From: Escherichia phage vB_EcoM-LTH01
DNA: 64,000 nucleotides
Sequence record: PP430345
Direction: 5' to 3' (one strand)
Program-made: the position numbers and the translations under genes
Shown: positions 1-64,000 of the stretch, one piece after another
Layout of the letters: each line of letters starts with the position of its first letter
How positions within the stretch are numbered: the first letter of the stretch is position 1
Notes under the pieces: model-generated
Database searches by the model: none
Told to the model about the DNA's origin: nothing
What the model saw: the letters and a program-made list of their open reading frames with translations, nothing else

Positions 1-2
1 GA

Positions 3-164
3 TCAACGTCCTACATGAAGGCAGAGCACATTATTCGTATTCTTCCACTCGACCAGTTCGATGAAGAAGAAAAGAAAAAGGATAAACTTGTTTCCGATTA
101 TCGTGAAAAAGAACTTAAATTAAGACTTGACTTGTTGGAACAAGCTGGTGTAGACTATATCTAA
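3..164 (+). CDS. hypothetical protein, 5'-truncated by window edge (ends ...LEQAGVDYI)
   Basis: Open frame 3 from window start to TAA at 162-164; same strand as downstream early genes. Confidence 0.3.
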   Translation, partial: STSYMKAEHIIRILPLDQFDEEEKKKDKLVSDYREKELKLRLDLLEQAGVDYI

Positions 165-187
165 CTTGAAACGAAGAGGATAATATA

Positions 188-454
188 ATGTCAGAAAAAA
201 CTTTAGTTGGTATTGAAAAAGCTTTCATCGAATCTTTTGATGGGTGGGATGAAATTGATTGTGGGGTGATGTATTTTTACGACGTTGTGTTAAAAGAAGA
301 ATATAAGCATCTCGTACCAGAAGGAACTGCCTCTGTAGGTATGGCTGTTAGTTCGACTGAGAGCTATGTCCAATTTAATTTCTTCGACAAGGACGACAAA
401 GCTACAACAAAAGCTTTCGAGATTAATCTTACTTTAGGTAAAGAAAAGTTATAG
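188..454 (+). CDS. hypothetical protein
   Basis: ORF track; GAGGA-type RBS upstream; tight packing with neighbours. Confidence 0.5.
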   Translation: MSEKTLVGIEKAFIESFDGWDEIDCGVMYFYDVVLKEEYKHLVPEGTASVGMAVSSTESYVQFNFFDKDDKATTKAFEINLTLGKEKL

Positions 455-475
455 ACTACCGAGGGGAATAAATAA

Positions 476-733
476 ATGAAATTTTACTCAGCAAAACATA
501 AATTTAGCGGTGAATTTGTTTCATTTTGGCAGACTGCCGACGATGATGGTTTTGTACATACAAAATTAAGTCTTTCTAATAACGAAAGGGACACACCTTT
601 TGTGACCTCGTTAGAACAGGTAGCCAAACTGATCAAAGGTAATCTTAACAATGATTGGTCTATTATTGTATACGATGAGCTTAAGGAAGCTGTTGAAAAT
701 TCAATGCTTGAAATCGTAGTAATTGATATCTGA
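476..733 (+). CDS. hypothetical protein
   Basis: ORF track; GAGGGG upstream; stop overlaps next start (ATCTGATG). Confidence 0.5.
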   Translation: MKFYSAKHKFSGEFVSFWQTADDDGFVHTKLSLSNNERDTPFVTSLEQVAKLIKGNLNNDWSIIVYDELKEAVENSMLEIVVIDI

Positions 734-915
734 TGAAAGTCAAAATCTTAGAATCAAAGACCAAACTGCTTGAGCAACTTAAGTATTACGGTGTCCAAAA
801 AGATTCAATTCTTTTCGTGACAAAAGAAAGCGCGTCTGGTACTATTATTGCGAATAAGGGCAAGGGCTATCAATTTATGCTCTTGAAAGATGAATACGAA
901 ATAGTTGAAGAATAG
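733..915 (+). CDS. hypothetical protein
   Basis: ORF track; start overlaps upstream stop. Confidence 0.4.
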   Translation: MKVKILESKTKLLEQLKYYGVQKDSILFVTKESASGTIIANKGKGYQFMLLKDEYEIVEE

Positions 916-923
916 GAGTCACC

Positions 924-1160
924 ATGTGGCCTTTTAAAAAGAAAGAAACTGAAGAAAACAAACCAAGTTGTAAACATGATTTTGTCATTACTCAATGTAA
1001 TCAAGTTACAAAGGTAATGTCTCGCTTCTACGATACAGAAGAGATCAAGACAACAGTTGTGTCACGTATTTGTCGGCAATGCCTTGTACAAGAGGCTCAC
1101 ACTGTTCCAGGTCACATTGATTATTCTAAAGCTTTAAATATTTTTGGAGGTACTCGATGA
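924..1160 (+). CDS. small Cys-containing protein (possible zinc-binding)
   Basis: ORF track; CxxxxxxC ... CRQC spacing; GGAG RBS. Confidence 0.4.
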   Translation: MWPFKKKETEENKPSCKHDFVITQCNQVTKVMSRFYDTEEIKTTVVSRICRQCLVQEAHTVPGHIDYSKALNIFGGTR

Positions 1161-1543
1161 GTTTATCAAAAAATAGAAAAGAGTTTAATGAATTTATTGA
1201 CAGCTTGGCAGGAAAGCCTTATATTAATGCCATCGTCTCTAAATATCCTTTGGCGCATCTGACCTTTGTTCCAGAAAAGCGATTGTACCAACTGGAAGAG
1301 GATGAAGTATTTTGCTGTACGTGCGGTTGTGGTGAGGTAAAACCTATTATGGTCCCTTACCCAACATTGAGTGTTGTATCACATACCGACGGACTGGAGG
1401 AGGCAGTAATCCACGGTTTTTGGGTATCACCTTGTAAACAAAAAAGTTCTTTTGATGATGAAGGTATTGTTGAATACTATGACATTGAAGTATTCAATGA
1501 TAAAACTGGTGAAATTGTTAAAGTGGAGATCAATTACGAATGA
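1157..1543 (+). CDS. hypothetical protein with CCTCGCG cysteine cluster
   Basis: ORF track; ATGA overlap with upstream stop. Confidence 0.45.
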   Translation: MSLSKNRKEFNEFIDSLAGKPYINAIVSKYPLAHLTFVPEKRLYQLEEDEVFCCTCGCGEVKPIMVPYPTLSVVSHTDGLEEAVIHGFWVSPCKQKSSFDDEGIVEYYDIEVFNDKTGEIVKVEINYE

Positions 1544-1857
1544 AAATTGTATGGGGTTTTACTAAAATAATCTTTATGATCCTGTGCCTTGCTGTACTAA
1601 ACCCACATCGTTTACTGCTGGCCTTGATTCACCTTTTAGCTGCAATATTTAGTTTTATCGCTTGGCGACTAGAAGACCTCGCGGGCTTTATGGGGAAGTG
1701 CGTTAAGAAAGGCATGAAGAAATTCTGGCTTTTTGGTGAGAAGTTATTATCTGAGCCTTTACATAAGGAAATCGAAAAGCTGGATATTATTTTGAAGGCC
1801 GCAGAAAAGAAACTCAATCCGAATAATGTTGACAAGGAAAAGGATGATGGTGTATAA
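1540..1857 (+). CDS. putative membrane protein
   Basis: Two hydrophobic segments in first 45 aa; ATGA overlap. Confidence 0.4.
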   Translation: MKIVWGFTKIIFMILCLAVLNPHRLLLALIHLLAAIFSFIAWRLEDLAGFMGKCVKKGMKKFWLFGEKLLSEPLHKEIEKLDIILKAAEKKLNPNNVDKEKDDGV

Positions 1858-2050
1858 AGTATTCTGCGAATGGGATATTGGTCAAGAAGGTATTGCATTT
1901 GTTTCAGAAAAGGCAGCACTCAATTGGATAGAGGGTCAAAAAGATATTCTTCTGTCTGACATTGATGAGACTATAAAAAGTCTTATGAAGCAACGTCTTT
2001 TAGTTATTGAGCCACTAATTGTTATTGATGAAAAAGGAGAAAGAGTATGA
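1844..2050 (+). CDS. hypothetical protein
   Basis: ORF track 1826-2050; start moved to ATG 1844 after AAGGA RBS to reduce overlap. Confidence 0.35.
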   Translation: MMVYKVFCEWDIGQEGIAFVSEKAALNWIEGQKDILLSDIDETIKSLMKQRLLVIEPLIVIDEKGERV

Positions 2051-2655
2051 TCAAGAAGTTTGTTGCTTGGGTAAAATCGCTGTTTATTCCTCTGGAAGTA
2101 GAAACTGCGGCGATCGACAAGTATATTGCAAAGCAGGCCGAACAGCGTAAGGAGACTGAAAGCGTTAAATTCGGCCCAGTTGAAACACGCGATCTGGAAG
2201 AACCATTAAAAGAAAATGAGGTATTGGTTGGGGTAAACATCAAAGATAAGACGATGAAGGTTGTTGATATCTCTGTTGAACGACCAAAATCACAGGCTAC
2301 GCCGCCGAAACCGTTGGATGAACAACTGAAGGGTGTTGAATTACCGTCCTATGCTCAAGGTAAGAAATTACCACCGAAGGCAAAGCGACAGTATATTGAT
2401 CAGGCCCGTCGGGCAGCACCACGTAAGATGAGCGACTCTCCAAATGGGTATGGAACTAGCCAGGTTGATCCTCAGGTGGCAGCTTTAGGTGGTGTGGCAA
2501 CGTATACTGCTGTAATGTCCTCCAGTGAAGATCGTACAAGTAGTTCAAGTTCTCACTGTTCTTCAAGTCGGTCAAGTTCGTATGATAGCTCATCATCGTA
2601 TGATAGTTATTCTTCTGATAGTAGCAGCAGTAGTTCTTCAAGCAGTTGTGATTGA
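2047..2655 (+). CDS. hypothetical protein with Ser-rich low-complexity C-terminal tail
   Basis: ORF track; last ~45 aa are mostly S/D/Y. Confidence 0.5.
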   Translation: MIKKFVAWVKSLFIPLEVETAAIDKYIAKQAEQRKETESVKFGPVETRDLEEPLKENEVLVGVNIKDKTMKVVDISVERPKSQATPPKPLDEQLKGVELPSYAQGKKLPPKAKRQYIDQARRAAPRKMSDSPNGYGTSQVDPQVAALGGVATYTAVMSSSEDRTSSSSSHCSSSRSSSYDSSSSYDSYSSDSSSSSSSSSCD

Positions 2656-2722
2656 TATTTAAGAGAGGGGCCGAAAGGCTCCTCACATCGGGAGTAAGAG
2701 TTTTAATTAGAGGAGTGATGAA

Positions 2723-3124
2723 ATGCGTAAAGTATACCCTAAGAAGCCAAATGCCACTAAAACCCCACGCTACGGTTCTGAAGAATGTCCGCGAATCACG
2801 GATGAAGAATCTCGTATCGTTAAGGAAAATTTTGCAGAAATATTTTTGTTTGGTCCCACTAATAATGATCCGTACACTCTGTTGGCTGAACGTTTAGGCT
2901 CAGATCGCAATCGAGCAAAAACTGTATACTATGCTTGGGTTTATCGACAGAAAGGTCATTATTTTCGTCATGTTACTCGGGAGCGTCAAGTTCGTTCACG
3001 TTTAGTCTGTCGTATCAAAAAGTACACAGAATTCTTAAACAATCCAGAAACTATCTATCAGATTATGTGTCGTGCAGAAGATGAGGTTGACGAACTGATT
3101 GCTAAGGGGACTATCAAACAATGA
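2723..3124 (+). CDS. hypothetical protein
   Basis: ORF track; GAGGAG RBS upstream. Confidence 0.45.
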   Translation: MRKVYPKKPNATKTPRYGSEECPRITDEESRIVKENFAEIFLFGPTNNDPYTLLAERLGSDRNRAKTVYYAWVYRQKGHYFRHVTRERQVRSRLVCRIKKYTEFLNNPETIYQIMCRAEDEVDELIAKGTIKQ

Positions 3125-3272
3125 TGATTTCTCCAGAGATTTTTGTAACGTTTTTCATTATGGTTTCTCTTGCAGGATCAAGGTTTTTACCTTTCAACGT
3201 ACTAAGTGCGACATGGTTCATACTTGGGACAATATTTGCAGTAGAGACTACAAAATATTTTGGAGGTAGCTA

Positions 3273-3572
3273 TTGAAAAGGTTAATCATTTTATGTATAC
3301 TTCTTCTTGTTGGTTGCGGAGAGGGTGAAGATGAGCAGACAAAGCGATACAAAAATCTACCTTCTCTGATGCCAACAGAGGTTAAGGAGTTACACGAATT
3401 TTGCAAGAAGCAACACAATTATTACAACAGTTATGCGGTTGTTGTTGATGGTGAAGCAAAATCTGTAATTTGCAAGTTCAAAGATAGTGAACGTGAAAAA
3501 GGTATCTCCTCAGGTTATACGTGGGATGCTCAAAGTTTAAGAGATAAAATGAAGGGGGTTAAAAATGAGTAA
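3273..3572 (+). CDS. putative lipoprotein (TTG start)
   Basis: N-terminus MKRLIILCILLLVGCGEGED has signal peptide plus lipobox LVGC; GGAGG RBS at 3262-3266. Confidence 0.5.
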   Translation: MKRLIILCILLLVGCGEGEDEQTKRYKNLPSLMPTEVKELHEFCKKQHNYYNSYAVVVDGEAKSVICKFKDSEREKGISSGYTWDAQSLRDKMKGVKNE

Positions 3573-3753
3573 TGATCTTAGTTCACATGCGGTAATGGGA
3601 CCTGGTGGTGCACTGATCGGGATCGCAATCACAAAAGGTATTGCAAATGAAATTATCATGGAGTTTCAAAAGAAAGGTCGAACGGGTTACTATGCAACCC
3701 CTGTAGAAAGTTGGATGTTAGATTACTTTAAAGACGATACCGAGGAGGCTTAA
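3565..3753 (+). CDS. small Gly-rich membrane protein
   Basis: GPGGALIGIAITKGIA hydrophobic helix; overlaps neighbours by a few nt. Confidence 0.4.
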   Translation: MSNDLSSHAVMGPGGALIGIAITKGIANEIIMEFQKKGRTGYYATPVESWMLDYFKDDTEEA

Positions 3754-4340
3754 TGGAATACATTAGTTGGTTGTTTATCTTATCTGCGTGGGTTATCTTT
3801 GCTATCTGGTTAGCCCCTGTGATCATCGCTTTCCGTCGTAATCACAAGAACAAGGTTGTAATTTTAGCTTTGTCATTCTTTACTTCAATGATCCCTTACC
3901 CGCTTGCATTGTTTGCTTGTTGGATAGTTCTGTTGGCTTGGTCATTGTATAAAGTTTCAGTGGTCAATGATGGCTCAAAGTCTGCATATTTAGATTCTAA
4001 GTATCTTGAGTATGCAAAAGGACCGCAAGGTTTACCTGGTCCAATGGGTCCCCGTGGAGAGTCTGCTTATGAAACATACCTGAGAATTCTTCGTAAAGAA
4101 GATCCTAGCGCTATCCCACTAAATGAGAAGGATTGGCTGGATAGTTTAAAAGGGTTGGATGGTGACAAAGGTGATCGAGGGCCATCTGCATACGATCTGT
4201 ATTGCTTATCTGTATGGTCCAAAGGTGATGGTAAAGTACCTCTGTCTTTAGATGAGTGGCTAGAATCTCTCCGTGGTAAAGATGCAGACGAATTACCTTT
4301 ATCTAAAAAAGGTGTCGTTAGTCCACCAAAACGTCCTTGA
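3753..4340 (+). CDS. membrane protein with short collagen-like Gly-X-Y motifs
   Basis: Two N-terminal TM helices, then GPQGLPGPMGPRGESAYETYL and DGDKGDRGPSAYDLY motifs resembling modules of the collagen-like structural protein. Confidence 0.5.
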   Translation: MEYISWLFILSAWVIFAIWLAPVIIAFRRNHKNKVVILALSFFTSMIPYPLALFACWIVLLAWSLYKVSVVNDGSKSAYLDSKYLEYAKGPQGLPGPMGPRGESAYETYLRILRKEDPSAIPLNEKDWLDSLKGLDGDKGDRGPSAYDLYCLSVWSKGDGKVPLSLDEWLESLRGKDADELPLSKKGVVSPPKRP

Positions 4341-4394
4341 CAGAAAGTTAAGTGTGGGGCATAATGGCCCCACTTAAACAACAGAGGAAAGAAG

Positions 4395-4775
4395 ATGAGT
4401 ATTTTTGACGGTAAAGATTATTTGGTTGCTGATTGGATTCCTATCTCTGCGACACGTAACATTCACATTTACGATGGTGTTAAGAATTTGAATACGACGA
4501 TCATCTACACAAACAGTGAAGAAGACCGTGAAATGCAAATCATGAGTGTCTTCGGTATTGATGATGAGAATAAGATTGAAAAAGGTCGTGCTCGTATTGG
4601 TATCGACATTTTCGACCTGTCTGGTGACCAAAGTGCAGATCCCGTAAACATTGACCGTTCTCGTGTGTTTGCTCACAAAGAAGAACAATTTACGGAAGAA
4701 CTTATTAAAGACTTGCAGATGATCAACACTTTGTTTGATAATGTTCATGAAAAAGTTAAGCGAGTTTATCTCTAA
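4395..4775 (+). CDS. hypothetical protein
   Basis: ORF track; AGGAAAGAAG RBS. Confidence 0.5.
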   Translation: MSIFDGKDYLVADWIPISATRNIHIYDGVKNLNTTIIYTNSEEDREMQIMSVFGIDDENKIEKGRARIGIDIFDLSGDQSADPVNIDRSRVFAHKEEQFTEELIKDLQMINTLFDNVHEKVKRVYL

Positions 4776-4782
4776 AAGTTGT

Positions 4783-4811
4783 TTGCAATTCAAATAAGTT
4801 AGTTGTAATAT
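4783..4811 (+). promoter_or_regulatory. putative sigma70-like promoter (TTGCAA-17-TAATAT)
   Basis: Hexamers read directly upstream of the 4859 gene. Confidence 0.35.
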
Positions 4812-4858
4812 AGTTTCTCGGCCTTAAGTGGTGTGTTCAATAGTTAAAGGAGATTTAA

Positions 4859-6034
4859 ATGTCTGAAGTTAAAGTTATCAATGCTGTATACGATGCTGTT
4901 TCCGATACCACAGTAAACATTGCAGCAGGTACGATTGAACGTATCCTCATTAAACGTATTAATGAAGATGGTAGTCCACGCGTTACCACCTTTAAAGATA
5001 AGAATACAGGTCAGCAAAAAAGCATTAACAATACCCACCGCTATGCAGTTCTTCTGAAAGAAGGTGAAGACCAGGCTTGGATTTCTTTTGGTGAAGGTGA
5101 AGTTAAAAACCTGAAGTATGAGAATCAGTTCCAGATTAAAAATCCTGAAGGTGGTTACACTGATCTTAAAGAAGGTATGAAAATTCGCTTACCTGTTGTT
5201 ATCAAGACCTACACCAAACAAGATGGTAGTCAGGGTTCTTCTACGGAAGGTAAGAAAGCACGTATCAAGATTACTGACGCATCCGGTGCTCGTGAGCCTC
5301 GTCAGCAACAGCAGCAATCAAGTGGTTCCCAACAGCAGCAAAAGCCGTCTGGTGGTGCAGCTAAGAAGATTTATGGTGATATCACATCTATCGAAGGCAA
5401 TAAGGTAGTTGTTAAGCTGGAAGACGGCACAGAAGTTACTGTAAACCTCACTGATGAACAGACGGGTCAGATTACAGAAGGTGGTCGTATTGCAGGTGTT
5501 CGTTCAGATGATGGTACGGTTACAAGCTTTAAAGCTTACGGTCCAAAAGGTGCAAATACTGGAACAGGATCACGTTCAGGTAAAGGTAAAGACGATCTGC
5601 CTATTCGTTTAGGTAATGCACTGTCTATCACAGATGCGATGTTCCCGAATGAAACGATCGCAAATCAGGGTATTGTTGTAGAGCAAGTTCTTGCAGCGAT
5701 GGACTCCATTAAAGCAAAACTTCGCGAAGAGTTTAAATCTATGGATGATTATTCTTTTGGTGCTCGTTTAGGCCAGTGTGGTATTCTTTCTGCCCGTTGG
5801 GGAAGTAATAACATTGAAACGTTTATTGCTAAAACAGAAGAGAATTTCCGATTTATCTGTCAGTTGGAAGATAAGATCCGTAACGGGGCTTCAACCCCTA
5901 AGCAAGAAGAAAAGAAATCTGAGCCGGAACCGCAGTTAACTCCGTCAGCAGAAGATTCACCTACACCTGATATCGAAGGCCATGTGAATATGTCTGTAGA
6001 TGATATGGATTTTGACGACGATATTCCGTTTTGA
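4859..6034 (+). CDS. ssDNA-binding-like protein with E. coli SSB-type acidic C-terminal tip
   Basis: Strong RBS AAAGGAGA; C-terminus MSVDDMDFDDDIPF matches the host SSB tip; internal Q/G/S-rich linker (REPRQQQQQSSGSQQQQKPSGG); N-terminal fold not assignable by eye. Confidence 0.5.
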   Translation: MSEVKVINAVYDAVSDTTVNIAAGTIERILIKRINEDGSPRVTTFKDKNTGQQKSINNTHRYAVLLKEGEDQAWISFGEGEVKNLKYENQFQIKNPEGGYTDLKEGMKIRLPVVIKTYTKQDGSQGSSTEGKKARIKITDASGAREPRQQQQQSSGSQQQQKPSGGAAKKIYGDITSIEGNKVVVKLEDGTEVTVNLTDEQTGQITEGGRIAGVRSDDGTVTSFKAYGPKGANTGTGSRSGKGKDDLPIRLGNALSITDAMFPNETIANQGIVVEQVLAAMDSIKAKLREEFKSMDDYSFGARLGQCGILSARWGSNNIETFIAKTEENFRFICQLEDKIRNGASTPKQEEKKSEPEPQLTPSAEDSPTPDIEGHVNMSVDDMDFDDDIPF

Positions 6035-6054
6035 TCGTAAAATTTAGATAAAAA

Positions 6055-6084
6055 TAAAGGCGCTCATTTGAGCGCCTTTTCTTT
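6055..6084. terminator. bidirectional rho-independent terminator between convergent genes
   Basis: Hairpin AGGCGCTC-ATTT-GAGCGCCT flanked by A-run on one side and T-run on the other. Confidence 0.6.
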
Positions 6085-7318
6085 ATGCTGGAATAACTAT
6101 ACCTTCCAAGTTAAACTTCTGAGCTATCGTATTAGAGGCCGTAAAGTCAGCAGGGTACATAGCCCCTGTGTAACCTCTCCCTGTCCAGTAAAGATTACCA
6201 TTGCCACTAACAATTACTTTAAAAGTGTCAGCCAATGAGCCAGTCATATGGAGAATGCCGCCATCATCTATAATATCTTGATGTATGCTTTCAAAAGATG
6301 TTGCGTTGGTGGTTATAGGAAGATCTCTAAATAAGGAGTATGTGTATCCACCTTGTCCACCTGTCGATTGATAAACTCCATTAACCCTGTCAGAGATGAA
6401 TACTTGCAGTGCTGCCCTAGTGCTCACACTTGCGTTTGTATAACTGATCTGGTTAGTTAGGTAAACTTCAACTCCAGCAGGAATGCTTGCCATAGGTGCT
6501 AAATTAGGACCGAGGACGTTGGTTGAGTTTATCCCTGCTCTTGCTGCCGATCCAACTGCATCCCATGACCCATCTTCCCTCTGTGCAACAATAAGTATAA
6601 TAGATTGAGCACCTGAACCGCCAGCCGTGTTAGCCACTTGACCACGAGCACATTTTGCCCTAATATATCTTACAGAAGGGTCCCCAATAGTTGTCCAAGT
6701 TGATAATATTGTTCCGGCAGAAGTACCTGCTACTTGATCTACACCATTGTCGCCTCGGTATTTTAAAGTCCCATCAACCTCGACACGAATAGCATTATAG
6801 TTTGCAAAATACAGATATTTTGTTTTTTCACCCCAAGCTATTTGGGGTCCGTCTGGAAGAAGTCTATAAACAGTGCCGTCAGGTTGGATCGCATATGATC
6901 TAGCTATTTGTATTGCGGAAGATAAGATATTTACGCCGTCAACAATGTATGCAGATTCAGGCAAGACGTTCCAACTGTTTTGGAGAGTTGTGTCAACAGC
7001 GGGGAAGATTACGGCAGAGATATATTCATAGTGGTTATTATTTTTCTTAACCCATACACCGCCGTACAGTGTACTGTCTGTGCCTGCCTCATAAACTTCT
7101 TCGACACCCGTGTTAGTGAGTGTCCATCCAGAAGTTGCATTATTTGTGGTCCCTGTTTTACCAAGCCCGTTTAAATAATTAGATCCGGTTACATACAGAT
7201 GCCCATTAGTAAGCAAAATAAAAATATTTCCTGTACTGGTGCTTACGGCATATTTGATTGTAACGCCTACAGGCAGCGGAACACCGCCGCCGAAGTTAAT
7301 AATTGGAAAAGGGATCAT
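6083..7318 (-). CDS. putative tail fiber / receptor-binding protein
   Basis: Last gene of tail module, Gly/Thr/Asn-rich; AGGAGG RBS; family not assignable by eye. Confidence 0.45.
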   Translation of the reverse strand: MIPFPIINFGGGVPLPVGVTIKYAVSTSTGNIFILLTNGHLYVTGSNYLNGLGKTGTTNNATSGWTLTNTGVEEVYEAGTDSTLYGGVWVKKNNNHYEYISAVIFPAVDTTLQNSWNVLPESAYIVDGVNILSSAIQIARSYAIQPDGTVYRLLPDGPQIAWGEKTKYLYFANYNAIRVEVDGTLKYRGDNGVDQVAGTSAGTILSTWTTIGDPSVRYIRAKCARGQVANTAGGSGAQSIILIVAQREDGSWDAVGSAARAGINSTNVLGPNLAPMASIPAGVEVYLTNQISYTNASVSTRAALQVFISDRVNGVYQSTGGQGGYTYSLFRDLPITTNATSFESIHQDIIDDGGILHMTGSLADTFKVIVSGNGNLYWTGRGYTGAMYPADFTASNTIAQKFNLEGIVIPA

Positions 7319-7328
7319 TTATCCTCCT

Positions 7329-7353
7329 AAAAAGAAAAGGCCCCGAAGGGCCT
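7329..7353 (-). terminator. intrinsic terminator (GGCCC-CGAA-GGGCC hairpin + U-tract)
   Basis: Hairpin 7338-7353 followed on minus strand by TTTTCTTTT. Confidence 0.5.
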
Positions 7354-7356
7354 CTA

Positions 7357-10300
7357 TTAGCGACGAGTGATGAATACGTCAATCAATGGGCCTTTGCCAC
7401 GATAAACCATGTTAACTACCGATACAGTGTTTGCATCTGTGTTGATGGTTTCAGTACCGTGTACAACAAACTCCGATCCGAATGTTACCGCATGTCCACC
7501 TGTACCATCCTGTTCAAAGAAGAGGAACACTGACTCACCTTTTCCTGAACTCAACAGGCCAATCGGTGCTTTCACTTCAACATCATTTATAACGTTTACG
7601 TTATATATGCTCGTTGAGCCGTCTGGGATATAAGAAGAAGAGGTGGTGCTTACTTCTTTTGGTGTGGTGCTGAACTTGCTTGCGGAAATGGCGTTTTCAG
7701 AACTAAGGGATTGAACATTTAACGGTACAGTCGGGATATTAAACTGACCAGTTACAGTCAGGTCTGTTATGTTCGCCGTCGTTAACGTAGCTGTCGTGGT
7801 AGACAAAGATGCAGGCTCGATCGCCTTTCCAGACAAGTCGATATTGCCAGAGATGTTACCAACAACAGTCAGGTTTCCACCAACTCGAAGGTTCTTGTTG
7901 ATGTTTGCACCGGAAAGAGAAGTTATCCCGTATGTAGGTGCACCTTCATAATCTTCACCGAATGTACCAGATAATCCAGTTACCGATGTACGAGACTCAA
8001 TGGAAAGGGCACTTACTGTTCCCGTTGAGGTCATAGAAGCAACGTTAACGTCTTGAGAGCTAAGGTCAATGTTGCCAGTTACAGTTCCTGTTACGTTAAG
8101 GTCGCCCTGAATCTCACCTGGTCCACGAACTTCAAGAGCAGGATCACTAGACCCGACAGTACGAGTGATAACCGTGTTACCTGAAGTTACTTTACCAGCA
8201 CGGATATCATCGGTGATGACTTGATCAATGTTGCCTATCCCTGAAACCTCTAAGCTTCCTGCCATTACTTGTCCAGTTGAAATCAAAGAACCAACTTCAG
8301 CTTGACCTGTGGCAACAATTGCAGTAGTCTGAATCTCAACTTGAGCGGTTACGCTACGGGGAGAGATATCTTTACCGTTTATGCTTTCCGCTGTCCCTAA
8401 GGCGTTACCATTCGCGTCCAGAAGAGATCCAAATACCTGTACGTCATTGAAGCTTGCTTGACCTTGAACAGATGTGATATTACCAGCGGTGATAGTCAAA
8501 CCATCATTTAAGGTAACAGCACCTTCCAAGAGGCTAGTCTCTTCGACACGTAGCGTTTTAGTTCTCACAGACGTTGCAGACTGCACACTATTTGGAAGAA
8601 TGTCTTGACCAGTGACGTTTGCAAAGAATTGCTCACCATTGGCATTTGTCAGGTTTCCAGTTACCTGAAGATCTACCGTAGTAATCTTTTGATTGTTGGT
8701 TATGTTATTAGCAGTAACCTCGTCAAAAGTTGATCCACGAGTAACCGTCAGGGTATTAACCTGAATGTCCCGCCCAGTGAGGTCTACTTCAAAACCTGTT
8801 ACAGTTCCCGTGATTGTCAGGTTATTTACCTGAGTTTCTCCAGTGGCTGTCAGGTTTGCCGTTGTAACGCTCTCAGAAGCTTCTACAGACGTTGTTTCCA
8901 CAGAGGATGGGAGAATGTCTTGTCCGTCAACATTTCCCGTTACAGTGATTCCTGTGGTGGTTCCTGTGACTACAAGATTGTTAACCGTTGTGGTCGAAGT
9001 TGTTCCTGCGGTAATGTCGCCACTAACTGAGAGGCTCGCACCATCAATTGCAGCAGCCGTTATGTCCCCAGTATCTAAGCTTTGGATACTTAACTCACCG
9101 TCTAGAGTAATATCACCACGAACACGCATGTTGTTACCAACATCGATGTTTCCTGTGGTTGTCACCGAAGAAGGAGAGATTGCTTCACCATCAATAGAGA
9201 CTGTAACTCCCGTCAGGTTTCCAGTGATCTCAAGATCCTTGATCGTTGCCTTGTTAGTCACTGTCAGATCTTGGAATTCAACAGCAGAAGTTCCAAAGTC
9301 GATATCGGCCCTGAGTGTTCCATTAACCGTCAGGTTGTTTACCGTAACATCGCCGGAAGCAGTAGTAGGTCCAGTAATGTTTAAGCTCTCTGCCACAGTA
9401 ACAGATGTTGCACTCACATTACGAGGGGAAATGTCTTTCCCGTCAACACCGATTCCAGCACCCGTGAGAGTACCTTCGATTCTTACATTTTTCAATACTG
9501 TATTGCCAGCAACGGCAAGATCTGCACCGAGAGTTGTATTTCCCTTGACCTCCGCAGTTCTTTCAACCACAATGCTGTTAGGATTAATATCCAGACCTTC
9601 AACGTCAGCCTTCAATCCTTCAATGGTGTTCGTCACACGAAGAGTATTTATTTCCGCAATACCGTCAACGATCAGCTGTGGGCGGTCTTCTGCGTTATTG
9701 GCATTACCCTCTAAGTGAAGATAGTCACCTTGCATGAATCCATCAACATCAAGAGAATTCGTGGAAACAGAGGTATTTCCAACCTTGATCTCTCTCGCAG
9801 TTATATTATCGCTATCAACAACACCAGTGGTGACTTGGAAAGGCTTTATATTTGTTCTTTTGGTTAACCCTGCCTGGGGTGGAACGCCATTTTGTTCAAA
9901 TGCGATTTCTGCGTCTGTGCCTGTCATTCGTAATCTTTTTAAAGATAATTCGGCATCAAGAGCAGCGATCCTGTCGCCAGTGAAGATGGTTTCTCCACTT
10001 ACATAGAGATCTTTCAGACTCGCATCATCTGCAACGATAATGTTTTGGAATTCACCTTTGGACTCTTCAAGAACCTCACCACGTACTTTTTCTATTTCTC
10101 GGCTAACCCAAGCGGTGTTCGCGATAGTAAATGAGCTATCACCTTCAGCAGCAAGAGGTACAGTAGGGTTTCCACGGAAGACAGGGGAAAGGATAGGGGC
10201 GTAAGTTTCTTGAATGTTACCTTTATCGAAGAAAGGTCTGAACTTCCCGTCGTTGATCGGACTGTCTCGCATAACGACAGGGGTACTAGTAGTTGCACCT

Positions 10301-10590
10301 GGGGCATACCACCAAGTTACGTTGCCATTTACATCGGTAAAGGCATACAACTGATTGAATTCAATAACTGAACTTCCATTTCTCCACGGTAACGGTGGAG
10401 TTTTGAAATAAAAGTTATCAATTATTGCTTTACGTACACTCGGGATTAAGCTACCATCTTCTGTAACAGCTTGTTCAGTTGCTGTGCCGTTGACGATCAA
10501 ATGAAGTCTTCGAGAGTCTTCGATGATCTGATCAACAGCAAGGTCTGCTTCGGTGCTTACCAGTGCCAATATATCAGTATTAGACGACAC
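7357..10590 (-). CDS. large tail fiber / tailspike-like protein (1077 aa)
   Basis: Repetitive T/G/N/V-rich segments (recurring ...GxDISPxSV... units); position in tail module. Confidence 0.6.
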   Translation of the reverse strand: MSSNTDILALVSTEADLAVDQIIEDSRRLHLIVNGTATEQAVTEDGSLIPSVRKAIIDNFYFKTPPLPWRNGSSVIEFNQLYAFTDVNGNVTWWYAPGATTSTPVVMRDSPINDGKFRPFFDKGNIQETYAPILSPVFRGNPTVPLAAEGDSSFTIANTAWVSREIEKVRGEVLEESKGEFQNIIVADDASLKDLYVSGETIFTGDRIAALDAELSLKRLRMTGTDAEIAFEQNGVPPQAGLTKRTNIKPFQVTTGVVDSDNITAREIKVGNTSVSTNSLDVDGFMQGDYLHLEGNANNAEDRPQLIVDGIAEINTLRVTNTIEGLKADVEGLDINPNSIVVERTAEVKGNTTLGADLAVAGNTVLKNVRIEGTLTGAGIGVDGKDISPRNVSATSVTVAESLNITGPTTASGDVTVNNLTVNGTLRADIDFGTSAVEFQDLTVTNKATIKDLEITGNLTGVTVSIDGEAISPSSVTTTGNIDVGNNMRVRGDITLDGELSIQSLDTGDITAAAIDGASLSVSGDITAGTTSTTTVNNLVVTGTTTGITVTGNVDGQDILPSSVETTSVEASESVTTANLTATGETQVNNLTITGTVTGFEVDLTGRDIQVNTLTVTRGSTFDEVTANNITNNQKITTVDLQVTGNLTNANGEQFFANVTGQDILPNSVQSATSVRTKTLRVEETSLLEGAVTLNDGLTITAGNITSVQGQASFNDVQVFGSLLDANGNALGTAESINGKDISPRSVTAQVEIQTTAIVATGQAEVGSLISTGQVMAGSLEVSGIGNIDQVITDDIRAGKVTSGNTVITRTVGSSDPALEVRGPGEIQGDLNVTGTVTGNIDLSSQDVNVASMTSTGTVSALSIESRTSVTGLSGTFGEDYEGAPTYGITSLSGANINKNLRVGGNLTVVGNISGNIDLSGKAIEPASLSTTTATLTTANITDLTVTGQFNIPTVPLNVQSLSSENAISASKFSTTPKEVSTTSSSYIPDGSTSIYNVNVINDVEVKAPIGLLSSGKGESVFLFFEQDGTGGHAVTFGSEFVVHGTETINTDANTVSVVNMVYRGKGPLIDVFITRR

Positions 10591-10602
10591 AGTTTTCTCC
10601 TC

Positions 10603-10863
10603 TTACTTGTTTTCGTCGGAAGGGTCTTTATCTTTTTTCAAAGATAATCCCCAACGGAGGTTGATGAGGTCACTCAACAGGTGTGGGGCCACTACCGTAG
10701 GGGCATAAAGCCATACGTACCATTCAGGCAATGTATTGTTGAATCCATACCAGAGAAAGACGGCAGTCATAGCAGCCATACCTACGTTAGACCAAAACTT
10801 CGTATGAGAAGCTTTATCTGGTTCCACCGCAGAGGTCACTAGGTCTTTGAGAAATTTTAACAT
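10603..10863 (-). CDS. small membrane protein (holin-like topology; function unknown)
   Basis: One hydrophobic helix plus charged C-terminus. Confidence 0.35.
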   Translation of the reverse strand: MLKFLKDLVTSAVEPDKASHTKFWSNVGMAAMTAVFLWYGFNNTLPEWYVWLYAPTVVAPHLLSDLINLRWGLSLKKDKDPSDENK

Positions 10864-10885
10864 AGATCACCTTCATTATCAATGT

Positions 10886-11344
10886 TCATACCATGTGGGC
10901 AATGAGCACTAGAAATATCACTACTGCTGTTCTTATCCATTCCGGTACGGTATTATCCTTCCAAGAATAAACGAACACAAAGGTTTCTATGAAATATTTG
11001 TGAGCGTCTCTAAGAGCGAATTCGTAAACCCATAAGGGGAACAATTCTGGATATTGGATTGCAAACACTTGAATAAGCATGAACGGAATACTTAGGCATA
11101 CGATAAGTTTTTGTCGTAATCCTTTCACTGTACAACCCATAGTGAAAAGCAGTATCGAATCCAATGTCCAGACGACATTAAAATAAAGAGTGATATCGAA
11201 ATTGATTTGCGTAGAGAAGAACCAAAGGATCAGGTTCTCCAATACGAGATAGGCCAGGCAAAGCCCAGCCATTATCTTTGTTCCACTCTCTTTTCGAGTA
11301 GCAAGGATTACGAAACAAATGCCATATATTATGGCTGTAATCAT
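10886..11344 (-). CDS. polytopic membrane protein
   Basis: About four hydrophobic segments. Confidence 0.45.
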   Translation of the reverse strand: MITAIIYGICFVILATRKESGTKIMAGLCLAYLVLENLILWFFSTQINFDITLYFNVVWTLDSILLFTMGCTVKGLRQKLIVCLSIPFMLIQVFAIQYPELFPLWVYEFALRDAHKYFIETFVFVYSWKDNTVPEWIRTAVVIFLVLIAHMV

Positions 11345-11673
11345 TTGCGGTTCTCAATAATTTTGTTTAGTAATTCTCGAATATCCTTCTGTAGAGCGTG
11401 GTTTTCTTCTTTTGCTTCCTTTCGCATATCTGTGATATCGGTCCTAATATCTTGGATCGTATCGGTGATATGTTTTATCTTACGGTCAAGAATGGCATCG
11501 ATACTATCCTTAGTAACCGCAGATTCCTTCAAGCGAAGAACATCTTTTTCAAGCTCACTTTGACGTGACTCTAATTTTTTAAAGTCGGTGTAAAAGATCT
11601 TTAATGCACCCAGCAAAATGAATGTTAAAAGACCCCAAAGTGCTTTCAGAACTGCCATTATATCAACAATCAT
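11341..11673 (-). CDS. membrane-anchored coiled-coil protein (start reassigned to internal ATG)
   Basis: ORF-track start 11706 lies inside a GC hairpin (11685-11708); GGAGA RBS precedes ATG at 11673 (MIVDIMAVLK...); N-terminal TM then heptad-rich charged domain. Confidence 0.4.
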   Translation of the reverse strand: MIVDIMAVLKALWGLLTFILLGALKIFYTDFKKLESRQSELEKDVLRLKESAVTKDSIDAILDRKIKHITDTIQDIRTDITDMRKEAKEENHALQKDIRELLNKIIENRK

Positions 11674-11712
11674 AAGTCTCCATAGTCGGGCCGAAGCCCG
11701 ACTCATCTAAGG

Positions 11713-12333
11713 TTAAAAGGTGAACTCTGACCAGTCGATATCACCAGGGGAGGTGCTATCAGGGATACGCATGACTTTAACTCTCATCTTGCGAAGATCG
11801 TTATATCTCTCAAGCTCATCGTCTGTAGCATCTCCCAATTCAACAGCATCCTGAAGCGGAACGATAACAGAACCGATCACTTGCAGAATGCCAGCCTTTC
11901 TTGCAGCGGTGCTAAAAGCAGGGTCATAATCTGCCTTAACTACCTGTTTACCGTTGAATGACCAAACACCGCCTTGCAAAGAAAAATCTTTGGGAAGTGT
12001 ATTAAGATCCACAACAGACAAACCACCTGGGTGAAGACGAGTAACCTCTTCACTCTTTGCCCAGCCACGGACAATACTATGTTCATCAAAGAAAACAACA
12101 TATTTCTTTTTGAACAGTTCGCGAGAGTCGTAGAAATCACGACCTTTATCGTCCTGAAAATACTGAACACCTTCTCCAAAAGCTTTAACTTCCGGTGTAT
12201 AAAGCTTGAAGTTATTCATTCTCATAATTAGCCCTCCACCGTTACCCATACGCCAGACATACGCTTCTGGATTGGTTTGTAATAACCTTGGTTTAATCCA
12301 AGTCCCGCTGAAACAACACCAGTGATTACGCAA
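11713..12333 (-). CDS. tail fiber assembly (chaperone) protein-like
   Basis: Directly downstream of tail fiber gene with overlap; size and acidic C-terminal region typical of Tfa/gpG-type proteins; true start may be an internal ATG. Confidence 0.5.
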   Translation of the reverse strand: MRNHWCCFSGTWIKPRLLQTNPEAYVWRMGNGGGLIMRMNNFKLYTPEVKAFGEGVQYFQDDKGRDFYDSRELFKKKYVVFFDEHSIVRGWAKSEEVTRLHPGGLSVVDLNTLPKDFSLQGGVWSFNGKQVVKADYDPAFSTAARKAGILQVIGSVIVPLQDAVELGDATDDELERYNDLRKMRVKVMRIPDSTSPGDIDWSEFTF

Positions 12334-13862
12334 CCTGCCGGAGCACGTACAGGACTGGTATAGTTGTCCCCATTCATTGTCGTTTGTTGCTCAATACCTA
12401 AACGAACATCTTCGATAGTTTGAACAACTACGGCTGGAATAACTGTAACCTGCCTTGTTGCTTGGATTCCCGTAATAGATCCACGAACAGTAATAACAGC
12501 AGTACCTGGAGCAACACCCGATACATATCCACTTTGTGTAACGACAGCAACGTTAGCATTACTGGTGGAATACACTAGCGGCTCGTTGGAGTTGGCAGGT
12601 GTTCTGTTAACAGGGATCACTTCAGAATCGTTAACTTCCACACTAGGGATGCTGCCGATACTGATCGCTGTCAATGGTGTGTATGAAACTATTTTAACCT
12701 GTGCCGATATACCTGTGGAGATAGAGGCAATGATGTTAGTTTCACCTGGTCCAGTCAATCTTACATTACCAGCGCTATCCACGGTTGCAACATTACCATT
12801 CTGAGAGGTCCAAGTAACAGGATATTGGCTCGCCAAGTTTGCAGGGAGAACTTGAGCAGATATCCCTTGGGTAAAACCTACACGATTTGTAATGCTATCT
12901 GGTGTAGTAACAAGTGCAGTTGGTGACAGACTTCCAGTACCTTGTGCCTGATCAGTCTTGATAATGTACATCACTGCGACGTTCTTAGGTCTGTTTTCCG
13001 GTGCAGTCGGAACTACACGGCTTGCATCGAATCGAACATCACCTGCTGGGTTTTTACGATCGTGGTCAGGACCCGAGTTTGAGTTATATTGCGTATAAAG
13101 CGCACCTTGTTCACGATAACCGTGATCAGTACGGATACTTTCGTAACCCATTACACCCGTAATGTTTCGAATCGCATCACCTTGAATAGAACCTAAAGCA
13201 CGACCAGAGTCAGGGTCGTAAGCTCCAGATCCGTGCGCCCATCCACGAAGGAACAATCCACGATAATCAGGGACTACGTTTCGTCCTAAAACTTGGTACA
13301 GTCGTGGGTTCTGAGATGTACTGAATACTTGCCCGTTACACTCCAAGAATCCCGCCGGAGGAACTTGACCAGCCCAAGTAAGAATTGCACCAATCGGAAC
13401 CAGACGAGGCTCAAGCTCATCAATACGTGCGTTTAATCGGGAAACTGCATTATCTAAGTCTTGAGATAAACGAGTAACACGCTGATCAACCGCAGTGATC
13501 TCACGACGAAGATCTGCAACAGTCTGCTCTACATAAGTTCTTAAAGTTGCAACAGATTGTCTTACGTTCGCAACATCTTCACGAATAACTTCCAGTTGAT
13601 TGTTTACTCGTGTTTCGAGTTCCTGAATCAGTCGCTTGTATTCTTCTTCAACCTCTGGAAACTTCTCTTCTACGATCCAATTAAGCCAAGCACCAGACTG
13701 GTGAAGAATATAGTTGAATTCTTCTGCCGCTGGTTTTTGCCCTTTGTCATAGCCCTTTGCTAAAAGGTCATCAATCGGTTTTGATTTGTTAGGTCTTCCA
13801 GTACCAGGAAGGTTAACATCTTGTGCCGCAAAGACAACAATCGGTGTTGTTGGTCTAGCCAT
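12228..13862 (-). CDS. tail fiber protein with collar-like and Ig-like (Big_2-type) domains
   Basis: LTWAGQVPPAGFLECNGQVFS...PDYRGLFLRGW resembles phage tail-collar domain; TWTSQNGNVATVDSAGNVRLTGPGETNIIAS resembles Big_2 repeats. Confidence 0.65.
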   Translation of the reverse strand: MARPTTPIVVFAAQDVNLPGTGRPNKSKPIDDLLAKGYDKGQKPAAEEFNYILHQSGAWLNWIVEEKFPEVEEEYKRLIQELETRVNNQLEVIREDVANVRQSVATLRTYVEQTVADLRREITAVDQRVTRLSQDLDNAVSRLNARIDELEPRLVPIGAILTWAGQVPPAGFLECNGQVFSTSQNPRLYQVLGRNVVPDYRGLFLRGWAHGSGAYDPDSGRALGSIQGDAIRNITGVMGYESIRTDHGYREQGALYTQYNSNSGPDHDRKNPAGDVRFDASRVVPTAPENRPKNVAVMYIIKTDQAQGTGSLSPTALVTTPDSITNRVGFTQGISAQVLPANLASQYPVTWTSQNGNVATVDSAGNVRLTGPGETNIIASISTGISAQVKIVSYTPLTAISIGSIPSVEVNDSEVIPVNRTPANSNEPLVYSTSNANVAVVTQSGYVSGVAPGTAVITVRGSITGIQATRQVTVIPAVVVQTIEDVRLGIEQQTTMNGDNYTSPVRAPAGCVITGVVSAGLGLNQGYYKPIQKRMSGVWVTVEG

Positions 13863-13874
13863 TAAATTCTCCCA

Positions 13875-14516
13875 TTAAAAGCCCCAAGGGTCTTCGTCGT
13901 CAGATACATAAACTAAAGTTGCAAGTCCACCCGCGCCAGTACGATCAGTGTCGTAGACGGATGCCCACCCAAATGCTTGTTCGTCACCCTCAAATCCAAA
14001 CGGGTATCCCTGATTCTCCACAACTCGCAAGTGAGTCACCAGAGGGAGCATATCAAGTATTTGGTCAAGAATAAGCTCAACTTCCACACAGGTATTGAAG
14101 ATGTTAATATCCATACGGTAATTTCTACCCTTATAGGTAGTCACACCCTCCTCACCGAATAATTGCTTCAGTGTGGATATAATTTCAGATCTTGTTCCAC
14201 TTTTAGATCCAATAGCTGTAAGGATTATAATAACAGCCCTGTACTCAGGATCATTCAATCCGTTACGGAAGATACCGTTTTGTCTGCCTATTTCGTCGAG
14301 AGTGTCGCCCTCTGCATTGATGATTGTTCTCATCTCTGCCAGTTCAACAGCTTTCTGATCTATGAGTTCAAGACGTTTCAAGAAGATCTCAAGGACCTTT
14401 TGGATGTTATCTTTATTCTCAAAGATCTCAGGGGGTAAATAATCAATACCCCCTTTGACGAAATCAGGCAGAGGATGGATGTGGTTAACATCCTTCTTTT
14501 CTGTAACCTCTGCCAT
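13875..14516 (-). CDS. baseplate/tail protein (P2 gpI-like position)
   Basis: Position between baseplate J-like gene and tail fiber; size ~210 aa. Confidence 0.4.
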   Translation of the reverse strand: MAEVTEKKDVNHIHPLPDFVKGGIDYLPPEIFENKDNIQKVLEIFLKRLELIDQKAVELAEMRTIINAEGDTLDEIGRQNGIFRNGLNDPEYRAVIIILTAIGSKSGTRSEIISTLKQLFGEEGVTTYKGRNYRMDINIFNTCVEVELILDQILDMLPLVTHLRVVENQGYPFGFEGDEQAFGWASVYDTDRTGAGGLATLVYVSDDEDPWGF

Positions 14517-14525
14517 TCTTTCTCC

Positions 14526-16010
14526 TTAAACTATCTGACGGAATTCAATATTCTCTGCGGACAGGGCGAATACTTCAGTAACATCGGCAGATACATCTGT
14601 TCCAACATAGGAAGACTCAGGTTCTTCTACGTTCTTAATCTCAACAAAAACTTGAGTGAAACGAGATGATGCCGTTGAACTGATAACTGTACCTACCAAC
14701 TGAACGTTGTACAGAGTTCCGGCTATAATAGTCCCATTTATCGCAGTAATCAAGCTATTTGAGATAGTTGTTTCTTCGACAACAGAAAGAGGTCTTCCAC
14801 GATAGCTGATTCTCATACTCAGGTTACGAGCTTGGGCCTTCGTGTGCCAGATTGTTTCTACTTGGTCATCTTCAGTGGTGATGTTGTAGAAAGTACTCCC
14901 TGACGTATTGTTGGAACCAGCGATAGTGTCGTAAAGTACCTGACTGATTTCAGCAGTGTTACCACCGTAAACAACAGGCATGAAGGAGTAAGGAGGCACA
15001 CCAACAGAGTTTGTCTTGTCGGTATTGTTTGCAAAGATCCTTACCTTCTCTATACCCTCAACTTTGTTCAGCAGTGCAGAAAGGATCGCTGCACGAGTGG
15101 CCTTTCCTGTGTTAACTGCATCAATTGCACGGAGACGGTATTCATTATCTGATTCTACGTCTGACCCTGGGGTGAATGCAATCAGGTTCGTCAAGTCAAG
15201 GAAACCCGCCGGAACCGGACTTATTCCACGAACACTGAAAGCATCACGAGATGTTAAACCAGGCTCCGTAGCTCTAACATCCATTGTGATAGTTCTAGTA
15301 CCTGCCAATGGTTGAGTACGGAAATCGATTCTGCTTGACAAGCCGATAAGGTTCTTGTTACTATCATACCCAATGTGGATAGAGTTGGCTACGGAATCAA
15401 TAATGATTTTATCACGGTTGGACAGGATAGTGTTCTCCACAATGAAATCTTTAATTGCAGAGAAGAATGCGATAACAGGCGCACCAGTGGTGGCTGTCAA
15501 TTGATATGTCATGGTCTTGATCGATTGATCATTGATGTTCTGGATCTGTAATCGGTAACTTCCGACAGAAAGATCCGAACCACGGATGACCTGAGCAAAA
15601 ATGTTTCCTGCAACCTGAACATCGTTAGATAGACGATAATCGTTGTCGATGGTGTATGCAGAGGCAGAGTAAATCATGTTGTAAGGGATAGTGGAATCAA
15701 TGGTCAACTGAACCTGACCTGTGCTTCGAGTCTTCCCGTTACGATAAATACCACGCTTAGATAAAAGGTCGTCAAGGTAAATACCTTCTGCACCTTGCAT
15801 TGTCTGTGCGTAATAAACAGAACCCATCAACAACCAGAGTTGATATTCACGTTCGTTAAAGATAGAAATGAGTTTGTCAGCAACTGAGTTACTTTCGGTA
15901 TTGAAATCTTCACCAAATTCATTCTTGAAAGTTTTCTTCGTTTCCTGAATCAAGTCTTCCATCGGCGGGAGGTTAAATCCACTACCCGTTAGACCGTAAT
16001 TGGACGCCAT
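14526..16010 (-). CDS. baseplate J-like wedge protein
   Basis: Size and position upstream of tail fiber genes in Mu/P2-like order. Confidence 0.55.
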   Translation of the reverse strand: MASNYGLTGSGFNLPPMEDLIQETKKTFKNEFGEDFNTESNSVADKLISIFNEREYQLWLLMGSVYYAQTMQGAEGIYLDDLLSKRGIYRNGKTRSTGQVQLTIDSTIPYNMIYSASAYTIDNDYRLSNDVQVAGNIFAQVIRGSDLSVGSYRLQIQNINDQSIKTMTYQLTATTGAPVIAFFSAIKDFIVENTILSNRDKIIIDSVANSIHIGYDSNKNLIGLSSRIDFRTQPLAGTRTITMDVRATEPGLTSRDAFSVRGISPVPAGFLDLTNLIAFTPGSDVESDNEYRLRAIDAVNTGKATRAAILSALLNKVEGIEKVRIFANNTDKTNSVGVPPYSFMPVVYGGNTAEISQVLYDTIAGSNNTSGSTFYNITTEDDQVETIWHTKAQARNLSMRISYRGRPLSVVEETTISNSLITAINGTIIAGTLYNVQLVGTVISSTASSRFTQVFVEIKNVEEPESSYVGTDVSADVTEVFALSAENIEFRQIV

Positions 16011-16101
16011 TGTTCCTCCTGCTCCAAAATTAGACGATAAGCGTATTTTATCATAATATCCAGAGAATTAAAAGAAAAGGGAGCACGAGGCTCCCTTGAG
16101 G

Positions 16102-16626
16102 TTATTTCCAGGTATTGACCCAAGTAGAGTCACCATATTTCGGTAATCTGAAGTTAATCAGGTAGTAAAGCTTGTTCTTGAATTCAATTAAAGAACCTTC
16201 GTCACCACACAGTTCAACGTTACCTTCCGGCGGTGTTGGATACTCATAAGTATCATCACCTAAGAATGCGAAGTTAATCTCTTCACCCTCTGACGTTACA
16301 ACCGTAAAGAAGCATTTATAACTACGGCTGTAAATCTCTACAGAGGAATTGAAATCTTTTATCGCGATCACATCCGGCTCTTGACGAACCTCTTGCTTTA
16401 TCCTATTATCCAGTACAGTTTTTGATAGTTTCTTGGCAATAAACATTCCGTAAGGGAAGCCTATTGTTTCATCGAAATACCAAGTTCCCTGCCAGATCCC
16501 GAAGCGAAGATAAAGCCTTTGACGTAAACTCATCTGGTTAGAGGTAACAACCTGCAAAGTCCTTGTCGAGAAATCAAGATCCCCTGTTAAGGGATCTAAA
16601 AGGAAGTCTTTAAATACTGTAGCCAT
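16102..16626 (-). CDS. baseplate protein (gp25/W-like position)
   Basis: Gene order only. Confidence 0.35.
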   Translation of the reverse strand: MATVFKDFLLDPLTGDLDFSTRTLQVVTSNQMSLRQRLYLRFGIWQGTWYFDETIGFPYGMFIAKKLSKTVLDNRIKQEVRQEPDVIAIKDFNSSVEIYSRSYKCFFTVVTSEGEEINFAFLGDDTYEYPTPPEGNVELCGDEGSLIEFKNKLYYLINFRLPKYGDSTWVNTWK

Positions 16627-17318
16627 TATACTTTAACCCCACTGGTATCACCACCTCTTTCAACGCCACTATGTCTATGGTTGAGGTAGTCGGCATAAAA
16701 ATCTTCCAGATCAACACCGGAAGCTGTGATCACGTTACCGGAGGTTGTTATGGTGCAACCATTCACCCTTACCATTCCAGACTCCATCACTTCTATGTTG
16801 GCAGGACCATTCGAAAACGTCATCTTACCACTTTGCTCAATCTTTAGATTGGCAGCAGGATTCTGAAACGTCATCGTCCCATCAGGCATCAGTGTCATAA
16901 CACCTTTATCGTTCTCAAGAACAACGTTGTCGGGATGAGCAGCCTTTCCATTACCTTCGGTAAATATCTGCGTCACAGCCCAACCAGGGAATAATTGATG
17001 GGTATTCACATCCTTAAAGTCACCTTCGTTCCTTTCAGAGAAAGCAACACCCACCAAATCTCCGACTTTTATAGGCATAGATAATCTTGCCTTTCCACCT
17101 GCGCCGGAAGGGAAGTTAATCGGAACATCGTAAATAACTGGATAAGCTTCTACTGTTCCGTTATCAAATTCCGTTTGTGCCATAGGTTTAACATCGACAG
17201 AGGGGATGGCGTAATTAACGCCAACCACTGTTCCTCGGATGTTAGTATGCACGTTGTTTCGCAGATATCTTCCGACAAAGACAGATAGTGCTGCATCATA
17301 ACGATCTACGTAAGCCAT
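16626..17318 (-). CDS. baseplate spike / assembly protein (gpV-like position)
   Basis: Gene order; ATGGCTTACGTAG start overlaps upstream stop. Confidence 0.35.
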   Translation of the reverse strand: MAYVDRYDAALSVFVGRYLRNNVHTNIRGTVVGVNYAIPSVDVKPMAQTEFDNGTVEAYPVIYDVPINFPSGAGGKARLSMPIKVGDLVGVAFSERNEGDFKDVNTHQLFPGWAVTQIFTEGNGKAAHPDNVVLENDKGVMTLMPDGTMTFQNPAANLKIEQSGKMTFSNGPANIEVMESGMVRVNGCTITTSGNVITASGVDLEDFYADYLNHRHSGVERGGDTSGVKV

Positions 17319-17321
17319 AAG

Positions 17322-18278
17322 TTATCTTATCAACTCCCCTCGTGTTTCTGCAAGACCTAATTCGGTTACCCAGTCGCCTGTTTCGTAACCGCCCCTGTGT
17401 GTCAACTCAATGACTTTGTAAAAACCCTTAATGTATCGAGTGTTCAGGTATACTGTAGACTCAGGAAGGATCGCACCATTAAGGAGTGTAGTCACTGTCA
17501 AACCAACGTCCTCCTTTACATTCTTCTCCTTCTTCTTTGAAGTCTCTTTTGTATCTTTTTTCTTTTTCTTCTTCGAGATGTTTGGTTGCTTTAACGTTGG
17601 AGTGCCAACCATCCCGCCTTCCTCGGAGATCTCGAACATCACATTTGCAAACCTGGAGCCTTCTTTTGTCCAATAAACAGCACCATCCTGTATGGAAAAG
17701 GTAGATCCAGTATTTTTTGCAAGGTTTTCTAAGTTCTGTGCCGCATTACCAGTAAATGCCATAGAACTCTGCAATGTGTCAGCACTAAAAGGAACAACAC
17801 GCCCTTTGGGTAGCTTAAGATCAGAGATAAGGTCATTAAGAACCTGATTCACAGGCGTTCCCTTTCGGTAAGATCGGGAGGTTGTGGCGGTAGTCAAGTT
17901 TAGCGTTCCATCACCAAAAATAAACTTAGTCTCTCGTGTTTCCTCTGAGAAAGTATCCTCTACAAACTCGATTGTTCCAGAAAAGATAAGTTTTTCGTCA
18001 CCATTGTACCCCGCTTTTAAAAGGACAGCGAGGGATTCTCTTTGGTTTATACTGAGGTAGTTAACAACGTCATCGGAAAGGTTAAATACACTTACGTATC
18101 CCTTGTTAGGTTCCTTTGAGTTGTCTTTCTTTAACTGAAAGGTAATATGAAGATCCTTGATCTCATATGCTTCACCTTGGTTACTGTTACTGGCGTAGCG
18201 CTCAATGTTGACGGGCTTTTCACCAATATAAACAGGTCTTCCGATAACTAAAGTATATGTCCTTTCCAATGCCTTCAT
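17322..18278 (-). CDS. baseplate hub-like protein
   Basis: Gene order; contains Lys-rich tract (KKKKKKD). Confidence 0.35.
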   Translation of the reverse strand: MKALERTYTLVIGRPVYIGEKPVNIERYASNSNQGEAYEIKDLHITFQLKKDNSKEPNKGYVSVFNLSDDVVNYLSINQRESLAVLLKAGYNGDEKLIFSGTIEFVEDTFSEETRETKFIFGDGTLNLTTATTSRSYRKGTPVNQVLNDLISDLKLPKGRVVPFSADTLQSSMAFTGNAAQNLENLAKNTGSTFSIQDGAVYWTKEGSRFANVMFEISEEGGMVGTPTLKQPNISKKKKKKDTKETSKKKEKNVKEDVGLTVTTLLNGAILPESTVYLNTRYIKGFYKVIELTHRGGYETGDWVTELGLAETRGELIR

Positions 18279-18646
18279 TAATTAATCGCCTCCACATCTT
18301 CCTCTCTGGATGCATAAATCATCTGGACACCAGAAAGAGGTCCAACATTATAACGACCCACACGAGTAGCAATATCTCGCAATGGGAATAAATACAGGTT
18401 ACCATCGGGAACATTATCCAAATAACGATAAGGTCCGATAATATCACTATAGCAAGTCAATTTGGTAGTTATCGTAGGAGAAACACCGATATCACCTAAA
18501 GAGAATAACCAAGACTCATCCCTTTCATTCCATGTAAAACGAACCTCGTAAGTTACGGAGTCGAGGACCACACGGAATGTTTCGTCAGGGTATCCAGTCA
18601 ATTCAAAATCGAATGTTCTCACATATTTCTTGTTAAGATCAATCAT
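18278..18646 (-). CDS. tail protein (unknown role)
   Basis: Gene order; translational coupling. Confidence 0.35.
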   Translation of the reverse strand: MIDLNKKYVRTFDFELTGYPDETFRVVLDSVTYEVRFTWNERDESWLFSLGDIGVSPTITTKLTCYSDIIGPYRYLDNVPDGNLYLFPLRDIATRVGRYNVGPLSGVQMIYASREEDVEAIN

Positions 18647-18648
18647 TA

Positions 18649-19524
18649 TTACCTCTTCAAAGATGCTGGATCAAATTCATATTTCTTACCTGCCTCTCCA
18701 GAGAAATCTGTCGTTCCTGTAAGTGCGTTTTCGATTCGCTCTTTTGCAGCAGCATTCTTTCCGAGATACGGTGTTTTACGCTTACCTTGAGCGTTGTCGC
18801 TAACAGAACCATTCTCTGCGGTCTGTTTAGTGCCAGAGTTTACATTCTTAGCTTTCTTAGGATCAGCAGTAGTTCTTGCTAAAACTGTTTTAGAAATATC
18901 ACGGAAACGGAACTCTTCTAGGGTCAAACTAACAGCAATGCTACCTCCCTGACCATTGTCACGAGTAACAGAGAAGTTTGTGATCACATAGTTCGTCAGG
19001 ATATCATCTTCTGTTACCAAGGTAACAAGTTGATGACCATCACCAATTTGCTTAAGGATCTCTACAGCTTTTGCTGGACGCTTGGATTGTAACGGGTTAT
19101 TTTTGTCTGTATCGAAATCAATATAGTTTCTCTCGTTTATAATTAAAGGAGAGTCAGTGATGACTGCCGAAAAACTAAATTTACCATCTTGAGTTACAAC
19201 ATGATCAGATGCTTTAGCTTTTGACTCTACAGCATAGCTGGTCTTGTTATAATCCTTTGTGTAGGTGTGGGTAGTAACAACGTCAAACAGGATAGCAATA
19301 TCGTCTGTTTGGTTCTTGTCGTAAAGAAGTGGTGCTCTACCTGTATTTATACCAGAAGCGAAGAGTGTGTATTGAACATCTTCACGCAACTTGGTATTCT
19401 GTGCCGTCTGTTTTTGACGGGCCTCTTCAGCTTGACCTTGCTGATACGCCTTGTCGATAGCAGCAATCTGCTCAGGTGAATACGTACCCATTTTGTAAGT
19501 GCTAGGTTTTAAATCAGTAGCCAT
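18649..19524 (-). CDS. tail protein downstream of tape measure (Mu gpP-like position)
   Basis: Gene order; AGGAGG RBS. Confidence 0.35.
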   Translation of the reverse strand: MATDLKPSTYKMGTYSPEQIAAIDKAYQQGQAEEARQKQTAQNTKLREDVQYTLFASGINTGRAPLLYDKNQTDDIAILFDVVTTHTYTKDYNKTSYAVESKAKASDHVVTQDGKFSFSAVITDSPLIINERNYIDFDTDKNNPLQSKRPAKAVEILKQIGDGHQLVTLVTEDDILTNYVITNFSVTRDNGQGGSIAVSLTLEEFRFRDISKTVLARTTADPKKAKNVNSGTKQTAENGSVSDNAQGKRKTPYLGKNAAAKERIENALTGTTDFSGEAGKKYEFDPASLKR

Positions 19525-19562
19525 AAGTTTCCTCCTTTCAGTATTTTAACACGAATAAGTAC

Positions 19563-19587
19563 AATAAAAAAGGGGGCCGAAGCCCCC
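19563..19587 (-). terminator. intrinsic terminator (GGGGGC-CGAA-GCCCCC + U-tract)
   Basis: Perfect 6-bp GC stem with CGAA loop, followed on minus strand by TTTTTTATT. Confidence 0.55.
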
Positions 19588-19592
19588 TGTAA

Positions 19593-22016
19593 TTATTGGT
19601 TACCACCCTGAGTGAGCAGGTTGATATTGAATCCGTTCTCTTCATCCACAATTGCACGGATATATTGACGAATCTCTCCACTCTTGATCTCAACGGTGAT
19701 CTTACCTTCAGGTGGTGCTGCTGGAGTTTCCAGAGGAAATCCGCTAGGGCGAATACCAGATGGAGTCGAGATAGTGTTAGGATCTACAGTTATGTCACGA
19801 GAGCCACCAAACAACTCTCTGAACACATCAGTTAACCCGACAGGTTGTGGAGTTACACCATATTGCTGCTGGAAAGCTGTTGCGTCAAGCCCTGCTCCAG
19901 CCAATCGGCTCTCTCCACTTTGGATAAAGCGGTCATTGATTTCTGACCCTGCTGAATAAAGCGTACCAAGGCCAAAAAGATTACCAAGCTTACCAAGTTG
20001 ACTGAATCTTCCAGCTACACTTGTCTTACCTGGGGTAGTTGCGCCACCAGAGGCTGTGGTGTTTGCACCAGTTGTGGTTTTTCCACCCGTAGCTAAATCT
20101 CCACCAAGGGTTCCACGAATCTCCTTAAGTGCACCTTTTAATCCTGCAATCTTAGCTAGGATATTAAACACTTTAGTTAGACCGCCGAGGAACAATCCGA
20201 TACCAAGGAGATAAGAACCCCAATCAAACACTTGACGAAGAGTATCACCTTCAACACCTATTTTCTTGAAGTAATAAGACACCACACGATCCAAAAGGAC
20301 AAGGTTATCATGTATTTCAAGAACCATGTCTGTAAATCCTTCAATTACGTTACCGAAGAATCTACCGATGGTGCTTGCAACGTTACCATTACTTGATAGG
20401 ATTGTAGCTAAGTTATTGAAAACTCTTGTCAGTTGTTCACCAAAGCCACCTTGGAATATTCTGTTTTGAAACTCTGCAAAAGTCTGAGTTAAACGCTGGT
20501 AAGCAACACGGTTACTTTCCAAAGCTTTATCCAGTGCACCACCTTTGTTAGCAGCCTCTGCATAGTATTTACCAACCAAAGGTATGATCTTGGAGGCTTT
20601 CAATTCACCATCTTCCATCAACTTCAACAATTTTGCAATGTCGATAGAGGTGTCGCCGAATGCTTCTTGAGTTGCTTTCAAGAATACCTGTAAAGAACCA
20701 GGAATTGCTTCAGCCAACTGACCCTTTAGTTCTTCAGCCATTACTTGACCTTTACCAAGGATCTGTTGAATTGCTGTAATGCCACGCTGATATCTTACAG
20801 GATCGACCTGAAGTGCGGTGGAATATTCAGAAAATGCACTAAATAATTCGTCTGTTTGAGATTTACTAATAACACCATCAGCAGAGATCGCTAACTGGGT
20901 AAATCCCTGCGATGCAGTTTTCAGATCCAAACCTAAACGGTATGCTTCGTCACGAACAAACTTAACACGCTGACCAGCTTCTTCTGCCGAATCAGAGATC
21001 AACAGAGATGTTGCATTGATTCCTTCGAAGAATTGACCTTGACGAGTTATTGATGCACCTGCTGAGAAAACTCCATATGCGGCAGTAGCACTTACCAAGC
21101 TGGAACGAACATCTTTAAGTGTGGAAGAGAAAGATCCAGCACTTGACTGTGCAGCACGGAATTGTCTTTCTAGCGCCTGTATGCTTTGACGATACTGCCC
21201 AGATGATAACGTACCAGCACGAAATTGTCTATTAAGATCTTCAATCCCACGACCTTCCGAGTCACGACCCAAAGCACCTGCATAACCACGACCATATCGA
21301 GAGGATAGACGAATACGTTGTTGTGCTGTAACATCATCAATACGGGCAGCAGCACGAGCAGCGCGGACACGTTCACGTTCCTGTTCTTGAGTTTGTTGCT
21401 TCTGCATTCTCTCTTTGATACGAGAACTACGTTGCATCGCTCTGTTTTGTGCAGCAATTAAATCAGGGTTGAATCGGCTATTAGGATCTCCAACAATACC
21501 TGACCCTGGCTCTCTGTTACCGCGAGATAATAATTGATTTGCAGCTTCCACACGTTGGATGTTGAAAGGCGGTAAAGGTGTCGCTGTACGGTTTGCAGAT
21601 CTTGCAGCAGCACGGGCAGCTTTCTCCTGTTCCTGATAGAACTTTCTCATCTCAGCAGAACCAGGGGATGCAGCCGTCAGGCTTTTAACCTGTTGTCGTA
21701 TTCTTGCAGCAGAAACCTTCTGAATTGCCTCTTTTGCCTTGGCTTCTTTCTTTGCCAGAGCAATACGATAATCAGTGGCCTTCTTCTCCTCACGCTTCCG
21801 AGTTTCTTCCAGACGTTTACTGACTAGTCTCATTTCACGAGCGGATTGTTTATAAGCCTCAGCAGGAGAATTCTTTCCGGCAGCGGTAGCCTCTGTTGAA
21901 GCCTTTTTCCATTCGTTGGAGAGTTTTCGGATCTCCTCACGAGCTTTTCGATAGGAACCTTTGTCAGTTTCAAATATGACTCGGTTCTTTGTTGTTGCAA
22001 TTACTTCAACAGCCAT
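19593..22016 (-). CDS. tail tape measure protein
   Basis: 807 aa, Ala/Arg/Gln-rich coiled-coil N-terminus, Gly-rich hydrophobic segment, canonical position after chaperone pair. Confidence 0.75.
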   Translation of the reverse strand: MAVEVIATTKNRVIFETDKGSYRKAREEIRKLSNEWKKASTEATAAGKNSPAEAYKQSAREMRLVSKRLEETRKREEKKATDYRIALAKKEAKAKEAIQKVSAARIRQQVKSLTAASPGSAEMRKFYQEQEKAARAAARSANRTATPLPPFNIQRVEAANQLLSRGNREPGSGIVGDPNSRFNPDLIAAQNRAMQRSSRIKERMQKQQTQEQERERVRAARAAARIDDVTAQQRIRLSSRYGRGYAGALGRDSEGRGIEDLNRQFRAGTLSSGQYRQSIQALERQFRAAQSSAGSFSSTLKDVRSSLVSATAAYGVFSAGASITRQGQFFEGINATSLLISDSAEEAGQRVKFVRDEAYRLGLDLKTASQGFTQLAISADGVISKSQTDELFSAFSEYSTALQVDPVRYQRGITAIQQILGKGQVMAEELKGQLAEAIPGSLQVFLKATQEAFGDTSIDIAKLLKLMEDGELKASKIIPLVGKYYAEAANKGGALDKALESNRVAYQRLTQTFAEFQNRIFQGGFGEQLTRVFNNLATILSSNGNVASTIGRFFGNVIEGFTDMVLEIHDNLVLLDRVVSYYFKKIGVEGDTLRQVFDWGSYLLGIGLFLGGLTKVFNILAKIAGLKGALKEIRGTLGGDLATGGKTTTGANTTASGGATTPGKTSVAGRFSQLGKLGNLFGLGTLYSAGSEINDRFIQSGESRLAGAGLDATAFQQQYGVTPQPVGLTDVFRELFGGSRDITVDPNTISTPSGIRPSGFPLETPAAPPEGKITVEIKSGEIRQYIRAIVDEENGFNINLLTQGGNQ

Positions 22017-22073
22017 TTCGACTCCTCATAATAAAAATAAAGGCCAGAGTCTTTCGACTCCAGCCCTATTTAT

Positions 22074-22325
22074 TTACTTTCTCCGTTTTAACTGGGCCTC
22101 TTGTTGTTCCATTCGCTGGCGTTCGTATTCCTTCTCTTTCTCTTGAACACCTTCCAAATATTCTTGAATATCTATATATTCATTTTTCTTAAGAAGGTCT
22201 TCCATGTCCCCACTTTCAATAGAAAGTTCATTAACTCCCTTGAATTTCTCCATGACACGGAAATAAAGATAGTCATACCATTTCAGACTGGAGTTTTTCC
22301 TACAATACTCCAAGGCCCTTTCCAC
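22074..22325 (-). CDS. tail assembly chaperone C-terminal extension frame (likely expressed by -1 frameshift from upstream ORF)
   Basis: Its frame stays open upstream across the stop of 22340-22810 and is in -1 register relative to it. Confidence 0.45.
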   Translation of the reverse strand: MERALEYCRKNSSLKWYDYLYFRVMEKFKGVNELSIESGDMEDLLKKNEYIDIQEYLEGVQEKEKEYERQRMEQQEAQLKRRK

Positions 22326-22339
22326 CGTACTCAGCGGCC

Positions 22340-22810
22340 TCAGGCTTCCGTCTGATCCAGTTGGTCCACCTTGCGAACCAGACCGAACTTCTGAAGGAGA
22401 TTTTCGATTGTCCCGAAACCGCTCTTGCCGAAAAAACAGCCGTAGTTCACCTGTATGATTTCAGCAAGTAACTTGAACAAATCTTCTACGTGACCATCAA
22501 ACACTTCATCGATATCAATCGGGCCGCCCATGTTGTCTACTTCAACGCCTTCCAGTAAAAGGTTGATAATTTCCAGACCACCTTCATCGATACGATCCAG
22601 AATATAAAGAATTGCGGTTGGGACAGCATCTTGAAAATCTTGTCCACCGGAAATAGCAGAGCCTGCCATTGTACCCAAAGGAACAGCTACCAGCTTGCCA
22701 ATTTTAGGCATATTACGGATAACTTGAGTAGGCGACCAATGATAAATCGTGAATCGCTTACCGCCGCAGAGAGTGATCTCTGTAGTCTTTTTAAATTTAA
22801 AACCTTGCAC
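22340..22810 (-). CDS. tail assembly chaperone
   Basis: Position between tail tube and tape measure genes; ends shortly after a U UUU UUC heptamer. Confidence 0.55.
   Translation of the reverse strand: MQGFKFKKTTEITLCGGKRFTIYHWSPTQVIRNMPKIGKLVAVPLGTMAGSAISGGQDFQDAVPTAILYILDRIDEGGLEIINLLLEGVEVDNMGGPIDIDEVFDGHVEDLFKLLAEIIQVNYGCFFGKSGFGTIENLLQKFGLVRKVDQLDQTEA
22430..22436 (-). promoter_or_regulatory. candidate -1 programmed frameshift slippery heptamer (T TTT TTC)
   Basis: Heptamer in the 0 frame of the chaperone ORF (codons TGT TTT TTC); -1 frame open from here to the stop at 22074. Confidence 0.45.
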
Positions 22811-22889
22811 GTTTACACTCCTGTGTCCACTTTGTTAATATAAATATGTCCATAGCGTGAGAAGGGCCTCATCCTTGAGGCTCACGTAA

Positions 22890-23372
22890 TTATTGATCCA
22901 GTCCGAGTATTCCACCGATACCAGCAGCAACGCCTTGAATCTGATCAGCGCTCAACTGTGCATCGACTACGCCAATTTCCCAGTCCATCTGACCTACTTC
23001 AGAACCGTAGGTCAGGTCTGGTTGACGTTGAATCCATCCGAAGGTGTTCAGAGATAGACCCTGAGAACCTTCAATCTGAATCGGGAAGTAAACAAGTCCG
23101 GTAAGACGGGCTTGCAACTGCCATTGAGAGAGATAACCGTTCCATACAGAGGTATTCTGCAAAGAGATGGTCACTACGCCGGAGTTATCACGGACGATAG
23201 CAGAACTCACTTCACCATCTACACCCGACAGCGGAGTAATGTTATCATTGTTACGAGAAACAACGACTTTCGTATCAGCGGCGAATCCAGAAACACGTTG
23301 ACCACCGATAAAGATCAGGACTTTGGCTGGGTCATACGCCTGGAGACTAATTAACTTAGGATTCAGTGCCAT
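22890..23372 (-). CDS. tail tube protein
   Basis: 160 aa directly downstream of sheath gene; canonical sheath-tube order. Confidence 0.65.
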   Translation of the reverse strand: MALNPKLISLQAYDPAKVLIFIGGQRVSGFAADTKVVVSRNNDNITPLSGVDGEVSSAIVRDNSGVVTISLQNTSVWNGYLSQWQLQARLTGLVYFPIQIEGSQGLSLNTFGWIQRQPDLTYGSEVGQMDWEIGVVDAQLSADQIQGVAAGIGGILGLDQ

Positions 23373-23375
23373 CTA

Positions 23376-24791
23376 TTACACCCCTACAGAAGAAGTAGTG
23401 AAAGAAGTCTGAGTGCTTTGGGTCGTAGTTTGAGGACGATCCAGAACAACAGCAGCGCGAATTTTAACGTAGTGCAGGGAGTTGTTGTAAACTACTTCAA
23501 CTTTAACATCACGCAGGATACGGTTAGCCAAGTCGTTGCTTGGAATTTCAGCACGACGAGGAATAGTAATGATTGGATCGTAGCTCACACGGTTCACTGT
23601 ATCATAACCAGTCAGAATACCACCGTTACGAATACCGATGTTGATTGGATTATTGAACAGGATAGAACGCAGAACCGGAAGATCTTCATCACTCATCTTC
23701 ATGGACTGGCCTTGATCAGAACGACGCTTCATGTATCCGAATACAGATTCTTCCATGCGGAATTTCAGCCAATGGGAGAAACGAATAACGTCAACATACT
23801 GACCGCTGGAGGTACGACCTTCGATGTAGCTGTTAGTGCCGTACATTGCACGATAGATGTTTGCGTTACGTCCCCAAGCGTTGCTACGCTGAGTTTCGGA
23901 GATGGTAGAAGGCTTCATGCCAGGCATTGTCTTCAGGTGAATAGAGTCACCGTAAGAAGGATCGTTGGCAGCCATTGCACCGATAACAGAACCTTCGGTG
24001 AATTCTACATCCGCTTCTTTGTCGTAAGTACCCAGAGAGTTGTAACCCAGAGCTTTCAGTGTATCAAACACGGAAGCGCTTTGGTTAGCTGCTGCCAGAG
24101 CATCGCTGTCACTGGAATTATATACGTGCAGTTTATAATTGGCTTGTGCAAATTCAGCCGCTGCAACGATATCTGCATCAGAACGTTGTTCGTGAGACAG
24201 GAAGTACCAGTTGTGGTTTTCAGCAAGTACCTGCGGAAGAACAGTTGCAACAGTTTCAACAGAGGTGTTTACAATCTTGTAATTACCTTCGCCTTTTCCT
24301 ACGCTGATAATTTCTGCGGATTGTACAACAACGACGACACCACCTTCAACAGTTGCAGTAACGCGACCAGCCAAATCCGCATCGTTGTTAATGCCTTCTG
24401 CCAGAGCGGTTGCGATCTGACCAGGGGTGTTTCCAACGTTAACCAAAATGGTGATTGCTTTAACAACCTTATTGATGGTAATATTTACAACAACACGTTC
24501 GGTATTGGTAGTGCCAGTAAAGTCGATTCGAGAACCCGACATAGACATACGACCAATAGCCACCAGTTGCGGAGCAAAAGAACCGCCAAATGCATTGGAT
24601 GCAAACTGATGCGCTGCGGAACCAACTGCAAATCCATCACCAACCAGACTTTCCAAAGACCCGTACAGACGGAGACGTTCAGGGAAGTTGTTGTGTACTG
24701 CTAAGAACATTGGGGTTTCAAACCCTACGGTATCAATAGGTTGAGTGCCAAGAGTTACCTCGACGTCAACTACCTTATCTTCATAAGCCAT
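23376..24791 (-). CDS. contractile tail sheath protein
   Basis: 471 aa; position and size; identifies a myovirus-type tail. Confidence 0.8.
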   Translation of the reverse strand: MAYEDKVVDVEVTLGTQPIDTVGFETPMFLAVHNNFPERLRLYGSLESLVGDGFAVGSAAHQFASNAFGGSFAPQLVAIGRMSMSGSRIDFTGTTNTERVVVNITINKVVKAITILVNVGNTPGQIATALAEGINNDADLAGRVTATVEGGVVVVVQSAEIISVGKGEGNYKIVNTSVETVATVLPQVLAENHNWYFLSHEQRSDADIVAAAEFAQANYKLHVYNSSDSDALAAANQSASVFDTLKALGYNSLGTYDKEADVEFTEGSVIGAMAANDPSYGDSIHLKTMPGMKPSTISETQRSNAWGRNANIYRAMYGTNSYIEGRTSSGQYVDVIRFSHWLKFRMEESVFGYMKRRSDQGQSMKMSDEDLPVLRSILFNNPINIGIRNGGILTGYDTVNRVSYDPIITIPRRAEIPSNDLANRILRDVKVEVVYNNSLHYVKIRAAVVLDRPQTTTQSTQTSFTTSSVGV

Positions 24792-24902
24792 GTTTATCCT
24801 CTGCTTCTAGACGATTATTGACTAGCACCGGAAGTGCCAATTGATTAGGGGCCGAAGCCCCTCATTTGTCACTGATAAGCGTGGGCCTATCAATAACCGG
24901 AT

Positions 24903-25562
24903 TTACTTCTCGTTTACAGTAACGATAGTATCGATGTAAGTGAAAGGAATATCCGGTTCTGGCGGGATACTAGGACCATCACCACCTGGTTTGACGTTGA
25001 TATCGATAAGGGCTTCATTTTCGATCTTGTTTCCAGAGGGATCTGAAACACTAGTGTCGATAATGATGCTTTCGATATTTTCAAACTGACCGAAGTCACT
25101 TTCAACGAATGTAACGTTAAAGGTAATCAGTACCCTTGCCCTGTTTTCGTAATATTGCTCATTAAGGGGAATTCTTAATCTTGCAATAGAAGAAGTGGAC
25201 GAGTAAGCATAAGGTGATCCGACAGGGAAGTATTTATCTCTTATCCATGCAAGGCTCAATGCCTGATGAAAACGAGTCAATGCCCAGTGAGGTTTTCCAC
25301 GATATGCGGTGAGTGTGTATGTTGCAGTGTAGTTGTGAACAGTGTGGGTGATACCATTCTCAACAATCTGATTTGTTTCCCAATCGAGAGGGCTTAAATC
25401 TGATAGGTCTACGAGGATGAATGGTCCCTCAACTTTAGGGATTGTTTCACCAGCTTCAACCACCTTGTAAGTGGTTACGTCTTTCAAGAGACGACCGATA
25501 ACCTTTGTGAGATTGCCCATAATCTCGTCGGAGTTTGTAAACTCATTAGGCAATTGATCCAT
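24903..25562 (-). CDS. neck / tail completion protein (unknown)
   Basis: Gene order between head and sheath genes. Confidence 0.35.
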   Translation of the reverse strand: MDQLPNEFTNSDEIMGNLTKVIGRLLKDVTTYKVVEAGETIPKVEGPFILVDLSDLSPLDWETNQIVENGITHTVHNYTATYTLTAYRGKPHWALTRFHQALSLAWIRDKYFPVGSPYAYSSTSSIARLRIPLNEQYYENRARVLITFNVTFVESDFGQFENIESIIIDTSVSDPSGNKIENEALIDINVKPGGDGPSIPPEPDIPFTYIDTIVTVNEK

Positions 25563-26002
25563 TATAATCCACCCTCTGTTCCAACAGGTACAGCGATCAG
25601 ATAGTAACGATATCTCATGTTGCCTGCACTTGGATAACGGTCAGCTTTCATTACTGTAAACCAACTGTTCTCACCAACAGAATTGGGAAGCCACAATTGA
25701 TCAGAAAGTTTATCCGTTCCTTCTTGTGCACGATACAATACAGTTTCTGAATACACAGTATAGGAGTCGTAATCTTCCTCACCTGCTGTAGTCAGTTGGT
25801 TGTTTTGATCACGAAGCGCTTTGCCTCGGATTGGTTGAATGACACACTCAACAGCCGTGAATGGTGTGTATTCAATTTCCAGACCACCGTTGTCGAATGG
25901 GTCATCCAAATCAACCTTTTTATAAGAACGTCTGCGACCTTCAACCTCGATACGAGGGATAAGCTGGTTGCGACGACTTAACAATAAATAGCCACGAGAC
26001 AT
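25562..26002 (-). CDS. neck / tail terminator-like protein (unknown)
   Basis: Gene order; translational coupling. Confidence 0.35.
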   Translation of the reverse strand: MSRGYLLLSRRNQLIPRIEVEGRRRSYKKVDLDDPFDNGGLEIEYTPFTAVECVIQPIRGKALRDQNNQLTTAGEEDYDSYTVYSETVLYRAQEGTDKLSDQLWLPNSVGENSWFTVMKADRYPSAGNMRYRYYLIAVPVGTEGGL

Positions 26003-26011
26003 TATGCCTCC

Positions 26012-26473
26012 TTAGTCTTTCGTAAGAGGAACAATCTTAAACTTCGCTGCATCTGAAAGATCGCCGTAATGGATCATTGCATCACTGAATCCTTTATAGC
26101 TCGCCCATGCAGTGGATACTCGGTTATTGGAGAACGTACCTTGATCAATTGTAAAACGAATGCTGTCAGCGTAGTCCTTACCGATTTTCTTGAGTGCAGG
26201 GCTATATGACTTACCTTTCAGCAAATCATCATTAAGCCTTTTGAGGTTCTTGATGAGTCCACCGCGATAATGAATCGAAGTAGAAAGCATGAAGTTACGT
26301 TCAGGAAGATTGTTCCATCCTAATTCGTGAATTGCTGCAAGAGTCGCCATATTTAGACCAGAATAGTGAGCCTCATCAAAGAAGCCCACCTCAATCTCTT
26401 TTGTTTCCAATTCAGAGAGTTGGTCGAAATAGTGATCCATGACAGAAAAATCAACTGTTGATGTTTTCTTCAC
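26012..26473 (-). CDS. head-tail joining protein (unknown)
   Basis: Gene order. Confidence 0.35.
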   Translation of the reverse strand: MKKTSTVDFSVMDHYFDQLSELETKEIEVGFFDEAHYSGLNMATLAAIHELGWNNLPERNFMLSTSIHYRGGLIKNLKRLNDDLLKGKSYSPALKKIGKDYADSIRFTIDQGTFSNNRVSTAWASYKGFSDAMIHYGDLSDAAKFKIVPLTKD

Positions 26474-26536
26474 GGTTATTTCTCCATGAAAGTTATTTTA
26501 CCACAATAGATGAGCAAAAGCAACAAAGTCAAAGCT

Positions 26537-27094
26537 TTAGTTGACCATCCAAGGATTACGCTTTCTTACACCAGTTCTTGTACCCACAGCAGGGAAAATA
26601 CCTGGTTCCATGAATCCATTGAAGGAATCCCGATTTCTTTTAACTCTCGCAAATTCACCATTCCTTGTTCCACCGATAATGATCAAACCGAGGCCAGAAC
26701 CTACGGCGTTGTCTTTAAGGCACGGGTCAATATACTCAGGATGCTCAGTCAACCAGTCGAGAAAGTCTTGCCAGTTTCCAGAGTTAGACCCGTATTTCAC
26801 AGATATGGTTTCATCGCCAACTTTTTCGAATCGTTCACGAATTGAAGAAGCACCACTTGAAACTTCCTGAACAATAAGCCAACGTACACAATCAAGAACG
26901 GTATTGTAAAGAATGATGGAGAACTGATCCGGCCTGTTTTCTAGGTCGTAACAAATCTTCCATTTATTATAGAAAAACAGAATCATGCTGTCAGGCATTT
27001 CATCTTCAGTAAGTCCACCTAAAAAGTTACGGACAAGTTGTACTACTTCTTCATCAGTCATGTTATCCTCCAGTGTATTAAAACATATTATCAC
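26537..27094 (-). CDS. hypothetical structural-module protein
   Basis: Gene order. Confidence 0.35.
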   Translation of the reverse strand: MIICFNTLEDNMTDEEVVQLVRNFLGGLTEDEMPDSMILFFYNKWKICYDLENRPDQFSIILYNTVLDCVRWLIVQEVSSGASSIRERFEKVGDETISVKYGSNSGNWQDFLDWLTEHPEYIDPCLKDNAVGSGLGLIIIGGTRNGEFARVKRNRDSFNGFMEPGIFPAVGTRTGVRKRNPWMVN

Positions 27095-27120
27095 AAAATA
27101 AAGAGAAAGTCATTTGTATA

Positions 27121-27146
27121 AAAATAAAGCCACCCGAAGGTGGCCT
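27121..27146 (-). terminator. intrinsic terminator (GCCACC-CGAA-GGTGGC + U-tract)
   Basis: Hairpin 27128-27146 followed on minus strand by TTTATTTT. Confidence 0.5.
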
Positions 27147-27153
27147 TATACAT

Positions 27154-28851
27154 TTAATAGACATTACCGGTTTGAATAGTTTGTGTAGCTCCGTCAAAAA
27201 TACAAATAGAATATATTGACAATCTCCCACCTGTGTCACTTGAAGAAGATTTATTCATCGTTGCTGTTATCCAAACCCTCCAACAACTTCCGTCGTTATT
27301 GTCTGTAACAACAAGGTGCATTGTATCTGGATACCCTACAGTCGCCGACGCATTTTCAACATAAGCAACAGTATTGCTCAATGTTGCATTACTTACCCTC
27401 CCTGTTTTTATTCTATTAATATCCGTGTAGTTAGCCGTCAAGTACCATCCAAAATTTATTTGTCTGGAAGAAGACGATGTTCCTGCGGAGAAACCTACCT
27501 TAACTTGACTAGCCAAACCTGCGGCGTCAATAATAAGCCTTACATTACCATTATTAGTACCGGGTAAAGGTAACCACATTTTTTTAGTCCCAGTAGGTGT
27601 ATTATAAACCCCAGCTAAGGTAGGAGTAGCAGCTGGACCTACATCTCCTTTATCCCCTTTGTCCCCTTTCTCGCCCTTAGGACCTTGAGGGCCTATCATA
27701 CCTGCCGGACCTTGTGGTCCAATAGCACCTGTCTCCCCCTGAGGGCCAGTCGGACCCCTGATACCCTGAGGGCCAGCTATGCCTTGAGTGCCTTGAGGGC
27801 CTGCTGGGCCGATATCTCCTTTATCTCCCTTAGGACCTTGCGGACCCTCTGGGCCAGTTGGTCCTGCATCACCCTTCACTCCCTGGGGACCTTGTGGACC
27901 TTGAGGACCAGTCGGACCTATATTACCTTGAGGGCCAGTTGGACCCGTTGCACCAATTGGACCTTGAGGACCTTCAGGGCCTGCTGGACCTTCAGCGCCT
28001 ATATCCCCTTTAGGTCCTTGTGGTCCCATAGGACCCTGAGGTCCTTCAGCACCTTGATCACCTTTGGGACCAACAGCGCCTGCAATCCCCTGAATACCCT
28101 GGGGACCCTGAGGGCCTGTTGGCCCTTGTTCCCCCCTTGCACCTTGATCACCTTTTGGACCCTGCGGTCCTTGTGGACCTGTTGGCCCTTGAGATCCTTC
28201 TAAGGCTAAGATAACCCAATCTTCATTTGTACCAGGTTCTGAGCCAATACTGGCAGAACTGGCAAAATACGTTGAACCATTGTAAGAAACCGAATCATTT
28301 TCAGAATAAGATTCCTCAGCGTCCCAAGTACCTTTGAAAGTCAAACCAGCAGGGCCAACCTCACCTTTTTCCCCTTTAGGGCCTGTAAGTCCGATCGGTC
28401 CTTGCGGACCTTCTGCTCCAGTCTCACCCTTAGGACCTTCAGGGCCAACAAGTCCCTGAGGACCTTGCTCACCTTTTTGTCCTTGTGGCCCTTGCGGACC
28501 CATAGGTCCTTGAGGGCCAACAATACCAGCTGCCCCCGCTATACCTGCGGGACCTTGTTCTCCTTTATCACCCTTAGGACCTGTAAGGCCACGGACACCT
28601 TCATCTCCTTTGGGACCAATAGGACCTTGCGGTCCAATATCCCCTTTTGGACCCTGAGGGCCAGCAGGTCCAACTGGACCTTGTTCTCCCTGAGGTCCGC
28701 GAGGACCAGTGTTACCAACATCACCTTGTTCTCCGACACGGGAAAACAAATCTTTAAACAAATACCTCTTTCTTGCATTAAGATCGTAAACGGCAGTCCC
28801 GAAATAAACCCCGCTGTGATCTCCCGTAATACCTTTAGCTGTAGAAGGCAT
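27154..28851 (-). CDS. collagen-like triple-helix repeat protein with globular C-terminal domain (565 aa)
   Basis: Long uninterrupted Gly-X-Y tracts ([23 protein letters not shown]...), then ~170-aa non-collagenous C-terminus. Confidence 0.75.
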
Positions 28852-28863
28852 AGATTACTCCTA

Positions 28864-29502
28864 TTAAACAGTGCGGAAAGATTCAGGTACGGAAGGAAGT
28901 TCTTCAATATTTTTTGCAATATTCACTTCTTTAATAAAAGTCCCCATATTATTGTAACTTTCTACATAAACGGAGATTATTTCTTTGATAAGTTCGATTA
29001 CATCTAGACGAAGATGCTCGATCACTTTATTATCATAAGTTAACAGACTAAATAATTGATCGTCTTCAGCCAGTTCTGCAACAGAAAGAATGGAGTGATA
29101 AAGAGACAGTGAATTTGAATCTACAGAATAGAAACTACCATCAACCTCTACGCCGCCCATGTTTTCATTTTCGAAATTAGATTTGGCAGAGTAGATTAAT
29201 TGTTCTTTTTCACGAGTCAAGTTATCAGCTAACTCTTCCTCGGTAAAATCCCTAACGTTCCAAGTTCTGTACCAGAAACCGTCTTCTCGCAATTCTGGAA
29301 GTCCTTCCGTCACAACATCCCCTTGCGGCATCGGTACATCATAAACCGCATGATATCCAACTTCAGCCATACCGACAGCGTAAACAAAGCTACCAATAGA
29401 TACGTTAGGATATTCAGCACGGTAGTCGGCCAGGTATACCGGATAACGCATGTCAGACATGCGGATCATGGGGGTCCAGCCATAAATCTTATCGATCACC
29501 AT
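28864..29502 (-). CDS. hypothetical protein between the two collagen-like genes
   Basis: ORF track; AAAGGAA RBS. Confidence 0.4.
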   Translation of the reverse strand: MVIDKIYGWTPMIRMSDMRYPVYLADYRAEYPNVSIGSFVYAVGMAEVGYHAVYDVPMPQGDVVTEGLPELREDGFWYRTWNVRDFTEEELADNLTREKEQLIYSAKSNFENENMGGVEVDGSFYSVDSNSLSLYHSILSVAELAEDDQLFSLLTYDNKVIEHLRLDVIELIKEIISVYVESYNNMGTFIKEVNIAKNIEELPSVPESFRTV

Positions 29503-29547
29503 ATTAATTCCTTTCTGAAAGAGGGGGCCTAAGCCCCCATTTAAAAA

Positions 29548-32500
29548 TTAACCTATAGTCATTGCTTGAGTACCCGTCAGGAACTCACCATCCCAGAACA
29601 AGGTCAGGATAGTGCGAGTAGCCCCGAGAGTAGGTGCTGTTCCGTTAGACCAAGCGATCTGGCTATCCCAGTTAATCTGACCACCGTTACCAGTGAATCG
29701 TAAGACTATGGTTTTAGCCCTTCCTGCTGGCAATCCGGTGATGACTAAGGATTTGTTGGTAGTCCCATCTAAAGTCCAAGCGTTACCTGTGCTTGCATCA
29801 ATTGCCCCTGTAGAAGCAACAACACGCAAATCGTACTGGTCCAGCTTAACCCATGCGCCGTTTTCACGAACATAGAACCCACCTTCCAGCGGTGCTTCCA
29901 GAACTGGAACCGTCAATGTAGACCAAGCACCATCTTTACGGACGTACTGGTTACCATCACGAGGTGCTTCCAGAACTTCTGCGGTAGGCAGTTCAGTCCA
30001 ATCACCGTCGGTACGGACATACAGCTTTCCGTCCCCTGGTGCGTCATACACGTTACCACCACCTAAGAATCCGAGCAGTGCCCAGTTCGTTGCGGAAGTT
30101 TTACGGTAATATTCCAGAGTGGAAGAGTTCAGGTACAAATCGTTAAGACGACCATCGCTAACCATCGGTGCACGAGGGAAAACAACCCACAATGTACCTT
30201 GATCACCTTTAGCACCTGTCGGACCAGAAGGGCCTTGCGGACCTTGGTTACCCGTTGGACCAACTGGTCCTACTGGACCTTGGATACGTCCTAAGTTTTC
30301 GTATGCTGCACCAGTCCAACCCCAGAAGTCACCTTGGATAAGATAACCTTGACCCAAAGTACCAGTTGAAGGTAATTCATCAGAGGTATCAAATCGACCA
30401 ATGATCTCTACACCAGGACCAATATCTCCCTGAGGACCTTGCTCACCCTGTGGGCCTTGGTCGCCTTGTGGTCCTACTTCACCACGTTCACCCTGAGGAC
30501 CTTGCTCCCCTTGTGGCCCTGTGGCTCCAGTATCACCTTTGTCACCTTTAGCGCCAGTCAATCCCTGAGGGCCCTGAGTACCCTGAGGACCTTGCTCCCC
30601 TTGTGGGCCACGGGCAACCCCAGCCTCTACAAAAGCAGTTCCGTCGAAAGCGTAACCGATCCCAGTGTCGTCTGTGACATAGAAATCACCTACAGCACCA
30701 GTTTGAGGAAGGTCTGCTTGAGATGGTACAGTTCCTTTAGGGATCAGGCCAGAGCCAACATCCCCCTTGTCGCCTTTGTCTCCTTTTGCACCAGTTTCAC
30801 CAGCAGGTCCTTGTGGTCCTTGGTCACCCGTAGAACCTTTCTCACCTTGTGGACCTTGAGGACCAACTTCTCCTTGAGGGCCGACCTCACCCTGCGGTCC
30901 GCGAACGGTTCCGGCAGAAACGAATTCCACGCCATCCCAAGCGTAACCGATCCCAGTGTCTTCAGCTACGTAGAAGTCACCTAATTCAGCAGTAGAAGGA
31001 AGTTCAGCGGAGGTTGCAACCAAACCTTTCAGCTTCAGTGCATCACCTGCGTCGCCTTTGTCTCCTTTGTCTCCTTTCTCACCAGTGTCGCCTTTGTCGC
31101 CCTTCAGACCCTGAGGTCCACGAGTAAGACCAGTCAGTACCCATGCAGTGCCATCCCAAGCATAACCATTACCTTCAGACTCTACAACGTAGAAGTCACC
31201 AGTGGTGGCATCGGCAGGAAGTGCTTCTTGAGTTGCAACAATACCACGAGCAACGATACCAATTCCAGTATCACCCTTATCACCCTTATCGCCCTTGTCA
31301 CCTTTTTCGCCAGTCTCACCCTGTGGACCAATACCACCTTGTGGACCAGTCTCACCTTGGGGGCCAGCAGGACCTTGTGCCCCTGTTGCACCCTGCGGTC
31401 CTTGTGCACCAGTCAGACCAATAGGACCTTGTGGACCTTGTGGTCCTACATCCCCTTGGGGACCTTTGATGTTACCAACGTTAGTCCACTGACCGCCAGT
31501 AAAGATATAAAGATCAGCTTCAATCAGATAAGCATCACCTTCACTAATACCAGTCTGAGGCAATTGGTCTTCGGAAGCTACTGAGCCAAGGATATTCAGA
31601 CCCGCACCAACAGGACCTTGTTCACCTTGTGGACCAGTTAATCCACGAGGGCCAGTTGCACCCACGTCACCTTTTTCACCCTTCAAGGTTGCAAGGTATT
31701 CATTAACTGAACCTTCGAAACCGTTAGCAACCGCGATAGTGTAGTTGTCGTCTCCTTTATCGCCTTTATCGCCTTTGTCCCCTTTATCGCCTTTATCACC
31801 CTTAGCACCAACTGGGCCTTGTGGGCCTTGGAAAGATCCCAAATCTTCCCAGTTACCAGTACCATCAGAAACGAAGACATTAGTTCCGATCAGGTAAGCA
31901 TCACCCGCATCAGCACCTGCTGGCAAACTTGCTTCATCGGCAACAGAACCTAAGATATTAATAGCGTTAGCATTCTTACCGTCAACACCAGGTTCACCCT
32001 GCGGTCCTTGTTCACCAACATCCCCTTTCTCACCCTTCAGCGATTCAAGAAATTCACGTTGAGAACCAACGTTACCGTTAGCCAGCCAGACCTGATAAGC
32101 AGAACGACCTTCAGGGCCAATCTGGCCTACTGGTTGCCATTTATCGGTATCTCCCGTCCAAACATACATCTTTTCTTGAATGATGTAGGCATCACCAGGT
32201 TTGTTCTCTTCTTGAGGAAGATCTTCGATACGCTGGAAAGAACCAAGGAGTTGCAGACCTATACCGTCAGCACCACGAAGGGTAGCCAACCAGTCATCGA
32301 CTGTTCCAACAAAGCCTGCGGTTTCAGCAACTTCAAATGCAGAAAGACCTTCAGGTCCAGCGAAGTTACCTACGTTTCTCCATTGTTTGATACCACCTTC
32401 AGTGATAACGGTAAAGAAACTCTGTCCGATTACGTATGTATCACCATTCGCAAGATCAACAACAGAAGGCAATTGATCTTCAGATGCCAAGGTGTCGAGG

Positions 32501-33348
32501 ATGTTGATACCAATACCAGCAGGGCCACGAGGACCTTCTACACCACGAGGGCCAGTTGCTCCAGTCAGACCGATAGGTCCAGTTGCGCCAGCAGGACCGA
32601 CTTCTCCAGTATCCCCTTTATCCCCTTTTTCACCCTGCGGGCCAACAGGTCCAGTTTCTCCGGCTGGGCCTTGTGGACCTGCTGGTCCTTGTTCACCCTG
32701 ATCGCCTTTGTCACCTTTGATGGTTTCTACAAACAGACCATCTGAACGTTGTTCCAGTTTGTTACCTGCATCTTGAGAAATGTCAGCACCAACTGGAGCC
32801 ACATACAGTGCACCTTCACGAACTTGCAAGCTGTTGTCGATAGCGGGGGAAACTTTAACTGCCAAACCATCAGGGTCTACAGACAAAGCGTTAGTTGAAG
32901 AGGTGGAAACTTTCAGGGATATACGGGAGTTTTTAGCAACCAGAGGATCTGCGGTAATTTCCAGTGCGTCACCAACAGCGGTAGTGGTAGCATGAACTGG
33001 CTCAACCAGAACACCTTCCAAACTGGCATCACCTTGAGCAGCAGCTTCTTCCGCAGTGACGTATTTTGCAACGTTCGCCTGAGAGGTAGATACTTTAGCA
33101 TCTCCAGCGGAAGCAAACAAGCCTTCCTCGTTATCAGTCTGAACCAGAGTCAGGGCGTTACCTGCACGGCGAGATAGCTTAACTTGAGCTTGCAGAGGGG
33201 AAGAGGTAGTACCATTACCAACTAACAGGGTAGATACAGTATCTTCCGTTTCAATACCGTTAAAAATAACTCCACCACCAGTGGTAGTTACGACAGGATC
33301 AGGAGCAGTAACGAATGCTTCCACGACCTTATCATTATATTCAGCCAT
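29548..33348 (-). CDS. giant modular collagen-like fiber protein (1266 aa)
   Basis: At least eight Gly-X-Y blocks alternating with ~40-aa repeated globular modules (GDAYLIG..., [17 protein letters not shown]...), [12 protein letters not shown] runs, three C-terminal repeats (YVR.DG.W). Confidence 0.75.
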
Positions 33349-33400
33349 TTATAAAATTCTCCTAGGGATTTAAGCCCCTGAACAGGGGCATGAGGTGAGA

Positions 33401-33994
33401 TTAAAGTGCAGCAGCTAAATCTTCAAGCATCCCATCAAAGGTTTTACCTTTGCTCAGTGAAATGCCGTATTCCACAGCGAAAGCTTCCAATGCCGCCTTA
33501 GATGCAGACTTTTTGCTGTCGTCACGCAGTTCTTCAGCCTTGGCTAAGATCTGAGATTTTTCTTCTTCAGTACGAGCAGTTAATTCTTCCTTTACTTCAA
33601 CTTCTTTAACTTCTTCAACTTTAGTGTTGACAAGTACAGACTCTTCCATTACCTTAGTTGGAGTATCAGTAACAATGGCTTCTTTGACAGCCTCAATTTT
33701 CTTAACATCCAAACGGAATTTTAAAGGATCTTTAGGCTTCTCTTTAAAGAATACTAGGAAACTTGTACCTTTTTGCACAGAAGCAAGGGTGTCGATACCG
33801 AGAGCGGTCATCTTTTCCATTTGAGTTAGAAAATCATAAAGGCCACGGGCAAGGACTAGTTTTCCGTCGTAGCTGTAAAGGAATGCACCTAAACGTGCAG
33901 AGGTGTTTACATCAAGCTTTTCTAGATATTCACCGAAGAACTTGAGCATGTGATATTCACTTTTAAAAATTTCCAAGTGAGTTTGCTTAGACAT
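33401..33994 (-). CDS. hypothetical structural protein downstream of major capsid gene
   Basis: ORF track; charged coiled-coil-like C-terminal half. Confidence 0.4.
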   Translation of the reverse strand: MSKQTHLEIFKSEYHMLKFFGEYLEKLDVNTSARLGAFLYSYDGKLVLARGLYDFLTQMEKMTALGIDTLASVQKGTSFLVFFKEKPKDPLKFRLDVKKIEAVKEAIVTDTPTKVMEESVLVNTKVEEVKEVEVKEELTARTEEEKSQILAKAEELRDDSKKSASKAALEAFAVEYGISLSKGKTFDGMLEDLAAAL

Positions 33995-34071
33995 TAAATT
34001 ACTCCTTCGTCATTGATTAGATTAATAGCCTATCTTATAATGGTACACTATTTTGCCTAAATTGTACAGGC

Positions 34072-34102
34072 ATAATAAAAAAGGCCACCCGAAGGTGACC
34101 TT
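34072..34102 (-). terminator. intrinsic terminator after major capsid gene
   Basis: GGCCACC-CGAA-GGTGACC hairpin (one mismatch) followed on minus strand by TTTTTTATTATG. Confidence 0.55.
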
Positions 34103-34118
34103 TAATCAGTTATTAAGA

Positions 34119-35114
34119 TTATTCAAACTTACCAACAGACTTAACTACCAGTTCAGGACGGTTGTTAACAGTCAGGAAGGAAGTTTCAGATTCGATCTTC
34201 GCTTCACGCAGGTACTGAGATTCTTTGAAGAATACATACAGTTCCTGAGCTACTTGGTTAGCACCTTCCAGAGTGTCGCTCGGCGCGTAATAGATTTCGA
34301 ACATACGATCGATACCACGAGGGAAGATGTATGCTTCACCAGCAGGGATGTTACCGGAAATGTCTTCGATGAACAGGATGTTCTTGTGTTCGAAGATACG
34401 GTTGTTGGCATTACCGCCCAGACGACGACGCAGGACTTCCTGAGTAGAAGGGTACTGAGAATATGCACCAGTTACCTGCGGGTGAGCGATCAGAGCAGAG
34501 AACCACTGACGGGATGCCATAACGACGATCTCGTAGTTGTCACCTTGGTCACCAGCGTAATCGATGATGTGTGCACGAGCTTCAGCTTCCAGCACTTCAA
34601 TCGGGTCAATAGCCAGAGCGGTGAAGTCAACGTCAGCAGTCTGCTGGGTTACACCCCAAACATCGTAGTAGTCGTAATCACAAACCGGATCGTTAGGGGA
34701 CCAGGAAGTACCTTTCAGAGCAGCGTACATTGCCTTGGATTTCAGAACCGCATGACTACGACGGATACGGGCCAAGTGACGAGCCACTTCAGCTTCAACA
34801 GTTGCCGGAGCGTTGTCAGTACCGAATTCACGGAAGTTCTGAATGTCTGCACGGTCGATAGAACGGTCAAGAGGGAAGAACGGGATGTTCAGGTTTACGA
34901 TCTTTTTACGATCATTACCCAGGTGCTGACGAACGCTACCACGCTGTACAGCATTGATCTGACCAGCACCGTCATCACGACGTTCGATTTTAGCGATAGT
35001 AGTACGACCAAAGTTCTCAGTGAACAGGTTCATGCTTTGAAGCAGGGTATCAACACGCGGCAGAGTAGAGATCAGGCCAGTGTAATCCAGGATTTGAAAA
35101 TCACCATTTTGCAT
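34119..35114 (-). CDS. major capsid protein (lambda gpE-like family)
   Basis: 331 aa; order decoration-like then capsid as in lambda D-E; followed by strong terminator; family by size/order and loose sequence resemblance. Confidence 0.65.
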   Translation of the reverse strand: MQNGDFQILDYTGLISTLPRVDTLLQSMNLFTENFGRTTIAKIERRDDGAGQINAVQRGSVRQHLGNDRKKIVNLNIPFFPLDRSIDRADIQNFREFGTDNAPATVEAEVARHLARIRRSHAVLKSKAMYAALKGTSWSPNDPVCDYDYYDVWGVTQQTADVDFTALAIDPIEVLEAEARAHIIDYAGDQGDNYEIVVMASRQWFSALIAHPQVTGAYSQYPSTQEVLRRRLGGNANNRIFEHKNILFIEDISGNIPAGEAYIFPRGIDRMFEIYYAPSDTLEGANQVAQELYVFFKESQYLREAKIESETSFLTVNNRPELVVKSVGKFE

Positions 35115-35137
35115 TTAAATATTCTCCTTCGAAAAAG

Positions 35138-35569
35138 TTACAGGACAGCGCCGAGGAATTCGGTAGCTACTACACGATCAGTTACTTGGTTACCAGCTTT
35201 AGACAGTGCCAGCTTACCAGCATCGTCAATTGCAGTACCGTCAGCGTAGACCAGTTTGGTTGCGTTCAGGGTCAGACCACGAACAGCGATAGTCATAGGA
35301 AGCTTCTCACCAGCCATCGGGGTAGCGCCGTCATGCTTGGTAACACCAGGCAGAACTTTACGGTCAACCAGAACACCGTAAACGTCAGCAGCGTCTGCAA
35401 CAGCAGCCGGAGTACCATCAGCTTTAACCAGCAGACCTGCGACCAGATCAGCAGTATAATCCATTTCTACTTCTTCAAAGTTCCAACCAGTGTCACCAAA
35501 TGCAACAACACGGCCCAGTACGATATCAGAGTAGTTACCTTCGAGAGTTACAACATGTGCTTTAGCCAT
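35138..35569 (-). CDS. head decoration-like protein
   Basis: 143 aa Ala/Gly/Val-rich, immediately upstream of capsid gene. Confidence 0.4.
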   Translation of the reverse strand: MAKAHVVTLEGNYSDIVLGRVVAFGDTGWNFEEVEMDYTADLVAGLLVKADGTPAAVADAADVYGVLVDRKVLPGVTKHDGATPMAGEKLPMTIAVRGLTLNATKLVYADGTAIDDAGKLALSKAGNQVTDRVVATEFLGAVL

Positions 35570-35589
35570 TCTATTCGTTTCCTCAATAA

Positions 35590-36684
35590 TTAGGCGTTAA
35601 TAAATTCAGCATTGCCGTTAGCAGCCTTAGCGATCTCTGCTGCACGTTCTGCGATTACTCGGTTCAAACGAGCCTGAGCGTCTTCAGAGCCTTTAGCAAC
35701 TTCAGTCAGTTGACCATCAGCACCTACTTCTTTGCCGTCAGCGAAGGATTTTTTGATCTCTTCGATTTCTGCATCTTTAGCGACGAGAGCTTCGTCTTTC
35801 TCTTTAAGAGCAGCAGCAGCTTTTTCCAGCACAGCAACAACAGATGCTTTAGCTGGGTCTTCGATCAGGTCAGCAACAGCTTCACGTTGGTCATCAGCAA
35901 CAAAACCAAAACTTGCAGCTTTGTTCAAGGCAACTTCACGTTTTGCAACAGCCTGAGCTTTAACGATTTCTTGAGCAGCGGTGAAGGTTTCTTTCATACC
36001 TTCAACCTGAGCCATCAACGCTTCATTAGCTTTCATCAGATCAATGAATTGTTGGGACTTGGTTACATCTACTTCTTTTTCCACAGGAGTCTCCTTGATG
36101 GTTGTGGTCGCTCCAGCGGAGCTTACAGGTTCAGGCTTAGTAGCTGATTTAACTACTTCACCAGTTTCTGGTTTGCGTAATTCTGAATTGTCACCAAAGT
36201 CAAGGCCCAATTCTTTACATCCGTCTTCAAACTGCTTGCGAGTCTTAATTAACTCGAAGCGTTCAACGAGAGAAAGGTCAGCACCTTCTTTTGCTTTCTT
36301 GATGATAGTGATTGTTTCAAGCTTCTCATCGAGATATTCTTGATGACGACGGATGTAATCAGCCGTATAAGAATCCAAGTCTTCAGGATCTTTATCAGCA
36401 TATTCGTCTTCGAAGGTAGTTGTGAAGCCCAGCAGCTTAGTAAGTAACTCAGCATCATCATAATACATGTGGAAGAAGCGACGTAAAAACTCTTCCATAC
36501 TGATAGTTACTTGAACTTGCTCAAGGGCTTTGATAACATCAACCGTCAGTTTGCTGGGGTCAATGTCAGATTTAGTGAGAAGGCTTACGTGGCGATTGTT
36601 CGCACTGTAACCTTGATCTCGGTGAGTTAGAGCAATTCCGCGAGATTTAATCTGGCGACCTTTCTCTATAAGGGTCTTAATCAT
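35590..36684 (-). CDS. putative scaffolding protein
   Basis: Ala/Glu/Lys-rich coiled-coil C-terminal half; position between portal side and capsid. Confidence 0.45.
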   Translation of the reverse strand: MIKTLIEKGRQIKSRGIALTHRDQGYSANNRHVSLLTKSDIDPSKLTVDVIKALEQVQVTISMEEFLRRFFHMYYDDAELLTKLLGFTTTFEDEYADKDPEDLDSYTADYIRRHQEYLDEKLETITIIKKAKEGADLSLVERFELIKTRKQFEDGCKELGLDFGDNSELRKPETGEVVKSATKPEPVSSAGATTTIKETPVEKEVDVTKSQQFIDLMKANEALMAQVEGMKETFTAAQEIVKAQAVAKREVALNKAASFGFVADDQREAVADLIEDPAKASVVAVLEKAAAALKEKDEALVAKDAEIEEIKKSFADGKEVGADGQLTEVAKGSEDAQARLNRVIAERAAEIAKAANGNAEFINA

Positions 36685-37301
36685 TATTCTTCCTCTTCCA
36701 ATTCGATACTGAAATCAAGATCGGATAGCTCATTTGTTTCCTCATTCAACATACCACCGCACTGAAGAGATAATCCACCGACGATGCCAGCTTTCTTTAA
36801 CTCCCATGCTTCAGGTGAATATTGAACCTTTGCTACCCATGATCCTGCTTTTATGATTTCTCCTGTTTGTGTGACAGTTACATCAATTTCTGGCTGAATC
36901 CAATGATCTACGATCTTGAATGCTTCGGTATCAACCAAGTGGTACAAGTTCTCAGTTACCGCACCGATTTCTTGAGCTTTCTTGAAATCTTGTTGTGCTT
37001 TAACTAGTGTCTCTTTGCTCATCCATTGTCCATGAGCATCCGGCGTATCAGGTTCGTAAATGATCTCGTAAGAAATCATCTCTTCTTTCTGTGCAGCTTT
37101 TTGGACAAGAACGGAGCCAATGGCTCCAGAAATAGAAGCCTCTTTATTGAAGCCCTGTTTAAGTAGCTCATTGGCCTTTTTCACAGCCCGTCCCTTTTGG
37201 ATTCGGGACAGATAGGTTTGTGAAGGAAGGTCGGAGATAGTAATGTTTTCCATCATTGCTCCCGTGATATTTATTTTAACACTGAACGATTCGTTTTGCA
37301 A
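36684..37301 (-). CDS. head morphogenesis protein (possible prohead protease position)
   Basis: Gene order only; acidic C-terminus EEEE. Confidence 0.3.
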   Translation of the reverse strand: MQNESFSVKINITGAMMENITISDLPSQTYLSRIQKGRAVKKANELLKQGFNKEASISGAIGSVLVQKAAQKEEMISYEIIYEPDTPDAHGQWMSKETLVKAQQDFKKAQEIGAVTENLYHLVDTEAFKIVDHWIQPEIDVTVTQTGEIIKAGSWVAKVQYSPEAWELKKAGIVGGLSLQCGGMLNEETNELSDLDFSIELEEEE

Positions 37302-37322
37302 GAGTCTGATTTAAATCAAAGA

Positions 37323-38855
37323 TCAATTTTCTAAATTAGAAACTGAATTATCTCTTGTTCCGCTAATCTTTGCAGTCCCGTTTCCAGAAGTCCCCTGTGC
37401 AAAGCCATCGCCAGAACGACTGGTATTATCTCCAAGGAGAAGCATAAGTTCTTCTTGCGAAATATCTTCACCAACTTGATAATCGATTCCAAGAACATCA
37501 AGAATGCGATTAATAACTTCCGGTGTCTTAGGCAAGTAGCCGACAGCACCCATACGCTGAACCGCTTTAGAGAAACCTTCCATGTCTGTATCAACGATCT
37601 GACCAAATTTAACGAATGGCATTTCTTTTTCTGCCAGACGAATACCGTTCAGAGCCAGAAGCTGAGGGAGCAGGTTTTCATTCAGTGCTTCAGCGATAAT
37701 TTCATTAACACGTTGTACAAATTGAGTATGGATAGTTTGTTTTGATTCCGACAGGTTGTATGAACCAGAAGCATCATTACCTACGTTCAGGAATCCCGCG
37801 CCCAGACGATCAAGGATTGATTTTTTACGATCACTGATCAGGTCACGAGTACTGTACTGTTTACCCATACCGTCAATGCCCTTCAGAGACATTGAGTACA
37901 GGGGTGAGTTATCTTTAACGTCAGACGGTAACATAAAGAAAGATTGCTCGCCTGAGTGGGCGTTTGCGGCATCCATCATTAGACCTTGAACCATCTCAGC
38001 TTCGTAGCTGGAAGGGTCGATAGCTGCTTTGTTAAGAATAGCAGAAGGAATCTTCAGTTCGATAACACCACCCATGTCTTTCGTAGCACCAACAACTTCA
38101 AGGTTCTCGATAAGAACTTTTTCACGCCAAGGTCGGTAACAAGCAACCAGCGGAGAAACGCCGAGCGCTTGAGAAGAAGAACCGCCAGTCGTCATGATCA
38201 TCAGCTTGTTTGCTGGAATAACAACATCATTCCCTCTACGAGAACCAGTCAGGCCACTCATAGAAGCACCAAGTGGACTATCTGTGTAGTTCTTGAAAGA
38301 ATCAAGTGACTGTTTAACACCAATAACACGAGAACCATCATCGCTGTACACGAGAGGGTTTTTACGACTCAGAGAAGCCTGTGGACGGAATGCAAGGTTT
38401 TTAATCTTAAATCGTCCTGCATATTCACCAGTCTGGATCTGAGTATATACCTTCTCAACTACAGAGATGCCGTATTCGTTAAATGTGGCAGCGTCACGGG
38501 CAAATTGACGCAGGGTTTGACCTTCCATGTTACGAAGGCAGAAGGTAATGAACTCGGCTGCGTCTTGAGACTCTTTAGATTTGCCAGGGATTACTTTGAA
38601 GTCCTTGAATGCTTTCTCTACGAAAGTGTAAAGCATATCAAGACCAGTCGCTACCGTAGCATCTTGTTTCATAGCTTCAACTGTACCGATCAATTGAGGC
38701 CATTTAATTTCTTCAGCTTTCATGCGTTCAGTTTCTACCTGAACCTTAGCTAAAGCAAAAGTACCTTGCTCACTCATTCGTAAACGAGCAACGTTTAATT
38801 CTTCGCTCGTCGCTTTACGAACCTGTGTGTTGCGACCTTTATTCTTCTTCTTCAA
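37323..38855 (-). CDS. portal protein
   Basis: 510 aa immediately downstream of terminase large subunit. Confidence 0.6.
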   Translation of the reverse strand: MKKKNKGRNTQVRKATSEELNVARLRMSEQGTFALAKVQVETERMKAEEIKWPQLIGTVEAMKQDATVATGLDMLYTFVEKAFKDFKVIPGKSKESQDAAEFITFCLRNMEGQTLRQFARDAATFNEYGISVVEKVYTQIQTGEYAGRFKIKNLAFRPQASLSRKNPLVYSDDGSRVIGVKQSLDSFKNYTDSPLGASMSGLTGSRRGNDVVIPANKLMIMTTGGSSSQALGVSPLVACYRPWREKVLIENLEVVGATKDMGGVIELKIPSAILNKAAIDPSSYEAEMVQGLMMDAANAHSGEQSFFMLPSDVKDNSPLYSMSLKGIDGMGKQYSTRDLISDRKKSILDRLGAGFLNVGNDASGSYNLSESKQTIHTQFVQRVNEIIAEALNENLLPQLLALNGIRLAEKEMPFVKFGQIVDTDMEGFSKAVQRMGAVGYLPKTPEVINRILDVLGIDYQVGEDISQEELMLLLGDNTSRSGDGFAQGTSGNGTAKISGTRDNSVSNLEN

Positions 38856-38870
38856 AATAATTCCCCTCAG

Positions 38871-40358
38871 TTATCGTCTATACCTGGAATACATCGTAGG
38901 GGCGTGAGGTCGTGGTATTGGAACAGCACGGACAATTTCTGTTTTCTCCAGATAGTTAATACCCGAAGAGATGGCATCCACCCAGTCGTCCTTACGTGAT
39001 CCAGTTGACCTCTCGCCGTCGAAAGATTCAAGTTCCTTCAATAAAGCTTCTAATGTGTCCACAGGGAAAGATTTCTCAACAATCCGTACAAATCCGTTCT
39101 GTGCTAAGTTAGCGAACGGAGAGAAGCGTACAAGCTTCTTTTTGTTACCTGGTGTTGGGTCTTTCTCAACCATGAACCCTTGATTCAATAACTCACGAGA
39201 AGATGTAGTAAATTCGGATAGACCTGCTTGACCAGGGTCAACAGGGAAGATGATCCTAACGTCATCTCCGTCATGTATTGCCTGTTTAAGAATAATCTTG
39301 TCACGCTCACCTGCTTTTTTGCAGAAGCGTCCGGCTTGTCCAGTGGACCAATCGCCAGTATCAACGAATTCATCACAATAATCACCGAACAGGTAGTAGA
39401 ACCCATCCTGATCTCGCGCTACACCTATACCTGCCGTGAAGTCAGGTGTTTTGTTACCTGTGGAACGCTCTGTACCTGCTTTATCGTAAGATCTAACCTT
39501 GTCGCAATTAAGCGGGAGATGATCTACATTTTTGAGGAAAGAACGTTTAAAATAGTTTGCACCCTGCGGACGAGCATCCCAGTTACCATGAAGAAGTCGT
39601 GCACGGTCAACCTCGTTAAGACCTTCCAACTGAGCAAGGTATTCGGGGTTGTTGATAAGCATTGGCGGGTTGTCATAAATAGTGGAAGATATGAATGTGA
39701 ACGATACGGGCTTACATTTCTTACCATAACGTTTCTTCAACTCCTCTACTGAGTCTCCCCACATGTATTGGTCATCCACACGGACGAAATAACGAATAAC
39801 TCCGTCTTTTTCAGGATTAGGATAGCCATCCTTATCGAGATACCAGTCAACCATCTTACGAAGGTAATGATCAGGATCAGGGTTGCAACTTATTACCATA
39901 CGGGAAGGGTATTTTGAGTTTGAACGCAAACGGGACATCATATATTCCAACTGTTCCCATTCGAACTGTGTTCCTTCGTCAACTCCGATAAAGGTAAACT
40001 CCAATCCCTGAATATCGAATTTATCGCTTACGTGTTGCATAGACTGCCATTTAACGGTAGCCCCGTTAGGAAATGTTGCAGTCATTTCATTTTCTTTAAA
40101 CTTAGGCTTAACTACCGGAGGTAGTTGGTTGTAAATATCCTTAGCTTTGTCGAACAAACCACCTTGTCCACGAATCTGAGGGACGGTACGACGGAACATG
40201 ATACATGCTGTTCTGGGGTCGTTTACAATCAACAAAGGCATCAACTGGAGCAGGTAGGACTTACCTGATCCTGCTGCACCACCTATAACCATTATTTGTG
40301 CGTCAGATTCGAGAACCATTTGTTGCTTTCGACTCGCTGGTGCGAATGTAGCAGACAT
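38871..40358 (-). CDS. terminase large subunit
   Basis: Walker A GGAAGSGKS near N-terminus, Walker B-like FIGVDEGTQF, C-terminal nuclease-sized domain; first gene of head module. Confidence 0.85.
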   Translation of the reverse strand: MSATFAPASRKQQMVLESDAQIMVIGGAAGSGKSYLLQLMPLLIVNDPRTACIMFRRTVPQIRGQGGLFDKAKDIYNQLPPVVKPKFKENEMTATFPNGATVKWQSMQHVSDKFDIQGLEFTFIGVDEGTQFEWEQLEYMMSRLRSNSKYPSRMVISCNPDPDHYLRKMVDWYLDKDGYPNPEKDGVIRYFVRVDDQYMWGDSVEELKKRYGKKCKPVSFTFISSTIYDNPPMLINNPEYLAQLEGLNEVDRARLLHGNWDARPQGANYFKRSFLKNVDHLPLNCDKVRSYDKAGTERSTGNKTPDFTAGIGVARDQDGFYYLFGDYCDEFVDTGDWSTGQAGRFCKKAGERDKIILKQAIHDGDDVRIIFPVDPGQAGLSEFTTSSRELLNQGFMVEKDPTPGNKKKLVRFSPFANLAQNGFVRIVEKSFPVDTLEALLKELESFDGERSTGSRKDDWVDAISSGINYLEKTEIVRAVPIPRPHAPTMYSRYRR

Positions 40359-40458
40359 AATTCTCCTTTAGTTCTTGACTTGAACTGATAAAAGGTATAT
40401 TACCATAAAAAGGATAAAAAATAAAGGCCAATGCATAAAAGCACTGACCTTGTCAACA

Positions 40459-40758
40459 TTATTTGCAGAACTCTGGTGGATTTTCTTTAAAAATATTACA
40501 AACGTAGGTCTGTAATCCTTCAGCACGTCTTTCTATTCTTGCAGCACGAAGATTGTTATGACTAAGAACGTCAGCAACAGTTGTCTTTGCAGAGCGTTTT
40601 TCCATAACCAGCTTAGGACCTTCTTTCTTCATAAGTTCAAGATCCGGCTTTTCGATCAGCTTTTCTATCTTAACTTCTTCAGTAGGACCACAAATTTCTT
40701 TACTCTGACAACCAACAAGACCAAAACAAAGGATAATTCCGGCGATAATCTTCTTCAT
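40459..40758 (-). CDS. outer-membrane lipoprotein, o-spanin-like
   Basis: MKKIIAGIILCFGLVGC has signal peptide plus lipobox; several Cys; start overlaps stop of upstream TM/coiled-coil gene. Confidence 0.45.
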   Translation of the reverse strand: MKKIIAGIILCFGLVGCQSKEICGPTEEVKIEKLIEKPDLELMKKEGPKLVMEKRSAKTTVADVLSHNNLRAARIERRAEGLQTYVCNIFKENPPEFCK

Positions 40759-41117
40759 TATTCCCCCAGTGATTTGTTATAGATATCAACTATCTCATCA
40801 TCCATAAATATTTCTTGTCCCTTTTTAGATTTTGCATAGTCGATTCTCATTGCCTCTACTTCATCACGTAATTTTTCCTCAGCGATGATCCGTTTTGCAT
40901 TTGCATAAGAAAGTTCTTCATTCAATCTCTTATTCTCTTCCAATGTAGAGTCAAGCTTTCCTTTGTACTCAGTAGCTTTCTTTATCCAAGCCGTGTTTGC
41001 AGCATCGTAGCCTTTGTCATATCCCACAGACTCAACGTGTCCGAGATACAGTTTTCCAGAAGTAAATAACGCAACGCCGATCATTGCGTAAATGAAATAT
41101 TTTTTAGCGGGTAACAT
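40758..41117 (-). CDS. inner-membrane coiled-coil protein, i-spanin-like (start at internal ATG 41117)
   Basis: AAGGAGGA RBS 7 nt before ATG (MLPAKKYFIY...); N-terminal TM then coiled-coil; upstream ATG 41174 would fall inside a terminator. Confidence 0.45.
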   Translation of the reverse strand: MLPAKKYFIYAMIGVALFTSGKLYLGHVESVGYDKGYDAANTAWIKKATEYKGKLDSTLEENKRLNEELSYANAKRIIAEEKLRDEVEAMRIDYAKSKKGQEIFMDDEIVDIYNKSLGE

Positions 41118-41154
41118 ATAAATCCTCCTTTTGGATATTTTATCACCGAAATCA

Positions 41155-41186
41155 CAAATAAAAAAGCCTCCCAAATGAGGGAGGCT
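41155..41186 (-). terminator. intrinsic terminator ending the tRNA operon
   Basis: Hairpin GCCTCCC-TCATTT-GGGAGGC followed on minus strand by TTTTTTATTTG. Confidence 0.6.
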
Positions 41187-41234
41187 GAGGCGAAGGAGAG
41201 GAGATTATATTATTGTTATTATATGAGGGTAAAT

Positions 41235-41309
41235 TGGCTGGGGATACTGGACTCGAACCAGTGAATGTTGGAATCAAAATCCAATGCCTTACCGCTTGGC
41301 TAATCCCCA
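41235..41309 (-). tRNA. tRNA-Gln (anticodon TTG)
   Basis: Manual cloverleaf: 7-bp acceptor, anticodon arm TTGGA-TTTTGAT-TCCAA, T-arm ACTGG-TTCGAGT-CCAGT, encoded CCA; close to E. coli tRNA-Gln. Confidence 0.8.
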
Positions 41310-41317
41310 TTTTTGTT

Positions 41318-41393
41318 TGGAGCGGATAACGAGACTCGAACTCGTGACATTCTGATTGGAAATCAGAAGCTCTACCAACTGAGCTATACCCGC
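41318..41393 (-). tRNA. tRNA-Gly (anticodon TCC)
   Basis: D-arm GCTCAGTTGGTAGAGC, anticodon arm TCTGA-TTTCCAA-TCAGA, T-arm ACGAG-TTCGAGT-CTCGT, CCA encoded. Confidence 0.8.
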
Positions 41394-41398
41394 ATATT

Positions 41399-41475
41399 TG
41401 GTCGGTGTACGAGGATTTGAACCTCGAACCTAATGCTCCCAAAGCATTCGCGCTACCAAGTTGCGCTATACACCG
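41399..41475 (-). tRNA. tRNA-Pro (anticodon TGG)
   Basis: Anticodon arm AATGC-TTTGGGA-GCATT, T-arm CGAGG-TTCAAAT-CCTCG, CCA encoded. Confidence 0.8.
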
Positions 41476-41479
41476 TATT

Positions 41480-41560
41480 TGGCGTGAAGGTGAAGAGTCG
41501 AACTCCTTACGACTGGTTTTGGAGGCCAGCTTGCCACCGTGACAATTATGTTACCCGCAC
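41480..41560 (-). tRNA. tRNA-Trp-like (anticodon CCA), atypical 5' half
   Basis: Anticodon loop CTCCAAA and T-arm GGAGTTCGA resemble tRNA-Trp, but acceptor pairing needs a mismatch and the D-arm region is ~5 nt too long. Confidence 0.4.
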
Positions 41561-41569
41561 ATTAATTTG

Positions 41570-41642
41570 GTTTCCGTACTGGATTCGAACCAGTATCACA
41601 ACGAGACGTTGCGGGAATCTTATCCTATAAGCCTAACGGAAA
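41570..41642 (-). tRNA. tRNA-like element, possibly non-functional
   Basis: Perfect acceptor (TTTCCGT/ACGGAAA), U8-A9 and T-arm ACTGG-TTCGAAT-CCAGT, but anticodon-position hairpin has a 3-nt TCT loop on a 7-bp stem. Confidence 0.3.
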
Positions 41643-41645
41643 ATT

Positions 41646-41732
41646 TGGTGCATTGTGATGGAGTCGAACCACCCGAGTTCTATGAACAGCAGATTTACAG
41701 TCTGCCCCGCTACCCCTACGGTCTAACAATGC
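41646..41732 (-). tRNA. tRNA-Tyr (anticodon GTA), long variable arm
   Basis: Anticodon arm GCAGA-CTGTAAA-TCTGC identical to E. coli tRNA-Tyr; variable arm GTTC-ATA-GAAC; perfect 7-bp acceptor; CCA encoded. Confidence 0.8.
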
Positions 41733-42040
41733 CTTATCCTACGGTCACACAAGTCTGACCATCTATCTCTGAGCAAGGGATTTCAAAATGTCTCCCGTCC
41801 CCAAATACATCTCGCCACATAGTCTATTCGGAAGCGGGAGTCTATGCACACCCCTTGCGGTAAGTGACCTCACTTTGAGATCAGCATCTTCCTTATTCGA
41901 CGAGTTAAATTCTCTTTAAGGTAGCCAGTGTTCGCAGCACTAACTATGAGGTATCCGTAAGATGATTTCAGTCATCTACCGAAAAATTACACCAAGCAAC
42001 TACCTTAAAGAGAACTTCTTAGTAAAGGCCCTTGCGAGCC

Positions 42041-42415
42041 TTAATCTTCACCTTCTGCCATTTTATACTCACGAATCTGAGTAGTTAATGGAATAGCATC
42101 TTTAAATGCATCAGAAGGGCCTTGATGAGTTTCTGAATTTGCAGAAGTAGTTCCTCCTGCCAGATCCTCTTCATTATCTTCCATTGTGTACAGATTGTTT
42201 GCCTTTTCAGCTTGCTCAAGAATATACTTCGCAGTAGTTTCTTTAACTTTCTCTGTACCGGAAGTCAGTAGACCTTCCAGAGTTTTAATTGCTTGAGGAG
42301 TAAGTCTTGCAAACTCGGAACGAGCATGAAGAATTGCTCTCTCAGTATTGATTGCAATGCTTTCCTCTGTAGTAGGCCGACCGCGTTTTCGAGTAACGAT
42401 TTCAGCTTTAGCCAT
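42041..42415 (-). CDS. hypothetical early protein (basic N-terminus RKRGRPTTEE, acidic C-terminus)
   Basis: ORF track 42041-42421; ATG 42415 preferred (GAGG + 5-nt spacer); promoter-like hexamers just upstream. Confidence 0.45.
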   Translation of the reverse strand: MAKAEIVTRKRGRPTTEESIAINTERAILHARSEFARLTPQAIKTLEGLLTSGTEKVKETTAKYILEQAEKANNLYTMEDNEEDLAGGTTSANSETHQGPSDAFKDAIPLTTQIREYKMAEGED

Positions 42416-42442
42416 AAACACCTCAATTCAGTCGATATAACT

Positions 42443-42471
42443 ATATTAGCAGTATAATAGGATTATGTCAA
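42443..42471 (-). promoter_or_regulatory. putative sigma70-like promoter (TTGACA-17-TAATAT)
   Basis: Consensus -35 and 4/6 -10 read on minus strand upstream of the 42415 start. Confidence 0.4.
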
Positions 42472-42607
42472 GAACTTATTGAAATGTATTAAGAAATGAA
42501 ATGGGGGTGCGCCGTTTCTGCTGTAATCTACGTCGTTATCGTTGAGGGAACTCGTAGTCAGGGAACATCAGTCCGACGACTTATCGGGAGCGACCCGACT
42601 TCTTATG

Positions 42608-42682
42608 TGGTGGCCCTGGGTGGAATCGAACCACCGTCTGGCGATTATGAGTCGCTTGCTTGAACCGTCCAGCTACAGGGCC
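42608..42682 (-). tRNA. tRNA-Met (anticodon CAT; initiator vs elongator vs tRNA-Ile2 not resolved)
   Basis: Perfect acceptor GGCCCTG/CAGGGCC, anticodon loop CTCATAA, T-arm GGTGG-TTCGATT-CCACC, discriminator A, CCA encoded. Confidence 0.75.
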
Positions 42683-42701
42683 TGTATTTAAAAGAACTTA
42701 G

Positions 42702-42780
42702 CGCGGGAGGAAGGACTCGAACCTTCATACTCCAATTACTCGATTAACGACGGTTTAGAAGACCGTTGAGATACACCCGC
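42702..42780 (-). tRNA. tRNA-Arg(TCT)-like element with non-canonical architecture
   Basis: T-arm GAAGG-TTCGAGT-CCTTC and perfect hairpin ACGGT-CTTCTAA-ACCGT, but the hairpin sits at the D-arm position; no canonical cloverleaf found. Confidence 0.3.
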
Positions 42781-43093
42781 GCTAAATTCTCTTGTGGGTG
42801 GTGACAGGTTTTGGATATTTAACGACAGGATAACCTTAAACCTCGTCATCATGACAAGGGGTACACCGTAAAAGATTGTCGTGGTATTAAAACTATAATG
42901 ATCCGTGGATCACTAATCAGACGATCTTCGACGGCTCCCCGATATACACAGGGATGGACTGGGCATCCCATTTAGTCGCAGTCAACCAAAAGCGTAAATC
43001 GCGGCGGTGGTATATTGGTTCCAACATATATTTATCCACCCAGCCTTCAAGATGACTAATCTCTCAGGCAACAAAATAATCTTACATATTTAA

Positions 43094-43276
43094 TCAGCTA
43101 TTGTCAACAGGTTTTTTACCATTAATGCAGAGATTACACATCACTGATCTCTTTGGTCCTAAAAACCTGTAACCGCAAACAAAACACTGACAAGTGTAGC
43201 CTTTTTGTTTTTCATGGTTGCGAGGATCATCGAAACTTAGAGATTCAAAGGTCTGGTCTTTCATCATACATCCCAA
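43094..43276 (-). CDS. small zinc-ribbon-like protein (CQCFVCG ... CNLC)
   Basis: ORF track; two Cys pairs. Confidence 0.4.
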   Translation of the reverse strand: MGCMMKDQTFESLSFDDPRNHEKQKGYTCQCFVCGYRFLGPKRSVMCNLCINGKKPVDNS

Positions 43277-43371
43277 TTCTCCTCGTTAATAATTCCTTCT
43301 CCGAATCCTACGAAACCATCAAATTCGTCTTTCATTAACCTTCTCCGTATCCAATCATGTATCTTCTCCTA

Positions 43372-43590
43372 TTACAGTTTAACAACACTAACGCTAAAGC
43401 CAGGTATGGTTTTACACTCAGCTTCCATAGATTCAAGAGTCCCTTCAACAAGTTCTTTTTCTACAGCTTCGAAAATCTCTTCGATGCTCAAGCCGGACTT
43501 TTCCATCTTAGCTTTTAACATCTCTTCCATATCTTCGTTAGTGTAGTCAATTTCATAAGTAACCTTGAGTTCTACAACCTGTTTAGTCAT
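43372..43590 (-). CDS. small acidic protein (paralog A)
   Basis: 72 aa, E/D-rich; shares pattern with adjacent 74-aa ORF. Confidence 0.45.
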   Translation of the reverse strand: MTKQVVELKVTYEIDYTNEDMEEMLKAKMEKSGLSIEEIFEAVEKELVEGTLESMEAECKTIPGFSVSVVKL

Positions 43591-43807
43591 TGGCGATCTC
43601 CGAAACGGTAACTTCAGTAGTTAACCCAGGGAATTCTGAATCATCATTAGGGAACTGTTCTACAAACCCCTCAAGAAATTGCTGCGGGAATGTCTTGTAG
43701 AGTTCTTCAACTGTAATACCTTGACGCTCAGAAGCTTCTTTCATTTCTTTGCTAAGAGCTTCATTAGTCTTATCTACGGTAAAGTTCAATGTAATGCTAA
43801 ATTTCAT
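43583..43807 (-). CDS. small acidic protein (paralog B)
   Basis: 74 aa, E/D-rich; overlaps neighbour by 8 nt. Confidence 0.45.
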   Translation of the reverse strand: MKFSITLNFTVDKTNEALSKEMKEASERQGITVEELYKTFPQQFLEGFVEQFPNDDSEFPGLTTEVTVSEIAND

Positions 43808-44052
43808 TTTGCCTCCATAAAAGTCATCTTGTAACGAGAAGTTAAGTCACCCTCGTTGGGGTAGAAGAAGTATATTCGATTTCCTTTCCCAAAGTCAATC
43901 TTTTTCCAACACTCCAGAGAAAACCCTGTAGTCTCAAAAGCAATGTCGTTACCCTCATCGAAAGCTTCATCATAGCTGTTAAAGGTATCGATATACTCTT
44001 CCGTTACGTATCCAGCAGCACCGTATTCCAGTGCAAGTTTAAAGTTTTTCAT
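43804..44052 (-). CDS. small acidic protein
   Basis: 82 aa, acidic/aromatic; translationally coupled. Confidence 0.45.
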   Translation of the reverse strand: MKNFKLALEYGAAGYVTEEYIDTFNSYDEAFDEGNDIAFETTGFSLECWKKIDFGKGNRIYFFYPNEGDLTSRYKMTFMEAK

Positions 44053-44110
44053 ATTAGTTAACCAGTCAAATAAAAGTATACCTCCATTTTACTGGCATAA
44101 CCAATGATAG

Positions 44111-44356
44111 TCAATGTAACTCAAGCGATTGAAGAAGTCCAGAAATTTCTTCTTCAAGTTTAGACTCTATTTGAATCTCCTTACATGGAATCATAAACTC
44201 TGGAACCATATCGGCATAAACTCTCTCAGAAACGATTTGAGCGTTCATTGCACTCCAGTCAAGAAAAGACATGACTTCATCTGTTTCTTTCATGAGAGAG
44301 CTTCCTATTGCGTTTAAACGGCATTCTGAAACCTGATTCACGATTACCTCCATCAA
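44111..44356 (-). CDS. hypothetical protein
   Basis: ORF track; overlaps upstream stop. Confidence 0.4.
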   Translation of the reverse strand: MMEVIVNQVSECRLNAIGSSLMKETDEVMSFLDWSAMNAQIVSERVYADMVPEFMIPCKEIQIESKLEEEISGLLQSLELH

Positions 44357-44739
44357 TATCCGTACTTCTCTTTAAGTATTGGGTCGTTAACCACAATGTA
44401 ATGACGTGGTTTCGACTTCCCGTTGATTATCACCTTATCTCTGTAAATCCTGATGTAACCGCCAGTCTCCATCTTCTTAAGGAATGCACTTACCTTGGCT
44501 TGACTGGTCGGTGACATTTGAAACAACTCACACAATGCCACCTGTGATTCATAGAAACACGTTTCCACTGATTCGCCCTGTCGAGAAGCAAACTCCGCAA
44601 AGAATGAAAATCTCCACCTCAAAAGTATCATCCTCTTTAAATCCTCGCCGGACATTTCAGTAACCCAACGAAGAGGAAGCATGGCGAACGCATCGTCTTC
44701 AAAAGTCTTCTTCCCAACAGAGGTGTTTATCTCAAACAT
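44353..44739 (-). CDS. putative winged-helix DNA-binding protein (first gene of leftward early operon)
   Basis: C-terminal SQAKVSAFLKKMETGGYIRIYRDKV resembles a wHTH recognition helix plus wing; AAGAGGAGG RBS; adjacent to repeat-rich control region. Confidence 0.4.
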   Translation of the reverse strand: MFEINTSVGKKTFEDDAFAMLPLRWVTEMSGEDLKRMILLRWRFSFFAEFASRQGESVETCFYESQVALCELFQMSPTSQAKVSAFLKKMETGGYIRIYRDKVIINGKSKPRHYIVVNDPILKEKYGY

Positions 44740-44767
44740 AGACCCTCCTCTTAATCTTACCTTCGCT

Positions 44768-44795
44768 ATCTTACATGACTATCCCAACATGTCAA
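44768..44795 (-). promoter_or_regulatory. putative leftward early promoter (TTGACA-16-TAAGAT)
   Basis: Read on minus strand upstream of the 44739 start. Confidence 0.35.
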
Positions 44796-44879
44796 ACCCT
44801 TTATGCCCGTTTAGGCATACAATACTATATTAGATTTCCCTGGCTCGAAGCCTCTCGCCAAACCCTTTATCATTATAAT

Positions 44880-44929
44880 TTATTCATTTCATTCATAAAT
44901 TATATAATAATTATTCATTTCATTCATAA
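44880..44929. repeat. two copies of 19-bp direct repeat TTATTCATTTCATTCATAA separated by 12 bp
   Basis: Exact copies at 44880-44898 and 44911-44929 in AT-rich intergenic DNA. Confidence 0.7.
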
Positions 44930-44953
44930 TTATTATTAAAAACAATAAAAACA

Positions 44954-45022
44954 AGATCTTTTATAAGATCTTTTTATATATATGATCTATAGATCTACAG
45001 ATCTTAAAGGATCTTTTATAGA
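44954..45022. repeat. GATC-dense repeat block (6 GATC in 60 bp; AGATCTTTTATA-like unit x3)
   Basis: AGATCT at 44954, 44966, 44991, 44999; GATC also at 44984 and 45010. Confidence 0.7.
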
Positions 45023-45052
45023 TTTTATACTAAATTTTTTAAATTTAAAGTC

Positions 45053-45081
45053 TTGACATGGAGTTTTTACATAGGTATAGT
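45053..45081 (+). promoter_or_regulatory. putative rightward early promoter (TTGACA-17-TATAGT)
   Basis: Hexamers read upstream of the 45117 gene. Confidence 0.45.
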
Positions 45082-45116
45082 GACTCTACTTTAACAAACA
45101 ACAGGTTATCTTTATA

Positions 45117-45398
45117 ATGATTTTGAATAATAAATGTAAAAAGTTATCAGAGAATGAATTAAGTCATCTTCAAGCTATGAGAGAAGCTTGGCATTCAGCA
45201 AAAGCTGGACTGAAAGTATGTGTTGTGACTGTTTACGAATGTGACTGGTACACCATTTTGGGGAACTATTACGGAGTAATGAATCAGTATGTGGAAAAAG
45301 GCTTGATTTATCATCGTGTGGAAGATAGTATGAATCCTGACTTACAGCTTGTGGCTGAAGATTTGGATAATGTACTAATAACTTTGGAGATGATCTAA
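45117..45398 (+). CDS. hypothetical early protein
   Basis: ORF track; first gene after divergent promoter. Confidence 0.45.
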   Translation: MILNNKCKKLSENELSHLQAMREAWHSAKAGLKVCVVTVYECDWYTILGNYYGVMNQYVEKGLIYHRVEDSMNPDLQLVAEDLDNVLITLEMI

Positions 45399-45537
45399 TG
45401 AAAGAGTGTAACGATATTGTTGCGTTTGGATTGAACATCGTGGAGTTTGGAACAGTGTGGTTTCTGATGCTAATAGCATTTGGTGTCAGTTTGGTTAAGT
45501 ATCTTAACAAAGGTATTGGAGAGAGGAAAAGTAAATC

Positions 45538-45837
45538 ATGAAATTGATCTTTAGTGATGAATTAAGCGAGCAGTTGGAAAACATCTTTCGTGCACAGGAA
45601 AAGCCTCGGTTCTACTTGTGGTGTACAGAACTGAATGACCAGTTTAAATACCTCGAAGAAATCCTCGAAGGGAGGGGTGTAGAACTCACTGTGGCGAAAG
45701 TAAGACAGAACTGTGACAACTTATGCCTCTCTGTGATTGGTGACGCTGACGAGGTTGCTTGGATGGATATGGCCCTATTGGTCTATTCACATAATCATCG
45801 TTATAAGCACCTTCTTGTTTTGGAGCATATGGAATGA
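45538..45837 (+). CDS. hypothetical protein
   Basis: ORF track; GAGAGGAAA RBS. Confidence 0.45.
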   Translation: MKLIFSDELSEQLENIFRAQEKPRFYLWCTELNDQFKYLEEILEGRGVELTVAKVRQNCDNLCLSVIGDADEVAWMDMALLVYSHNHRYKHLLVLEHME

Positions 45838-46172
45838 AAAAGTCTATTGTGGCGTACAAGTTGTTTAGAGTCAGGAAAGACGGTACAATAGGCCCCCTAT
45901 TTATCAATAGATCTTTAGTCGTAGAAAAGAATAAGTGGATGGAAGCTGAAAATCATCCTACTCGGGGATTTTCTGTACGACCAGGTTGGCATTGTACACT
46001 TAAACCTGAAGCTCCTCATCTGAAGATAAACCTTAAATCGGGAGAGATCCGTAAATGGTTCAAGGTTGAAGTTCAAGGCACTGTTAATTTTCAAAGACCT
46101 GAATCTCAAGGCGGCACTTGGATATTGGCAGAAAGATTACGCGTTCTGGAGGAGGTATCTGGCAGTGTGTGA
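45834..46172 (+). CDS. hypothetical protein
   Basis: ORF track; ATGA overlap. Confidence 0.45.
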   Translation: MKKSIVAYKLFRVRKDGTIGPLFINRSLVVEKNKWMEAENHPTRGFSVRPGWHCTLKPEAPHLKINLKSGEIRKWFKVEVQGTVNFQRPESQGGTWILAERLRVLEEVSGSV

Positions 46173-46404
46173 ATGTGATAATTGTAAGCTTGGGAAAAGG
46201 ATCGGGGATGTTCGAGAATACCTGAAAGATCGCCCTGATCTTGTTGACACTCTTGATGAACTGTATAGTGAATACATTCATGTAAGTACGGATCTTGAGT
46301 GGCTTGAGAACGTTGTAAATAAAAGGTGGCCTAATTACCAGGGGTGTATGAAGGCTTATGGTTGGGTAGAGGACAAAAAGGAGACTAATGATGAAAGTTG
46401 TTGA
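46165..46404 (+). CDS. hypothetical Cys-containing protein (GTG start)
   Basis: ORF-track frame 46066-46404 overlaps previous gene by 107 nt; GTG 46165 after GGAGG (46150-54) gives an 8-nt overlap. Confidence 0.35.
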   Translation: MCECDNCKLGKRIGDVREYLKDRPDLVDTLDELYSEYIHVSTDLEWLENVVNKRWPNYQGCMKAYGWVEDKKETNDESC

Positions 46405-46582
46405 TATAGAGATCAGTGAGAACATTGCTGGTGGGTATTCTCTTCTGGTATGTAATCGTGAAGGTGGTGAGATTGTTCACGGCTATAAGGTTGGTGGGAT
46501 GGACACTGTAGAGTCATTCACTGTTCCTTTGGACGTATTACTGGAAGCAATCAAGAATAACACCTACGATACTGAAGAGTGA
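46388..46582 (+). CDS. hypothetical protein
   Basis: ORF track; AGGAG RBS. Confidence 0.4.
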   Translation: MMKVVDIEISENIAGGYSLLVCNREGGEIVHGYKVGGMDTVESFTVPLDVLLEAIKNNTYDTEE

Positions 46583-46586
46583 TGCT

Positions 46587-46958
46587 ATGACGACAGAGAA
46601 GAAGCCTTTTGACAAGACGGCCTTTGTTTTTAATACGCCAGTTGAAAAACTTGAAGAATGTTTGTTGACATGCAATGAAGAGTTGAGTAGACTGCTCACT
46701 ATTCCGAAACCGGACCCTTGGGTACAGGATCGTATCGACGATCTGTCTTATTGGTTGGGTATTTGGGAGCTACAGCTTCCTGACGCTAAGAGACGGAAGA
46801 TGACAACCGTTCCTATGAGTGCGATAGAAAGAGTCGTGCTTGGGCTGTATGAGAAGCCAGAGGAGCCTAAAAAGGCTTGGACCAAACCGAAAAAGAAAGC
46901 ACCACCAAAGGTGGAAAAGGAGAAGAAACGTGTCACAAAAAAGAAAAAGTCTGTCTGA
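46587..46958 (+). CDS. hypothetical protein with Lys-rich C-terminus
   Basis: ORF track. Confidence 0.45.
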   Translation: MTTEKKPFDKTAFVFNTPVEKLEECLLTCNEELSRLLTIPKPDPWVQDRIDDLSYWLGIWELQLPDAKRRKMTTVPMSAIERVVLGLYEKPEEPKKAWTKPKKKAPPKVEKEKKRVTKKKKSV

Positions 46959-46977
46959 GAAATGGCTTAGTAACGGA

Positions 46978-47331
46978 ATGTCAAACCAGTGGATTGATTC
47001 TGGATTGGCAACCTGCTTGAAAAAGCCAAACAAGACGCTCATCGAAGAAGAACCAAAAGATGAAGTTTTCGAATCTCCGAATGGAAGTGTTTGGATTGTG
47101 GCTGTCGATTACAGTGGACGGGTAACCGTCCTTAAAGCACCAAATATTCATCCTGCATTGCTTGACGAGGGTCCTGAAGCGGAGTATATTGGTCTTCCAC
47201 CTGATTCAGATTCTGGCCCTGGTGTTTACCGTTGGACGTGTAGTTATCATGAAAGTAAGGATCGAGAATCTAATCTTGTGGACGGTTTTGAGTTTCATGT
47301 GGAGAAAGAAGAGGTTCTTTTCTCTGTTTAG
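46978..47331 (+). CDS. hypothetical protein
   Basis: ORF-track frame 46840-47331 trimmed to first ATG past upstream stop. Confidence 0.35.
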   Translation: MSNQWIDSGLATCLKKPNKTLIEEEPKDEVFESPNGSVWIVAVDYSGRVTVLKAPNIHPALLDEGPEAEYIGLPPDSDSGPGVYRWTCSYHESKDRESNLVDGFEFHVEKEEVLFSV

Positions 47332-47340
47332 GAGGAAACA

Positions 47341-47562
47341 ATGAGGATAAGTAAGAAGACTCATCCGTTTTATTTCACCAATGTCTATATGGGTGGGGAA
47401 CTGAAGAAATCCAGCTTTGATGCTTGGTATCGAGGGATCAAAGCATTCGCATTTCTCCGTCGGAACATTGGTGGCATCATTAAAAAGAATGATCAGTTCT
47501 TTAAAGAGAATCCTGATTATGTTGAAGGTGCTCTTTGTGGAAAACTAAAGGAGACTAAATGA
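47341..47562 (+). CDS. hypothetical protein
   Basis: ORF track; GGAGG RBS. Confidence 0.45.
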   Translation: MRISKKTHPFYFTNVYMGGELKKSSFDAWYRGIKAFAFLRRNIGGIIKKNDQFFKENPDYVEGALCGKLKETK

Positions 47563-47894
47563 AATATCGGTTCAATGGCTACAAAACTAAATTTACCTCT
47601 CTTAAGTTTGTTGTTGGTAAGGTATATGATTTCAAAGATCGAGTTTTTGAAGTTGCTAATGAAGATGGGATCATGCTATCGGGTAGCGACGAGAATGGTA
47701 CAACCGGAGTGATCGTATTTTTTAAGGACTATGATTTCGAAGTTGTTGGGGAGGGAAGTCCTGAGATACGGTATATTGTTAGTGGCAAGAATGTAACTAA
47801 AGAGGTCTTTGAAGAGGTTAAAAAATCCCTAGAAGATCTTGACAAGATTGGGTTTGGTCTGGCAAAATACACATTAGAAATCAAAGCAAACTAA
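47559..47894 (+). CDS. hypothetical protein
   Basis: ORF track; ATGA overlap. Confidence 0.45.
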   Translation: MKYRFNGYKTKFTSLKFVVGKVYDFKDRVFEVANEDGIMLSGSDENGTTGVIVFFKDYDFEVVGEGSPEIRYIVSGKNVTKEVFEEVKKSLEDLDKIGFGLAKYTLEIKAN

Positions 47895-47900
47895 GGAGAA

Positions 47901-49271
47901 GTGATGAGCGTAACTAAGATTATCGAACAACTGGCAGCAACCGGATCAACAAAAGAAAAAGAAGCGATCTTACGTAGTCATGCGGATAACGATGGCCTGC
48001 GTGAAGTATTTCGGGTAGCATATAGCAAAGAGTTAAACTTCTTTGTTCGCAGTTTTAAGGTTGATCCTGCAACTTTCCACCAAGGAAGCCGTAATCTGCA
48101 AGAGAGTATTGATCTTATCGTCAACGATGTTGCAAGCCGTATGTACACTGGGCATGAAGCTCGTGATGTTCTCACGAATGCCGTTCAACTGTGTGAAGAA
48201 CCCGAAACCCTGATAAAGATCATCAACCGCGATCTTGAGTGTGGTATCCAGACAACTCTGACCAACAAGGTTTGGAAGGACCTGATTACAGAGCCTCCTT
48301 ACCAGAGCTATACTCTTTTCAAAGAGGATCTCCTTCGTAATTTCAACTATGAGGGTGCTTTCTCCGACGAGAAGATGGACGGACTTTATGCAGACATTAT
48401 GGTTTGGCCTGAGCAGGTCATTTATCGTTCACGATCAGGGAAAGAGCTTAATTTCCGGTGTATTACTTCACTTGAGCAAAACCTGAAAGAAAAAGCCAAT
48501 TCTGATGGTCCTTTTGTTATGCACGGGGAAGGTTTAGTTATTGACCTGTCATACCCGCACGGGGTTCAACCACGAGAGATCGGTAACGGATATCTTAACC
48601 AAGATCCTGAAAACATTGATCCTAATCTGGTACGTTTGGTTGTTTGGGATGTTGTTTCTATGGACGAGTATATCGCACGTAAATCCAAGAAAAAATATAA
48701 AGACCGTCGTAAGCAGGTTGAAAATATTGTCAACTATGTTGATGAGTCTTCTCATTTCCAGATGATCCGTGGTCGTCAGATAGGCAGTCTTAAAGAGGCT
48801 ATTGACCACTTTATCGAAATGCGTTTGCAGAAGAAAGAGGGTACGGTTCTTAAAGAAGCGAATATGCCTTGGGGAGATAACAAGACTAAGAAAGGGATCA
48901 AACTTAAAAATGAGTTCGATGTTGATCTTGAGGTTGTGGCGACAACGCCTCACAAGAAGAAGCCTGGGCTTATTGGATCTCTGGTCTGCCGGACTCGTGA
49001 TGGACTTCTTGAAGTTGGTGCTGGGTCTGGACTTACTGATGCGCTTCGTAAAAAGCCGAGTGAGTATTTCATTGGGCAGATTATTACGATCAAGGCTAAT
49101 GACATTACTGATGCGGAGAATAAAGATCTGAAATCGCTGTTTTTGCCACGTTTAAATTATAAGTTTGTTGAACTTCGCTTTGATAAGAGCGTAGCCAACA
49201 GCCTGGAAGAAGTGATCGAAGCATCGAACTCTCTTCTGGATCTTCTTCGTAAAATTGCAGAGGAGGTTTAA
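47901..49271 (+). CDS. ATP-dependent DNA ligase
   Basis: Adenylation motif I KxDG present as EKMDGLYADI; 456 aa; AAGGAGAAG RBS. Confidence 0.65.
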   Translation: MMSVTKIIEQLAATGSTKEKEAILRSHADNDGLREVFRVAYSKELNFFVRSFKVDPATFHQGSRNLQESIDLIVNDVASRMYTGHEARDVLTNAVQLCEEPETLIKIINRDLECGIQTTLTNKVWKDLITEPPYQSYTLFKEDLLRNFNYEGAFSDEKMDGLYADIMVWPEQVIYRSRSGKELNFRCITSLEQNLKEKANSDGPFVMHGEGLVIDLSYPHGVQPREIGNGYLNQDPENIDPNLVRLVVWDVVSMDEYIARKSKKKYKDRRKQVENIVNYVDESSHFQMIRGRQIGSLKEAIDHFIEMRLQKKEGTVLKEANMPWGDNKTKKGIKLKNEFDVDLEVVATTPHKKKPGLIGSLVCRTRDGLLEVGAGSGLTDALRKKPSEYFIGQIITIKANDITDAENKDLKSLFLPRLNYKFVELRFDKSVANSLEEVIEASNSLLDLLRKIAEEV

Positions 49272-49273
49272 TA

Positions 49274-49735
49274 GTGGAAGCTTTAATTATCGCTGTTGTG
49301 GGGATTACACTTTACCTTTCCGTAATTTTGGGCGTTCCCGTGTTGCTTACTCGTAAGCCAGCAGGTAAGATCTTGAAGTTGATTCGTGAAGGATCTTCTC
49401 GGTTTGAGGTACATTCTGGAGTTTTTGTTCCTGAGGGCCATGAAGATCCTTGTGAGGATAATGATGATCTTTGGTATGTTGATTATACAATTGTTGATAC
49501 GGTCACAGGTAAGGTTACTTACATTGAAAAGGTTTGTGGTATTATCTCCGATAGCCTTTTCGTAAATGGCGATCTGTTCTGGATGAATGATTATGAAGGT
49601 ACACGACTTTACCACACCTGTCGTCGAATCGTTAAGCGACGTAATAAGGCTTCAAAAAAGGACAAACGATCTAAGTTCGAGATCGAAAAGGATGAAGCAC
49701 GTAAAGTTGCACTAGAAACTTATAAAGACTGTTGA
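49274..49735 (+). CDS. membrane-anchored hypothetical protein
   Basis: N-terminal hydrophobic helix; basic C-terminus. Confidence 0.4.
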   Translation: MEALIIAVVGITLYLSVILGVPVLLTRKPAGKILKLIREGSSRFEVHSGVFVPEGHEDPCEDNDDLWYVDYTIVDTVTGKVTYIEKVCGIISDSLFVNGDLFWMNDYEGTRLYHTCRRIVKRRNKASKKDKRSKFEIEKDEARKVALETYKDC

Positions 49736-49788
49736 CAATGATAAGGGGCCATTATACATGACCCCAAGTTAAACGAAAGGAGATTAAA

Positions 49789-50526
49789 TTGAAATACAAT
49801 GAATTGAGTACTGATCAAAAAACCTTTATTTCCGAGATGATTGATGTTAAGGGCAATAGCTTCTTTCGGGAAGCAGCAGAGCGAGTAAAAAATTGGAATT
49901 TTGTTGCTCGTGGTTTTCATGACTTCTCTGAAGATGTTTCAAAATTCCAAAAAACTCTTGTTATGGAAGAGTACAATGAACTTTATGATCTTGGTTTAAC
50001 TAAAAAGAATCGTAAGGAAATCATAGATGCACTTTGCGACTTGTTTGTAGTTGGATCATATTACAACTTCTTGAAAGGTGGTTCTGAAAACATCTGTCCT
50101 GCTGACAATGTTGGTACGTATAATCTGACTTCGCTTTATCGAACTCTTGATCAATTTATCGAGAGTGACAATACAAACGGGATCGTTATGGCGGTTGTTG
50201 CAATCATGCAGAACTCCAACTTTAATGCTCATCGTGCTTTAAATGAGGTTTTGGATTCAAATGATTCCAAGATCCCAACCGTGAAAGAATTTACAGAAGG
50301 TTTCTACAAGACGTATTACTTTTTTGCAGAAGCTGATTTTGATCTTGATGCCATGATGCGTTTGGAAGCAGAACAGATTGAACTGCGTAACCGTAACCGT
50401 TATCATGGTGTGAAGGGAAGTATCGTAAAAGGTGGTGATGGTATGGATCGAGTAGTATTTAAAGATAAGAACGGCAAGATCATGAAGCCGATCACTTATT
50501 TTGAAGCAAACCTAGAGGGAATGTAA
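49789..50526 (+). CDS. hypothetical protein, possibly MazG-like NTP pyrophosphohydrolase
   Basis: EEYNELYD and EIIDALCDLFVV resemble the EExxE..D motif pair of all-alpha NTP-PPases; weak. Confidence 0.3.
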   Translation: MKYNELSTDQKTFISEMIDVKGNSFFREAAERVKNWNFVARGFHDFSEDVSKFQKTLVMEEYNELYDLGLTKKNRKEIIDALCDLFVVGSYYNFLKGGSENICPADNVGTYNLTSLYRTLDQFIESDNTNGIVMAVVAIMQNSNFNAHRALNEVLDSNDSKIPTVKEFTEGFYKTYYFFAEADFDLDAMMRLEAEQIELRNRNRYHGVKGSIVKGGDGMDRVVFKDKNGKIMKPITYFEANLEGM

Positions 50527-50529
50527 TTA

Positions 50530-50706
50530 ATGCCGTTGTATTCTTACAAATGTGAAAAATGTGGTGAAGTTTTCGATCAAAATAGAAAGATCGCAGAACG
50601 TGAAAATGCTCCTTGCAAGTGTGGAGAGATTGCAGTAAAATGTTTGTCTGCTCCACGAGGAATTAAAAACGGTTATTGTGACCAGGGTAAAATGTTTGTA
50701 CGATAG
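50530..50706 (+). CDS. small zinc-ribbon protein (FmdB-like), 58 aa, absent from ORF track
   Basis: MPLYSYKCEKCGEVF...APCKCGE: two CxxC pairs with typical N-terminus; reading frame checked to TAG at 50704-50706. Confidence 0.5.
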   Translation: MPLYSYKCEKCGEVFDQNRKIAERENAPCKCGEIAVKCLSAPRGIKNGYCDQGKMFVR

Positions 50707-50714
50707 GGGGAATT

Positions 50715-51059
50715 ATGAATCAAGAAAAAGATGTTGAAAAACCTGGCTTACCTGTGTATGATGGTTCTCAGACTAAAATTTCTTTTGATGGTTTAGTTAT
50801 TACGGGTCTTGCAAGTGGTAAAAAATATGCTCGTCGTCCAAACGGTTATCATGAGATCTATGTCAGTGCATTAAGTCCTTTTGTCCGTCAGTTCCAAATT
50901 GGACTAAAAGGTAATTTAACCTTGAAGATCCATACGGGTTATGAAACATTTGCAACGTGTACTTTACCTTGTGAAACTGTAGCTCTGCTTGTGTCAGAGA
51001 TCAGTGATGAAATCCCAGTCTTTCAGGTTGTTTTTAAAGAACTTAAAAATCCTGCTTGA
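50715..51059 (+). CDS. hypothetical protein
   Basis: ORF track; GGGGGA RBS. Confidence 0.45.
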   Translation: MNQEKDVEKPGLPVYDGSQTKISFDGLVITGLASGKKYARRPNGYHEIYVSALSPFVRQFQIGLKGNLTLKIHTGYETFATCTLPCETVALLVSEISDEIPVFQVVFKELKNPA

Positions 51060-51144
51060 CATAAGATATTGAATGGGGTATTCTTACCCCATCGAAGCAA
51101 AGAAGTTAACTTACTATTTAAACATTAAAGAGGAGAAATACAAA

Positions 51145-51456
51145 ATGGCTAAATCTAAAACTGACCTGATCACTACCCTGCCTTCTGACCTGGAAGTTCG
51201 TAAGCGTCTGGCTAACATTGTTCAGGAAGGTGTTGAAGCTGTTCGTCGTCAGAAAGATGCTGCTGAAGATCTGAAAAGCATCCTGGCGATCACTAAAGAA
51301 GACCTGAACATCGACCCTAAATTCCTACGTACCCTGATCAACGGTGAATATGATAAGCAAGATGCAGCAGAGAAGAAACGTGCAGCGCTTGAAAGCCAGA
51401 TTGAACAACTGAACGAACTTGATATCTTGATGGGCCGTGAAGTTGGTGAAGAATAA
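51145..51456 (+). CDS. hypothetical protein (probably highly expressed)
   Basis: ORF-track frame from 51073; ATG 51145 preferred because of strong RBS AAAGAGGAG. Confidence 0.45.
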   Translation: MAKSKTDLITTLPSDLEVRKRLANIVQEGVEAVRRQKDAAEDLKSILAITKEDLNIDPKFLRTLINGEYDKQDAAEKKRAALESQIEQLNELDILMGREVGEE

Positions 51457-51496
51457 TATAAAGTTAATATCTTAAACTTCTATAAGGAGAAATTCT

Positions 51497-51718
51497 GTGA
51501 ATATCAAAGAAGTTAATCCAGGGCAGACAGTTAAGTTCAACCCACTGGGTAATTATGAGGATCGCTATAATTTGTACGGTGTTCAAGTTGGTGATACAGG
51601 TGTTGTTGAATTCGTTGATGAAGAATGTGAATATGTCACTGTTGCATTCACACGTCAGGACGGTGTTATCGTTGATGGTTTCTACGCAGAAGCTGAAGAT
51701 TTAGAACTCGTAGCTTAA
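51497..51718 (+). CDS. hypothetical protein
   Basis: ORF track; AAGGAGA RBS; followed by terminator. Confidence 0.45.
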   Translation: MNIKEVNPGQTVKFNPLGNYEDRYNLYGVQVGDTGVVEFVDEECEYVTVAFTRQDGVIVDGFYAEAEDLELVA

Positions 51719-51726
51719 GTAACGAT

Positions 51727-51750
51727 CGGGCCACATTAGTGTGGCCCTTA
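51727..51750 (+). terminator. intrinsic terminator-like hairpin (GGGCCACA-TTAG-TGTGGCCC)
   Basis: Perfect 8-bp stem followed by TTATAAT. Confidence 0.45.
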
Positions 51751-51781
51751 TAATGAAAAATACAAAAAAGGAGATACAAAT

Positions 51782-52024
51782 ATGAATATTAATTTTAACG
51801 ACGCAACTTACGAAAAACTGAAATACCTGGCTACTCTGGAAGGTCGATCAGTTGCAGCGTATATCTCCCAAAAGATGGATGAGCTTACAGGTCAACTGGT
51901 AAATGTTGAATATTCACTGAATGATATTCCAGAAGGTACGCCTCTTGCTCATATGGATCTAACTCCAAAGCCACGAATCGTAGATCGTGACACTGATGAA
52001 CAAGATGGTTACGCAAATTGGTAA
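51782..52024 (+). CDS. possible ribbon-helix-helix DNA-binding protein
   Basis: N-terminal NDATYEKLKYLATLEGRSVAAYISQKM resembles RHH strand-helix-helix pattern; AAGGAGA RBS. Confidence 0.35.
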   Translation: MNINFNDATYEKLKYLATLEGRSVAAYISQKMDELTGQLVNVEYSLNDIPEGTPLAHMDLTPKPRIVDRDTDEQDGYANW

Positions 52025-52033
52025 AAATTTTTA

Positions 52034-52060
52034 AGCCGCCCTTCGGGGCGGTTTTTCTTT
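52034..52060 (+). terminator. rho-independent terminator (CCGCCC-TTCG-GGGCGG + T-tract)
   Basis: GC stem with TTCG tetraloop followed by TTTTTCTTT. Confidence 0.7.
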
Positions 52061-52069
52061 ATCTATCTC

Positions 52070-52097
52070 TTGACACCTGCCTCCAGTTCTGTATAAT
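52070..52097 (+). promoter_or_regulatory. strong sigma70-consensus promoter (TTGACA-16-TATAAT)
   Basis: Perfect -35 at 52070-52075 and perfect -10 at 52092-52097, directly after terminator. Confidence 0.6.
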
Positions 52098-52126
52098 ACC
52101 TATATCAACCAACAACAGGAGATAAA

Positions 52127-52315
52127 ATGAATATTAAACTTACAAAAGAAATGATTGCCGTGTTTATGCAAATTTCGTCAGTTCGTGATGGGATGAGTAA
52201 AGAATCTAAGAGTATTAAGTTACCTGAAGTTGACTCTCTCGTAACACTTCTTGAAAATGTTGGAGCACTTATTCTTCGTGAAATGACCAAGCAAGATTCT
52301 ACTACAGAGGGGTGA
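52127..52315 (+). CDS. hypothetical protein
   Basis: ORF track; AGGAGA RBS. Confidence 0.45.
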
Positions 52316-52319
52316 TCAA

Positions 52320-52784
52320 TTGAAAACTTTTAAAGAACGTATGGAATTGTTAGATAAAGCTTTGTCTCGTGAAACTCCAGAGAGTTTGTTTGAAAAACTA
52401 CAGTCATACGGAAATGCTGATTACTCTTTCGAAGATATGATGGATGAGATTCCTGAGATCTGTTGGCAAACATGTTATTGGAATAACGATCAAAAAGTTC
52501 AACGTACTATTGTATGTGCAGCTAATCGGTTTAAATTGAAAGATGGTGGAACTCTGATTATCCCTGGATCTCGTCATTACTCTAAGGATATGGCAGAAGT
52601 GCTTGATGTGGTGGGGCCACAATTAGTATCTCAGCAAGTTTGTGGAGACGATCAAGGCTTTATCGACCAATACGGTAATTATTGGAATCGTGAAGAAGCA
52701 ATGATTATTGCAACTTATGCCGGACAGGTACGTATCGAACGTGGTGGAAGTGAGAAAGAACTTTACTCGGAGGACCTTTACTGA
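52320..52784 (+). CDS. hypothetical protein (TTG start)
   Basis: ORF track; GAGGGG RBS. Confidence 0.4.
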
Positions 52785-53056
52785 TGAACACTAAACAGCT
52801 TACTATTGAAGCTTTGCAGCTTAAGATAAAACAAATCGAGTATCTTAACCAGATGATGAAAGAGGGTTGGGGTACGTATACTAATCAGCCTGCCTGGGAG
52901 GCTTTAGGTCATCCATACCTGAACGATGCTTGTAATGGTAATATTCCTCGTGATGGGTTGAAACCTTTCTTACGGGATATGTACATTAAGGTTAACGAAG
53001 AGATCATTGATTCCCTTTACTATCAGATCAGGAAACTCGAAAATGAGAGTAATTGA
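52784..53056 (+). CDS. hypothetical protein
   Basis: ORF track; ATG overlaps upstream stop. Confidence 0.45.
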   Translation: MNTKQLTIEALQLKIKQIEYLNQMMKEGWGTYTNQPAWEALGHPYLNDACNGNIPRDGLKPFLRDMYIKVNEEIIDSLYYQIRKLENESN

Positions 53057-53243
53057 TTCTAAAAGTGATTATTTCAATTCTTTAAATGATAAGGACAAGA
53101 CTAAGATTCGTCACTTCATCGTAGAGATGGGATACACCAACTCTGAAGATTTGAAAGAGCATATTCTCGAATGTTACGTAGCTAAGAAATTTTCTTTGAC
53201 AAGTAAGTGTTTAAATGAGATTATACAGCACTACACGGCTTAA
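53043..53243 (+). CDS. hypothetical protein
   Basis: ORF-track frame 53007-53243 trimmed to ATG 53043. Confidence 0.35.
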   Translation: MRVIDSKSDYFNSLNDKDKTKIRHFIVEMGYTNSEDLKEHILECYVAKKFSLTSKCLNEIIQHYTA

Positions 53244-53256
53244 GGGGGATAGTTGA

Positions 53257-53589
53257 ATGGGTAAATTAGTTGTTTTGGAAGTTCGGGCAGCAGACTTAGC
53301 AAAGGCAGTTGGTTTCTTTAAATTTGAAGATTCTGAATTTCGTGAGCGATGGGGACTTAACTTACCATCCAAAATCTGTGGTCTTTTTAAGGCAAGTCAG
53401 ATCGAAGACCTGATTATTAAAAAGATTGTTAATCTTGATGGTGTGGAATTTAATAATATTGTCGTTTTCGACGAAGACTTTGATTGGTCTGCCTATTGCA
53501 GCCTTTCAGATTGGATTGCTAAATTCCCGATGGCAGAAAACTGTTCTGTTTCAATTCCTGGATCTTTACTGGAGATTGTGAATGTATAA
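53257..53589 (+). CDS. hypothetical protein
   Basis: ORF track; GGGGGA RBS. Confidence 0.45.
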   Translation: MGKLVVLEVRAADLAKAVGFFKFEDSEFRERWGLNLPSKICGLFKASQIEDLIIKKIVNLDGVEFNNIVVFDEDFDWSAYCSLSDWIAKFPMAENCSVSIPGSLLEIVNV

Positions 53590-53818
53590 TCAAGATATCG
53601 AAACGATTAAAGAAAGGCTTAAGTTGATGACAGCTTCGCCCAATGTAACGACTAAGGATGTTGATCTTATTCGTCAAACACTTCATGTAATAAATTCATT
53701 AGAAGAGGAGATCAAGTCTCTCAATGTTGATGTAGGTTGTTACAAACATGCTTATGTTGCGTTTGCTGACATTACGAAGATTATGGCTCGGGAGTTAGAA
53801 AAATCGAAACATTCTTAG
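53582..53818 (+). CDS. hypothetical protein
   Basis: ORF track; overlaps upstream by 8 nt. Confidence 0.4.
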   Translation: MYNQDIETIKERLKLMTASPNVTTKDVDLIRQTLHVINSLEEEIKSLNVDVGCYKHAYVAFADITKIMARELEKSKHS

Positions 53819-53954
53819 GGGTTATCGTTTTAATACTGGCATTCTACCTCTTCACAAGAGCGTGCTGGATTGGATTTTTCAGTACGCCTGACGGATTACT
53901 TTCGGTAGTGCTATTCTTGATTTCAATATCTGCATTGGATCTATAGGAGTTTTT

Positions 53955-54506
53955 ATGCGAGTCACTGATAAACATGTGTTCTTTTATTCTTATCGCGATG
54001 TTTTTAGTAATCATTACCAGGAGATCTCTCCATTCTCAAACTTCGACCAGAAGATGAAGGGGGTTTATTTCCACACTGGTGAGCATTACATGATGTATGA
54101 AAAGGCTATGCTTTTCGGTGACAAAGCTTCAGCGGAAAGGATCATTAAGGCCGTAACGCCGCAAGGTGCTAAAACGCTCGGTCGTAAGGTAAAGAATTTT
54201 GATCAGGCAGTTTGGGATGAAAATAAATTTAACATTGTGACCCGTTTAGTGTATAGTCGTATGTGTGATAATGGTAATCTCCGTGAACTTGCGGTAGGTT
54301 ACCGTAAAAAGGGTTTGAAGTTTGTAGAAGCCTCGCCGAGAGATCGTATATGGGGGATCGGTATGGACGAGAATCATCCTATGGTAGATGATGAAAGTTT
54401 CTGGTATGGAGAGAATCTTTTGGGGAAAGCCTGGGACGAAGCAACGGATATGATTATCGATGTTTCGGAAGCTATGAATATGATTGGTAAATGTGAGGCA
54501 TACTAA
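53955..54506 (+). CDS. NADAR-family (YbiA-like) hydrolase; candidate DNA ADP-ribosylation reversal enzyme
   Basis: N-terminal FFYSYRDVFSNHY, HYMMYEKAMLFGD, GRKVKNFDQAVWDE and ASPRDRIWGIGMDE match the conserved blocks of NADAR/DUF1768 as I recall them. Confidence 0.65.
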   Translation: MRVTDKHVFFYSYRDVFSNHYQEISPFSNFDQKMKGVYFHTGEHYMMYEKAMLFGDKASAERIIKAVTPQGAKTLGRKVKNFDQAVWDENKFNIVTRLVYSRMCDNGNLRELAVGYRKKGLKFVEASPRDRIWGIGMDENHPMVDDESFWYGENLLGKAWDEATDMIIDVSEAMNMIGKCEAY

Positions 54507-55010
54507 ATGAAATTAACTATCGAATTAATCCCAAGCACAGCTTGGGACAACAACCTTCGGTCTTACCTTACCCAATCTGGTTGGGACAAAGTTCGTCGAA
54601 AGTGCTATCAAGAAGCAAACTACCACTGTGAGGTTTGTGGAGGTCAAGGTGGAAATGGACGTAAGCATCCATGTGAAGCTCACGAGGTATGGGACTTTGT
54701 TGATGGGGAAGTTGTGTTAAGGGGTGTGATCGCTTTATGTCCTCCTTGCCACGAAGTAAAACATATCGGTCGTGCTCAAGCGACTGGTAACATGACTCGT
54801 GCAATACGACACTTTATGAAAGTTAACGGTGTTGACAAGAAGGCTGCTGAAGAATACATTAGGCAAGCTGCGGCATTGTGGCGAGAAAGAAGTAAGCAAG
54901 AGTGGTCTTTGAATATCGATTATCTGTATGAATACATGGGTAAAGATTTCAAATTCAAGCGACCAGTAAAAGAAGTTAAAGAAGACGAAGATTACGGCGA
55001 AGCATTTTAA
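54507..55010 (+). CDS. HNH-family endonuclease-like protein (possible free-standing homing endonuclease)
   Basis: CEVCG...H...AHEVWDF...CPPCHEVKH has the Cys-pair/His spacing of HNH nucleases; ATGA overlap with NADAR gene. Confidence 0.45.
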   Translation: MKLTIELIPSTAWDNNLRSYLTQSGWDKVRRKCYQEANYHCEVCGGQGGNGRKHPCEAHEVWDFVDGEVVLRGVIALCPPCHEVKHIGRAQATGNMTRAIRHFMKVNGVDKKAAEEYIRQAAALWRERSKQEWSLNIDYLYEYMGKDFKFKRPVKEVKEDEDYGEAF

Positions 55011-55023
55011 TAAGGAGAGGTCT

Positions 55024-56133
55024 ATGGGTTATCCGGTAATTGAAGATTGGTCAGGTATTATCGAAGACAACGTGGTTGTTGCACTTGATCTCGATCAAAC
55101 TTGCTATGTTGCTGCGGCTGGTGCAGAAAAAAGAACGATCATCGCTCGACACAAGGAGACTGGAAGGGAAAAAGAATTTCGCAACAAAACAGAGTTTTGG
55201 GGTCGCCAAAAGAATGTTGTTGGTGGATGGTTAAAAGACCAAAACATTAATATGGAAGCAAAAGCGGTTGCTCGCGGAAAAGAATTTACTCCGTGGACCC
55301 GTGATGATTTCGAGATCATTGAAAAGCAAACTCCAGAACCAGTGGAGAACTGTCTTCACTTATTGAAGATTAAGATCAATGCTATTCTTGAACACGTAGG
55401 ATCAGCAAACGGGCTTGGTGTTTTAGGTGGGAGTGGTAACTTCCGTCTTGCACTCCCGACCCCTGAGATCTATAAGGGTAACCGTGAAGATACTTTACGT
55501 CCTCTGTTGCTTGGGGAGACTCGTCGATATGTTCAGCAGAAGTATGGTGCGATCATTGTGGATGGTATTGAGGCAGATGATTATTTATCGATCCTTGGTT
55601 ACAAAGGTTATTTAAATTATCGAAAGACTGGAAAGTTCAGTCATATTGTGGCATCCTTTGATAAGGATCAGGTTCAGGTTCCTTCTCTGTTGTTTAACAC
55701 GATGCGTGATTCAACAGAGCGTACTTGGAAACATCCTGAACTCTGGTTGATTGATGATTCTATGGGTGAGATCTGGATGGAGTCTGGAAAGGTAAAAGGC
55801 TGGGGTAAGAAATTCTTCGGTTACCAAATGCTATTTGGTGATGCAGCGGATAACGTTAAACCATATCAAACCTTCGAGGGTCTTCGCTTTGGTGAAACAT
55901 CGGCTTTCCAGGTCATCTCCCCTTGTGCAGACGAGAAGAGTATGTGGTTAGCTATTATTGATCAGTATAAGAAGTGGTTTCCTGAGGGTGTTGAATATAC
56001 AGACCACTTAGGGAATCATCGTAAGTTTTCAGCGGGTCAGTGGGCTTCTGTCATTTTCCAGTGTGTTTATATGAAGCGCACAGAAAATGATAAGACAACA
56101 TTATCCTCAACTTTAAAACGGGTAGGTATTTAA
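55024..56133 (+). CDS. putative nuclease (5'-3' exonuclease/FEN-like motif)
   Basis: GAIIVDGIEADDYLSILGY resembles the GxEADD motif of 5' nucleases; N-terminal VVVALDLDQT acidic cluster; weak. Confidence 0.3.
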   Translation: MGYPVIEDWSGIIEDNVVVALDLDQTCYVAAAGAEKRTIIARHKETGREKEFRNKTEFWGRQKNVVGGWLKDQNINMEAKAVARGKEFTPWTRDDFEIIEKQTPEPVENCLHLLKIKINAILEHVGSANGLGVLGGSGNFRLALPTPEIYKGNREDTLRPLLLGETRRYVQQKYGAIIVDGIEADDYLSILGYKGYLNYRKTGKFSHIVASFDKDQVQVPSLLFNTMRDSTERTWKHPELWLIDDSMGEIWMESGKVKGWGKKFFGYQMLFGDAADNVKPYQTFEGLRFGETSAFQVISPCADEKSMWLAIIDQYKKWFPEGVEYTDHLGNHRKFSAGQWASVIFQCVYMKRTENDKTTLSSTLKRVGI

Positions 56134-56444
56134 TGTCAGGCTTTTCTGAGAGTTTTGATGATGTTATGATCGCTGACGAAATTCGTGCAGCACTCGTTCC
56201 TGGCGCAAAGCGCCAGGTCTACAAGATTGAAGAACCTTGGACTATGCTGGAGGAGCCTTGGAGAATTCAATGGTTTGACAAGCGTGTTGATTCTATCTGT
56301 CAGGTCTATGTTGTTGGTGATCCGTTCTACGATGAGAAATATGTAACTTTTATGGTTTACATGGACGGAGAAGTAAAGAACTATGTGTTCTTAATCGACC
56401 AATATCATTATCTTGATAATACCGAAGAAGGGGAATCAGCGTGA
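56133..56444 (+). CDS. hypothetical protein
   Basis: ORF track; translationally coupled. Confidence 0.45.
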   Translation: MSGFSESFDDVMIADEIRAALVPGAKRQVYKIEEPWTMLEEPWRIQWFDKRVDSICQVYVVGDPFYDEKYVTFMVYMDGEVKNYVFLIDQYHYLDNTEEGESA

Positions 56445-57019
56445 AAATTTTATCCATCGATCAGAGTATGGCTTCTTGTGCATGTGTAGTTTTTGACGGT
56501 AATGAACCGATCTTTAAAGAAGTATTGAAAACAACAGGATCTGCAAATGCCAAAGACTGGCAGATTCGTTTTGATAATCCTGTTGAGCAGATGGCATACA
56601 TTTCTCGACACATTGCGGATATTTGTGAGTCTTTCCAGGTCGAGAAGATCGTGCTGGAGTCTTTGAGCTTTGGATCTGCTGGTAATGCCACAAGGGATCT
56701 TGCAGGATTATTTTTCTGTATTCAGTTGACACTACTTCGAGATGGATATAGTATGGACAACATACACACCATTGCACCAACATCTGTTAAATCTTGGGCG
56801 CGAGGTAAATTACCTGGTGAGGAACAAGAGGTGATGAATGCAAAAGGTACGAAGATGGAAAAAATTAAAATGGATAAAGATCAAATGATGAAGGTTTGCG
56901 AGTTGATGGAACCTGGGTTTTTAGCTGGATATTCAAAGACAGGTAAGAACGGCGGGGCTACAGATCTTGCAGATGCCTACTTAATTGGGAGATGCTACCT
57001 TGAACGAAACGGTTATTGA
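56441..57019 (+). CDS. RuvC-like Holliday junction resolvase
   Basis: N-terminal KILSIDQS and C-terminal ATDLADAYLIGRCY resemble RuvC catalytic blocks. Confidence 0.5.
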   Translation: MKILSIDQSMASCACVVFDGNEPIFKEVLKTTGSANAKDWQIRFDNPVEQMAYISRHIADICESFQVEKIVLESLSFGSAGNATRDLAGLFFCIQLTLLRDGYSMDNIHTIAPTSVKSWARGKLPGEEQEVMNAKGTKMEKIKMDKDQMMKVCELMEPGFLAGYSKTGKNGGATDLADAYLIGRCYLERNGY

Positions 57020-57653
57020 ACGCTACGAATCTGAAGAGTTTTACCAGAGTAAGAAATTAGTGATCTGTTGGAATACCCTCGAAAGGGGGGATTTCATTGC
57101 TAAACTAAAGCACACTGCAAATAAGTTGGGGTTTGGTTCTTATCAGAAGGATCGTAGTGGTTACGATATAAACCTGTTTAATGAGCGATCTAAGCTGAAC
57201 ATGCACATTCAGACGATCAGTTCTGCACAGTGGTCTTTTTGGCAAAAAGTCAGAGGTATGTGTTTTGACGAAATCATCATCAGTGGGTATTCTTTTAAGT
57301 CTGTTTCTGATAAAGCTTCACTGAAAGAATTACTTTATTTGACGAAGCAAAAAGGTAATCCGATTTTTGATAATGCTTTAAGGGTTTTTATAAACTCAAG
57401 TCGATCTGAATTCTTTAAGGATTTTGATTCGAACGTTCCATCAGAGTTTAAAAATAATGTTGACAACAGTCTGTTTAGTAATATAAACTTTCCAATGTCA
57501 CTTTATCGCTTCGGAATGGAAGAGTATTTTGAAAACCCTGTTGCACCTACACACGGTGAGTTCTTAATGGCTTTGGCCTTGGAGGGAGTACATGCGAGTA
57601 CCGAGAGTGAGGAAGCGGCGGTCAAAGAGGCCACTATTCACAGCGAAGGATAA
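56985..57653 (+). CDS. hypothetical protein
   Basis: ORF track; 35-nt overlap with upstream gene, start uncertain. Confidence 0.4.
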   Translation: MGDATLNETVIERYESEEFYQSKKLVICWNTLERGDFIAKLKHTANKLGFGSYQKDRSGYDINLFNERSKLNMHIQTISSAQWSFWQKVRGMCFDEIIISGYSFKSVSDKASLKELLYLTKQKGNPIFDNALRVFINSSRSEFFKDFDSNVPSEFKNNVDNSLFSNINFPMSLYRFGMEEYFENPVAPTHGEFLMALALEGVHASTESEEAAVKEATIHSEG

Positions 57654-57696
57654 GGCAACTACACCTATCCGTGTTAAATTGAATAAGGATCTTTGG

Positions 57697-58170
57697 GTGA
57701 GTGGGTCGAAGGAAATAGCAAAATATCGTGATGAAATATTGCTTGACCAACAGGGAGTTTGTGCTATACTAGGTGAAGTTATGGAGAAGCCTTGTTTAGA
57801 CCATGATCACTTTGATGGAAAGGTTAGGGGTGTTATTGGAAGCACCCTGAACCTTTTCGAAGGTGGTGTACAAAAACTTTGGTCTAAACACATGGAAGAT
57901 AAAACAGACTTGACAATGAGTGAAGTTCTACGTAGAATGGCTGACTATCTCGAAAGGGATTACTCTTCAAGAAAGTTTCATGGTGAGATTGTTGCTGACC
58001 TGAAAAAATATTTGAAGAGATTAAAGAAAGAAACAATTGCAATGAACGCTTTATTGAGGTACAATGTAGTTATCGATGATAGTTTGGATAAAGGTGAAAT
58101 GATAACTCTTTATGTGAAAGCGTTTATCGATAAACTTGAGGAGGGTTATCTGTATGAGTCAAGAAGTTGA
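57697..58170 (+). CDS. endonuclease VII-like resolvase (GTG start, 157 aa)
   Basis: CAILGEVMEKPCLDHDHFDGKVRGVIGSTLN matches the EndoVII zinc/HN block; ORF-track start 57592 overlaps previous gene by 62 nt; GTG 57697 follows AAGGA with 7-nt spacer. Confidence 0.6.
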   Translation: MSGSKEIAKYRDEILLDQQGVCAILGEVMEKPCLDHDHFDGKVRGVIGSTLNLFEGGVQKLWSKHMEDKTDLTMSEVLRRMADYLERDYSSRKFHGEIVADLKKYLKRLKKETIAMNALLRYNVVIDDSLDKGEMITLYVKAFIDKLEEGYLYESRS

Positions 58171-58381
58171 CAATAACACCTACGGTTTACCAACCCTGCG
58201 GTTTTATTATCGCAATTGGAAAGGTGATTGTGGTTATCGTACTGTAACTGGTACGCCAGTGATGTGGTATGGTGAATCGCCGTATCATCGTGGCGAACAG
58301 TGGTTTATGAAAGCGTATGATGTAGATAAACAAGATATCCGTGACTTTGCTGTTGCCGATGTAATCGAATTTTTTAAATAA
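58154..58381 (+). CDS. hypothetical protein
   Basis: ORF-track frame from 58136; ATG 58154 after GAGG preferred. Confidence 0.4.
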   Translation: MSQEVDNNTYGLPTLRFYYRNWKGDCGYRTVTGTPVMWYGESPYHRGEQWFMKAYDVDKQDIRDFAVADVIEFFK

Positions 58382-58391
58382 GGAGTTTTTA

Positions 58392-59486
58392 GTGACTAAT
58401 AAAGTAACTTTTACTGTTGAACAAGTTCTGCAACTGATGAAACACGGTTTGTCTCAGCGCGAAGTAGCTCGCCAATTGGGTAAAGAGTCTCAGGAATCTA
58501 CGGTTCGTAATATGATCCGTCGTGAAATTCAAAAGAATGATGTTTCAAGTGTTAAGGAACTCCTTGAAATCACCCCAGCTTATGAAGATTACGAAAACTA
58601 TGCAGAATATATGCAGCAGAAAGAGTCAGGTGGGGAGTCTGTCGCTAAGATTGAAAAAGATTTCATTGAAAAGATCAAAGAGCAGAACCCAGGTGCTAAA
58701 GTTTTCCTTGGTGACATTGAAACATCTCCTTCTATAGCATATTCGTTTGGACGATTTAAACAGTTCATTGCACCGAAGCAGGTAATTATGGAACCGTACA
58801 TGCTGACATTCGCTGGTAAGTGGCTGCACAACCCATCGATCTTCAGCCGGAAGCTGACTGACTATCCAGAAGAGTTTGCACGAGATCACCAGTCAGATCG
58901 CAAGTTGATCGAAGACCTGTGGAAAGTTCTGGACGAATGTGATATCTTTATCGCACATAATGCTCGCTTTGACCGTGGTTGGGCAAATCAGCGTTTCGCA
59001 TATTACGGTATGCAACCGCCAAGCCCCTACATCACGATCGATACATTGGCTGCACTGAAAGAAGCTTTCTCTCTTCCTTCAAATGCACTTGAAGCAGCAT
59101 GTAACTATTTTGAACTTGATAGTCGTAAGCTGTCGCATGAAGGTTTCAGTCTGTGGCGACGTTGTGTTGAAGGTGACCCAACCGCATTTGAAGAGATGGA
59201 AGAATATAACATTGGTGATATTCCAACGCTGGAAGAACTGTATCTGACTGTACGACCTTTCATGCGGAAACATCCGAACATTGCATTGTTCCACAAAGAT
59301 CAATCAACTATGCGTTGTGTTCGTTGTGGTAGTGACGACTTAGTTATTGAGGAAGGTAAGTCAGCAGTAACGTTCTTGTCTAAGTTCAAGGTGTATCGTT
59401 GCCAGGAATGTGGTTCTTGTGCACGAGATCGTCAGAATGTTCGCGAGAAGGCAGCGATGAAGAAAACGCTGGCAAACATTCTGTAA
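58392..59486 (+). CDS. DEDD-type 3'-5' exonuclease with N-terminal HTH-like region
   Basis: Exo I-like FLGDIETSP and Exo III-like HNARFDRGW; C-terminal CVRCG...CQECG zinc-ribbon-like. Confidence 0.55.
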   Translation: MTNKVTFTVEQVLQLMKHGLSQREVARQLGKESQESTVRNMIRREIQKNDVSSVKELLEITPAYEDYENYAEYMQQKESGGESVAKIEKDFIEKIKEQNPGAKVFLGDIETSPSIAYSFGRFKQFIAPKQVIMEPYMLTFAGKWLHNPSIFSRKLTDYPEEFARDHQSDRKLIEDLWKVLDECDIFIAHNARFDRGWANQRFAYYGMQPPSPYITIDTLAALKEAFSLPSNALEAACNYFELDSRKLSHEGFSLWRRCVEGDPTAFEEMEEYNIGDIPTLEELYLTVRPFMRKHPNIALFHKDQSTMRCVRCGSDDLVIEEGKSAVTFLSKFKVYRCQECGSCARDRQNVREKAAMKKTLANIL

Positions 59487-59495
59487 TTTTATTTA

Positions 59496-59521
59496 ACCGC
59501 CCTTCGGGGCGGTTTTTTTTA
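59496..59521 (+). terminator. rho-independent terminator (near-copy of the 52034 terminator)
   Basis: ACCGCCC-TTCG-GGGCGGT followed by TTTTTTTTATT. Confidence 0.7.
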
Positions 59522-59545
59522 TTGTGAAAATGAGAGGAGATTAGT

Positions 59546-60184
59546 ATGAAATTCATTAATTTAAATGGTCCTGCTTTTTCTGGTAAAGATGCTCTTGCTA
59601 AAGAGATTGCAGAGTTAGTTACGGTAGATAATAACGTAGGTATTCATGTTGAGTTTAAAGGTTCCCTTATCGATCTAGCTATTCGTATTGCAGGTATTAA
59701 TCGTGAACTGTGGGATGCACTTTACCACCGCGATTATAAAGAAGTACCTCAACCATATTTTAATGTTGCAGGTAAACAAGTGTCCCCACGTAACTGGCTG
59801 ATCCATATCTCTGAGAATGTTGCGAAGCCTCTCTTCGGAGAAGAATACTTTGGTGTTGCTCTTGCCAAGCGTGTTAAAGATATTGCGAAAGGTATGGAAA
59901 TGAATGGTTATACCTGTACGTTTATTAGCTCTGATGGTGGATTTGTTCATGAAAGTGTTCCGGTAGTGAAGGCGGTAAATGGCGATTACACATTGATCCG
60001 TCTGCACCGTACTGATCCACGAACTGGTAATAAATTAACTTTTGAAGGCGATTCTCGTAATTATATTTACTCTGAGAATTTTCCTGAAAGTGCACGACCT
60101 AGAGATTTCGACGTTGAAAACGTTAATGGTAAGCTAACTGAAACTGCAAAATTAATTATCAAACTCTCAGAGGGGAAAGAGTAA
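59546..60184 (+). CDS. P-loop kinase, deoxynucleoside monophosphate kinase-like
   Basis: N-terminus MKFINLNGPAFSGKDALAKEI (P-loop) resembles T4 dNMP kinase N-terminus as I recall it; GAGAGGAGA RBS. Confidence 0.45.
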   Translation: MKFINLNGPAFSGKDALAKEIAELVTVDNNVGIHVEFKGSLIDLAIRIAGINRELWDALYHRDYKEVPQPYFNVAGKQVSPRNWLIHISENVAKPLFGEEYFGVALAKRVKDIAKGMEMNGYTCTFISSDGGFVHESVPVVKAVNGDYTLIRLHRTDPRTGNKLTFEGDSRNYIYSENFPESARPRDFDVENVNGKLTETAKLIIKLSEGKE

Positions 60185-60790
60185 ATGAAAAAAGCGATCA
60201 TTGTGGATGTTGACTTAACTATCGTTGATTCTGGATGGCCTTGGTTGCACTGGATGGAAAGCATCTATAATATGGAGGCTGATTCTGACCTTATGGAAAA
60301 GGACATTAGCGAGAATGGGTATTTTGATTACAATCTTTCTCGGTACTTTCCTGATCGCTGTAAGAAGGCTATCCCTCCATATGATTATTGGGAAGACCCT
60401 TTCTTGTATGATAAGATGTTCCCTATTGCGGGAGCAGTAGAGGCAATCAATAAGTTACATGCCGCAGGATTCCCTATTCGGTTTGTGTCTTATTGCAAGA
60501 AAGGTCATTTTAGTAGTAAAGTTCGTTTCTTGAAGCGACACTTCCCTAACCTGGATCTTGAAAATGGAACAGACGGGTGTGGTTTTTATGCTACAAAGTA
60601 CAAGGCTGGAGTTTCGGGTGATTACATCATTGATGATCGTAATAAATTTTTGAATCAATTTAGTGACAAGGTAGTAAAAATCAAGTATGATACACCCTTC
60701 AGTCAAGACGAAGAAGAGATCGGGTGTTACGACTTGGTAACTAGCGATTGGGCATCAATTGCTGAATTTATTTTGGAGAGAGAATCTTGA
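60185..60790 (+). CDS. HAD-superfamily hydrolase, likely 5'(3')-deoxyribonucleotidase
   Basis: HAD motif I in AIIVDVDLTIVDS; start overlaps stop of kinase gene. Confidence 0.45.
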   Translation: MKKAIIVDVDLTIVDSGWPWLHWMESIYNMEADSDLMEKDISENGYFDYNLSRYFPDRCKKAIPPYDYWEDPFLYDKMFPIAGAVEAINKLHAAGFPIRFVSYCKKGHFSSKVRFLKRHFPNLDLENGTDGCGFYATKYKAGVSGDYIIDDRNKFLNQFSDKVVKIKYDTPFSQDEEEIGCYDLVTSDWASIAEFILERES

Positions 60791-60972
60791 GATGTGGTAA
60801 AGGAAGATGGGTAGTTAGGGAAGGTGATTATGTAGAGATCCTTTCTAAAGAAAAGGGAAGCCTTTTGGCTTCCTTCAAAGTAAAAAGCGACATGTGCAAA
60901 GAAATGTTTGACATGTATCTTCACATTATGTACGATATTAGCGTTGATTACAAAATCAGGAAAATAAAATGA
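60787..60972 (+). CDS. hypothetical protein
   Basis: ORF track. Confidence 0.35.
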   Translation: MRCGKGRWVVREGDYVEILSKEKGSLLASFKVKSDMCKEMFDMYLHIMYDISVDYKIRKIK

Positions 60973-61175
60973 ATATAGTATTTTTCGAAGGTGAAGATTG
61001 GGAAGGTATTTATGTTGACGGTAAGTTAGTGTTAGAAGGCCACAGGGTAGACATTAAGGAATTTATTTCTTACTTGGCAAAGAAAAGACTTGCTAACTTA
61101 GAGATTGTAAGGGAAAATGATTTGAGTAGTCCAATTGAAGATTACTTGCCACAATTTGTTGAAGATTTAAATTAA
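60969..61175 (+). CDS. hypothetical protein
   Basis: ORF track. Confidence 0.4.
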   Translation: MNIVFFEGEDWEGIYVDGKLVLEGHRVDIKEFISYLAKKRLANLEIVRENDLSSPIEDYLPQFVEDLN

Positions 61176-61191
61176 TAGAGAGGAGATTTGA

Positions 61192-62220
61192 ATGTCCATG
61201 ATTGAAGCCCGTATTATTGCAGATTCTGTTGGCTATCGTAGTAAAGCTCGTATCACCACGTTTGAATTGACCTATCCTCGATTCATTCACTCAGAACTTA
61301 TGACACACCGACTGTTTAGTAGAAATGCAATGTCTTCTCGTGCAGTGCCGATCAAGACAATGGTTAAACTGATCCGTGAAAATATGGCAATGCCTGTTCG
61401 ATTTGGTGCTAACCAACCTGGTATGCAGGATAAAGGAACAGAACATGATGGTAAAGTATGGTATGATTGGGTGGAAGATACAAGTGGCGTGTGTCATGAA
61501 CTGTACTGTACCGGACGAGAAGCTTGGGCGAAGGCTGCGGAAAATGCCTGTGAATGGGCAGAACGTTTCGAGGCAGCGGGGTTCCATAAGCAGATTGCTA
61601 ACCGATTGATCGAGCCGTTCCAGATGATGAAGACTATCGTTACAGCAACAGAATTTGAAAACTTCTTCTGGTTACGTGTTGATGCAGACGCAGACCCAAC
61701 GATCGAAGTATTGGCTAAGAAAATGCACGAAGCTTATAAAGCTTCTACTCCAGAATGGTTACAACCTGGTGTGTGGCATACGCCTTACGTAGACCATTGT
61801 TTCGACTCTGGACCTTTGGGTGATGGGCATATTTTTGCAGGGTATTGTGTACAGGATGAAGATGGAAATCACATTATGCTGTCCGAAGAAGAGGCTTTGT
61901 CTATCTCTTCCTCTTGTTGTGGACAGGTAAGTTATCGTCGTCTTAACAATACGAAAGATAAGGCTTTGGATATTTATGCCAAGCTCGTATCCGGTAAAAA
62001 GGTCCACGCTTCTCCGTTCGAGCATCAGGCGAAGGAGATAGAAGAGACATTTGAACCCGATGAAGTACAAGACGGTTACAATATGGTAAATGTCCCTTGG
62101 TGTTCAGCATCTTGGGAAGAGGGTATTACTCACGTAGATCGTGACGGTAACTTCTGGAGTGGAAACCTGAAAGGGTTTGTTCAACATCGTCAGTTAATTC
62201 CTGGTCATGTTGCAAAATAA
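61192..62220 (+). CDS. ThyX-like (flavin-dependent thymidylate synthase fold) protein, divergent, with C-terminal extension
   Basis: FELTYPRFIHSELMTHRLFSRNAMSSR aligns with the ThyX block F..K.PIFV.RQ..RHR.......S, but first Arg of RHR is Thr; 342 aa is ~100 aa longer than typical ThyX. Confidence 0.45.
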   Translation: MSMIEARIIADSVGYRSKARITTFELTYPRFIHSELMTHRLFSRNAMSSRAVPIKTMVKLIRENMAMPVRFGANQPGMQDKGTEHDGKVWYDWVEDTSGVCHELYCTGREAWAKAAENACEWAERFEAAGFHKQIANRLIEPFQMMKTIVTATEFENFFWLRVDADADPTIEVLAKKMHEAYKASTPEWLQPGVWHTPYVDHCFDSGPLGDGHIFAGYCVQDEDGNHIMLSEEEALSISSSCCGQVSYRRLNNTKDKALDIYAKLVSGKKVHASPFEHQAKEIEETFEPDEVQDGYNMVNVPWCSASWEEGITHVDRDGNFWSGNLKGFVQHRQLIPGHVAK

Positions 62221-62287
62221 GTGTTGACATTGGTTAGTTAATTTTATATTATTATCGGCGCTGGGGCATATTGCCCCTCTTTTTAAA

Positions 62288-62782
62288 ATGTTGTACGAGG
62301 AGATTAAAATGGGTTTTAAGAAAGAAGTTAAATACGGTGCAGTAACTCTGGATTTCATTTTGGAATGTGCAAAAATCATGAACTTCGACCCGAAGGATGA
62401 CAAAACTCTTCGTAAAGTCCTTCACCTGATCGGTTTCCAAGTTTCAATTCTGAATGAAGAGACTGGTGAGTATAAACCTTGCCAGATTGACCGAATTAAC
62501 CGAGTGAATGTGCGTTGTATTGATAAACCGTACCTTTGCCGTGAAACAACAGTGTTTTCTGGACGTTTACGTGACAAATCAGAATTCCCACTGGTAGATA
62601 TCTACGAAAAGATGGATATCTTAGATGTTAGCAGTTCTAAAGCAACAGCTTTTGTTAATTCTTTGGATTTTGATATTCCGGTTGTTGAAAAAGTGAATAC
62701 CCGTAAATACACACGAAAAGAAGATCGTTCTGAAACAATCGTTATGGATCTTCCTGAGTTTTCTGAGACACTGATTAAATAA
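62288..62782 (+). CDS. hypothetical protein
   Basis: ORF track; GAGGAGA RBS. Confidence 0.45.
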   Translation: MLYEEIKMGFKKEVKYGAVTLDFILECAKIMNFDPKDDKTLRKVLHLIGFQVSILNEETGEYKPCQIDRINRVNVRCIDKPYLCRETTVFSGRLRDKSEFPLVDIYEKMDILDVSSSKATAFVNSLDFDIPVVEKVNTRKYTRKEDRSETIVMDLPEFSETLIK

Positions 62783-62796
62783 TAAGGAGAAATTTT

Positions 62797-63045
62797 ATGG
62801 GTAAAGCTAAATTAACAGTTCCGGTTGAGCAGACTAAGTGGTTCCAACGTGGTTTTGCAAGCAAGCATGAATACTTGGGTTGGTTGCAGTTTAATGATCT
62901 GGTTGATGATTCGTTTGGTTATGACGACACTTACCACGATCAGTACTCTGGATTAACTGTTCGATTAGGTGAACCGACATTTGAAAATGTCGATAAATAT
63001 GATACACTGATCAACAAGTCTGCAACTAAAACTGAAACTAAATAA
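62797..63045 (+). CDS. hypothetical protein
   Basis: ORF track; AAGGAGAAA RBS. Confidence 0.45.
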   Translation: MGKAKLTVPVEQTKWFQRGFASKHEYLGWLQFNDLVDDSFGYDDTYHDQYSGLTVRLGEPTFENVDKYDTLINKSATKTETK

Positions 63046-63057
63046 GGAGAAATAAAT

Positions 63058-64000
63058 TGGGTATTACTGTTCGTAAGCGTAATGGTTCTGTAGAGAAATT
63101 CGAAGCTGAGAAGATCAACCGTGTTGTAGTTTGGTCTTGTGAAGGGGTTAATGATGTAAGTCCTTCTGATATCCTGATGAAATCTCAGATTCAGATGTAT
63201 GATGGTGTAGAAACCGACGCGATTCACGATACCCTGATCAAGTCCGCAGCGGACCTAATTAGTGTAGAAAGTCCAAACTATCAGTATCCAGCAGCACGTC
63301 TGCTTCTGTTTAAACTGCGTAAGCAGGCTTATGGTGGTTTTGAACCTCGTCCACTGTACGCTCACATTCTTATGACTGTAGCTCGCGGTAAATACGATGA
63401 ACATCTGATTTCAGATTACACGAAAGAAGAGATTGAATTTTTAGATACAGTTATCGATCATGACCGTGATTTTGATTACACTTACGCAGCTATGCGTCAG
63501 TACGAAGATAAATATCTGGTCAAGGATCGTGTAACAGGTGAAATCTTTGAATCTCCTCAGACAGCACTGATGCTGATCGCAATGTGCTTGATGAGTAAAG
63601 AAGATCCTAAGAAGCGTCTACAAAAAGTGATTGATCTGTACAACATGGTTTCTACCATGAAGGTTTCTCTGCCTACTCCGATTATGGGTGGTGTACGAAC
63701 TCCGACTCGCCAATTCAGTTCTTGTGTTCTGATTGAATCAGGTGATGATATTAACCAGATCTTTGCAGCAGTTGAAGCACAAGGTAAGTATGCAGCACAG
63801 CGAGCAGGCATTGGTTTGAACTTTGGCGCTATTCGTGGACAGGACGCTCCTATTCGCGGTGGGGAAGTTAAACATGCAGGTACGGTCGGCATTGTTCGAA
63901 TGTATCAAGAATCTTTAGGTTGGGCATCTCAAGGTGGTCTGCGTAAAGCTTCAGCTAACTACTTTTATCCGATTTGGCACTGGGACTTTGAAAACCTGAT
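63058..64000 (+). CDS. nrdA: ribonucleotide reductase class I large subunit (NrdA), N-terminal ATP-cone; TTG start; 3'-truncated by window edge
   Basis: Translation from TTG 63058 (RBS AAGGAGAAA) gives LGITVRKRNGSVEKFEAEKINRVV (ATP-cone) and later LPTPIMGGVRTPTRQFSSCVLIE; open to window end; absent from ORF track. Confidence 0.8.

Follow-up and report, generated by a model that had tools for sequence, protein, structure and literature searches.

In the 52-kb region of the DNA analysed here, a stretch of 64,000 nucleotides of Escherichia phage vB_EcoM-LTH01 (record PP430345; hereafter the window), a compact cassette lies between two small early genes, in which a GC-rich UUCG hairpin and a T-tract are followed by a promoter of perfect sigma70 consensus, a short leader and a start codon. 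Our preferred reading, to which a probability of roughly 80% is assigned, is that the cassette comprises a functional intrinsic terminator and a strong host-type early promoter, and that the same UUCG design recurs behind the exonuclease gene and behind major structural genes. From the anatomy, statistics, orientation, conservation and synteny of these elements we infer that transcripts would actually end and begin at them, and how efficiently.

The source is a Vequintavirinae (rV5-like) coliphage, as identified from the nucleotide matches of a 4-kb probe around the 52-kb site and from the annotation of those matches. The probe aligned over its full length with A5-4 at 95% identity, and also with A73, W70, A7_1 and UPEC06 (92-95%); all five are unclassified Vequintavirinae and their records are devoid of regulatory annotation. 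Long open reading frames divide the window into a structural or late module on the minus strand (6.1-44.7 kb) and an early and DNA-metabolism module on the plus strand (45.1 kb to the end), the latter containing ligase, exonuclease, thymidylate synthase and many small ORFs. Five tRNA genes are located at 41.2-42.7 kb; an Rfam scan of the whole 64-kb window at gathering thresholds returned tRNAs only, all within 41.2-42.8 kb, with no hit at the hairpins.

Anatomy of the cassette at 52 kb

The elements of the cassette and the genes on its two sides are as follows.

51782..52024, plus strand: 80-aa early gene upstream of the cassette (from the ORF list; stop codon TAA 52022-52024)
52033..52054, plus strand: hairpin AAG-CCGCCC-UUCG-GGGCGG-UUU (core stem-loop 52036-52051)
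52052..52062, plus strand: T-tract TTTTTCTTTAT, written also TTTTTCTTT(AT), the U-tract of the terminator
52070..52097, plus strand: sigma70-type early promoter TTGACA-16-TATAAT (-35 at 52070-52075, -10 at 52092-52097)
52104..52129, plus strand: predicted 5' leader with conserved motif ATCAACCAAC (SD AGGAG 52117-52121, ATG 52127-52129)
52127..53818, plus strand: variable cargo block behind the promoter (62-aa ORF, arn.3/arn.2/arn.1 homologues at 52320-53243, two small ORFs)

The combination of a GC hairpin and a U-tract is the defining signal of intrinsic termination. The sequence at 52033 bears all its hallmarks, namely a GC hairpin with a short loop, a U-tract and a sense position after a stop codon: a 6-bp GC stem with a C(UUCG)G loop and an A-U extension runs into the U-tract, and the hairpin is intergenic, in sense orientation, and starts 9 nt after the TAA of the 80-aa gene, with which the first rightward unit closes. 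Its dG is -15.5 kcal/mol in extended form and -12.0 for the core, the tested UUCG hairpins ranging from -11 to -13 kcal/mol for cores and from -13 to -16 for extended stems. The terminator at 52036 obtained a tail score nT of 4.81 and a d-score of 42.8 (rank 4 of 16 candidates), the d-score being approximate as the d'Aubenton-Carafa form was used with ViennaRNA energies. The 16-mer stem-loop CCGCCCTTCGGGGCGG occurs exactly twice in the window, at 52036 and 59497, both on the plus strand, a duplication for which shuffles give an expectation of 0.08 even with three mismatches allowed. Such a terminator would end transcripts arriving from the divergent early promoters near 45.05 kb and from internal promoters downstream of those.

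Nine bases after the T-tract lies the promoter, which agrees with the consensus at 12 of 12 hexamer positions over a 16-bp spacer and is the only perfect match in the 64 kb, 0.04 being expected from dinucleotide shuffles. The sequence-only reading had described a strong terminator followed by a perfect TTGACA-16-TATAAT promoter at 52034-52097, and the sequence is indeed as described. A TG directly precedes the -10 hexamer, whose end is 29 nt from the ATG; transcription is predicted to start at A52104, leaving a leader of 22 nt up to the ATG at 52127. As a match to the host sigma70 consensus, the promoter would start a new transcript at about 52104, and the short conserved leader with its SD would then drive the variable small early genes, that is, the 62-aa ORF and the homologues of T-even arn.3 to arn.1. 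The T-tract at 52052-52062 spans -52 to -42 of this promoter, which is the position of an UP element, and by that placement it could conceivably act in an UP-like manner. The 16-bp spacer is one base below the optimum, which counts against our preferred reading.

Conservation of the cassette and the mosaic boundary beside it

When a 539-nt probe was searched by blastn, only query positions 255-349, corresponding to window 52036-52130, aligned outside the window's clade, and these comprise precisely the stem-loop, T-tract, promoter, leader and ATG. The segment is 80-87% identical by blastn in Certrevirus phages of Cronobacter, Pectobacterium, Enterobacter, Klebsiella and Pantoea (77-82% in the 12-genome alignment described below), where it occupies the syntenic place a few genes after DNA ligase. 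In the orthologous upstream gene, nucleotide identity is about 64% in the conserved part and 40-46% in the 3' part; the 95-bp cassette is thus better conserved than the neighbouring genes.

A footprint alignment of 12 genomes, drawn from the window's clade and Certrevirus, resolved this conservation by element: invariant positions numbered 12/12 in the stem, 10/11 in the T-tract, 5/6 in the -35, 5/6 in the -10 and 8/10 in the leader motif ATCAA-CAAC, and only 4/16 in the promoter spacer, while the loop appears as TTCG, TTAG or TCCG. This footprint is strong indirect evidence, taken from sequence comparison, that terminator and promoter are both under selection. The orthologous sites of both early terminators are annotated as 'terminator' in phiTE (JQ015307), as is the orthologue of the 52033 site in P7_Pc (ON712643). 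The promoter-plus-leader part is present in a single copy per genome and the stem-loop alone at 3-6 places per genome in this subfamily; the idea of the cassette as a dispersed repeat was therefore rejected for the promoter-plus-leader part.

No compensatory covariation was found at either early stem, since the stem positions are invariant at both sites, and this conservation could in principle reflect a constraint at the DNA level. The CCGCCC...GGGCGG palindrome might then be a protein-binding site, for instance an operator through which the 80-aa protein controls the adjacent promoter, an explanation to which we accord very little credence. Its appeal lies in a stem that shows neither variation nor compensatory change at two sites and in more than one genus, in the ability of terminator palindromes to double as transcription-factor sites that a 2026 preprint reports (10.64898/2026.08.19.745784), and in an N-terminus of the 80-aa protein that looks ribbon-helix-helix-like by eye. 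The last of these is unsupported and was set aside: Pfam returned no domains in the small proteins flanking the cassette, and no DNA-binding domain in the 80-aa protein. The gene for this protein is orthologous to CR3_242 (66% amino-acid identity over 64 aa) and phiTE_181, and its product matches phrog_12907. Against an operator, moreover, the same hairpin is a generic terminator in many unrelated phages, the loop tolerates change, the U-tract is conserved at 10 of 11 positions although irrelevant to a palindromic operator, and the second copy follows an unrelated gene with no promoter to regulate. An intrinsic terminator, as in our preferred reading, remains the better account of the stem.

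The cassette also forms the border of a slot whose gene content differs between related phages. To its left, the genes of the window and of Certrevirus are orthologous; to its right they are unrelated, and synteny resumes only at a YbiA-like gene at 53955 (54% amino-acid identity). CR3_241, the first gene after the CR3 cassette, is unrelated both to the 62-aa ORF of the window and to the arn.3 homologue, and the CR3 homologue of the 62-aa ORF is found about 0.9 kb further downstream. The content of the promoter-proximal slot differs among these phages, with at least three states: nothing in the window and UPEC06; a 301-bp insert with a 73-aa signal-peptide-like ORF in A5-4, A73 and A7_1; and several small genes in Certrevirus, of which CR3 has three (CR3_241 to CR3_239) ahead of the 62-aa ORF homologue. 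Both junctions of the 301-bp indel fall between the -10 and the ATG, in the leader/SD zone; the repeat AAGAGGATA borders the indel, and a second leader-like sequence, ATCAAC, persists as a remnant at the right junction. Further into the block, the arn.3-arn.1 homologues share about 77% nucleotide identity with the arn.3-arn.1 region of the T-even phage RB69, which indicates transfer between phage families.

These observations bring into consideration the PeSL (promoter-early stem-loop) cassettes described in the T4-type phages RB49/phi1, PST/T4 and nt-1/KVP40 (Arbiol et al. 2010, PMC2839356; Comeau et al. 2014, PMC4122927), which are defined in the Fig. 3 legend of PMC4122927 and in PMC2839356 as a stem-loop that immediately precedes an early promoter of near-consensus sigma70 type, with an SD and an ATG behind it. 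The cassette at 52 kb may tentatively be regarded as a mobile regulatory cassette of the PeSL type, in which stem-loop, promoter and leader serve as a recombination linker for inserting, deleting and swapping self-expressed modules. This would be an added evolutionary role compatible with the terminator-promoter explanation, and, at the same tentative level, it would explain the mosaic edge and the T-even genes behind it. The anatomy fits the definition part by part; the left flank is orthologous to Certrevirus with unrelated genes on the right; the slot has its three or more states; and the indel junctions between -10 and ATG lie where the crossovers of RB49 mini-circles were mapped (PMC2839356, PMC4122927). 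To this may be added the T-even cargo of arn.3 to arn.1 at about 77% identity, and the site at 59495, which is a full cassette in phiTE and SSBI34 and a 'half' cassette here. Against such a role, only one full composite exists in 64 kb and the promoter-plus-leader is single-copy per genome; of the three indels that separate the window from A5-4 in the early region, one alone is located at the cassette and another adjoins an HNH endonuclease gene; the right-hand edge of the variable block has no such cassette; and the SD repeat at the junctions is functionally constrained and may hence be coincidental. The wider proposition, that PeSL-type cassettes are not confined to T4-type phages and that a deeply conserved one acts in Vequintavirinae as a linker at a promoter-proximal cargo slot, is more doubtful still; in that view, near-consensus cassettes of this kind, being common to several coliphage families, would also mediate cross-family exchange, including the import of arn.3-arn.1. 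If it were true, a proposed mechanism of modular phage evolution would extend beyond the T4-type phages.

Reuse of the hairpin after the exonuclease gene and in the late module

The remaining predicted terminators and hairpins of the window are listed below.

59495..59520, plus strand: second early terminator, AA-CCGCCC-UUCG-GGGCGG-UU followed by T8 (T8 at 59513-59520)
7336..7355, minus strand: UUCG terminator with T-tract, after the 1077-aa tail-fibre gene (7357-10590)
11684..11703, minus strand: C(UUCG)G hairpin after the tail-fibre assembly gene (no U-tract, d-score -19.4)
19571..19588, minus strand: UUCG terminator with T-tract, after the tape-measure gene (19593-22016)
24847..24862, minus strand: C(UUCG)G hairpin in the structured 111-nt leader of the tail-sheath gene (no U-tract, d-score -27.0)
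27124..27149, minus strand: UUCG terminator with T-tract, after the 565-aa tail-fibre gene (27154-28851)
29521..29538, minus strand: GC hairpin with a UUAG loop (CTAA on the plus strand), after the 1266-aa tail-fibre gene (weak T-tail, d-score 2.5, borderline)
34080..34103, minus strand: UUCG terminator with T-tract, after the major head protein gene (34119-35114)

The near-identical terminator copy that had been noticed at 59496 proved to be the same 16-mer at 59497 followed by T8. It stands 9 nt after the stop codon (TAA 59484-59486) of the exonuclease gene (58392-59486), its stem-loop has the top d-score in the window (58.7, rank 1 of 16 candidates), and only 25 bp separate it from the next ATG. 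In eight compared genomes the stem-loop is invariant after the exonuclease gene, and a promoter is present behind this terminator in phiTE and SSBI34 only. In the window, no sigma70-like or extended -10 promoter follows 59495, and no plus-strand site with at least 9/12 matches exists within 58740-60663. The sequence TGTGAAAAT just past the T-tract was considered as a promoter element and rejected, as the resulting leader would be only about 8 nt long.

With no promoter after it, the 59495 element cannot delimit an insulated unit unless the downstream genes use read-through, and the genes at 59546-62220 must rely on such read-through. Most likely, therefore, it attenuates transcription and/or stabilises the 3' end instead of insulating; the stem-loop is reused after the exonuclease gene in such a way that the nucleotide-metabolism genes downstream would depend on read-through. 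If the element is as efficient as it scores, the expression of genes 59546-62220 is left unexplained, which speaks against our preferred reading.

The distribution of promoter-like sites bears on the same question. The pattern TTGACA-N16-18-TAnnnT occurs 16 times in the window against 3.0 expected; 10 of the 16 are plus-strand sites at 45-62.3 kb, the majority of them within genes, and 13 lie at 42.4-62.3 kb in the local sense direction; strong intergenic plus-strand promoters occur only at 45053, 52070 and 62224. As most of the 16 sites lie within coding sequence, transcription probably starts at many points. The earlier notion of an early region partitioned into insulated transcription units is hence overstated and holds only in part: 52033-52097 has the sequence hallmarks of a strong terminator followed by a strong promoter, but the many promoters, and the lack of one after 59495, do not fit such a partition.

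When a strong C(UUCG)G hairpin is defined by a stem of at least 5 with GC of at least 4, the window contains eight of them, compared to 0.08 expected from 100 dinucleotide shuffles. All eight point the same way as the genes around them and are intergenic, the one at 11684..11703 after correction of the start of the next gene. In the late module, the distance from a minus-strand stop codon to the hairpin is 1-16 nt. A U-tract is present at 52052-52062, 59513-59520, 7355, 19588, 27149 and 34103, with nT of 3.7-5.7 and d-scores above 0; the hairpins 11703>11684 and 24862>24847 have none, and with their negative d-scores they are not canonical terminators. The sequence-only reading had treated seven late sites as a single class of GC stems with CGAA tetraloops. 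GC stems are present at all seven; the loops, read on the minus (coding) strand, are UUCG, since the stems belong to a minus-strand module in which A-runs precede them on the plus strand, so that they are transcribed as C(UUCG)G hairpins with T-runs, and the CGAA reading came from the wrong strand. As a class the seven sites are heterogeneous, with four canonical UUCG terminators, two hairpins lacking a T-tract and one, at 29521, whose loop is UUAG.

That these features are chance matches to simple consensus patterns is practically discounted. Loose counts of promoter-like and terminator-like patterns do stay near shuffle expectation, but the perfect promoter (0.04 expected), the duplicated 16-mer (0.08) and the eight UUCG hairpins (against 0.08) do not, and position, orientation and cross-genus conservation argue the same way; shuffles and conservation together refute this explanation.

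The terminator behind the major head protein gene is kept well beyond the window's clade. A hairpin with a T-tract occupies this position in the window's clade, Certrevirus, Avunavirus, Seunavirus, Mydovirus, Vequintavirus and Serratia phage Kashira, the post-major-head terminator being kept in six genera. The stem sequences at this place are unrelated, which means that position and structure are conserved while the sequence turns over. Behind the tape-measure terminator (19588>19571), the late motif TGTTAAAATA is found at 19551-19542. The T-tract of the terminator 7355>7336 runs straight into the SD and ATG of the gene behind it, with no promoter in between; expression of that gene must then come from read-through RNA, and this element, like the one at 59495, would be an attenuator or 3'-end stabiliser and not an insulator. 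The late-operon terminators sit after abundantly needed structural genes, and the hairpins after the head, tape-measure and tail-fibre genes are compatible with attenuation that sets expression ratios.

C(UUCG)G hairpins are known to be exceptionally stable and abundant between T4 cistrons (Tuerk et al. 1988, PNAS). The hairpins of the window might accordingly be mainly elements of RNA stability or processing, either 3' exonuclease barriers or 5' or internal protection, instead of terminators; in that event they would set mRNA half-lives and the ratios of segments after processing. We consider this unlikely as the main function, although the hairpins 11703>11684 and 24862>24847 and the UUAG hairpin at 29538 have no proper U-tracts and are nonetheless intergenic and in sense, and the terminators at 7355 and 59495 lead directly into an SD and ATG without a promoter. 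Against it, two early and four late hairpins carry long conserved U-tracts, which a pure stability element does not need. The two roles are also not exclusive, as the hairpin that ends a transcript stabilises the resulting 3' end as well.

Relation to known systems and practical meaning

A loose search of the Vequintavirinae transcriptome and RNA-seq literature, a weak negative, yielded nothing relevant beyond in-silico promoter and terminator predictions. Such predictions comprise 13 sigma70-like early promoter sites and 27 terminators for the Certrevirus CB7 (Buttimer et al. 2020, PMC7344957) and 33 promoters and 20 terminators for rV5 (Kropinski et al. 2013, PMC3606486). The cassette at 52 kb follows the textbook layout of phage genes, and relatives already carry annotation of the orthologous elements; practical value is small and no long-standing open question hinges on it. 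The additions made here are modest, in that the composite outlasts its neighbouring genes and marks a cargo slot, PeSL-like, outside the T4-type phages. Nevertheless, the analysis provides a reliable map of early and late transcription signals for the clade of A5-4, A73, W70, A7_1 and UPEC06, otherwise unannotated, some of which are of phage-therapy interest. The interval 52.1-53.9 kb is a promoter-proximal cargo slot that tolerates foreign genes and could serve engineering, and the terminator-promoter itself is a compact, portable and apparently strong part.

With reference to the Certrevirus set, the promoter at 52070 belongs to the published class of AAAA(N3-4)TGTTGAC(N17-19)TATAAT-like sites and likewise lies among small early ORFs (PMC7344957). 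In that paper and in PMC3606486, promoters and terminators are listed apart, and the composite, its conservation and the mosaic edge are not pointed out. The hairpins resemble the C(UUCG)G hairpins of T4 and E. coli in their closing C-G pair, their short GC stem, their repetition between cistrons and their frequent combination with a U-tract; nothing essential differs, the same structural solution being found in another phage subfamily.

In promoter-coupled terminators, the termination site lies at most 35 bp (typically about 10 bp) from the start site and the DNA of the stem-loop doubles as the -35 (Fletcher et al. 2026 preprint, 10.64898/2026.08.19.745784). The cassette is similar in placing the terminator and promoter of tandem units in one short intergenic region, with a T-tract that could stimulate the promoter. 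Assignment to this class was rejected: termination is predicted at about 52058-52062, some 42-46 bp from the predicted start at about 52104, and at this distance, with the stem-loop upstream of the -35 and not within it, the elements abut without overlapping.

The closest comparison is with the PeSLs. Those cassettes belong to T4-type phages and occur in dense arrays and hyperplastic regions, whereas the present phage is one of the Vequintavirinae with a single full composite, only the stem-loop being present at 59495, and most of the indels near the 52-kb cassette are not at the cassette. On the other hand, the order of parts is the same as at 52033-52129; in both cases the cassette is placed among small non-essential early genes, with an indel junction between the -10 and the ATG, and the gene insertions and replacements between relatives next to the one at 52 kb may reflect a PeSL-like association.

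Gene cargo beside the cassette and the HNH endonuclease gene

The terminator-promoter cassette (window 52033-52129, plus strand) is followed by a slot of variable gene content, and further gene content differs within the window's own clade (A5-4, A73, W70, A7_1 and UPEC06).

52320-53243, plus strand: homologues of arn.3, arn.2 and arn.1, three small genes in succession
10631-10852 of the A5-4 sequence (L001): 73-aa ORF in a 301-bp insert after the promoter, found in A73 and A7_1 too
54507-55010: HNH homing-endonuclease gene

The arn.3-arn.1 homologues share approximately 77% nucleotide identity with RB69 and hundreds of Tevenvirinae genomes, which suggests that genes moved relatively recently between the Straboviridae and the Vequintavirinae clade of the window. 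The same slot is occupied by unrelated genes in Certrevirus phages. The 73-aa ORF of the insert is unannotated in A5-4; the N-terminus of its protein is signal-peptide-like (MSKNRALVMGFALGCLITSVLNFPEAHA...) and cysteines are present, and a Pfam search of the A5-4 protein returned no match.

A5-4 also carries an extra 495-bp gene (L001 13806-14304 versus window 55006-55024) immediately past the HNH homing-endonuclease gene. For this indel, a link with the endonuclease is more probable than one with a promoter/terminator cassette.

Boundaries of transcription units and a promoter-hairpin region

Promoters and hairpins were also found at divergent and convergent gene boundaries and after the thymidylate synthase gene.

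44768-45118, both strands: divergent early promoter region
44795>44768, minus strand: leftward promoter TTGACA-16-TAAGAT
45053 and 45091, plus strand: rightward promoters TTGACA-17-TATAGT and TTAACA-16-TATAAT, respectively
6056-6079, both strands: symmetric hairpin AAAGGCGCTCA-TTTG/CAAA-TGAGCGCCTTT with a T-tract on each strand
62224-62287, plus strand: promoter-hairpin region with a strong intergenic promoter, TTGACA-17-TATTAT (11/12)

The predicted promoters of the divergent region mark where the leftward unit of tRNAs and small ORFs gives way to the early unit, which is read rightward. The 6056-6079 hairpin, which separates the convergent genes 4859-6034 (plus) and 6083-7318 (minus), is a predicted bidirectional terminator.

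At 62224-62287 the promoter comes first and the stem-loop second: the promoter starts 4 nt past the thymidylate synthase stop codon, and the GC hairpin GGGGCATATTGCCCC, of borderline terminator score, lies about 10 nt past the -10 and is followed by TCTTTTT, the next ATG being 62288. Placed at a predicted +4 to +18 or so of the new transcript, the hairpin could conceivably serve as a 5' stabiliser, and it would also be positioned to stop transcripts arriving from upstream.

Leader, conserved element and putative promoter motif of the late module

24792-24902, minus strand: 111-nt tail-sheath gene leader, folding into three hairpins in a row
Within 34079-33995, minus strand: non-coding element of about 30 nt, AAAATAGTGTACCATT(A/G)TAAGATAGGC
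16053-16044, 19551-19542, 26503-26494, 37281-37272 and 41145-41136, all minus strand: late motif TGNTAAAATA

A 136-nt stretch including the tail-sheath leader folds with a dG of -44.6 kcal/mol, the middle hairpin being a UUCG hairpin without a T-tract; the leader may be a processing or translational control element.

The approximately 30-nt element is kept 3' of the major-head terminator in the window, Certrevirus and Serratia phage Kashira, and may be a promoter for the genes downstream of the head gene. TG immediately 5' of TAAGAT is also present in two minus-strand TTGACA promoters, 43107>43079 and 44795>44768.

Five copies of the motif TGNTAAAATA are present where 1.05 would be expected, every one of them on the minus strand. 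Three are in late intergenic regions, 20-40 nt upstream of a start codon, and two of these are directly downstream of terminators. Since those two copies sit just past terminators and the motif matches the rV5 late motif TggTAaAAtA (Kropinski et al. 2013, PMC3606486), terminator-then-promoter pairs probably exist in the late module too.

Follow-up and report, generated by a model that had tools for sequence, protein, structure and literature searches.

A stand-alone NADAR-domain protein of Escherichia phage vB_EcoM-LTH01 is a candidate for counter-defence against DarT1-like DNA ADP-ribosylation

Johannesman et al. (2025, PMC11825919) showed that DNA can be freed of ADP-ribose, and DarTG1 neutralised, by phage orphan NADAR proteins, which they named AdfN. 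The proteins tested in that study were AdfN-T4 (gp30.3), AdfN-Bas32 and AdfN-Bas60, and none of the three acts against DarTG2. AdfN-Bas32 and AdfN-Bas60 rescue E. coli from DarT1 and restore plating of RB69, T5 and Bas25 on DarTG1 hosts; AdfN-Bas60 is active without other phage factors, and truncation of the C-terminal helix of AdfN-T4 lowers its activity (PMC11825919). The same authors placed nearly all phage NADARs outside the YbiA group. On DarTG1 hosts, adfN is conditionally essential for T4 (bioRxiv 2025.11.20.689424). Bas60 to Bas62 are phi92-like phages (PMC8594841), and AdfN-Bas60 was identified in our analysis as bas60_0111 of Escherichia phage PaulScherrer (Justusliebigvirus).

All four NADAR subtypes remove ADP-ribose from guanine (G-ADPr) in vitro (Cihlova et al., 2024, PMC11125620; likewise PMC12945103). 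YbiA and T4 gp30.3 share this activity, yet do not rescue cells from DarT1 outside infection (PMC11125620). According to a 2026 study (PMC12945103), the in vitro substrates of general and YbiA-type NADARs further include C-ADPr and, in RNA, G-ADPr. The target of DarT2 is thymidine; this modification is reversed by a macrodomain, and no NADAR tested removed T-ADPr (PMC11825919, PMC11125620). For most phage NADARs, Iyer et al. (2022, PMC9503650) made the case for soluble ADPr derivatives, and not macromolecular adducts, as the targets, and a phage NADAR acts on Retron-Eco1 without catalysis, according to its citation in PMC11825919 (their reference 37, Carabias 2024).

We analysed a window of 64,000 nucleotides (64 kb of an approximately 143-kb genome; sequence record PP430345) from vB_EcoM-LTH01, a Vequintavirinae-like E. 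coli myophage. The nearest public relatives, UPEC06, A5-4, A7_1, A73 and W70, show ~94% nucleotide identity over positions 52000-58200. The NADAR gene sits on a long + strand arm whose head is a divergent intergenic region near 44.7-45.1 kb. Along this arm follow small ORFs of unknown function, a DNA ligase gene (47901-49271), homologs of arn.3, arn.2 and arn.1 (52320-53243) and the NADAR gene; 3′ of the latter are genes for an HNH endonuclease, an exonuclease, a RuvC-like protein, EndoVII, a DNA polymerase/exonuclease, a 5′(3′)-deoxyribonucleotidase and ThyX. The features relevant to the following analyses are:

52033-52054, + strand: terminator-like GC-rich hairpin and T-run (9-bp stem, 6 GC pairs), closing the preceding unit
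52070-52097, + strand: putative early (host sigma-70) promoter TTGACA-16-TATAAT, the sole perfect consensus in 64 kb (0.04 expected)
53819-53954, + strand: non-coding leader of 136 nt, 97% identical to UPEC06 (4 differences)
53945-53949, + strand: Shine-Dalgarno sequence AGGAG, 5 nt before the NADAR ATG, read from the sequence
53955-54506, + strand: gene for the NADAR-domain protein of 183 aa, ATG start; candidate orphan AdfN-like ADP-ribosylglycohydrolase
54507-55010, + strand: HNH endonuclease gene (phrog_5200, E=3e-70, no Pfam match), abutting the NADAR gene (TAA then ATG)
55024-58170, + strand: recombination/replication nuclease block of exonuclease, 103-aa ORF, RuvC-like protein, 222-aa ORF and EndoVII
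55024-56133, + strand: exonuclease (phrog_107)
56441-57019, + strand: RuvC-like resolvase (phrog_159)
57592-58170, + strand: EndoVII (PF02945)

On the opposite strand, a tRNA cluster at 41235-42780 (− strand) comprises tRNAs for Gln, Gly, Pro, Tyr and Met as detected by ARAGORN; Rfam missed the Tyr tRNA and gave a weak extra tRNA-like match at 42702-42780 (35.8 bits).

The first-pass annotation had described a 183-aa product with three conserved NADAR/YbiA-like blocks, and the reading frame at 53955-54506 (+) does encode 183 aa and holds the blocks FFYSYRDVFSNHY, HYMMYEKAMLFGD and ASPRDRIWGIGMDE. In phage A5-4 a 214-aa form of the protein is annotated, which begins at a GTG further upstream. 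Such a form was ruled out for vB_EcoM-LTH01, and the 183-aa form taken as correct, because of an in-frame TGA at 53889-53891 upstream of the ATG, the AGGAG in front of the ATG and the N-termini of NADAR homologs from other genera, which read MRITDKHVFF or MKVTDKHVFF. Part of the 136-nt leader is thus annotated as a protein extension in A5-4, an assignment precluded here by the same TGA.

The assignment of this protein to the NADAR family, judged by profile searches, is far beyond chance. Both a search with the Pfam NADAR model and a structure prediction had been proposed as checks in the first-pass annotation, and both came out in its favour. The match to PF08719 (NADAR, DUF1768) is significant (E=4.3e-37; score 128.3 bits, gathering cutoff 35.1) and spans model positions 10-158 of 163 (149 of the 163 positions); phrog_1017 was matched with E=5e-47. 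The protein also scores 129.8 bits against TIGR02464 of NCBIfam (cutoff 73.7), a domain-level model that covers the whole generic NADAR domain and cannot separate subfamilies. An AlphaFold2 model built from a 61-sequence alignment (pLDDT 96.9, pTM 0.91) recovered the NADAR alpha+beta fold, with a long C-terminal helix predicted at residues 155-182; the core beta-strand begins at residue 2, leaving no N-terminal extension. Among solved structures, only two were matched by sequence, PnNADAR of Phytophthora nicotianae (8BAU, 7e-14) and E. coli YbiA (2B3W, 5e-5). The family profile search ranked them in the same order (8BAU 1.5e-37, 2B3W 6e-20), placing PnNADAR ahead by 17 orders of magnitude.

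Database models of other kinds were matched as well. In PADLOC, the candidate-defence model PDC-M42C was matched (E=6.6e-25); a weak match came from DS32_2 of NCBIfam, 'NADAR family anti-phage protein' (30 bits, cutoff 240). NADAR domains evidently serve both the bacterial defence side and the phage side. The GenBank labels of phage NADARs are inconsistent and partly wrong (H21, H99, H102, H107, H110, H131) and include 'swarming motility protein', 'GTP cyclohydrolase II', 'DNA methyltransferase', 'putative YbiA-like N-glycosidase' and 'hypothetical protein'.

For PnNADAR (8BAU), residues E43, K50, K75, R79, Y84, W89, R93, E125, D130 and W133 contact ADPr or are required for hydrolysis (Schuller et al., 2023, PMC11543638). 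In the alignment to 8BAU these positions correspond to E43, K50, K73, R77, F82, W87, K91, E125, D130 and W133 of the phage protein. E43, K50, K73, R77, W87, E125, D130 and W133 are all present, and all eight are invariant among the 61 homologs. The codons of particular interest are:

54081-54083, + strand: Glu43, equivalent to PnNADAR E43, which coordinates the distal ribose (PMC11543638); invariant in the 61-sequence alignment
54102-54104, + strand: Lys50, equivalent to PnNADAR K50 and to K95 of the E. coli C7 NADAR
54327-54344, + strand: Glu125 to Asp130 (VEASPRD motif), with Glu125 at the catalytic position of PnNADAR E125 and Asp130 equivalent to D130
54351-54353, + strand: Trp133, equivalent to PnNADAR W133

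The lysine corresponding to PnNADAR K50 and E. coli C7 NADAR K95 coordinates phosphate and is essential for efficient hydrolysis; at the catalytic position, Glu marks the general/YbiA-like class, Asp the DarG1 type and His the T4-type phage NADARs (PMC11543638). As judged from the alignment, the catalytic and ADP-ribose-binding residues are intact, and the protein is assigned to the Glu-type general NADAR class, closest to PnNADAR, and not to the DarG1 class. Very probably, it is an active NADAR glycohydrolase.

Comparison with the UPEC06 ortholog, a protein 98.9% identical and labelled 'swarming motility protein ybiA', revealed 20 synonymous and 2 nonsynonymous changes. The resulting dN/dS of 0.021 is the lowest among five neighbouring genes, the others ranging from 0.05 to 0.09. 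The NADAR gene is under strong purifying selection, and a decaying gene is excluded by this value.

AdfN denotes a functional class of phage orphan anti-DarT factors; one of its features is a phage-encoded, stand-alone NADAR lacking a cognate ART toxin gene, and the gene described here shares this feature as far as the scanned ORFs of the + arm are concerned. It is flanked by a 78-aa ORF with no assigned function and by the HNH endonuclease gene, with no adjacent darT1. ART, macro, Nudix or Sir2 domains were not detected in the + arm ORFs scanned (45117-63042), and none of these is annotated in the UPEC06 genome, in which most genes are labelled 'hypothetical'; the NADAR protein is therefore a stand-alone orphan. 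Nor were partner NAD/ADPr enzymes found in the + arm or in the UPEC06 annotation, with its mostly 'hypothetical' entries.

We compared the surroundings of the gene among phages. Identities in the following lines are relative to the proteins of the vB_EcoM-LTH01 window:

Seunavirus (GAP31): NADAR 48.5%, HNH 59%, exonuclease 66%, RuvC-like 42%, EndoVII 42%; same order as in the window
Certrevirus (CB7): NADAR 54%, HNH 59%, exonuclease 74%, RuvC-like 66%, EndoVII 75%; order as in the window, NADAR and exonuclease being separated by three HNH genes
Vequintavirus, rV5-like (FFH2): no NADAR, HNH 48%, exonuclease 54%, RuvC-like 38%, EndoVII 46%; slot without NADAR, nucleases kept
Stephanstirmvirinae (Phapecoctavirus, Justusliebigvirus): NADAR 38%, HNH and exonuclease not adjacent; different neighbourhood

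The NADAR slot is syntenic in three Vequintavirinae lineages. With the NADAR protein as tblastn query, no rV5-like phage was among the matches, and all Escherichia matches were the 5 close relatives and Stephanstirmvirinae. The neighbours had been described correctly from the letters alone as an HNH nuclease and recombination/repair nucleases (phrog_5200, phrog_107, phrog_159, PF02945). Their interpretation as part of a 'DNA-damage-reversal island' was not supported, because by genome comparison HNH, exonuclease, RuvC-like protein and EndoVII form a conserved replication/recombination core of Vequintavirinae, kept in the same order in the rV5-like FFH2, which has no NADAR. NADAR is a variable element at the edge of this core. 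A mobile or functional NADAR-HNH cassette was likewise rejected: FFH2 has the HNH gene (48%) without NADAR, CB7 has another HNH in between, and A5-4 has an extra ORF between HNH and exonuclease.

The junction between NADAR and exonuclease (54507-55023 in the window, 3499-5001 in L010 and 3308-4305 in L012) is a hot-spot for extra genes, mostly HNH endonucleases: there are three HNH genes in CB7 and one in the window, and in A5-4 the HNH gene is followed by a further ORF (164 aa, unknown function). Just upstream of NADAR, the three consecutive ORFs at 52320-53243 are homologs of T-even arn.3, arn.2 and arn.1, which in Mosigvirus Shf125875 stand between motA and asiA. At the nucleotide level these ORFs are approximately 77% identical to counterparts in hundreds of T4-like phages, implying that T-even and Vequintavirinae-like phages have exchanged genes laterally. 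In GenBank they are labelled 'anti-restriction nuclease', a name that seems to have been taken over from arn, a neighbouring gene. The first 31 aa of the 154-aa arn.3-like ORF (52320-52412) match PADLOC PD-T4-9_B (E=9.5e-11), a component of a bacterial anti-phage system.

The first-pass annotation had also placed the gene in an early region, a plausible placement by consensus matching to promoter sequences. The perfect sigma-70 consensus at 52070-52097 stands 1.9 kb upstream of the NADAR gene, no terminator-like site was detected on the + strand between this promoter and position 53955, and the head of the arm carries two 11/12 sigma-70 consensus matches, at 45053 and 45091. These three features fit early transcription by host RNA polymerase, and on this consensus-based evidence the NADAR gene is probably transcribed in that way. 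The strong terminator-like hairpin at 52033-52054, with the promoter directly behind it, resembles a transcription-unit boundary within the replication arm.

The leader at 53819-53954 has only 4 differences from UPEC06 while the flanking genes show dS values of 0.2-0.4, which suggests that it might be a constrained regulatory element. It contains no sigma-70-like site, and its predicted fold is not significant (z = −0.9). A structured RNA or Rfam element was considered for the 136 nt, with nothing significant found.

How the protein relates to validated AdfN proteins was examined by pairwise comparison, which included AdfN-Bas60 and AdfN-T4 and left out AdfN-Bas32, and by neighbor-joining (NJ) trees. 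The NADAR protein is 38% identical to AdfN-Bas60 over 170 aa (E=5e-30) and 26% identical to YbiA (E=4e-10), and it has no detectable pairwise similarity to AdfN-T4 (gp30.3; BLASTP E=0.2). The vB_EcoM-LTH01 group forms a clade with Certrevirus and Seunavirus in 198 of 200 bootstraps, and YbiA is placed outside the NADAR clade of vB_EcoM-LTH01. The union of this clade with the Bas60/Phapecoctavirus clade was recovered in 60 of 200 bootstraps by the distance tree, a weak method. Orthology to AdfN-Bas60, which a first NJ tree giving sister clades had seemed to indicate, is not supported by this value.

Reversal of DNA ADP-ribosylation is the best-supported reading of these data, since three other phage orphan NADARs act in this way against DarTG1. 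It was originally worded as reversal of the guanine modification by DarT-type toxins; this wording stands for DarT1 (DarTG1) and not for DarT2, which modifies thymidine, since no NADAR tested removed T-ADPr. The NADAR gene would be expressed early from a host-type promoter within the DNA replication/recombination arm. During infection its product would most likely act on phage DNA, cleaving the N-glycosidic bond that links ADP-ribose to the guanine N2 amino group. Adducts that block replication, put there by DarT1-type toxins of the DarTG1 abortive-infection system of the host, would thereby be cleared, and phage replication could proceed in hosts with such toxins. The protein would thus represent an orphan antitoxin mimic of the AdfN class. 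We infer G-ADPr on DNA as the substrate, the timing of expression and the counter-defence role in vivo. That the protein removes G-ADPr in vitro can be expected with good confidence; that counter-defence against DarT1-like DNA ADP-ribosylation, a role proposed by analogy, is what it was selected for seems moderately likely to us.

Several observations weigh against this proposal. Grouping with the AdfN-Bas60 clade was recovered in 60 of 200 NJ bootstraps, and similarity to AdfN-T4 was not found. Hydrolysis of G-ADPr in vitro does not guarantee protection of cells, as exemplified by YbiA and T4 gp30.3. The argument of Iyer et al. (2022) for soluble ADPr and the passing of the threshold of TIGR02464, a riboflavin-intermediate N-glycosidase model, point in other directions.

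An active NADAR might be directed at another ADPr target, such as ADP-ribosylated RNA, cytidine-ADPr, soluble immune signals or NADase-bound ADPr, and might counter defences other than DarTG1 or several of them. We consider this possible, though unlikely. [quoted passage not shown] Against this, DarTG1 was countered by all phage NADARs so far tested in vivo, the Glu-type AdfN-Bas60 among them, and the gene described here stands among DNA-handling genes. The full conservation of the catalytic residues and the strong purifying selection argue against a purely binding role. An inhibitor of Retron-Eco1, U56, was reportedly described by Carabias et al. in 2024. It is rather doubtful, but conceivable, that the vB_EcoM-LTH01/Certrevirus/Seunavirus clade was acquired independently of AdfN-Bas60 and that its native target is not, or not only, DarT1-modified guanine. 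It could then be directed at another ADP-ribose adduct, for example on RNA or cytidine, or at an immune effector dependent on ADPr, for example a NADase filament charged with ADPr, as known from Retron-Eco1; its counter-defence would then be wider than, or distinct from, that of the published AdfN proteins.

Existing annotations imply a YbiA-like housekeeping N-glycosidase acting on reactive riboflavin-biosynthesis intermediates. We regard this as very improbable: TIGR02464, whose cutoff the protein passes, is a generic model over the whole NADAR domain, identity to YbiA is only 26%, and the profile search favoured PnNADAR (1.5e-37) over YbiA (6e-20). Moreover, nearly all phage NADARs fall outside the YbiA group (PMC11825919), and YbiA itself removes G-ADPr in vitro (PMC11125620). 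No riboflavin genes were found near the NADAR gene in the + arm ORFs scanned, and a lytic phage would have no evident need for riboflavin damage control. Equally hard to credit is an antidote or regulator for an ART of the phage itself, encoded elsewhere and held in check to limit self-modification. The window covers 64 kb of the ~143-kb genome and UPEC06 genes are mostly 'hypothetical', which leaves space for such a gene; on the other hand, no ART domain was found in the + arm ORFs scanned and none is annotated in UPEC06. Known T4 ARTs, furthermore, modify proteins, and proteins are not substrates of NADARs.

For the preferred reading, reversal of DarT1-type DNA ADP-ribosylation, the concept of phage NADARs directed against DarTG1 is already known, including an example from a phage once grouped with Vequintavirinae, and the gain is incremental because this concept has been published. 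What appears to be new, from sequence comparison, is a separate, well-supported and syntenic NADAR clade in three Vequintavirinae lineages; in the literature searched, no test of any member of the vB_EcoM-LTH01/Certrevirus/Seunavirus clade was found. With confirmation, the phages that carry orphan antitoxin-like NADARs against DNA ADP-ribosylation would gain a fourth, phylogenetically separate lineage, whose hosts (of this clade, Certrevirus and Seunavirus) are E. coli, Pectobacterium, Salmonella, Cronobacter and Klebsiella. Confirmation would also correct the labels 'swarming motility protein ybiA', 'GTP cyclohydrolase II' and 'YbiA-like N-glycosidase'. Knowing whether a phage carries NADAR might help to predict its host range on DarTG1 strains, a point of relevance to phage therapy candidates in this group. 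It would be reasonable to study the clade next, with rV5-like phages, which lack NADAR, as a natural comparison and control.

Several described systems differ from this locus. The E. coli gene ybiA has a housekeeping role and shares a LexA-controlled operon with dinG; its product (2B3W), a riboflavin-intermediate N-glycosidase, did not protect cells from DarT1. DarG1 (G. lovleyi, 8BAT) is adjacent to darT1 and has an N-terminal extension and a catalytic Asp (D171 in E. coli C7); the protein described here has neither the adjacency nor the extension and carries Glu125, and 8BAT gave no match to it by sequence or profile search. AdfN-T4 resembles it as a phage orphan NADAR that is used against DarTG1 and whose gene lies downstream of a DNA ligase gene. 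It differs in having His in place of the catalytic Glu, present here as Glu125, and in requiring the context of T-even infection for full activity. That in T4, too, the NADAR gene (30.3/adfN) follows the ligase gene (30) was put down to chance, given the absence of detectable similarity between the two proteins.

PnNADAR (8BAU, general NADAR family) is of eukaryotic origin and about 28-31% identical; between its WGIG motif and its C-terminal helix lies an insertion longer than in the phage protein. AdfN-Bas60, like the protein of vB_EcoM-LTH01, is a phage-encoded stand-alone NADAR of 183 aa with a catalytic Glu and no adjacent ART. It belongs to another clade, has an extra insertion around residues 68-78 and carries Tyr where the protein described here and PnNADAR have Trp133; its gene follows an FtsH-like/ATPase gene and a large ORF and is not next to the exonuclease block.

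What the first reader, a model, noticed from the sequence alone, without database searches (positions are those of the whole stretch)
56441..58170. Two different junction-resolving nucleases (RuvC-like and EndoVII-like) nearly adjacent, plus HNH, DEDD exonuclease and ligase
Seen in sequence: RuvC-like motifs at 56441-57019 and an EndoVII-like CLDHDHFDGKVRG block at 57697-58170, separated by one unknown ORF. Phages usually carry one resolvase. Inference: redundancy or specialisation (for example packaging debranching versus repair), or one has been repurposed.
Basis: partly seen in the sequence, partly recalled or inferred. Interest (0 to 1): 0.4.

Follow-up and report, generated by a model that had tools for sequence, protein, structure and literature searches.

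The report
Conserved RuvC–EndoVII nuclease pair in phage
This E. coli phage, like about 225 sequenced relatives, keeps two unrelated branched-DNA-cutting enzymes side by side (one RuvC-type, one T4 endonuclease VII-type that has lost its zinc site); both look functional, so the pairing is real and conserved, though each belongs to a known family.

Summary
The window is a Vequintavirinae (Septuagintavirus-like) E. coli myophage, about 95% identical to phages UPEC06 and A7_1. ORF 56441-57019 is a RuvC-family protein. It has the acidic tetrad D7/E73/D175/D178, an AlphaFold model with pLDDT 96.5, and bacterial RuvC structures as its best fold matches. ORF 57592-58170 is a full-length homologue of T4 endonuclease VII. 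It keeps D70/H71/H73/R79/N87/E90, but three of the four zinc cysteines of T4 are replaced (C-L-G-L). Both genes are under strong purifying selection (dN/dS about 0.015-0.02). They sit in one predicted promoter-to-terminator unit together with HNH, FEN-like and DEDD nucleases.

The RuvC-like gene lies directly upstream of the EndoVII-like gene in 26 of 26 related viral loci. At E<=1e-25, per-genus hit counts in GenBank phages are nearly the same for the two genes (234 and 227 records). Their divergences are correlated (r=0.79). The 217-aa ORF between them is a clade-specific, fast-evolving insertion.

In jumbo phages, RuvC and EndoVII resolvases are reported to be nearly complementary, so a fixed pair is unusual. 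Non-redundant division of labour is the best reading, but it is inferred. The finding is ordinary to moderately interesting.

The parts
52033..52097 (+). Terminator-like hairpin (52033-52054) followed by a perfect sigma-70 consensus promoter (52070-52097). This is the predicted start of the transcription unit that holds both nucleases.
   Evidence: 9-pair stem with a T run; TTGACA-16-TATAAT, 12 of 12 matches. These are consensus scans only, not proof of function.
53955..54506 (+). NADAR-domain (YbiA-like) protein, first recognisable gene of the conserved row.
   Evidence: PF08719, E=4e-37. It holds the same position in phage FENT2.
54507..55010 (+). HNH endonuclease (167 aa).
   Evidence: PHROG 5200, E=3e-70. 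The position is conserved in FENT2 and L100. The allele is unusually divergent between close relatives.
55024..56133 (+). FEN-like 5'-3' exonuclease (369 aa), a third probable structure-specific nuclease in the row.
   Evidence: PHROG 107 'exonuclease', E=6.5e-66. One search gives only a weak PF02739 match (E=0.077). dN/dS is 0.02-0.05.
56133..56444 (+). Small conserved ORF of unknown function (103 aa). Its stop codon overlaps the RuvC-like start.
   Evidence: PHROG 13101, E=2e-36. dN/dS is about 0.02. The GTGA overlap is seen.
56441..57019 (+). RuvC-family Holliday-junction resolvase homologue (192 aa). It has the tetrad D7, E73, D175, D178 and lysines K117 and K146. It carries a clade-specific insertion of about 25 aa (residues about 121-145, predicted beta-hairpin) between helices C and D.
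   Evidence: PHROG 159. Homologues carry PF02075. Alignment with E. coli RuvC. AF2 pLDDT 96.5. Foldseek top hits are RuvC of D. radiodurans, T. thermophilus and E. coli at E=1e-8 to 1e-7, and bIL67 RuvC at 3e-5. dN/dS 0.015.
57000..57653 (+). Unknown 217-aa ORF inserted between the two nuclease genes. It overlaps both neighbours and occurs only in the CR3/phiTE/Septuagintavirus clade.
   Evidence: PHROG 12410 'unknown function', E=2e-20. No Pfam, PADLOC, NCBIfam or PDB match. Only 3 homologue clusters found. Identity to CR3/phiTE-type loci is 26-29% where the neighbouring genes keep 62-79%. The ORF is absent from rV5/PVP-SE1-type loci, where the two nuclease ORFs abut or overlap.
57592..58170 (+). 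T4 endonuclease VII homologue (192 aa). Catalytic D70, H71, H73, R79, N87 and E90 are kept. The zinc ligands of T4 (C23, C26, C58, C61) read C61, L64, G83, L86 here. It has a basic N-terminal extension of about 30 aa that T4 lacks.
58136..58381 (+). Small conserved ORF with weak similarity to a WYL domain, always downstream of the EndoVII-like gene.
   Evidence: PHROG 3715, E=2.6e-24. PF13280 at E=9e-4, below the gathering score. It holds the same position in FENT2 and L100. UPEC06 annotates the start at about 58154.
58392..59486 (+). DEDD (DnaQ/RNase T-type) 3'-5' exonuclease, annotated in relatives as 'DNA polymerase exonuclease subunit'.
   Evidence: PF00929, E=1e-6, above the cut-off. PHROG 403, E=1e-113. 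Weak DnaQ-type NCBIfam matches.
59495..59514 (+). Strong terminator-like hairpin that closes the predicted unit. Its stem is nearly the same as that of the hairpin at 52033.
   Evidence: 8 pairs, 6 of them G-C, followed by TTTTTTTAT.
47901..49271 (+). It lies in an upstream unit.
   Evidence: PF01068, E=2.6e-11, plus PF14743. UPEC06 annotates it as 'DNA ligase'.

Best explanation
The two genes form a conserved, co-transcribed debranching module. Both products are active, metal-dependent, structure-selective DNA endonucleases with non-redundant jobs on the phage's own replicating DNA.

The RuvC-type enzyme most likely acts as a homodimer. It would resolve true four-way (Holliday) junctions and reversed or recombining forks that arise during recombination-linked replication.

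The endonuclease VII-type enzyme is a zinc-free version of T4 gp49. It would act as the broad-specificity debrancher for Y-junctions, loops, mismatches and residual junctions, clearing concatemers so that they can be packaged.

Both would be made early, from one promoter, together with FEN-like, HNH and DEDD nucleases.

Shown here: gene integrity, family membership, catalytic residues, purifying selection, conserved linkage, co-inheritance, and consensus promoter and terminator signals bounding one unit.

Inferred: enzymatic activity, dimer state, substrate preferences and the division of labour.
For: - Family and active sites. The RuvC tetrad D7/E73/D175/D178 plus K117/K146 is invariant across 25 aligned sequences, including E. 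coli RuvC. These match EcRuvC D7, E66, D138, D141 as listed in PMC3864405. The AF2 model has pLDDT 96.5, and its best fold hits are solved RuvC structures.
- EndoVII residues. D70/H71/H73/R79/N87/E90 are invariant in the clade and align to T4 D40, H41, H43, R54, N62, E65. The roles of D40, N62, H41 and H43 are given in PMC6083498. Homology covers the C-terminal helical domain too.
- Both genes are maintained. Against A7_1 and A73 there are 29-30 synonymous and 2-3 non-synonymous differences in each gene, giving dN/dS of 0.015-0.023.
- Linkage. RuvC-like lies directly upstream of EndoVII-like, on the same strand, in 26 of 26 loci of the clade and in 21 of 29 loci found from the RuvC side. At E<=1e-25 there are 227 and 234 GenBank phage records with almost the same per-genus counts. 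The genes are adjacent in rV5, FFH2 and PVP-SE1.
- Co-inheritance. Pairwise distances of the two proteins correlate (r=0.79, Mantel 0 of 2000), and mean divergence is alike (0.49 and 0.52).
- Co-transcription. Within the row the genes overlap or are tightly packed. A perfect consensus promoter lies at 52070 and strong terminators lie only at 52033 and 59495.
- Unusual pairing. In jumbo phages the two resolvase types are nearly complementary (PMC7824862), so stable retention of both suggests distinct roles.
Against: - No biochemical or genetic data exist for either protein in any Vequintavirinae phage that I could find.
- The EndoVII-like protein lacks three zinc ligands. In T4, the C23S and C61S mutants are inactive and cannot bind DNA (PMC6083498), so its activity and substrate range may differ from gp49.
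- One uncultured related lineage (L100, 136-kb contig) has the RuvC-like gene but no EndoVII-like gene within 6 kb. The second enzyme may therefore be dispensable.
- Co-transcription from one promoter argues against a simple early/late split of roles.
- The promoter and terminator calls are consensus scans. The promoter count in the region is not above the shuffled expectation (50 found, 46.6 expected).
Confidence: 0.55

Rival explanations
1. Plain redundancy. Both enzymes resolve the same junctions, and the second is a back-up that raises robustness, for example against host inhibitors or differing ionic conditions. Either one alone would suffice.
For: Both families are classical Holliday-junction resolvases, and phage resolvases are typically promiscuous (PMC3864405 abstract). 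Both genes sit in the same predicted transcription unit. The L100 lineage has the RuvC-like gene without a neighbouring EndoVII-like gene.
Against: Redundant genes rarely stay intact. Here both show dN/dS of about 0.02, equal divergence, and linkage down to about 35-45% identity in 26 of 26 loci. Elsewhere the two types tend to exclude each other.
Confidence: 0.2
2. One of the two has been repurposed. The most likely candidate is the zinc-free EndoVII-like protein with its basic N-terminal extension. It would no longer resolve junctions but act as a different nuclease, for example a nicking, host-DNA, mismatch or sequence-directed enzyme. The homing endonuclease F-CphI shows that the EndoVII motif can be used in this way.
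For: Three of the four zinc ligands are lost, and in T4 these are needed for DNA binding. The protein has an N-terminal R/K-rich extension that T4 lacks. F-CphI uses the EndoVII motif for homing (PMC6083498). Some records annotate the RuvC-like gene as 'RNaseH'.
Against: Homology to gp49 spans the whole protein, including the C-terminal dimerisation and DNA-binding helices. The gene has a fixed syntenic position and is not sporadic like a homing gene. The zinc-free form is the majority among the nearest relatives: 120 of the 150 best-scoring representatives have 0-1 Cys at the four positions and nearly all keep D-H-H-R-N. Loss of zinc is therefore a stable structural variant, not decay. No PADLOC defence-family match was found.
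Confidence: 0.13
3. Obligate cooperation. The two nucleases would act as one machine on the same junction, as a physical complex or by nick and counter-nick, like eukaryotic SLX1-SLX4 with MUS81-EME1.
For: The genes are tightly adjacent with overlapping reading frames in rV5/PVP-SE1-type phages. Their evolutionary distances are correlated.
Against: Both families work as homodimers with two active sites and need no partner (established for T4 endonuclease VII and RuvC; for RuvC). Unrelated ORFs have been inserted between the genes at least twice. L018 shows exchange of one partner without the other. No fused protein occurs among the 150 best EndoVII-like representatives, the longest being 240 aa. 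Correlated distances are expected from simple linkage.
Confidence: 0.06

Closest known systems
Bacteriophage T4 endonuclease VII (gp49; PDB 1e7d, 1en7, 2qnc; Pfam PF02945)
   Same: Full-length homology: T4 residues 32-150 align at E=2.5e-6. The beta-beta-alpha-metal motif is shared, with D40/H41/H43/R54/N62/E65 equal to D70/H71/H73/R79/N87/E90 here. The C-terminal helical domain is shared. T4 EndoVII is the only significant structural match. Relatives are annotated 'EndoVII packaging and recombination endonuclease'.
   Different: Three of the four zinc cysteines are replaced (C-L-G-L; rV5/PVP-SE1 types have D-L-S-V). There is an extra basic N-terminal extension of about 30 residues. The protein is only about 25-28% identical to gp49. 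It is encoded next to a RuvC-type gene, which I recall T4 does not have (not checked here).
Bacterial RuvC (E. coli 1hjr, T. thermophilus 4ld0/4ep4, D. radiodurans 7w8d/7xhj; Pfam PF02075)
   Same: RNase H-like fold and the four acidic catalytic residues, plus two conserved lysines. The profile built from its family matches 7w8d at E=1e-3.
   Different: Only about 14-17% identical. The protein itself scores below Pfam reporting. It has an insertion of about 25 aa between helices C and D and an invariant G-N-A-T-R-D-L-A-G-L motif that bacterial RuvC lacks. No RuvA/RuvB-like gene was recognised among the 16 neighbouring gene products scanned. This agrees with phage RuvC not being coupled to RuvB.
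Lactococcus phage bIL67 RuvC (PDB 4ktw; PMC3864405)
   Same: A phage-encoded RuvC with the same tetrad and the D-x-S motif after strand 1 (D7-Q8-S9 here, D8/S10 in bIL67). Foldseek E=3e-5. In bIL67 RuvC the helix C to helix D region governs branch selectivity, and that is where this protein carries its insertion.
   Different: bIL67 RuvC is shorter (160-residue chain in 4ktw) and lacks the hairpin insertion. The bIL67 papers read here mention no second resolvase in that phage (not checked). Sequence similarity is too low for a direct phmmer hit.
Resolvase repertoire of jumbo phages (Iyer et al. 2021, PMC7824862)
   Same: The same two resolvase families are used by large myoviruses. The EndoVII-like proteins of 121Q-type jumbo phages are also zinc-free.
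   Different: There the two families are 'nearly complementary'. Here they are fixed together as neighbours.
Eukaryotic multi-resolvase systems (SLX1-SLX4, MUS81-EME1, GEN1)
   Same: Several unrelated structure-selective nucleases are kept in one genome, with overlapping but non-identical substrates. This is an analogy only, drawn from general knowledge and the abstracts listed.
   Different: There is no homology and no scaffold protein, and no evidence of cooperation here.

Membership tests
RuvC (PF02075; RNase H-like Holliday-junction resolvase) | Four catalytic carboxylates (EcRuvC D7, E66, D138, D141) | tested here: met
   D7, E73, D175 and D178 are invariant in alignment A2, which includes E. 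coli RuvC. The residue list comes from PMC3864405.
RuvC (PF02075; RNase H-like Holliday-junction resolvase) | RNase H-like fold closest to solved RuvC structures | tested here: met
   The AF2 model has pLDDT 96.5. The 12 best Foldseek hits are all bacterial RuvC chains, followed by bIL67 RuvC, Ydc2 and fowlpox resolvase.
RuvC (PF02075; RNase H-like Holliday-junction resolvase) | Match to the curated family HMM | tested here: inconclusive
   The protein itself has no Pfam or NCBIfam hit. PHROG 159 'RuvC-like' matches at E=2e-32. Direct homologues at E=1e-10 to 1e-16 carry PF02075. The profile built from the family reaches PDB RuvC at E=1e-3.
RuvC (PF02075; RNase H-like Holliday-junction resolvase) | Homodimer that makes paired nicks across a four-way junction | not testable with these tools
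   This needs biochemistry or multimer modelling. Only single-chain prediction was available.
T4 endonuclease VII (PF02945) | Match to the curated family HMM above the gathering score | tested here: met
   29.5 bits against a cut-off of 23.6. PHROG 423 matches at E=7e-32 over the full profile.
T4 endonuclease VII (PF02945) | Catalytic D-H-x-H, conserved Arg and distal Asn (T4 D40, H41, H43, R54, N62) | tested here: met
   D70, H71, H73, R79 and N87 (and E90, equal to T4 E65) are invariant in A1 and A3. The roles are given in PMC6083498.
T4 endonuclease VII (PF02945) | Structural zinc site CX2-4C ... CX2C (T4 C23, C26, C58, C61) | tested here: not met
   The window has C, L, G, L at these positions and only two cysteines in the whole protein (C61, C68). 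It is therefore filed as a zinc-free variant of the family, not as a T4-type member. 120 of the 150 best-scoring representatives in the profile search share this state.
T4 endonuclease VII (PF02945) | C-terminal helical domain of gp49 (dimerisation and DNA binding), not only the nuclease motif | tested here: met
   [not shown]
EndoVII-motif homing endonucleases (F-CphI type) | EndoVII motif joined to a different DNA-binding part; sporadic, mobile distribution next to a target gene | tested here: not met
   The protein is a full-length gp49 homologue. It holds a fixed syntenic position in 26 of 26 loci and in FENT2. No flanking repeats were found.
RuvABC resolvasome | RuvC acting with RuvA/RuvB branch-migration partners encoded alongside | tested here: not met
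   None of 16 neighbouring gene products scanned against Pfam (10 of them also against PHROGs) is RuvA- or RuvB-like. The rest of the genome outside the window was not searched.

The most novel reading that the evidence does not exclude
The pair is not two independent resolvases but a functionally coupled two-enzyme debranching system. The zinc-free EndoVII-like nuclease and the insertion-bearing RuvC-like nuclease would have complementary substrate or strand preferences, for example nick and counter-nick, or junction against fork, and each would depend on the other. This would make Vequintavirinae a simple bacterial-virus model for multi-nuclease junction processing. A lesser novel point is that the zinc-free EndoVII subfamily is an undescribed structural solution for a fold whose prototype needs zinc.
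Probability: 0.1. Interest if true: 0.6.

Novelty: new variant of a known kind. Interest (0 to 1): 0.35.

Why it matters
If both enzymes are active and non-redundant, these easily grown E. coli phages (the rV5, PVP-SE1, CR3 and A7_1 types, many of them therapy candidates) offer a natural system for asking why a virus needs two junction-processing nucleases. They would also show how branched replication intermediates are divided between recombination and packaging.

The zinc-free EndoVII subfamily covers most of the nearest relatives, including those of jumbo phages. It shows that the published 'CX2-4C...DHDH...CX2C' signature does not describe a large part of the family. This matters for annotation and for understanding what the zinc does.

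The practical gain for annotation is clear. In many GenBank records the RuvC-like gene is labelled 'hypothetical' or 'RNaseH', or is started too late and so loses its first catalytic Asp.

Tried and rejected
- Direct phmmer of the RuvC-like protein against PDB sequences found nothing at E<=10. Pfam and NCBIfam also gave no hit for it. Membership had to be shown through PHROG, homologue chaining, a profile search and the fold.
- PADLOC defence models gave nothing for either nuclease or for the middle ORF.
- For the middle ORF, the Pfam, NCBIfam, PDB and homologue searches gave no functional lead.
- A repeat search around the three genes found only short chance repeats, so there is no sign of a mobile-element boundary.
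- I tested whether loss of the zinc site is tied to having a RuvC partner, and rejected it. Zinc-free EndoVII-like proteins also occur in jumbo and small phages with no RuvC-like gene within 6 kb.
- I looked for RuvC-EndoVII fusion proteins as evidence of cooperation. None occurs among the 150 best representatives, the longest being 240 aa.
- Literature searches for any paper discussing the pair in rV5-like phages found none. A Septuagintavirus genome paper only lists a RuvC-like resolvase.
- The isolated promoter-like hit inside the EndoVII gene (57910-57938) was set aside as chance, because the promoter count in the region equals the shuffled expectation.
- A monomer AF2 model cannot reproduce the domain-swapped EndoVII dimer. 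The low TM-scores to 1e7l (0.36-0.42) were therefore not taken as evidence against homology.
Full report
**Identity of the window.**
The stretch 54500-59500 is 95.7% identical to Escherichia phage UPEC06 and 94-95% identical to phages A7_1, A5-4, A73 and W70. All of these are Vequintavirinae, and a homologue is named Septuagintavirus. More distant DNA matches are CR3-, phiTE- and PBES02-type phages. Genes between about 45 and 64 kb run on the + strand, and the structural genes (terminase to tail fibres) run on the - strand.

**The observation.**
Both ORFs are present as described.
- The RuvC-like ORF (56441-57019) starts at a GTG. This GTG overlaps the stop of the preceding ORF (GTGA) and follows GGGGA. 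A7_1 and A73 annotate the same 579-nt gene. UPEC06 starts it 27 nt later, which removes the first catalytic Asp.
- The EndoVII-like ORF (57592-58170) starts at an ATG behind GGAGGGAG.
- Between them lies a 217-aa ORF (57000-57653) that overlaps both neighbours.
- The HNH gene, the DEDD exonuclease and the ligase are confirmed by HMM. A FEN-like 5'-3' exonuclease at 55024-56133 completes a row of nucleases.

**RuvC-like protein.**
- Pfam gives no hit for the protein itself. PHROG 159 'RuvC-like Holliday junction resolvase' matches at E=2e-32.
- The homologue search runs without a break from 98% identity down to proteins that carry PF02075, at E=1e-10 to 1e-16 and about 33% identity over 95% of the length.
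- In an alignment with these proteins and with E. coli RuvC, D7, E73, D175 and D178 are invariant and fall on EcRuvC D7, E66, D138 and D141. K117 and K146 are also invariant. The catalytic residue list is confirmed in PMC3864405.
- The AlphaFold model is very confident (pLDDT 96.5). Its 12 best Foldseek hits in the PDB are bacterial RuvC chains (E=1e-8 to 1e-5), followed by phage bIL67 RuvC, yeast Ydc2 and fowlpox resolvase.
- Relative to bacterial and short phage RuvC proteins, the clade carries an insertion of about 25 residues, predicted as a beta-hairpin, between helices C and D. In bIL67 RuvC this is the region that shapes branch selectivity.

**EndoVII-like protein.**
- It passes the Pfam gathering score for PF02945 and matches PHROG 423 over the whole profile.
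- It matches T4 endonuclease VII chains directly, aligned from T4 residue 32 to 150.
- D70, H71, H73, R79, N87 and E90 are invariant in the clade. They align to T4 D40, H41, H43, R54, N62 and E65.
- PMC6083498 states that D40 and N62 bind the metal, that H41 and H43 are catalytic, and that R54 is universally conserved.

**The zinc site is missing.**
- T4 C23, C26, C58 and C61 are C, L, G and L in the window. They are D, L, S and V in the rV5 and PVP-SE1 types.
- The window protein has only two cysteines in total. PMC6083498 describes CX2-4C...DHDH...CX2C as the family signature, and reports that T4 C23S and C61S are inactive and cannot bind DNA.
- The zinc-free state is not tied to the RuvC partner. 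Homologues from jumbo phages and from small phages without a nearby RuvC-like gene share it.
- Among the 150 best 50%-identity representatives from an exhaustive profile search, 120 have 0-1 Cys at the four positions and only 16 have all four. D-H-H-R-N is kept in nearly all of them.
- I therefore treat this protein as a member of a large, undescribed zinc-free branch of the EndoVII family.

**Both genes are maintained.**
Against A7_1 and A73, each gene shows 29-30 synonymous and 2-3 non-synonymous differences, giving dN/dS of 0.015-0.023. This is as low as or lower than the values for the neighbouring FEN-like and DEDD genes.

**The pair is a conserved module.**

*Viral-contig loci.*
- I recovered 80 viral-contig loci with the EndoVII profile. 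In all of L002-L026, and in the UPEC06 locus L001, a RuvC-like ORF lies immediately upstream on the same strand, usually overlapping. These 26 loci form the Vequintavirinae-like clade.
- None of the 55 more distant EndoVII loci has a RuvC-like ORF within 6 kb.
- Searching from the RuvC side, 21 of 29 loci have the EndoVII-like gene next door. The exceptions are one truncated contig, small contigs with short RuvC proteins, and one 136-kb uncultured lineage, L100.

*GenBank phages.*
- At E<=1e-25 the two proteins hit 227 and 234 records, with almost the same per-genus counts: Escherichia 110/110, Klebsiella 32/30, Cronobacter 15/15, Pectobacterium 10/10.
- In rV5, FFH2 and PVP-SE1 the coordinates are adjacent.
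- In the Pharokka-annotated phage FENT2 the two genes are already labelled 'RuvC-like Holliday junction resolvase' and 'endonuclease VII'. The gene row there is NADAR, HNH, exonuclease, small ORF, RuvC-like, EndoVII, small ORF, DEDD exonuclease, dNMP kinase and so on, the same as in the window.

*Co-inheritance.*
- Pairwise distances of the two proteins across 25 loci correlate (r=0.79; 0 of 2000 permutations reach this value), and mean divergence is alike (0.49 and 0.52). This indicates long co-inheritance.
- One locus, L018, shows exchange of one partner only.

**The middle ORF.**
It occurs only in the CR3/phiTE/Septuagintavirus clade. It is 26-29% identical there, where its neighbours keep 62-79%, yet it is still under purifying selection between close relatives (dN/dS about 0.1). 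An Aeromonas-type locus has two unrelated small ORFs at the same junction. The junction has therefore accepted insertions at least twice. No function could be assigned.

**Expression context.**
A terminator-like hairpin and a perfect consensus sigma-70 promoter lie at 52033-52097. The next strong terminator-like hairpin is at 59495-59514, just after the DEDD exonuclease. Together with the overlapping start and stop codons, this suggests that the two nucleases are co-transcribed early from a host-type promoter. These are consensus scans and not proof.

**Interpretation.**
- For jumbo phages the literature reports that RuvC-like and EndoVII-like resolvases are nearly complementary (PMC7824862). 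A fixed pair therefore runs against the usual pattern.
- I found no paper that discusses the pair.
- The best-supported reading is a two-enzyme debranching module with non-redundant roles. The RuvC-type enzyme would handle true junctions and forks. The gp49-type enzyme would act as the broad debrancher before packaging. This rests on what T4 gp49 and RuvC are known to do, plus the selection and linkage data. The division of labour itself is inference.
- The rivals are plain redundancy, repurposing of the zinc-free EndoVII-like protein, and obligate cooperation. They are listed with their evidence, and none is excluded.

**Verdict.**
Both proteins belong to known families in known phages, and some public records already annotate both. 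The novelty is modest: a conserved pairing that goes against the usual one-resolvase pattern, and a zinc-free branch of the EndoVII family.

Noticed in passing
window 52033-52054 and 59495-59514: The two strong terminator-like hairpins that bound the nuclease gene row have almost the same stem-loop (GCCGCCC-TTCG-GGGCGG against CCGCCC-TTCG-GGGCGG). This suggests a reused terminator cassette.
   Followed up: no
window 54507-55010: The HNH gene is a local divergence hotspot. It is 94% and 91% identical in protein to UPEC06 and A7_1 but only 67% identical to A73, while the flanking FEN-like, RuvC-like and EndoVII-like proteins are 98-99% identical to all three. A7_1 also has an extra 60-aa ORF between the HNH and FEN-like genes. 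This looks like allele replacement at this spot.
   Followed up: partly
L001 (UPEC06) 7969-8520; L111 (A7_1) 3837-4334; L112 (A73) 3296-3793: The public annotations disagree on gene starts. UPEC06 starts the RuvC-like gene 27 nt late and so loses catalytic D7. A7_1 and A73 start the EndoVII-like gene 81 nt late and so lose the conserved basic N-terminal extension.
   Followed up: yes
GenBank records such as MG065672, MG065666 and MG065690 ('Campylobacter phage A141, A12a, A135'): About 20 records named as Campylobacter jejuni phages carry the rV5-type RuvC-like and EndoVII-like genes at the same identity as E. coli rV5 phages. Their host assignment looks doubtful.
   Followed up: no
L100 5974-7537 (IMGVR_UViG_3300045988_163358, 136 kb): An uncultured relative has the RuvC-like gene followed by a 94-aa ORF and the dNMP kinase, with no EndoVII-like gene within 6 kb. 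The best cultured match to its RuvC-like protein is only 47% identical. It may be a natural loss of the second nuclease.
   Followed up: partly
L018 (IMGVR_UViG_3300032261_000021): This locus is mosaic. Its RuvC-like protein is 65% identical to the window's, but its EndoVII-like protein is only 42% identical. Recombination has therefore separated the histories of the two genes at least once.
   Followed up: no
[not shown]
   Followed up: no
window 58136-58381: A small ORF with sub-threshold WYL-domain similarity (PF13280, E=9e-4; PHROG 3715) always follows the EndoVII-like gene, also in FENT2 and L100. Its function is unknown.
   Followed up: no
window 52320-53243: UPEC06 labels three small ORFs here as 'anti-restriction nuclease'. 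The two scanned (52320-52784 and 52784-53056) had no Pfam match, and the third (about 53.0-53.2 kb) was not scanned. The label appears unsupported.
   Followed up: partly

Follow-up and report, generated by a model that had tools for sequence, protein, structure and literature searches.

A non-collinear ThyX-superfamily protein of Escherichia phage vB_EcoM-LTH01, likely its thymidylate synthase

Introduction

The flavin-dependent thymidylate synthase ThyX (FDTS) is an antibiotic target. Canonical enzymes, among them those of T. maritima (TM0449), M. tuberculosis (Mtb), H. pylori and PBCV-1 (A674R), share a fold and a common order of structural elements. The chain runs from strand 1 through helices α1 and α2 and the H-x-S/T-P-F-E-H motif to strand 2, the RHR block and the core. 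[quoted passage not shown] The signature of the family is R-H-R-x7-S (Myllykallio 2002, as used in PMC2826268). Its first arginine, R78 in T. maritima, forms a hydrogen bond to the flavin N1/C2=O, stabilizes the anionic hydroquinone, and contacts the FAD phosphate and dUMP (PMC11940539, PMC6514825). Tyr91, which is held to be critical and ‘strictly conserved’, acts as an acid and as a lid over C5 and N5 (PMC11940539). Arg165 (R190 in Mtb) is a ligand of the FAD phosphate (PMC11940539, PMC6514825).

Two other groups of pyrimidine-modifying enzymes are relevant for comparison. PolB (PDB 4P5A/4P5B), the C5-methylase of UMP and dUMP in polyoxin synthesis, has the canonical order and is encoded in an antibiotic gene cluster. 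The phage hydroxymethylases, namely the dUMP hydroxymethyltransferase of SPO1, ViI and M6 and the dCMP hydroxymethylase of T4, have the ThyA fold, which is unrelated to ThyX. With helper nucleotidases and kinases, these ThyA-type enzymes feed a modified pyrimidine into phage DNA, and they are the model for the proposal that a ThyX fold could be repurposed in the same way. In jumbo phages, the classic thymidylate synthase and ThyX are anticorrelated (PMC7824862).

Orthologs of the protein studied here that are annotated ‘thymidylate synthase’ include N4 gp30-like proteins, phi92 gp078, PaP1 gp110, Certrevirus CB7_206 and those in rV5, ICP1 and phiCbK. They differ from it only at the level of lineages, with a hairpin at residues 87-102 in the present protein and inteins or a homing endonuclease in some of the orthologs. 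Searches of the open-access literature turned up neither an enzyme assay nor a genetic test for the clade.

The protein is encoded by Escherichia phage vB_EcoM-LTH01 (record PP430345) in the window, the 64-kb stretch of DNA that was analyzed. It had been predicted, from the sequence, to be a divergent ThyX-like enzyme. Here we report a computational analysis of its family membership, architecture, active site and gene context.

Results

The gene encodes a member of the ThyX superfamily

The open reading frame lies where the original prediction placed it, and a Shine-Dalgarno sequence precedes it (Table 1). The upstream open reading frame stops at position 61175. Escherichia phage UPEC06 (Vequintavirinae), like its relatives A73, W70 and A5-4, shares 96% identity with the window.

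Pfam Thy1 (PF02511) had been named as the profile to search. The protein scores 42.6 bits against a gathering cutoff of 24.8 and is a member, with partial coverage of the profile. The match spans residues 23-188, equivalent to profile positions 60-191 only; positions 1-59 are absent. The score against the NCBIfam thyX equivalog TIGR02170 is 43.1 bits, below the cutoff of 87.9. The protein also matches PHROG_85, ‘thymidylate synthase’, with an E value of 1.4e-102. Structure comparison of the predicted model, a monomer without ligands, identified a ThyX fold. Neither a single-sequence phmmer search nor a narrow-profile search found ThyX in the PDB, and T. maritima ThyX as a BLAST query misses the phage protein. 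A profile of 96 sequences finds the PDB ThyX chains at 5e-6. By these profile and model comparisons, the protein is a genuine member of the ThyX superfamily.

Of the 1,034 phage records with a match, 1,006 contain a full-length homolog. Carriers include rV5, phi92, phAPEC8, ICP1, PAK_P1/PaP1-like phages, N4 gp30-like phages and phiCbK. Clustered at 50% identity, the family amounts to 4,889 representatives, and 1,291 of these match at E ≤ 1e-30. Orthologs are 28-96% identical over their full length, share the rearranged architecture and the three substitutions described below, and usually adjoin ribonucleotide reductase (RNR) or dCMP deaminase genes. They are labeled variously as ‘thymidylate synthase’, ‘ThyX’ or ‘hypothetical protein’. 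The last label is found in many records because the clade is missed by BLAST with canonical ThyX and scores below the NCBI equivalog cutoff. Residue conservation is given below as column counts in an alignment of 96 diverse family members.

Table 1. Positions in the window of the ThyX-family gene, its protein segments and its neighbors
Feature	Coordinates	Strand	Basis
dNMP kinase-like protein, 212 aa	59546..60184	+	PHROG_139 deoxynucleoside monophosphate kinase, 6.9e-34
NT5C/HAD 5'(3')-deoxyribonucleotidase, 201 aa	60185..60790	+	Pfam NT5C 8.3e-9, above cutoff; UPEC06 annotation
Shine-Dalgarno GAGGAG	61180..61185	+	read from sequence, 7 nt 5' of ATG
ThyX-family gene	61192..62220	+	342 aa plus stop codon
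Residues 1-185, ThyX core in canonical order	61192..61746	+	Pfam match, model secondary structure
Residues 38-51, THRLFSRNAMSSRA, ThyX signature block	61303..61344	+	ungapped HMM alignment to T. maritima ThyX
Residues 87-106, β-hairpin containing CHELYC	61450..61509	+	column counts, model
Residues 132-170, HKQxxNR and NFFWLR..A.P motifs	61585..61701	+	HMM alignment
Residues 186-230, clade-specific β-rich insert with W-H-x-P-Y	61747..61881	+	column counts
Residues 231-282, relocated ThyX N-terminal segment	61882..62037	+	segment profile, re-insertion scores
Residues 283-342, clade-specific tail	62038..62217	+	column counts
nrdA (class Ia RNR α subunit), 5' part	63059..64000	+	UPEC06 annotation projected; start approximate

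The canonical N-terminal segment is found behind the core

The core of the phage protein is composed of strand 1, strand 2, a helix, the THR..SSR loop and the core helices, as seen in the secondary structure of the model. The first two strands are connected by a short loop. Both the Pfam match and the model indicate that helices α1 and α2 are absent between them, and the collinear order of canonical ThyX is not found. Unlike in canonical ThyX, the equivalents of α1, α2 and the H-x-S/T-P-F-E-H motif are located after the core, with the motif as H-A-S-P-F-E-H at residues 272-278 (nt 62005-62025).

Several comparisons support this assignment. A profile of residues 226-285 alone matches residues 21-60 of T. 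maritima ThyX with 15.1 bits (E 7.7e-7, for a single comparison). None of 5,000 composition-matched shuffles reached this score, and their maximum was 5.6 bits. The two helices and the motif have the same order and spacing in both proteins, and T. maritima S22, S30, H53, T55, E58 and H59 fall on invariant or near-invariant columns of the family. Aligned to PDB ThyX, the 96-sequence profile splits into three out-of-order pieces, of which family positions 215-259 match the T. maritima N-terminal helices plus HETPFEH. An alternative hhalign alignment places residues 228-286 on T. maritima residues 11-67. The segment is modeled as a helix, a second helix and a short helix.

Re-insertion of the segment improves the family matches. 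When residues 226-280 are pasted between strands 1 and 2, the Thy1 score rises from 42.6 to 49.7 bits and the TIGR02170 score from 43.1 to 51.4 bits, the latter still below its cutoff. The matches are extended to positions 17 (Thy1) and 23. A simple circular permutation, with residues 196-342 followed by 1-195, produces zero gain with either profile, which indicates that an internal segment was relocated and that the protein is not cyclically permuted.

The relocation could in principle be an illusion of alignment, with a ThyX merely truncated at its N terminus and followed by an unrelated extension that carries an S-P-F-E-H-like string. In favor of this reading, the coverage of the model by sequential structure aligners is limited to about 130-175 residues, and the hhalign E value for the single sequence is a weak 0.05. 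The score of the segment profile relative to the shuffles, the matching order and spacing with six key residues on conserved columns, the gains of 7-8 bits in two independent curated HMMs, and the helix-helix-short helix arrangement in the model make this explanation very improbable. A truncated protein would also be missing the canonical segment, although that segment supplies residues on which the binding of flavin and folate depends.

The extra length had been described as a Cys-rich extension of about 100 residues added at the C terminus, and these results revise that description. Beyond residue 188, where the Pfam match stops, there are about 154 residues, and the N terminus is about 40 residues short. 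About 52 of the extra residues are the relocated canonical segment. Judged from the sequence comparisons, the canonical segment is relocated behind the core, and an insert and a tail are added, throughout this very large clade, which is specific to phages. In the folded protein, the segment at residues 231-282 would occupy its canonical place in three dimensions. A ThyX with this rearrangement seems to be undescribed in the open-access literature.

Insert, tail and hairpin

The phage protein is approximately 100-120 residues longer than canonical ThyX, owing to the insert and the tail. The insert at residues 186-230 shows no similarity to T. maritima ThyX. Its W-H-x-P-Y motif is formed by residues 195-199 (nt 61774-61788). 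H196 and P198 are found in all 96 sequences and W195 in 85, while position 199 is tyrosine in 81 and phenylalanine in 15. The tail at residues 283-342 is confidently modeled and contains the conserved motifs G-x-T-H-x-D, W-S-G-N and Q-x-R-Q-L, with an invariant R333. We considered whether the tail, which ends in FVQHRQL, is the remnant of the RHR region of a second copy, left by duplication and deletion. This model was not supported, as the tail has no detectable similarity to T. maritima ThyX or to the N terminus of the protein itself.

The hairpin at residues 87-106 is variable. Columns 87-102 are gapped in 50-84 of the 96 members, and this insertion is absent from more than half of the family. 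Columns 103-106 are gapped in about 11-12 members and have no dominant residue. The hairpin strands are modeled at residues 89-95 and 101-106. CHELYC makes up residues 101-106, the first two of which are inside the insertion, and neither of its cysteines is conserved.

Of the two Cys motifs that the original prediction placed in the C-terminal region, SSSCCGQ is indeed located there, at residues 239-245, but CHELYC is not, and the region does not form a Cys-rich module. C242 is present in 67/96 members and C243 in 79/96; they align to T. maritima R25 and A26 in helix α1. We reject a Cys-rich metal site, since CHELYC borders a variable hairpin in a stretch of poor conservation and conservation of C242/C243 reaches only 70-82%.

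The dUMP-binding residues are kept and three flavin-side residues are replaced

Residues 37-51 read MTHRLFSRNAMSSRA, in which the signature appears as T-H-R-x7-S. The first arginine is replaced by threonine, and the histidine, the second arginine and the serine are kept. The predicted change from RHR to THR is present, at residues 38-40. Position 38 is threonine in 92 of the 96 members, lysine in three and arginine in one, and T38 is therefore a character of the clade and not a one-off mutation.

Equivalences to T. maritima ThyX were obtained from the HMM alignment. In the signature block, T38, H39, R40, S48, R50 and A51 correspond to R78, H79, R80, S88, R90 and Y91. Further along the core, R138, T153, N157 and R162 correspond to R147, R165, N169 and R174, and R30 has the same offset as Mtb R87. 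In the relocated segment, H272, S274, E277 and H278 correspond to H53, T55 (S71 in Mtb), E58 and H59. The motifs H-R..S.R, R147, N169..L-R174 and H-x-S/T-P-F-E-H are common to the phage protein and canonical ThyX.

Most of these positions are strongly conserved. H39, R50, A51, K133, R138, N157, R162 and H272 are found in all 96 members. The counts are 95 for R30, S48 and H278, 94 for T153, 93 for S274, 91 for E277 and 74 for R40. By alignment, the dUMP-binding set is present as R30, S48, R50, R138 and R162. The H53/S-T55/E58/H59 motif, on the flavin, NADPH and folate side, is present in the relocated segment. In contrast to canonical ThyX, R78, Y91 and R165 are replaced clade-wide by T38, A51 and T153. 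Only the first of these changes had been recognized in the original prediction; those of Y91 and R165 had gone unnoticed. The aligned residues give the picture of a canonical substrate side and a rebuilt flavin side.

Given the published roles of the replaced residues, it would take a compensating residue before canonical chemistry could be assumed. The clade-specific, conserved H196, K133, R333 and Y199 are candidates, and may take over the stabilization of flavin N1 and the lid function of R78 and Y91. The clade may also have rebuilt the flavin half of the active site, through loss of the counterparts of R78, Y91 and R165 and acquisition of W-H-x-P-Y and Q-x-R-Q, and would then run a flavin chemistry unlike that of every characterized ThyX. 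The mode of flavin binding, the cofactor (FMN instead of FAD, for example) or the reductant could differ; at the extreme, the enzyme could release a product without the methyl group, for instance 5-hydroxymethyl-dUMP. We regard it as possible but rather unlikely.

Mobile elements are inserted at the catalytic motifs

Family members of 520-680 residues might be taken for tandem fusions. They are instead intein-bearing alleles with HNH or LAGLIDADG endonucleases. Reading of the junctions identified six intein sites, H33|x34, R40|x41, F42|S43, S48|S49, H164|x165 and H272|x273. All are in or beside conserved motifs, four in or beside the signature block, one among the motifs of residues 132-170 and one in the relocated motif. 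In Flavobacterium phage FPSV-D7, the gene is split directly behind W-H-I-P-F by an open reading frame for a GIY-YIG endonuclease, and it resumes downstream. This ortholog is 28% identical to the LTH01 protein and keeps N-T-H-R and S-S-S-R-A. Such mobile elements home to strongly constrained sites, and their insertion at these motifs speaks for a function of the motifs.

The insertions bear on whether the protein is an enzyme at all. With three flavin-side residues of published function gone (PMC11940539, PMC6514825), catalysis could have been lost along with R78, Y91 and R165, leaving a regulator that binds dUMP or flavin, or a scaffold of a dNTP-synthesis complex. This is extremely unlikely, considering that the catalytic-site motifs show very strong conservation over the 4,889 clusters at 50% identity and that inteins have repeatedly inserted exactly there. 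A study of N4-like roseophages calls R7L gp32 (310 aa) thyX and reports a dN/dS of 0.18 for the thyX genes of roseophages (PMC11934525). Family members are present in N4-like roseophages related to R2C and R7L. The protein is also the sole thymidylate synthase candidate of an AT-richer phage, as described next.

The gene is part of a nucleotide-supply module

The predicted neighbors, a dNMP kinase-like protein, a HAD nucleotidase and nrdA, were all recovered, by PHROG_139, Pfam NT5C and the UPEC06 annotation, respectively. The dNMP kinase-like protein has zero Pfam matches. The nrdA frame is open for 319 codons and runs off the end of the window. In UPEC06, the closest complete relative, the module consists of an exonuclease, dNMP kinase, deoxyribonucleotidase, the ThyX gene, NrdA, NrdB, glutaredoxin, PhoH and NrdD. 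No ThyA, DHFR, dCMP deaminase or canonical-order ThyX was detected in the window or in the 143-kb UPEC06 genome (all E > 1), which leaves the ThyX-like gene as the one candidate for a thymidylate synthase in UPEC06. ThyX chemistry permits the absence of DHFR. The GC content of the window is 0.36-0.52 and mostly about 0.41, compared with about 0.51 in E. coli.

Observations on other phages are consistent with a role in thymidylate supply. PaP1 gp110 is a full-length ortholog with 49% identity, and its gene adjoins RNR genes. PaP1-infected cells express gp110 at a high level and show an increase in thymidine, a correlation (PMC5377924). In the low-GC roseophages R2C and R7L, an annotated thymidylate synthase is paired with a dCMP or dCTP deaminase, which is likewise correlative (PMC11981692).

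The ThyX fold and HMM matches, the retained dUMP residues, the nucleotide-supply module, the status as sole candidate and the thymidine rise with PaP1 together suggest that the gene is the phage's own flavin-dependent thymidylate synthase and makes dTMP, which we consider likely. The enzyme would methylate dUMP to dTMP with methylene-tetrahydrofolate and reduced flavin. Co-expressed with it, the dNMP kinase, deoxyribonucleotidase and ribonucleotide reductases would supply dTTP to the AT-richer phage genome. The expected substrates, the genomic role and the independence from DHFR would be like those of canonical ThyX.

A ThyX-fold methylase could act on another substrate, such as UMP or dCMP, in the manner of PolB, and not be dedicated to dUMP. 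PolB and the canonical ThyX structures match the predicted model about equally well. The arginines that read uracil and phosphate, equivalent to R90, R147 and R174, are invariant in the clade. The context is one of deoxynucleotide supply, with RNR, dNMP kinase and deoxyribonucleotidase, and an antibiotic-type gene cluster is absent. Another substrate is therefore highly unlikely.

Relatives of the phage are sensitive to restriction

The original prediction offered two interpretations, a bona fide ThyX or a ThyX fold repurposed for DNA modification. In the second, the enzyme would transfer the methylene group without the full flavin-mediated reduction and release 5-hydroxymethyl-dUMP or another C5-modified pyrimidine, which would enter the phage DNA and protect it from restriction. 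The adjacent nucleotidase would clear dTMP, and the dNMP kinase would phosphorylate the new nucleotide. R78 and Y91, which act in hydroquinone stabilization and the carbinolamine step (PMC11940539), are replaced clade-wide, and the exocyclic-methylene intermediate of ThyX (PMC8989533) makes a hydroxymethyl product chemically conceivable. A dNMP kinase and a deoxyribonucleotidase of the pyrimidine type also cluster with the gene. These two, the nucleotidase being a generic NT5C protein, are the only possible modification companions identified by the neighbor searches.

The restriction phenotype of related phages argues against this interpretation. DNA of the SPO1, ViI, M6 and T4 type resists restriction, whereas Vequintavirinae and phi92/phAPEC8-like phages, relatives of LTH01, are ‘exceptionally susceptible’ to restriction-modification and ‘lack any effective protection’ (PMC8594841). 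These relatives carry orthologs of 50-59% identity. Digestion of DNA of the Certrevirus phage CB7 with BglII and SspI is reported to give restriction patterns (PMC7344957); the comparison to CB7 is made via its listed Certrevirus-like relatives CR3, CR8, CR9 and PcCB7V, whose orthologs are about 74% identical to the LTH01 protein. For phages that carry orthologs, the literature therefore does not describe the restriction resistance that would accompany hypermodification or replacement of thymidine. In addition, members of the clade are carried by more than 1,000 phages, from many groups that have been well studied, and replacement of thymidine is unreported in them. In PaP1 infection it is thymidine itself that increases (PMC5377924). 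All known phage hydroxymethylases are of the ThyA type (PMC8989533). A repurposed ThyX is quite unlikely, and the phage DNA is most likely canonical. Of the two original interpretations, the divergent but bona fide ThyX is upheld by the fold, the dUMP residues and the context, and the repurposed fold is disfavored by the restriction-sensitive relatives.

Discussion

Our analysis indicates that LTH01 encodes a ThyX-superfamily protein whose elements are not collinear with those of the described enzymes. From its homology and fold, the relocated segment, the conserved residues and the gene context, we infer that dTMP is the product. The role of a thymidylate synthase is ordinary, and has already been annotated in hundreds of genomes. 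What seems to be new, judged from the open-access literature, is the non-collinear ThyX architecture together with the loss of three flavin-side residues, both across the whole clade. An abundant natural clade that lacks the first arginine of the RHR motif and Tyr91, and in which the cofactor segment has moved, provides a test of which residues the chemistry needs.

Inteins in orthologs of the ThyX-family gene

Inteins have inserted independently into orthologs of the ThyX-family gene at six or more sites. All of these sites are located within or adjoining conserved ThyX motifs, and the homing endonucleases within the inteins are of the HNH or LAGLIDADG type. The members of the phage protein family with intein sites are P0131, P0132, P0137, P0154, P0163, P0184, P0187, P0193, P0201, P0210, P0214, P0215, P0232, P0235, P0249, P0253, P0262 and P0265. 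The window's own gene is without an intein.

A different interruption is found in the ortholog of Flavobacterium phage FPSV-D7. A 274-aa GIY-YIG homing-endonuclease ORF splits this gene immediately 3' of the W-H-x-P-F motif. The remainder of the gene picks up about 850 nt downstream in a different frame, which leaves two readings: a group I intron, or a gene that is genuinely split. This ortholog also carries a large insertion 3' of the motif equivalent to L-R(174).

Locations of intein sites, the interrupted ortholog and neighboring ORFs
Feature	Location	Strand
Ortholog intein sites, window residues	33/34, 40/41, 42/43, 48/49, 164/165, 272/273	
Ortholog intein sites, window nt equivalents	about 61290-61338, 61683-61686, 62007-62010	
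FPSV-D7 interrupted ortholog	L005 1501-3058 and L006 (FPSV-D7 stretches); MW421580.1 about 19.4-21.4 kb	
167-aa Cys/His-rich ORF (CEVCG..CEAH..CPPCH)	window 54507-55010	+
Exodeoxyribonuclease-like gene	window 55024-56133	
Small ORF between nrdA and nrdB	L001 18634-18975 (UPEC06), past window end	

Neighboring ORFs and window composition

The Cys/His-rich ORF is annotated in phage UPEC06 as a putative HNH endonuclease, and the exodeoxyribonuclease-like gene is directly downstream of it. The small UPEC06 ORF bears the label 'RNA ligase 1 and tail attachment protein', which looks implausible for a product of 113 aa.

Across the window, GC skew is positive at 1-6 kb, negative at 6-44 kb and positive again at 46-64 kb, which indicates that gene orientation changes twice. 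GC content reaches its maximum of 0.516 at 30-32 kb, compared to a background of about 0.41.

Annotation of the gene across phages

The ThyX-family gene was undetected with T. maritima ThyX as the BLAST query. Records MG065682.1 and MG065650.1 (135-151 kb) carry the names 'Campylobacter phage A112b' and 'B15' and state C. jejuni as the host. Their orthologs score equal to those of rV5-like and phAPEC8-like coliphages, and the records look like coliphage genomes entered with a Campylobacter host. Among the listed phage records the gene is labelled inconsistently, as 'thymidylate synthase', 'ThyX', 'FAD-dependent thymidylate synthase', 'N4 gp30-like protein' or 'hypothetical protein', and some records divide it into two hypothetical proteins.
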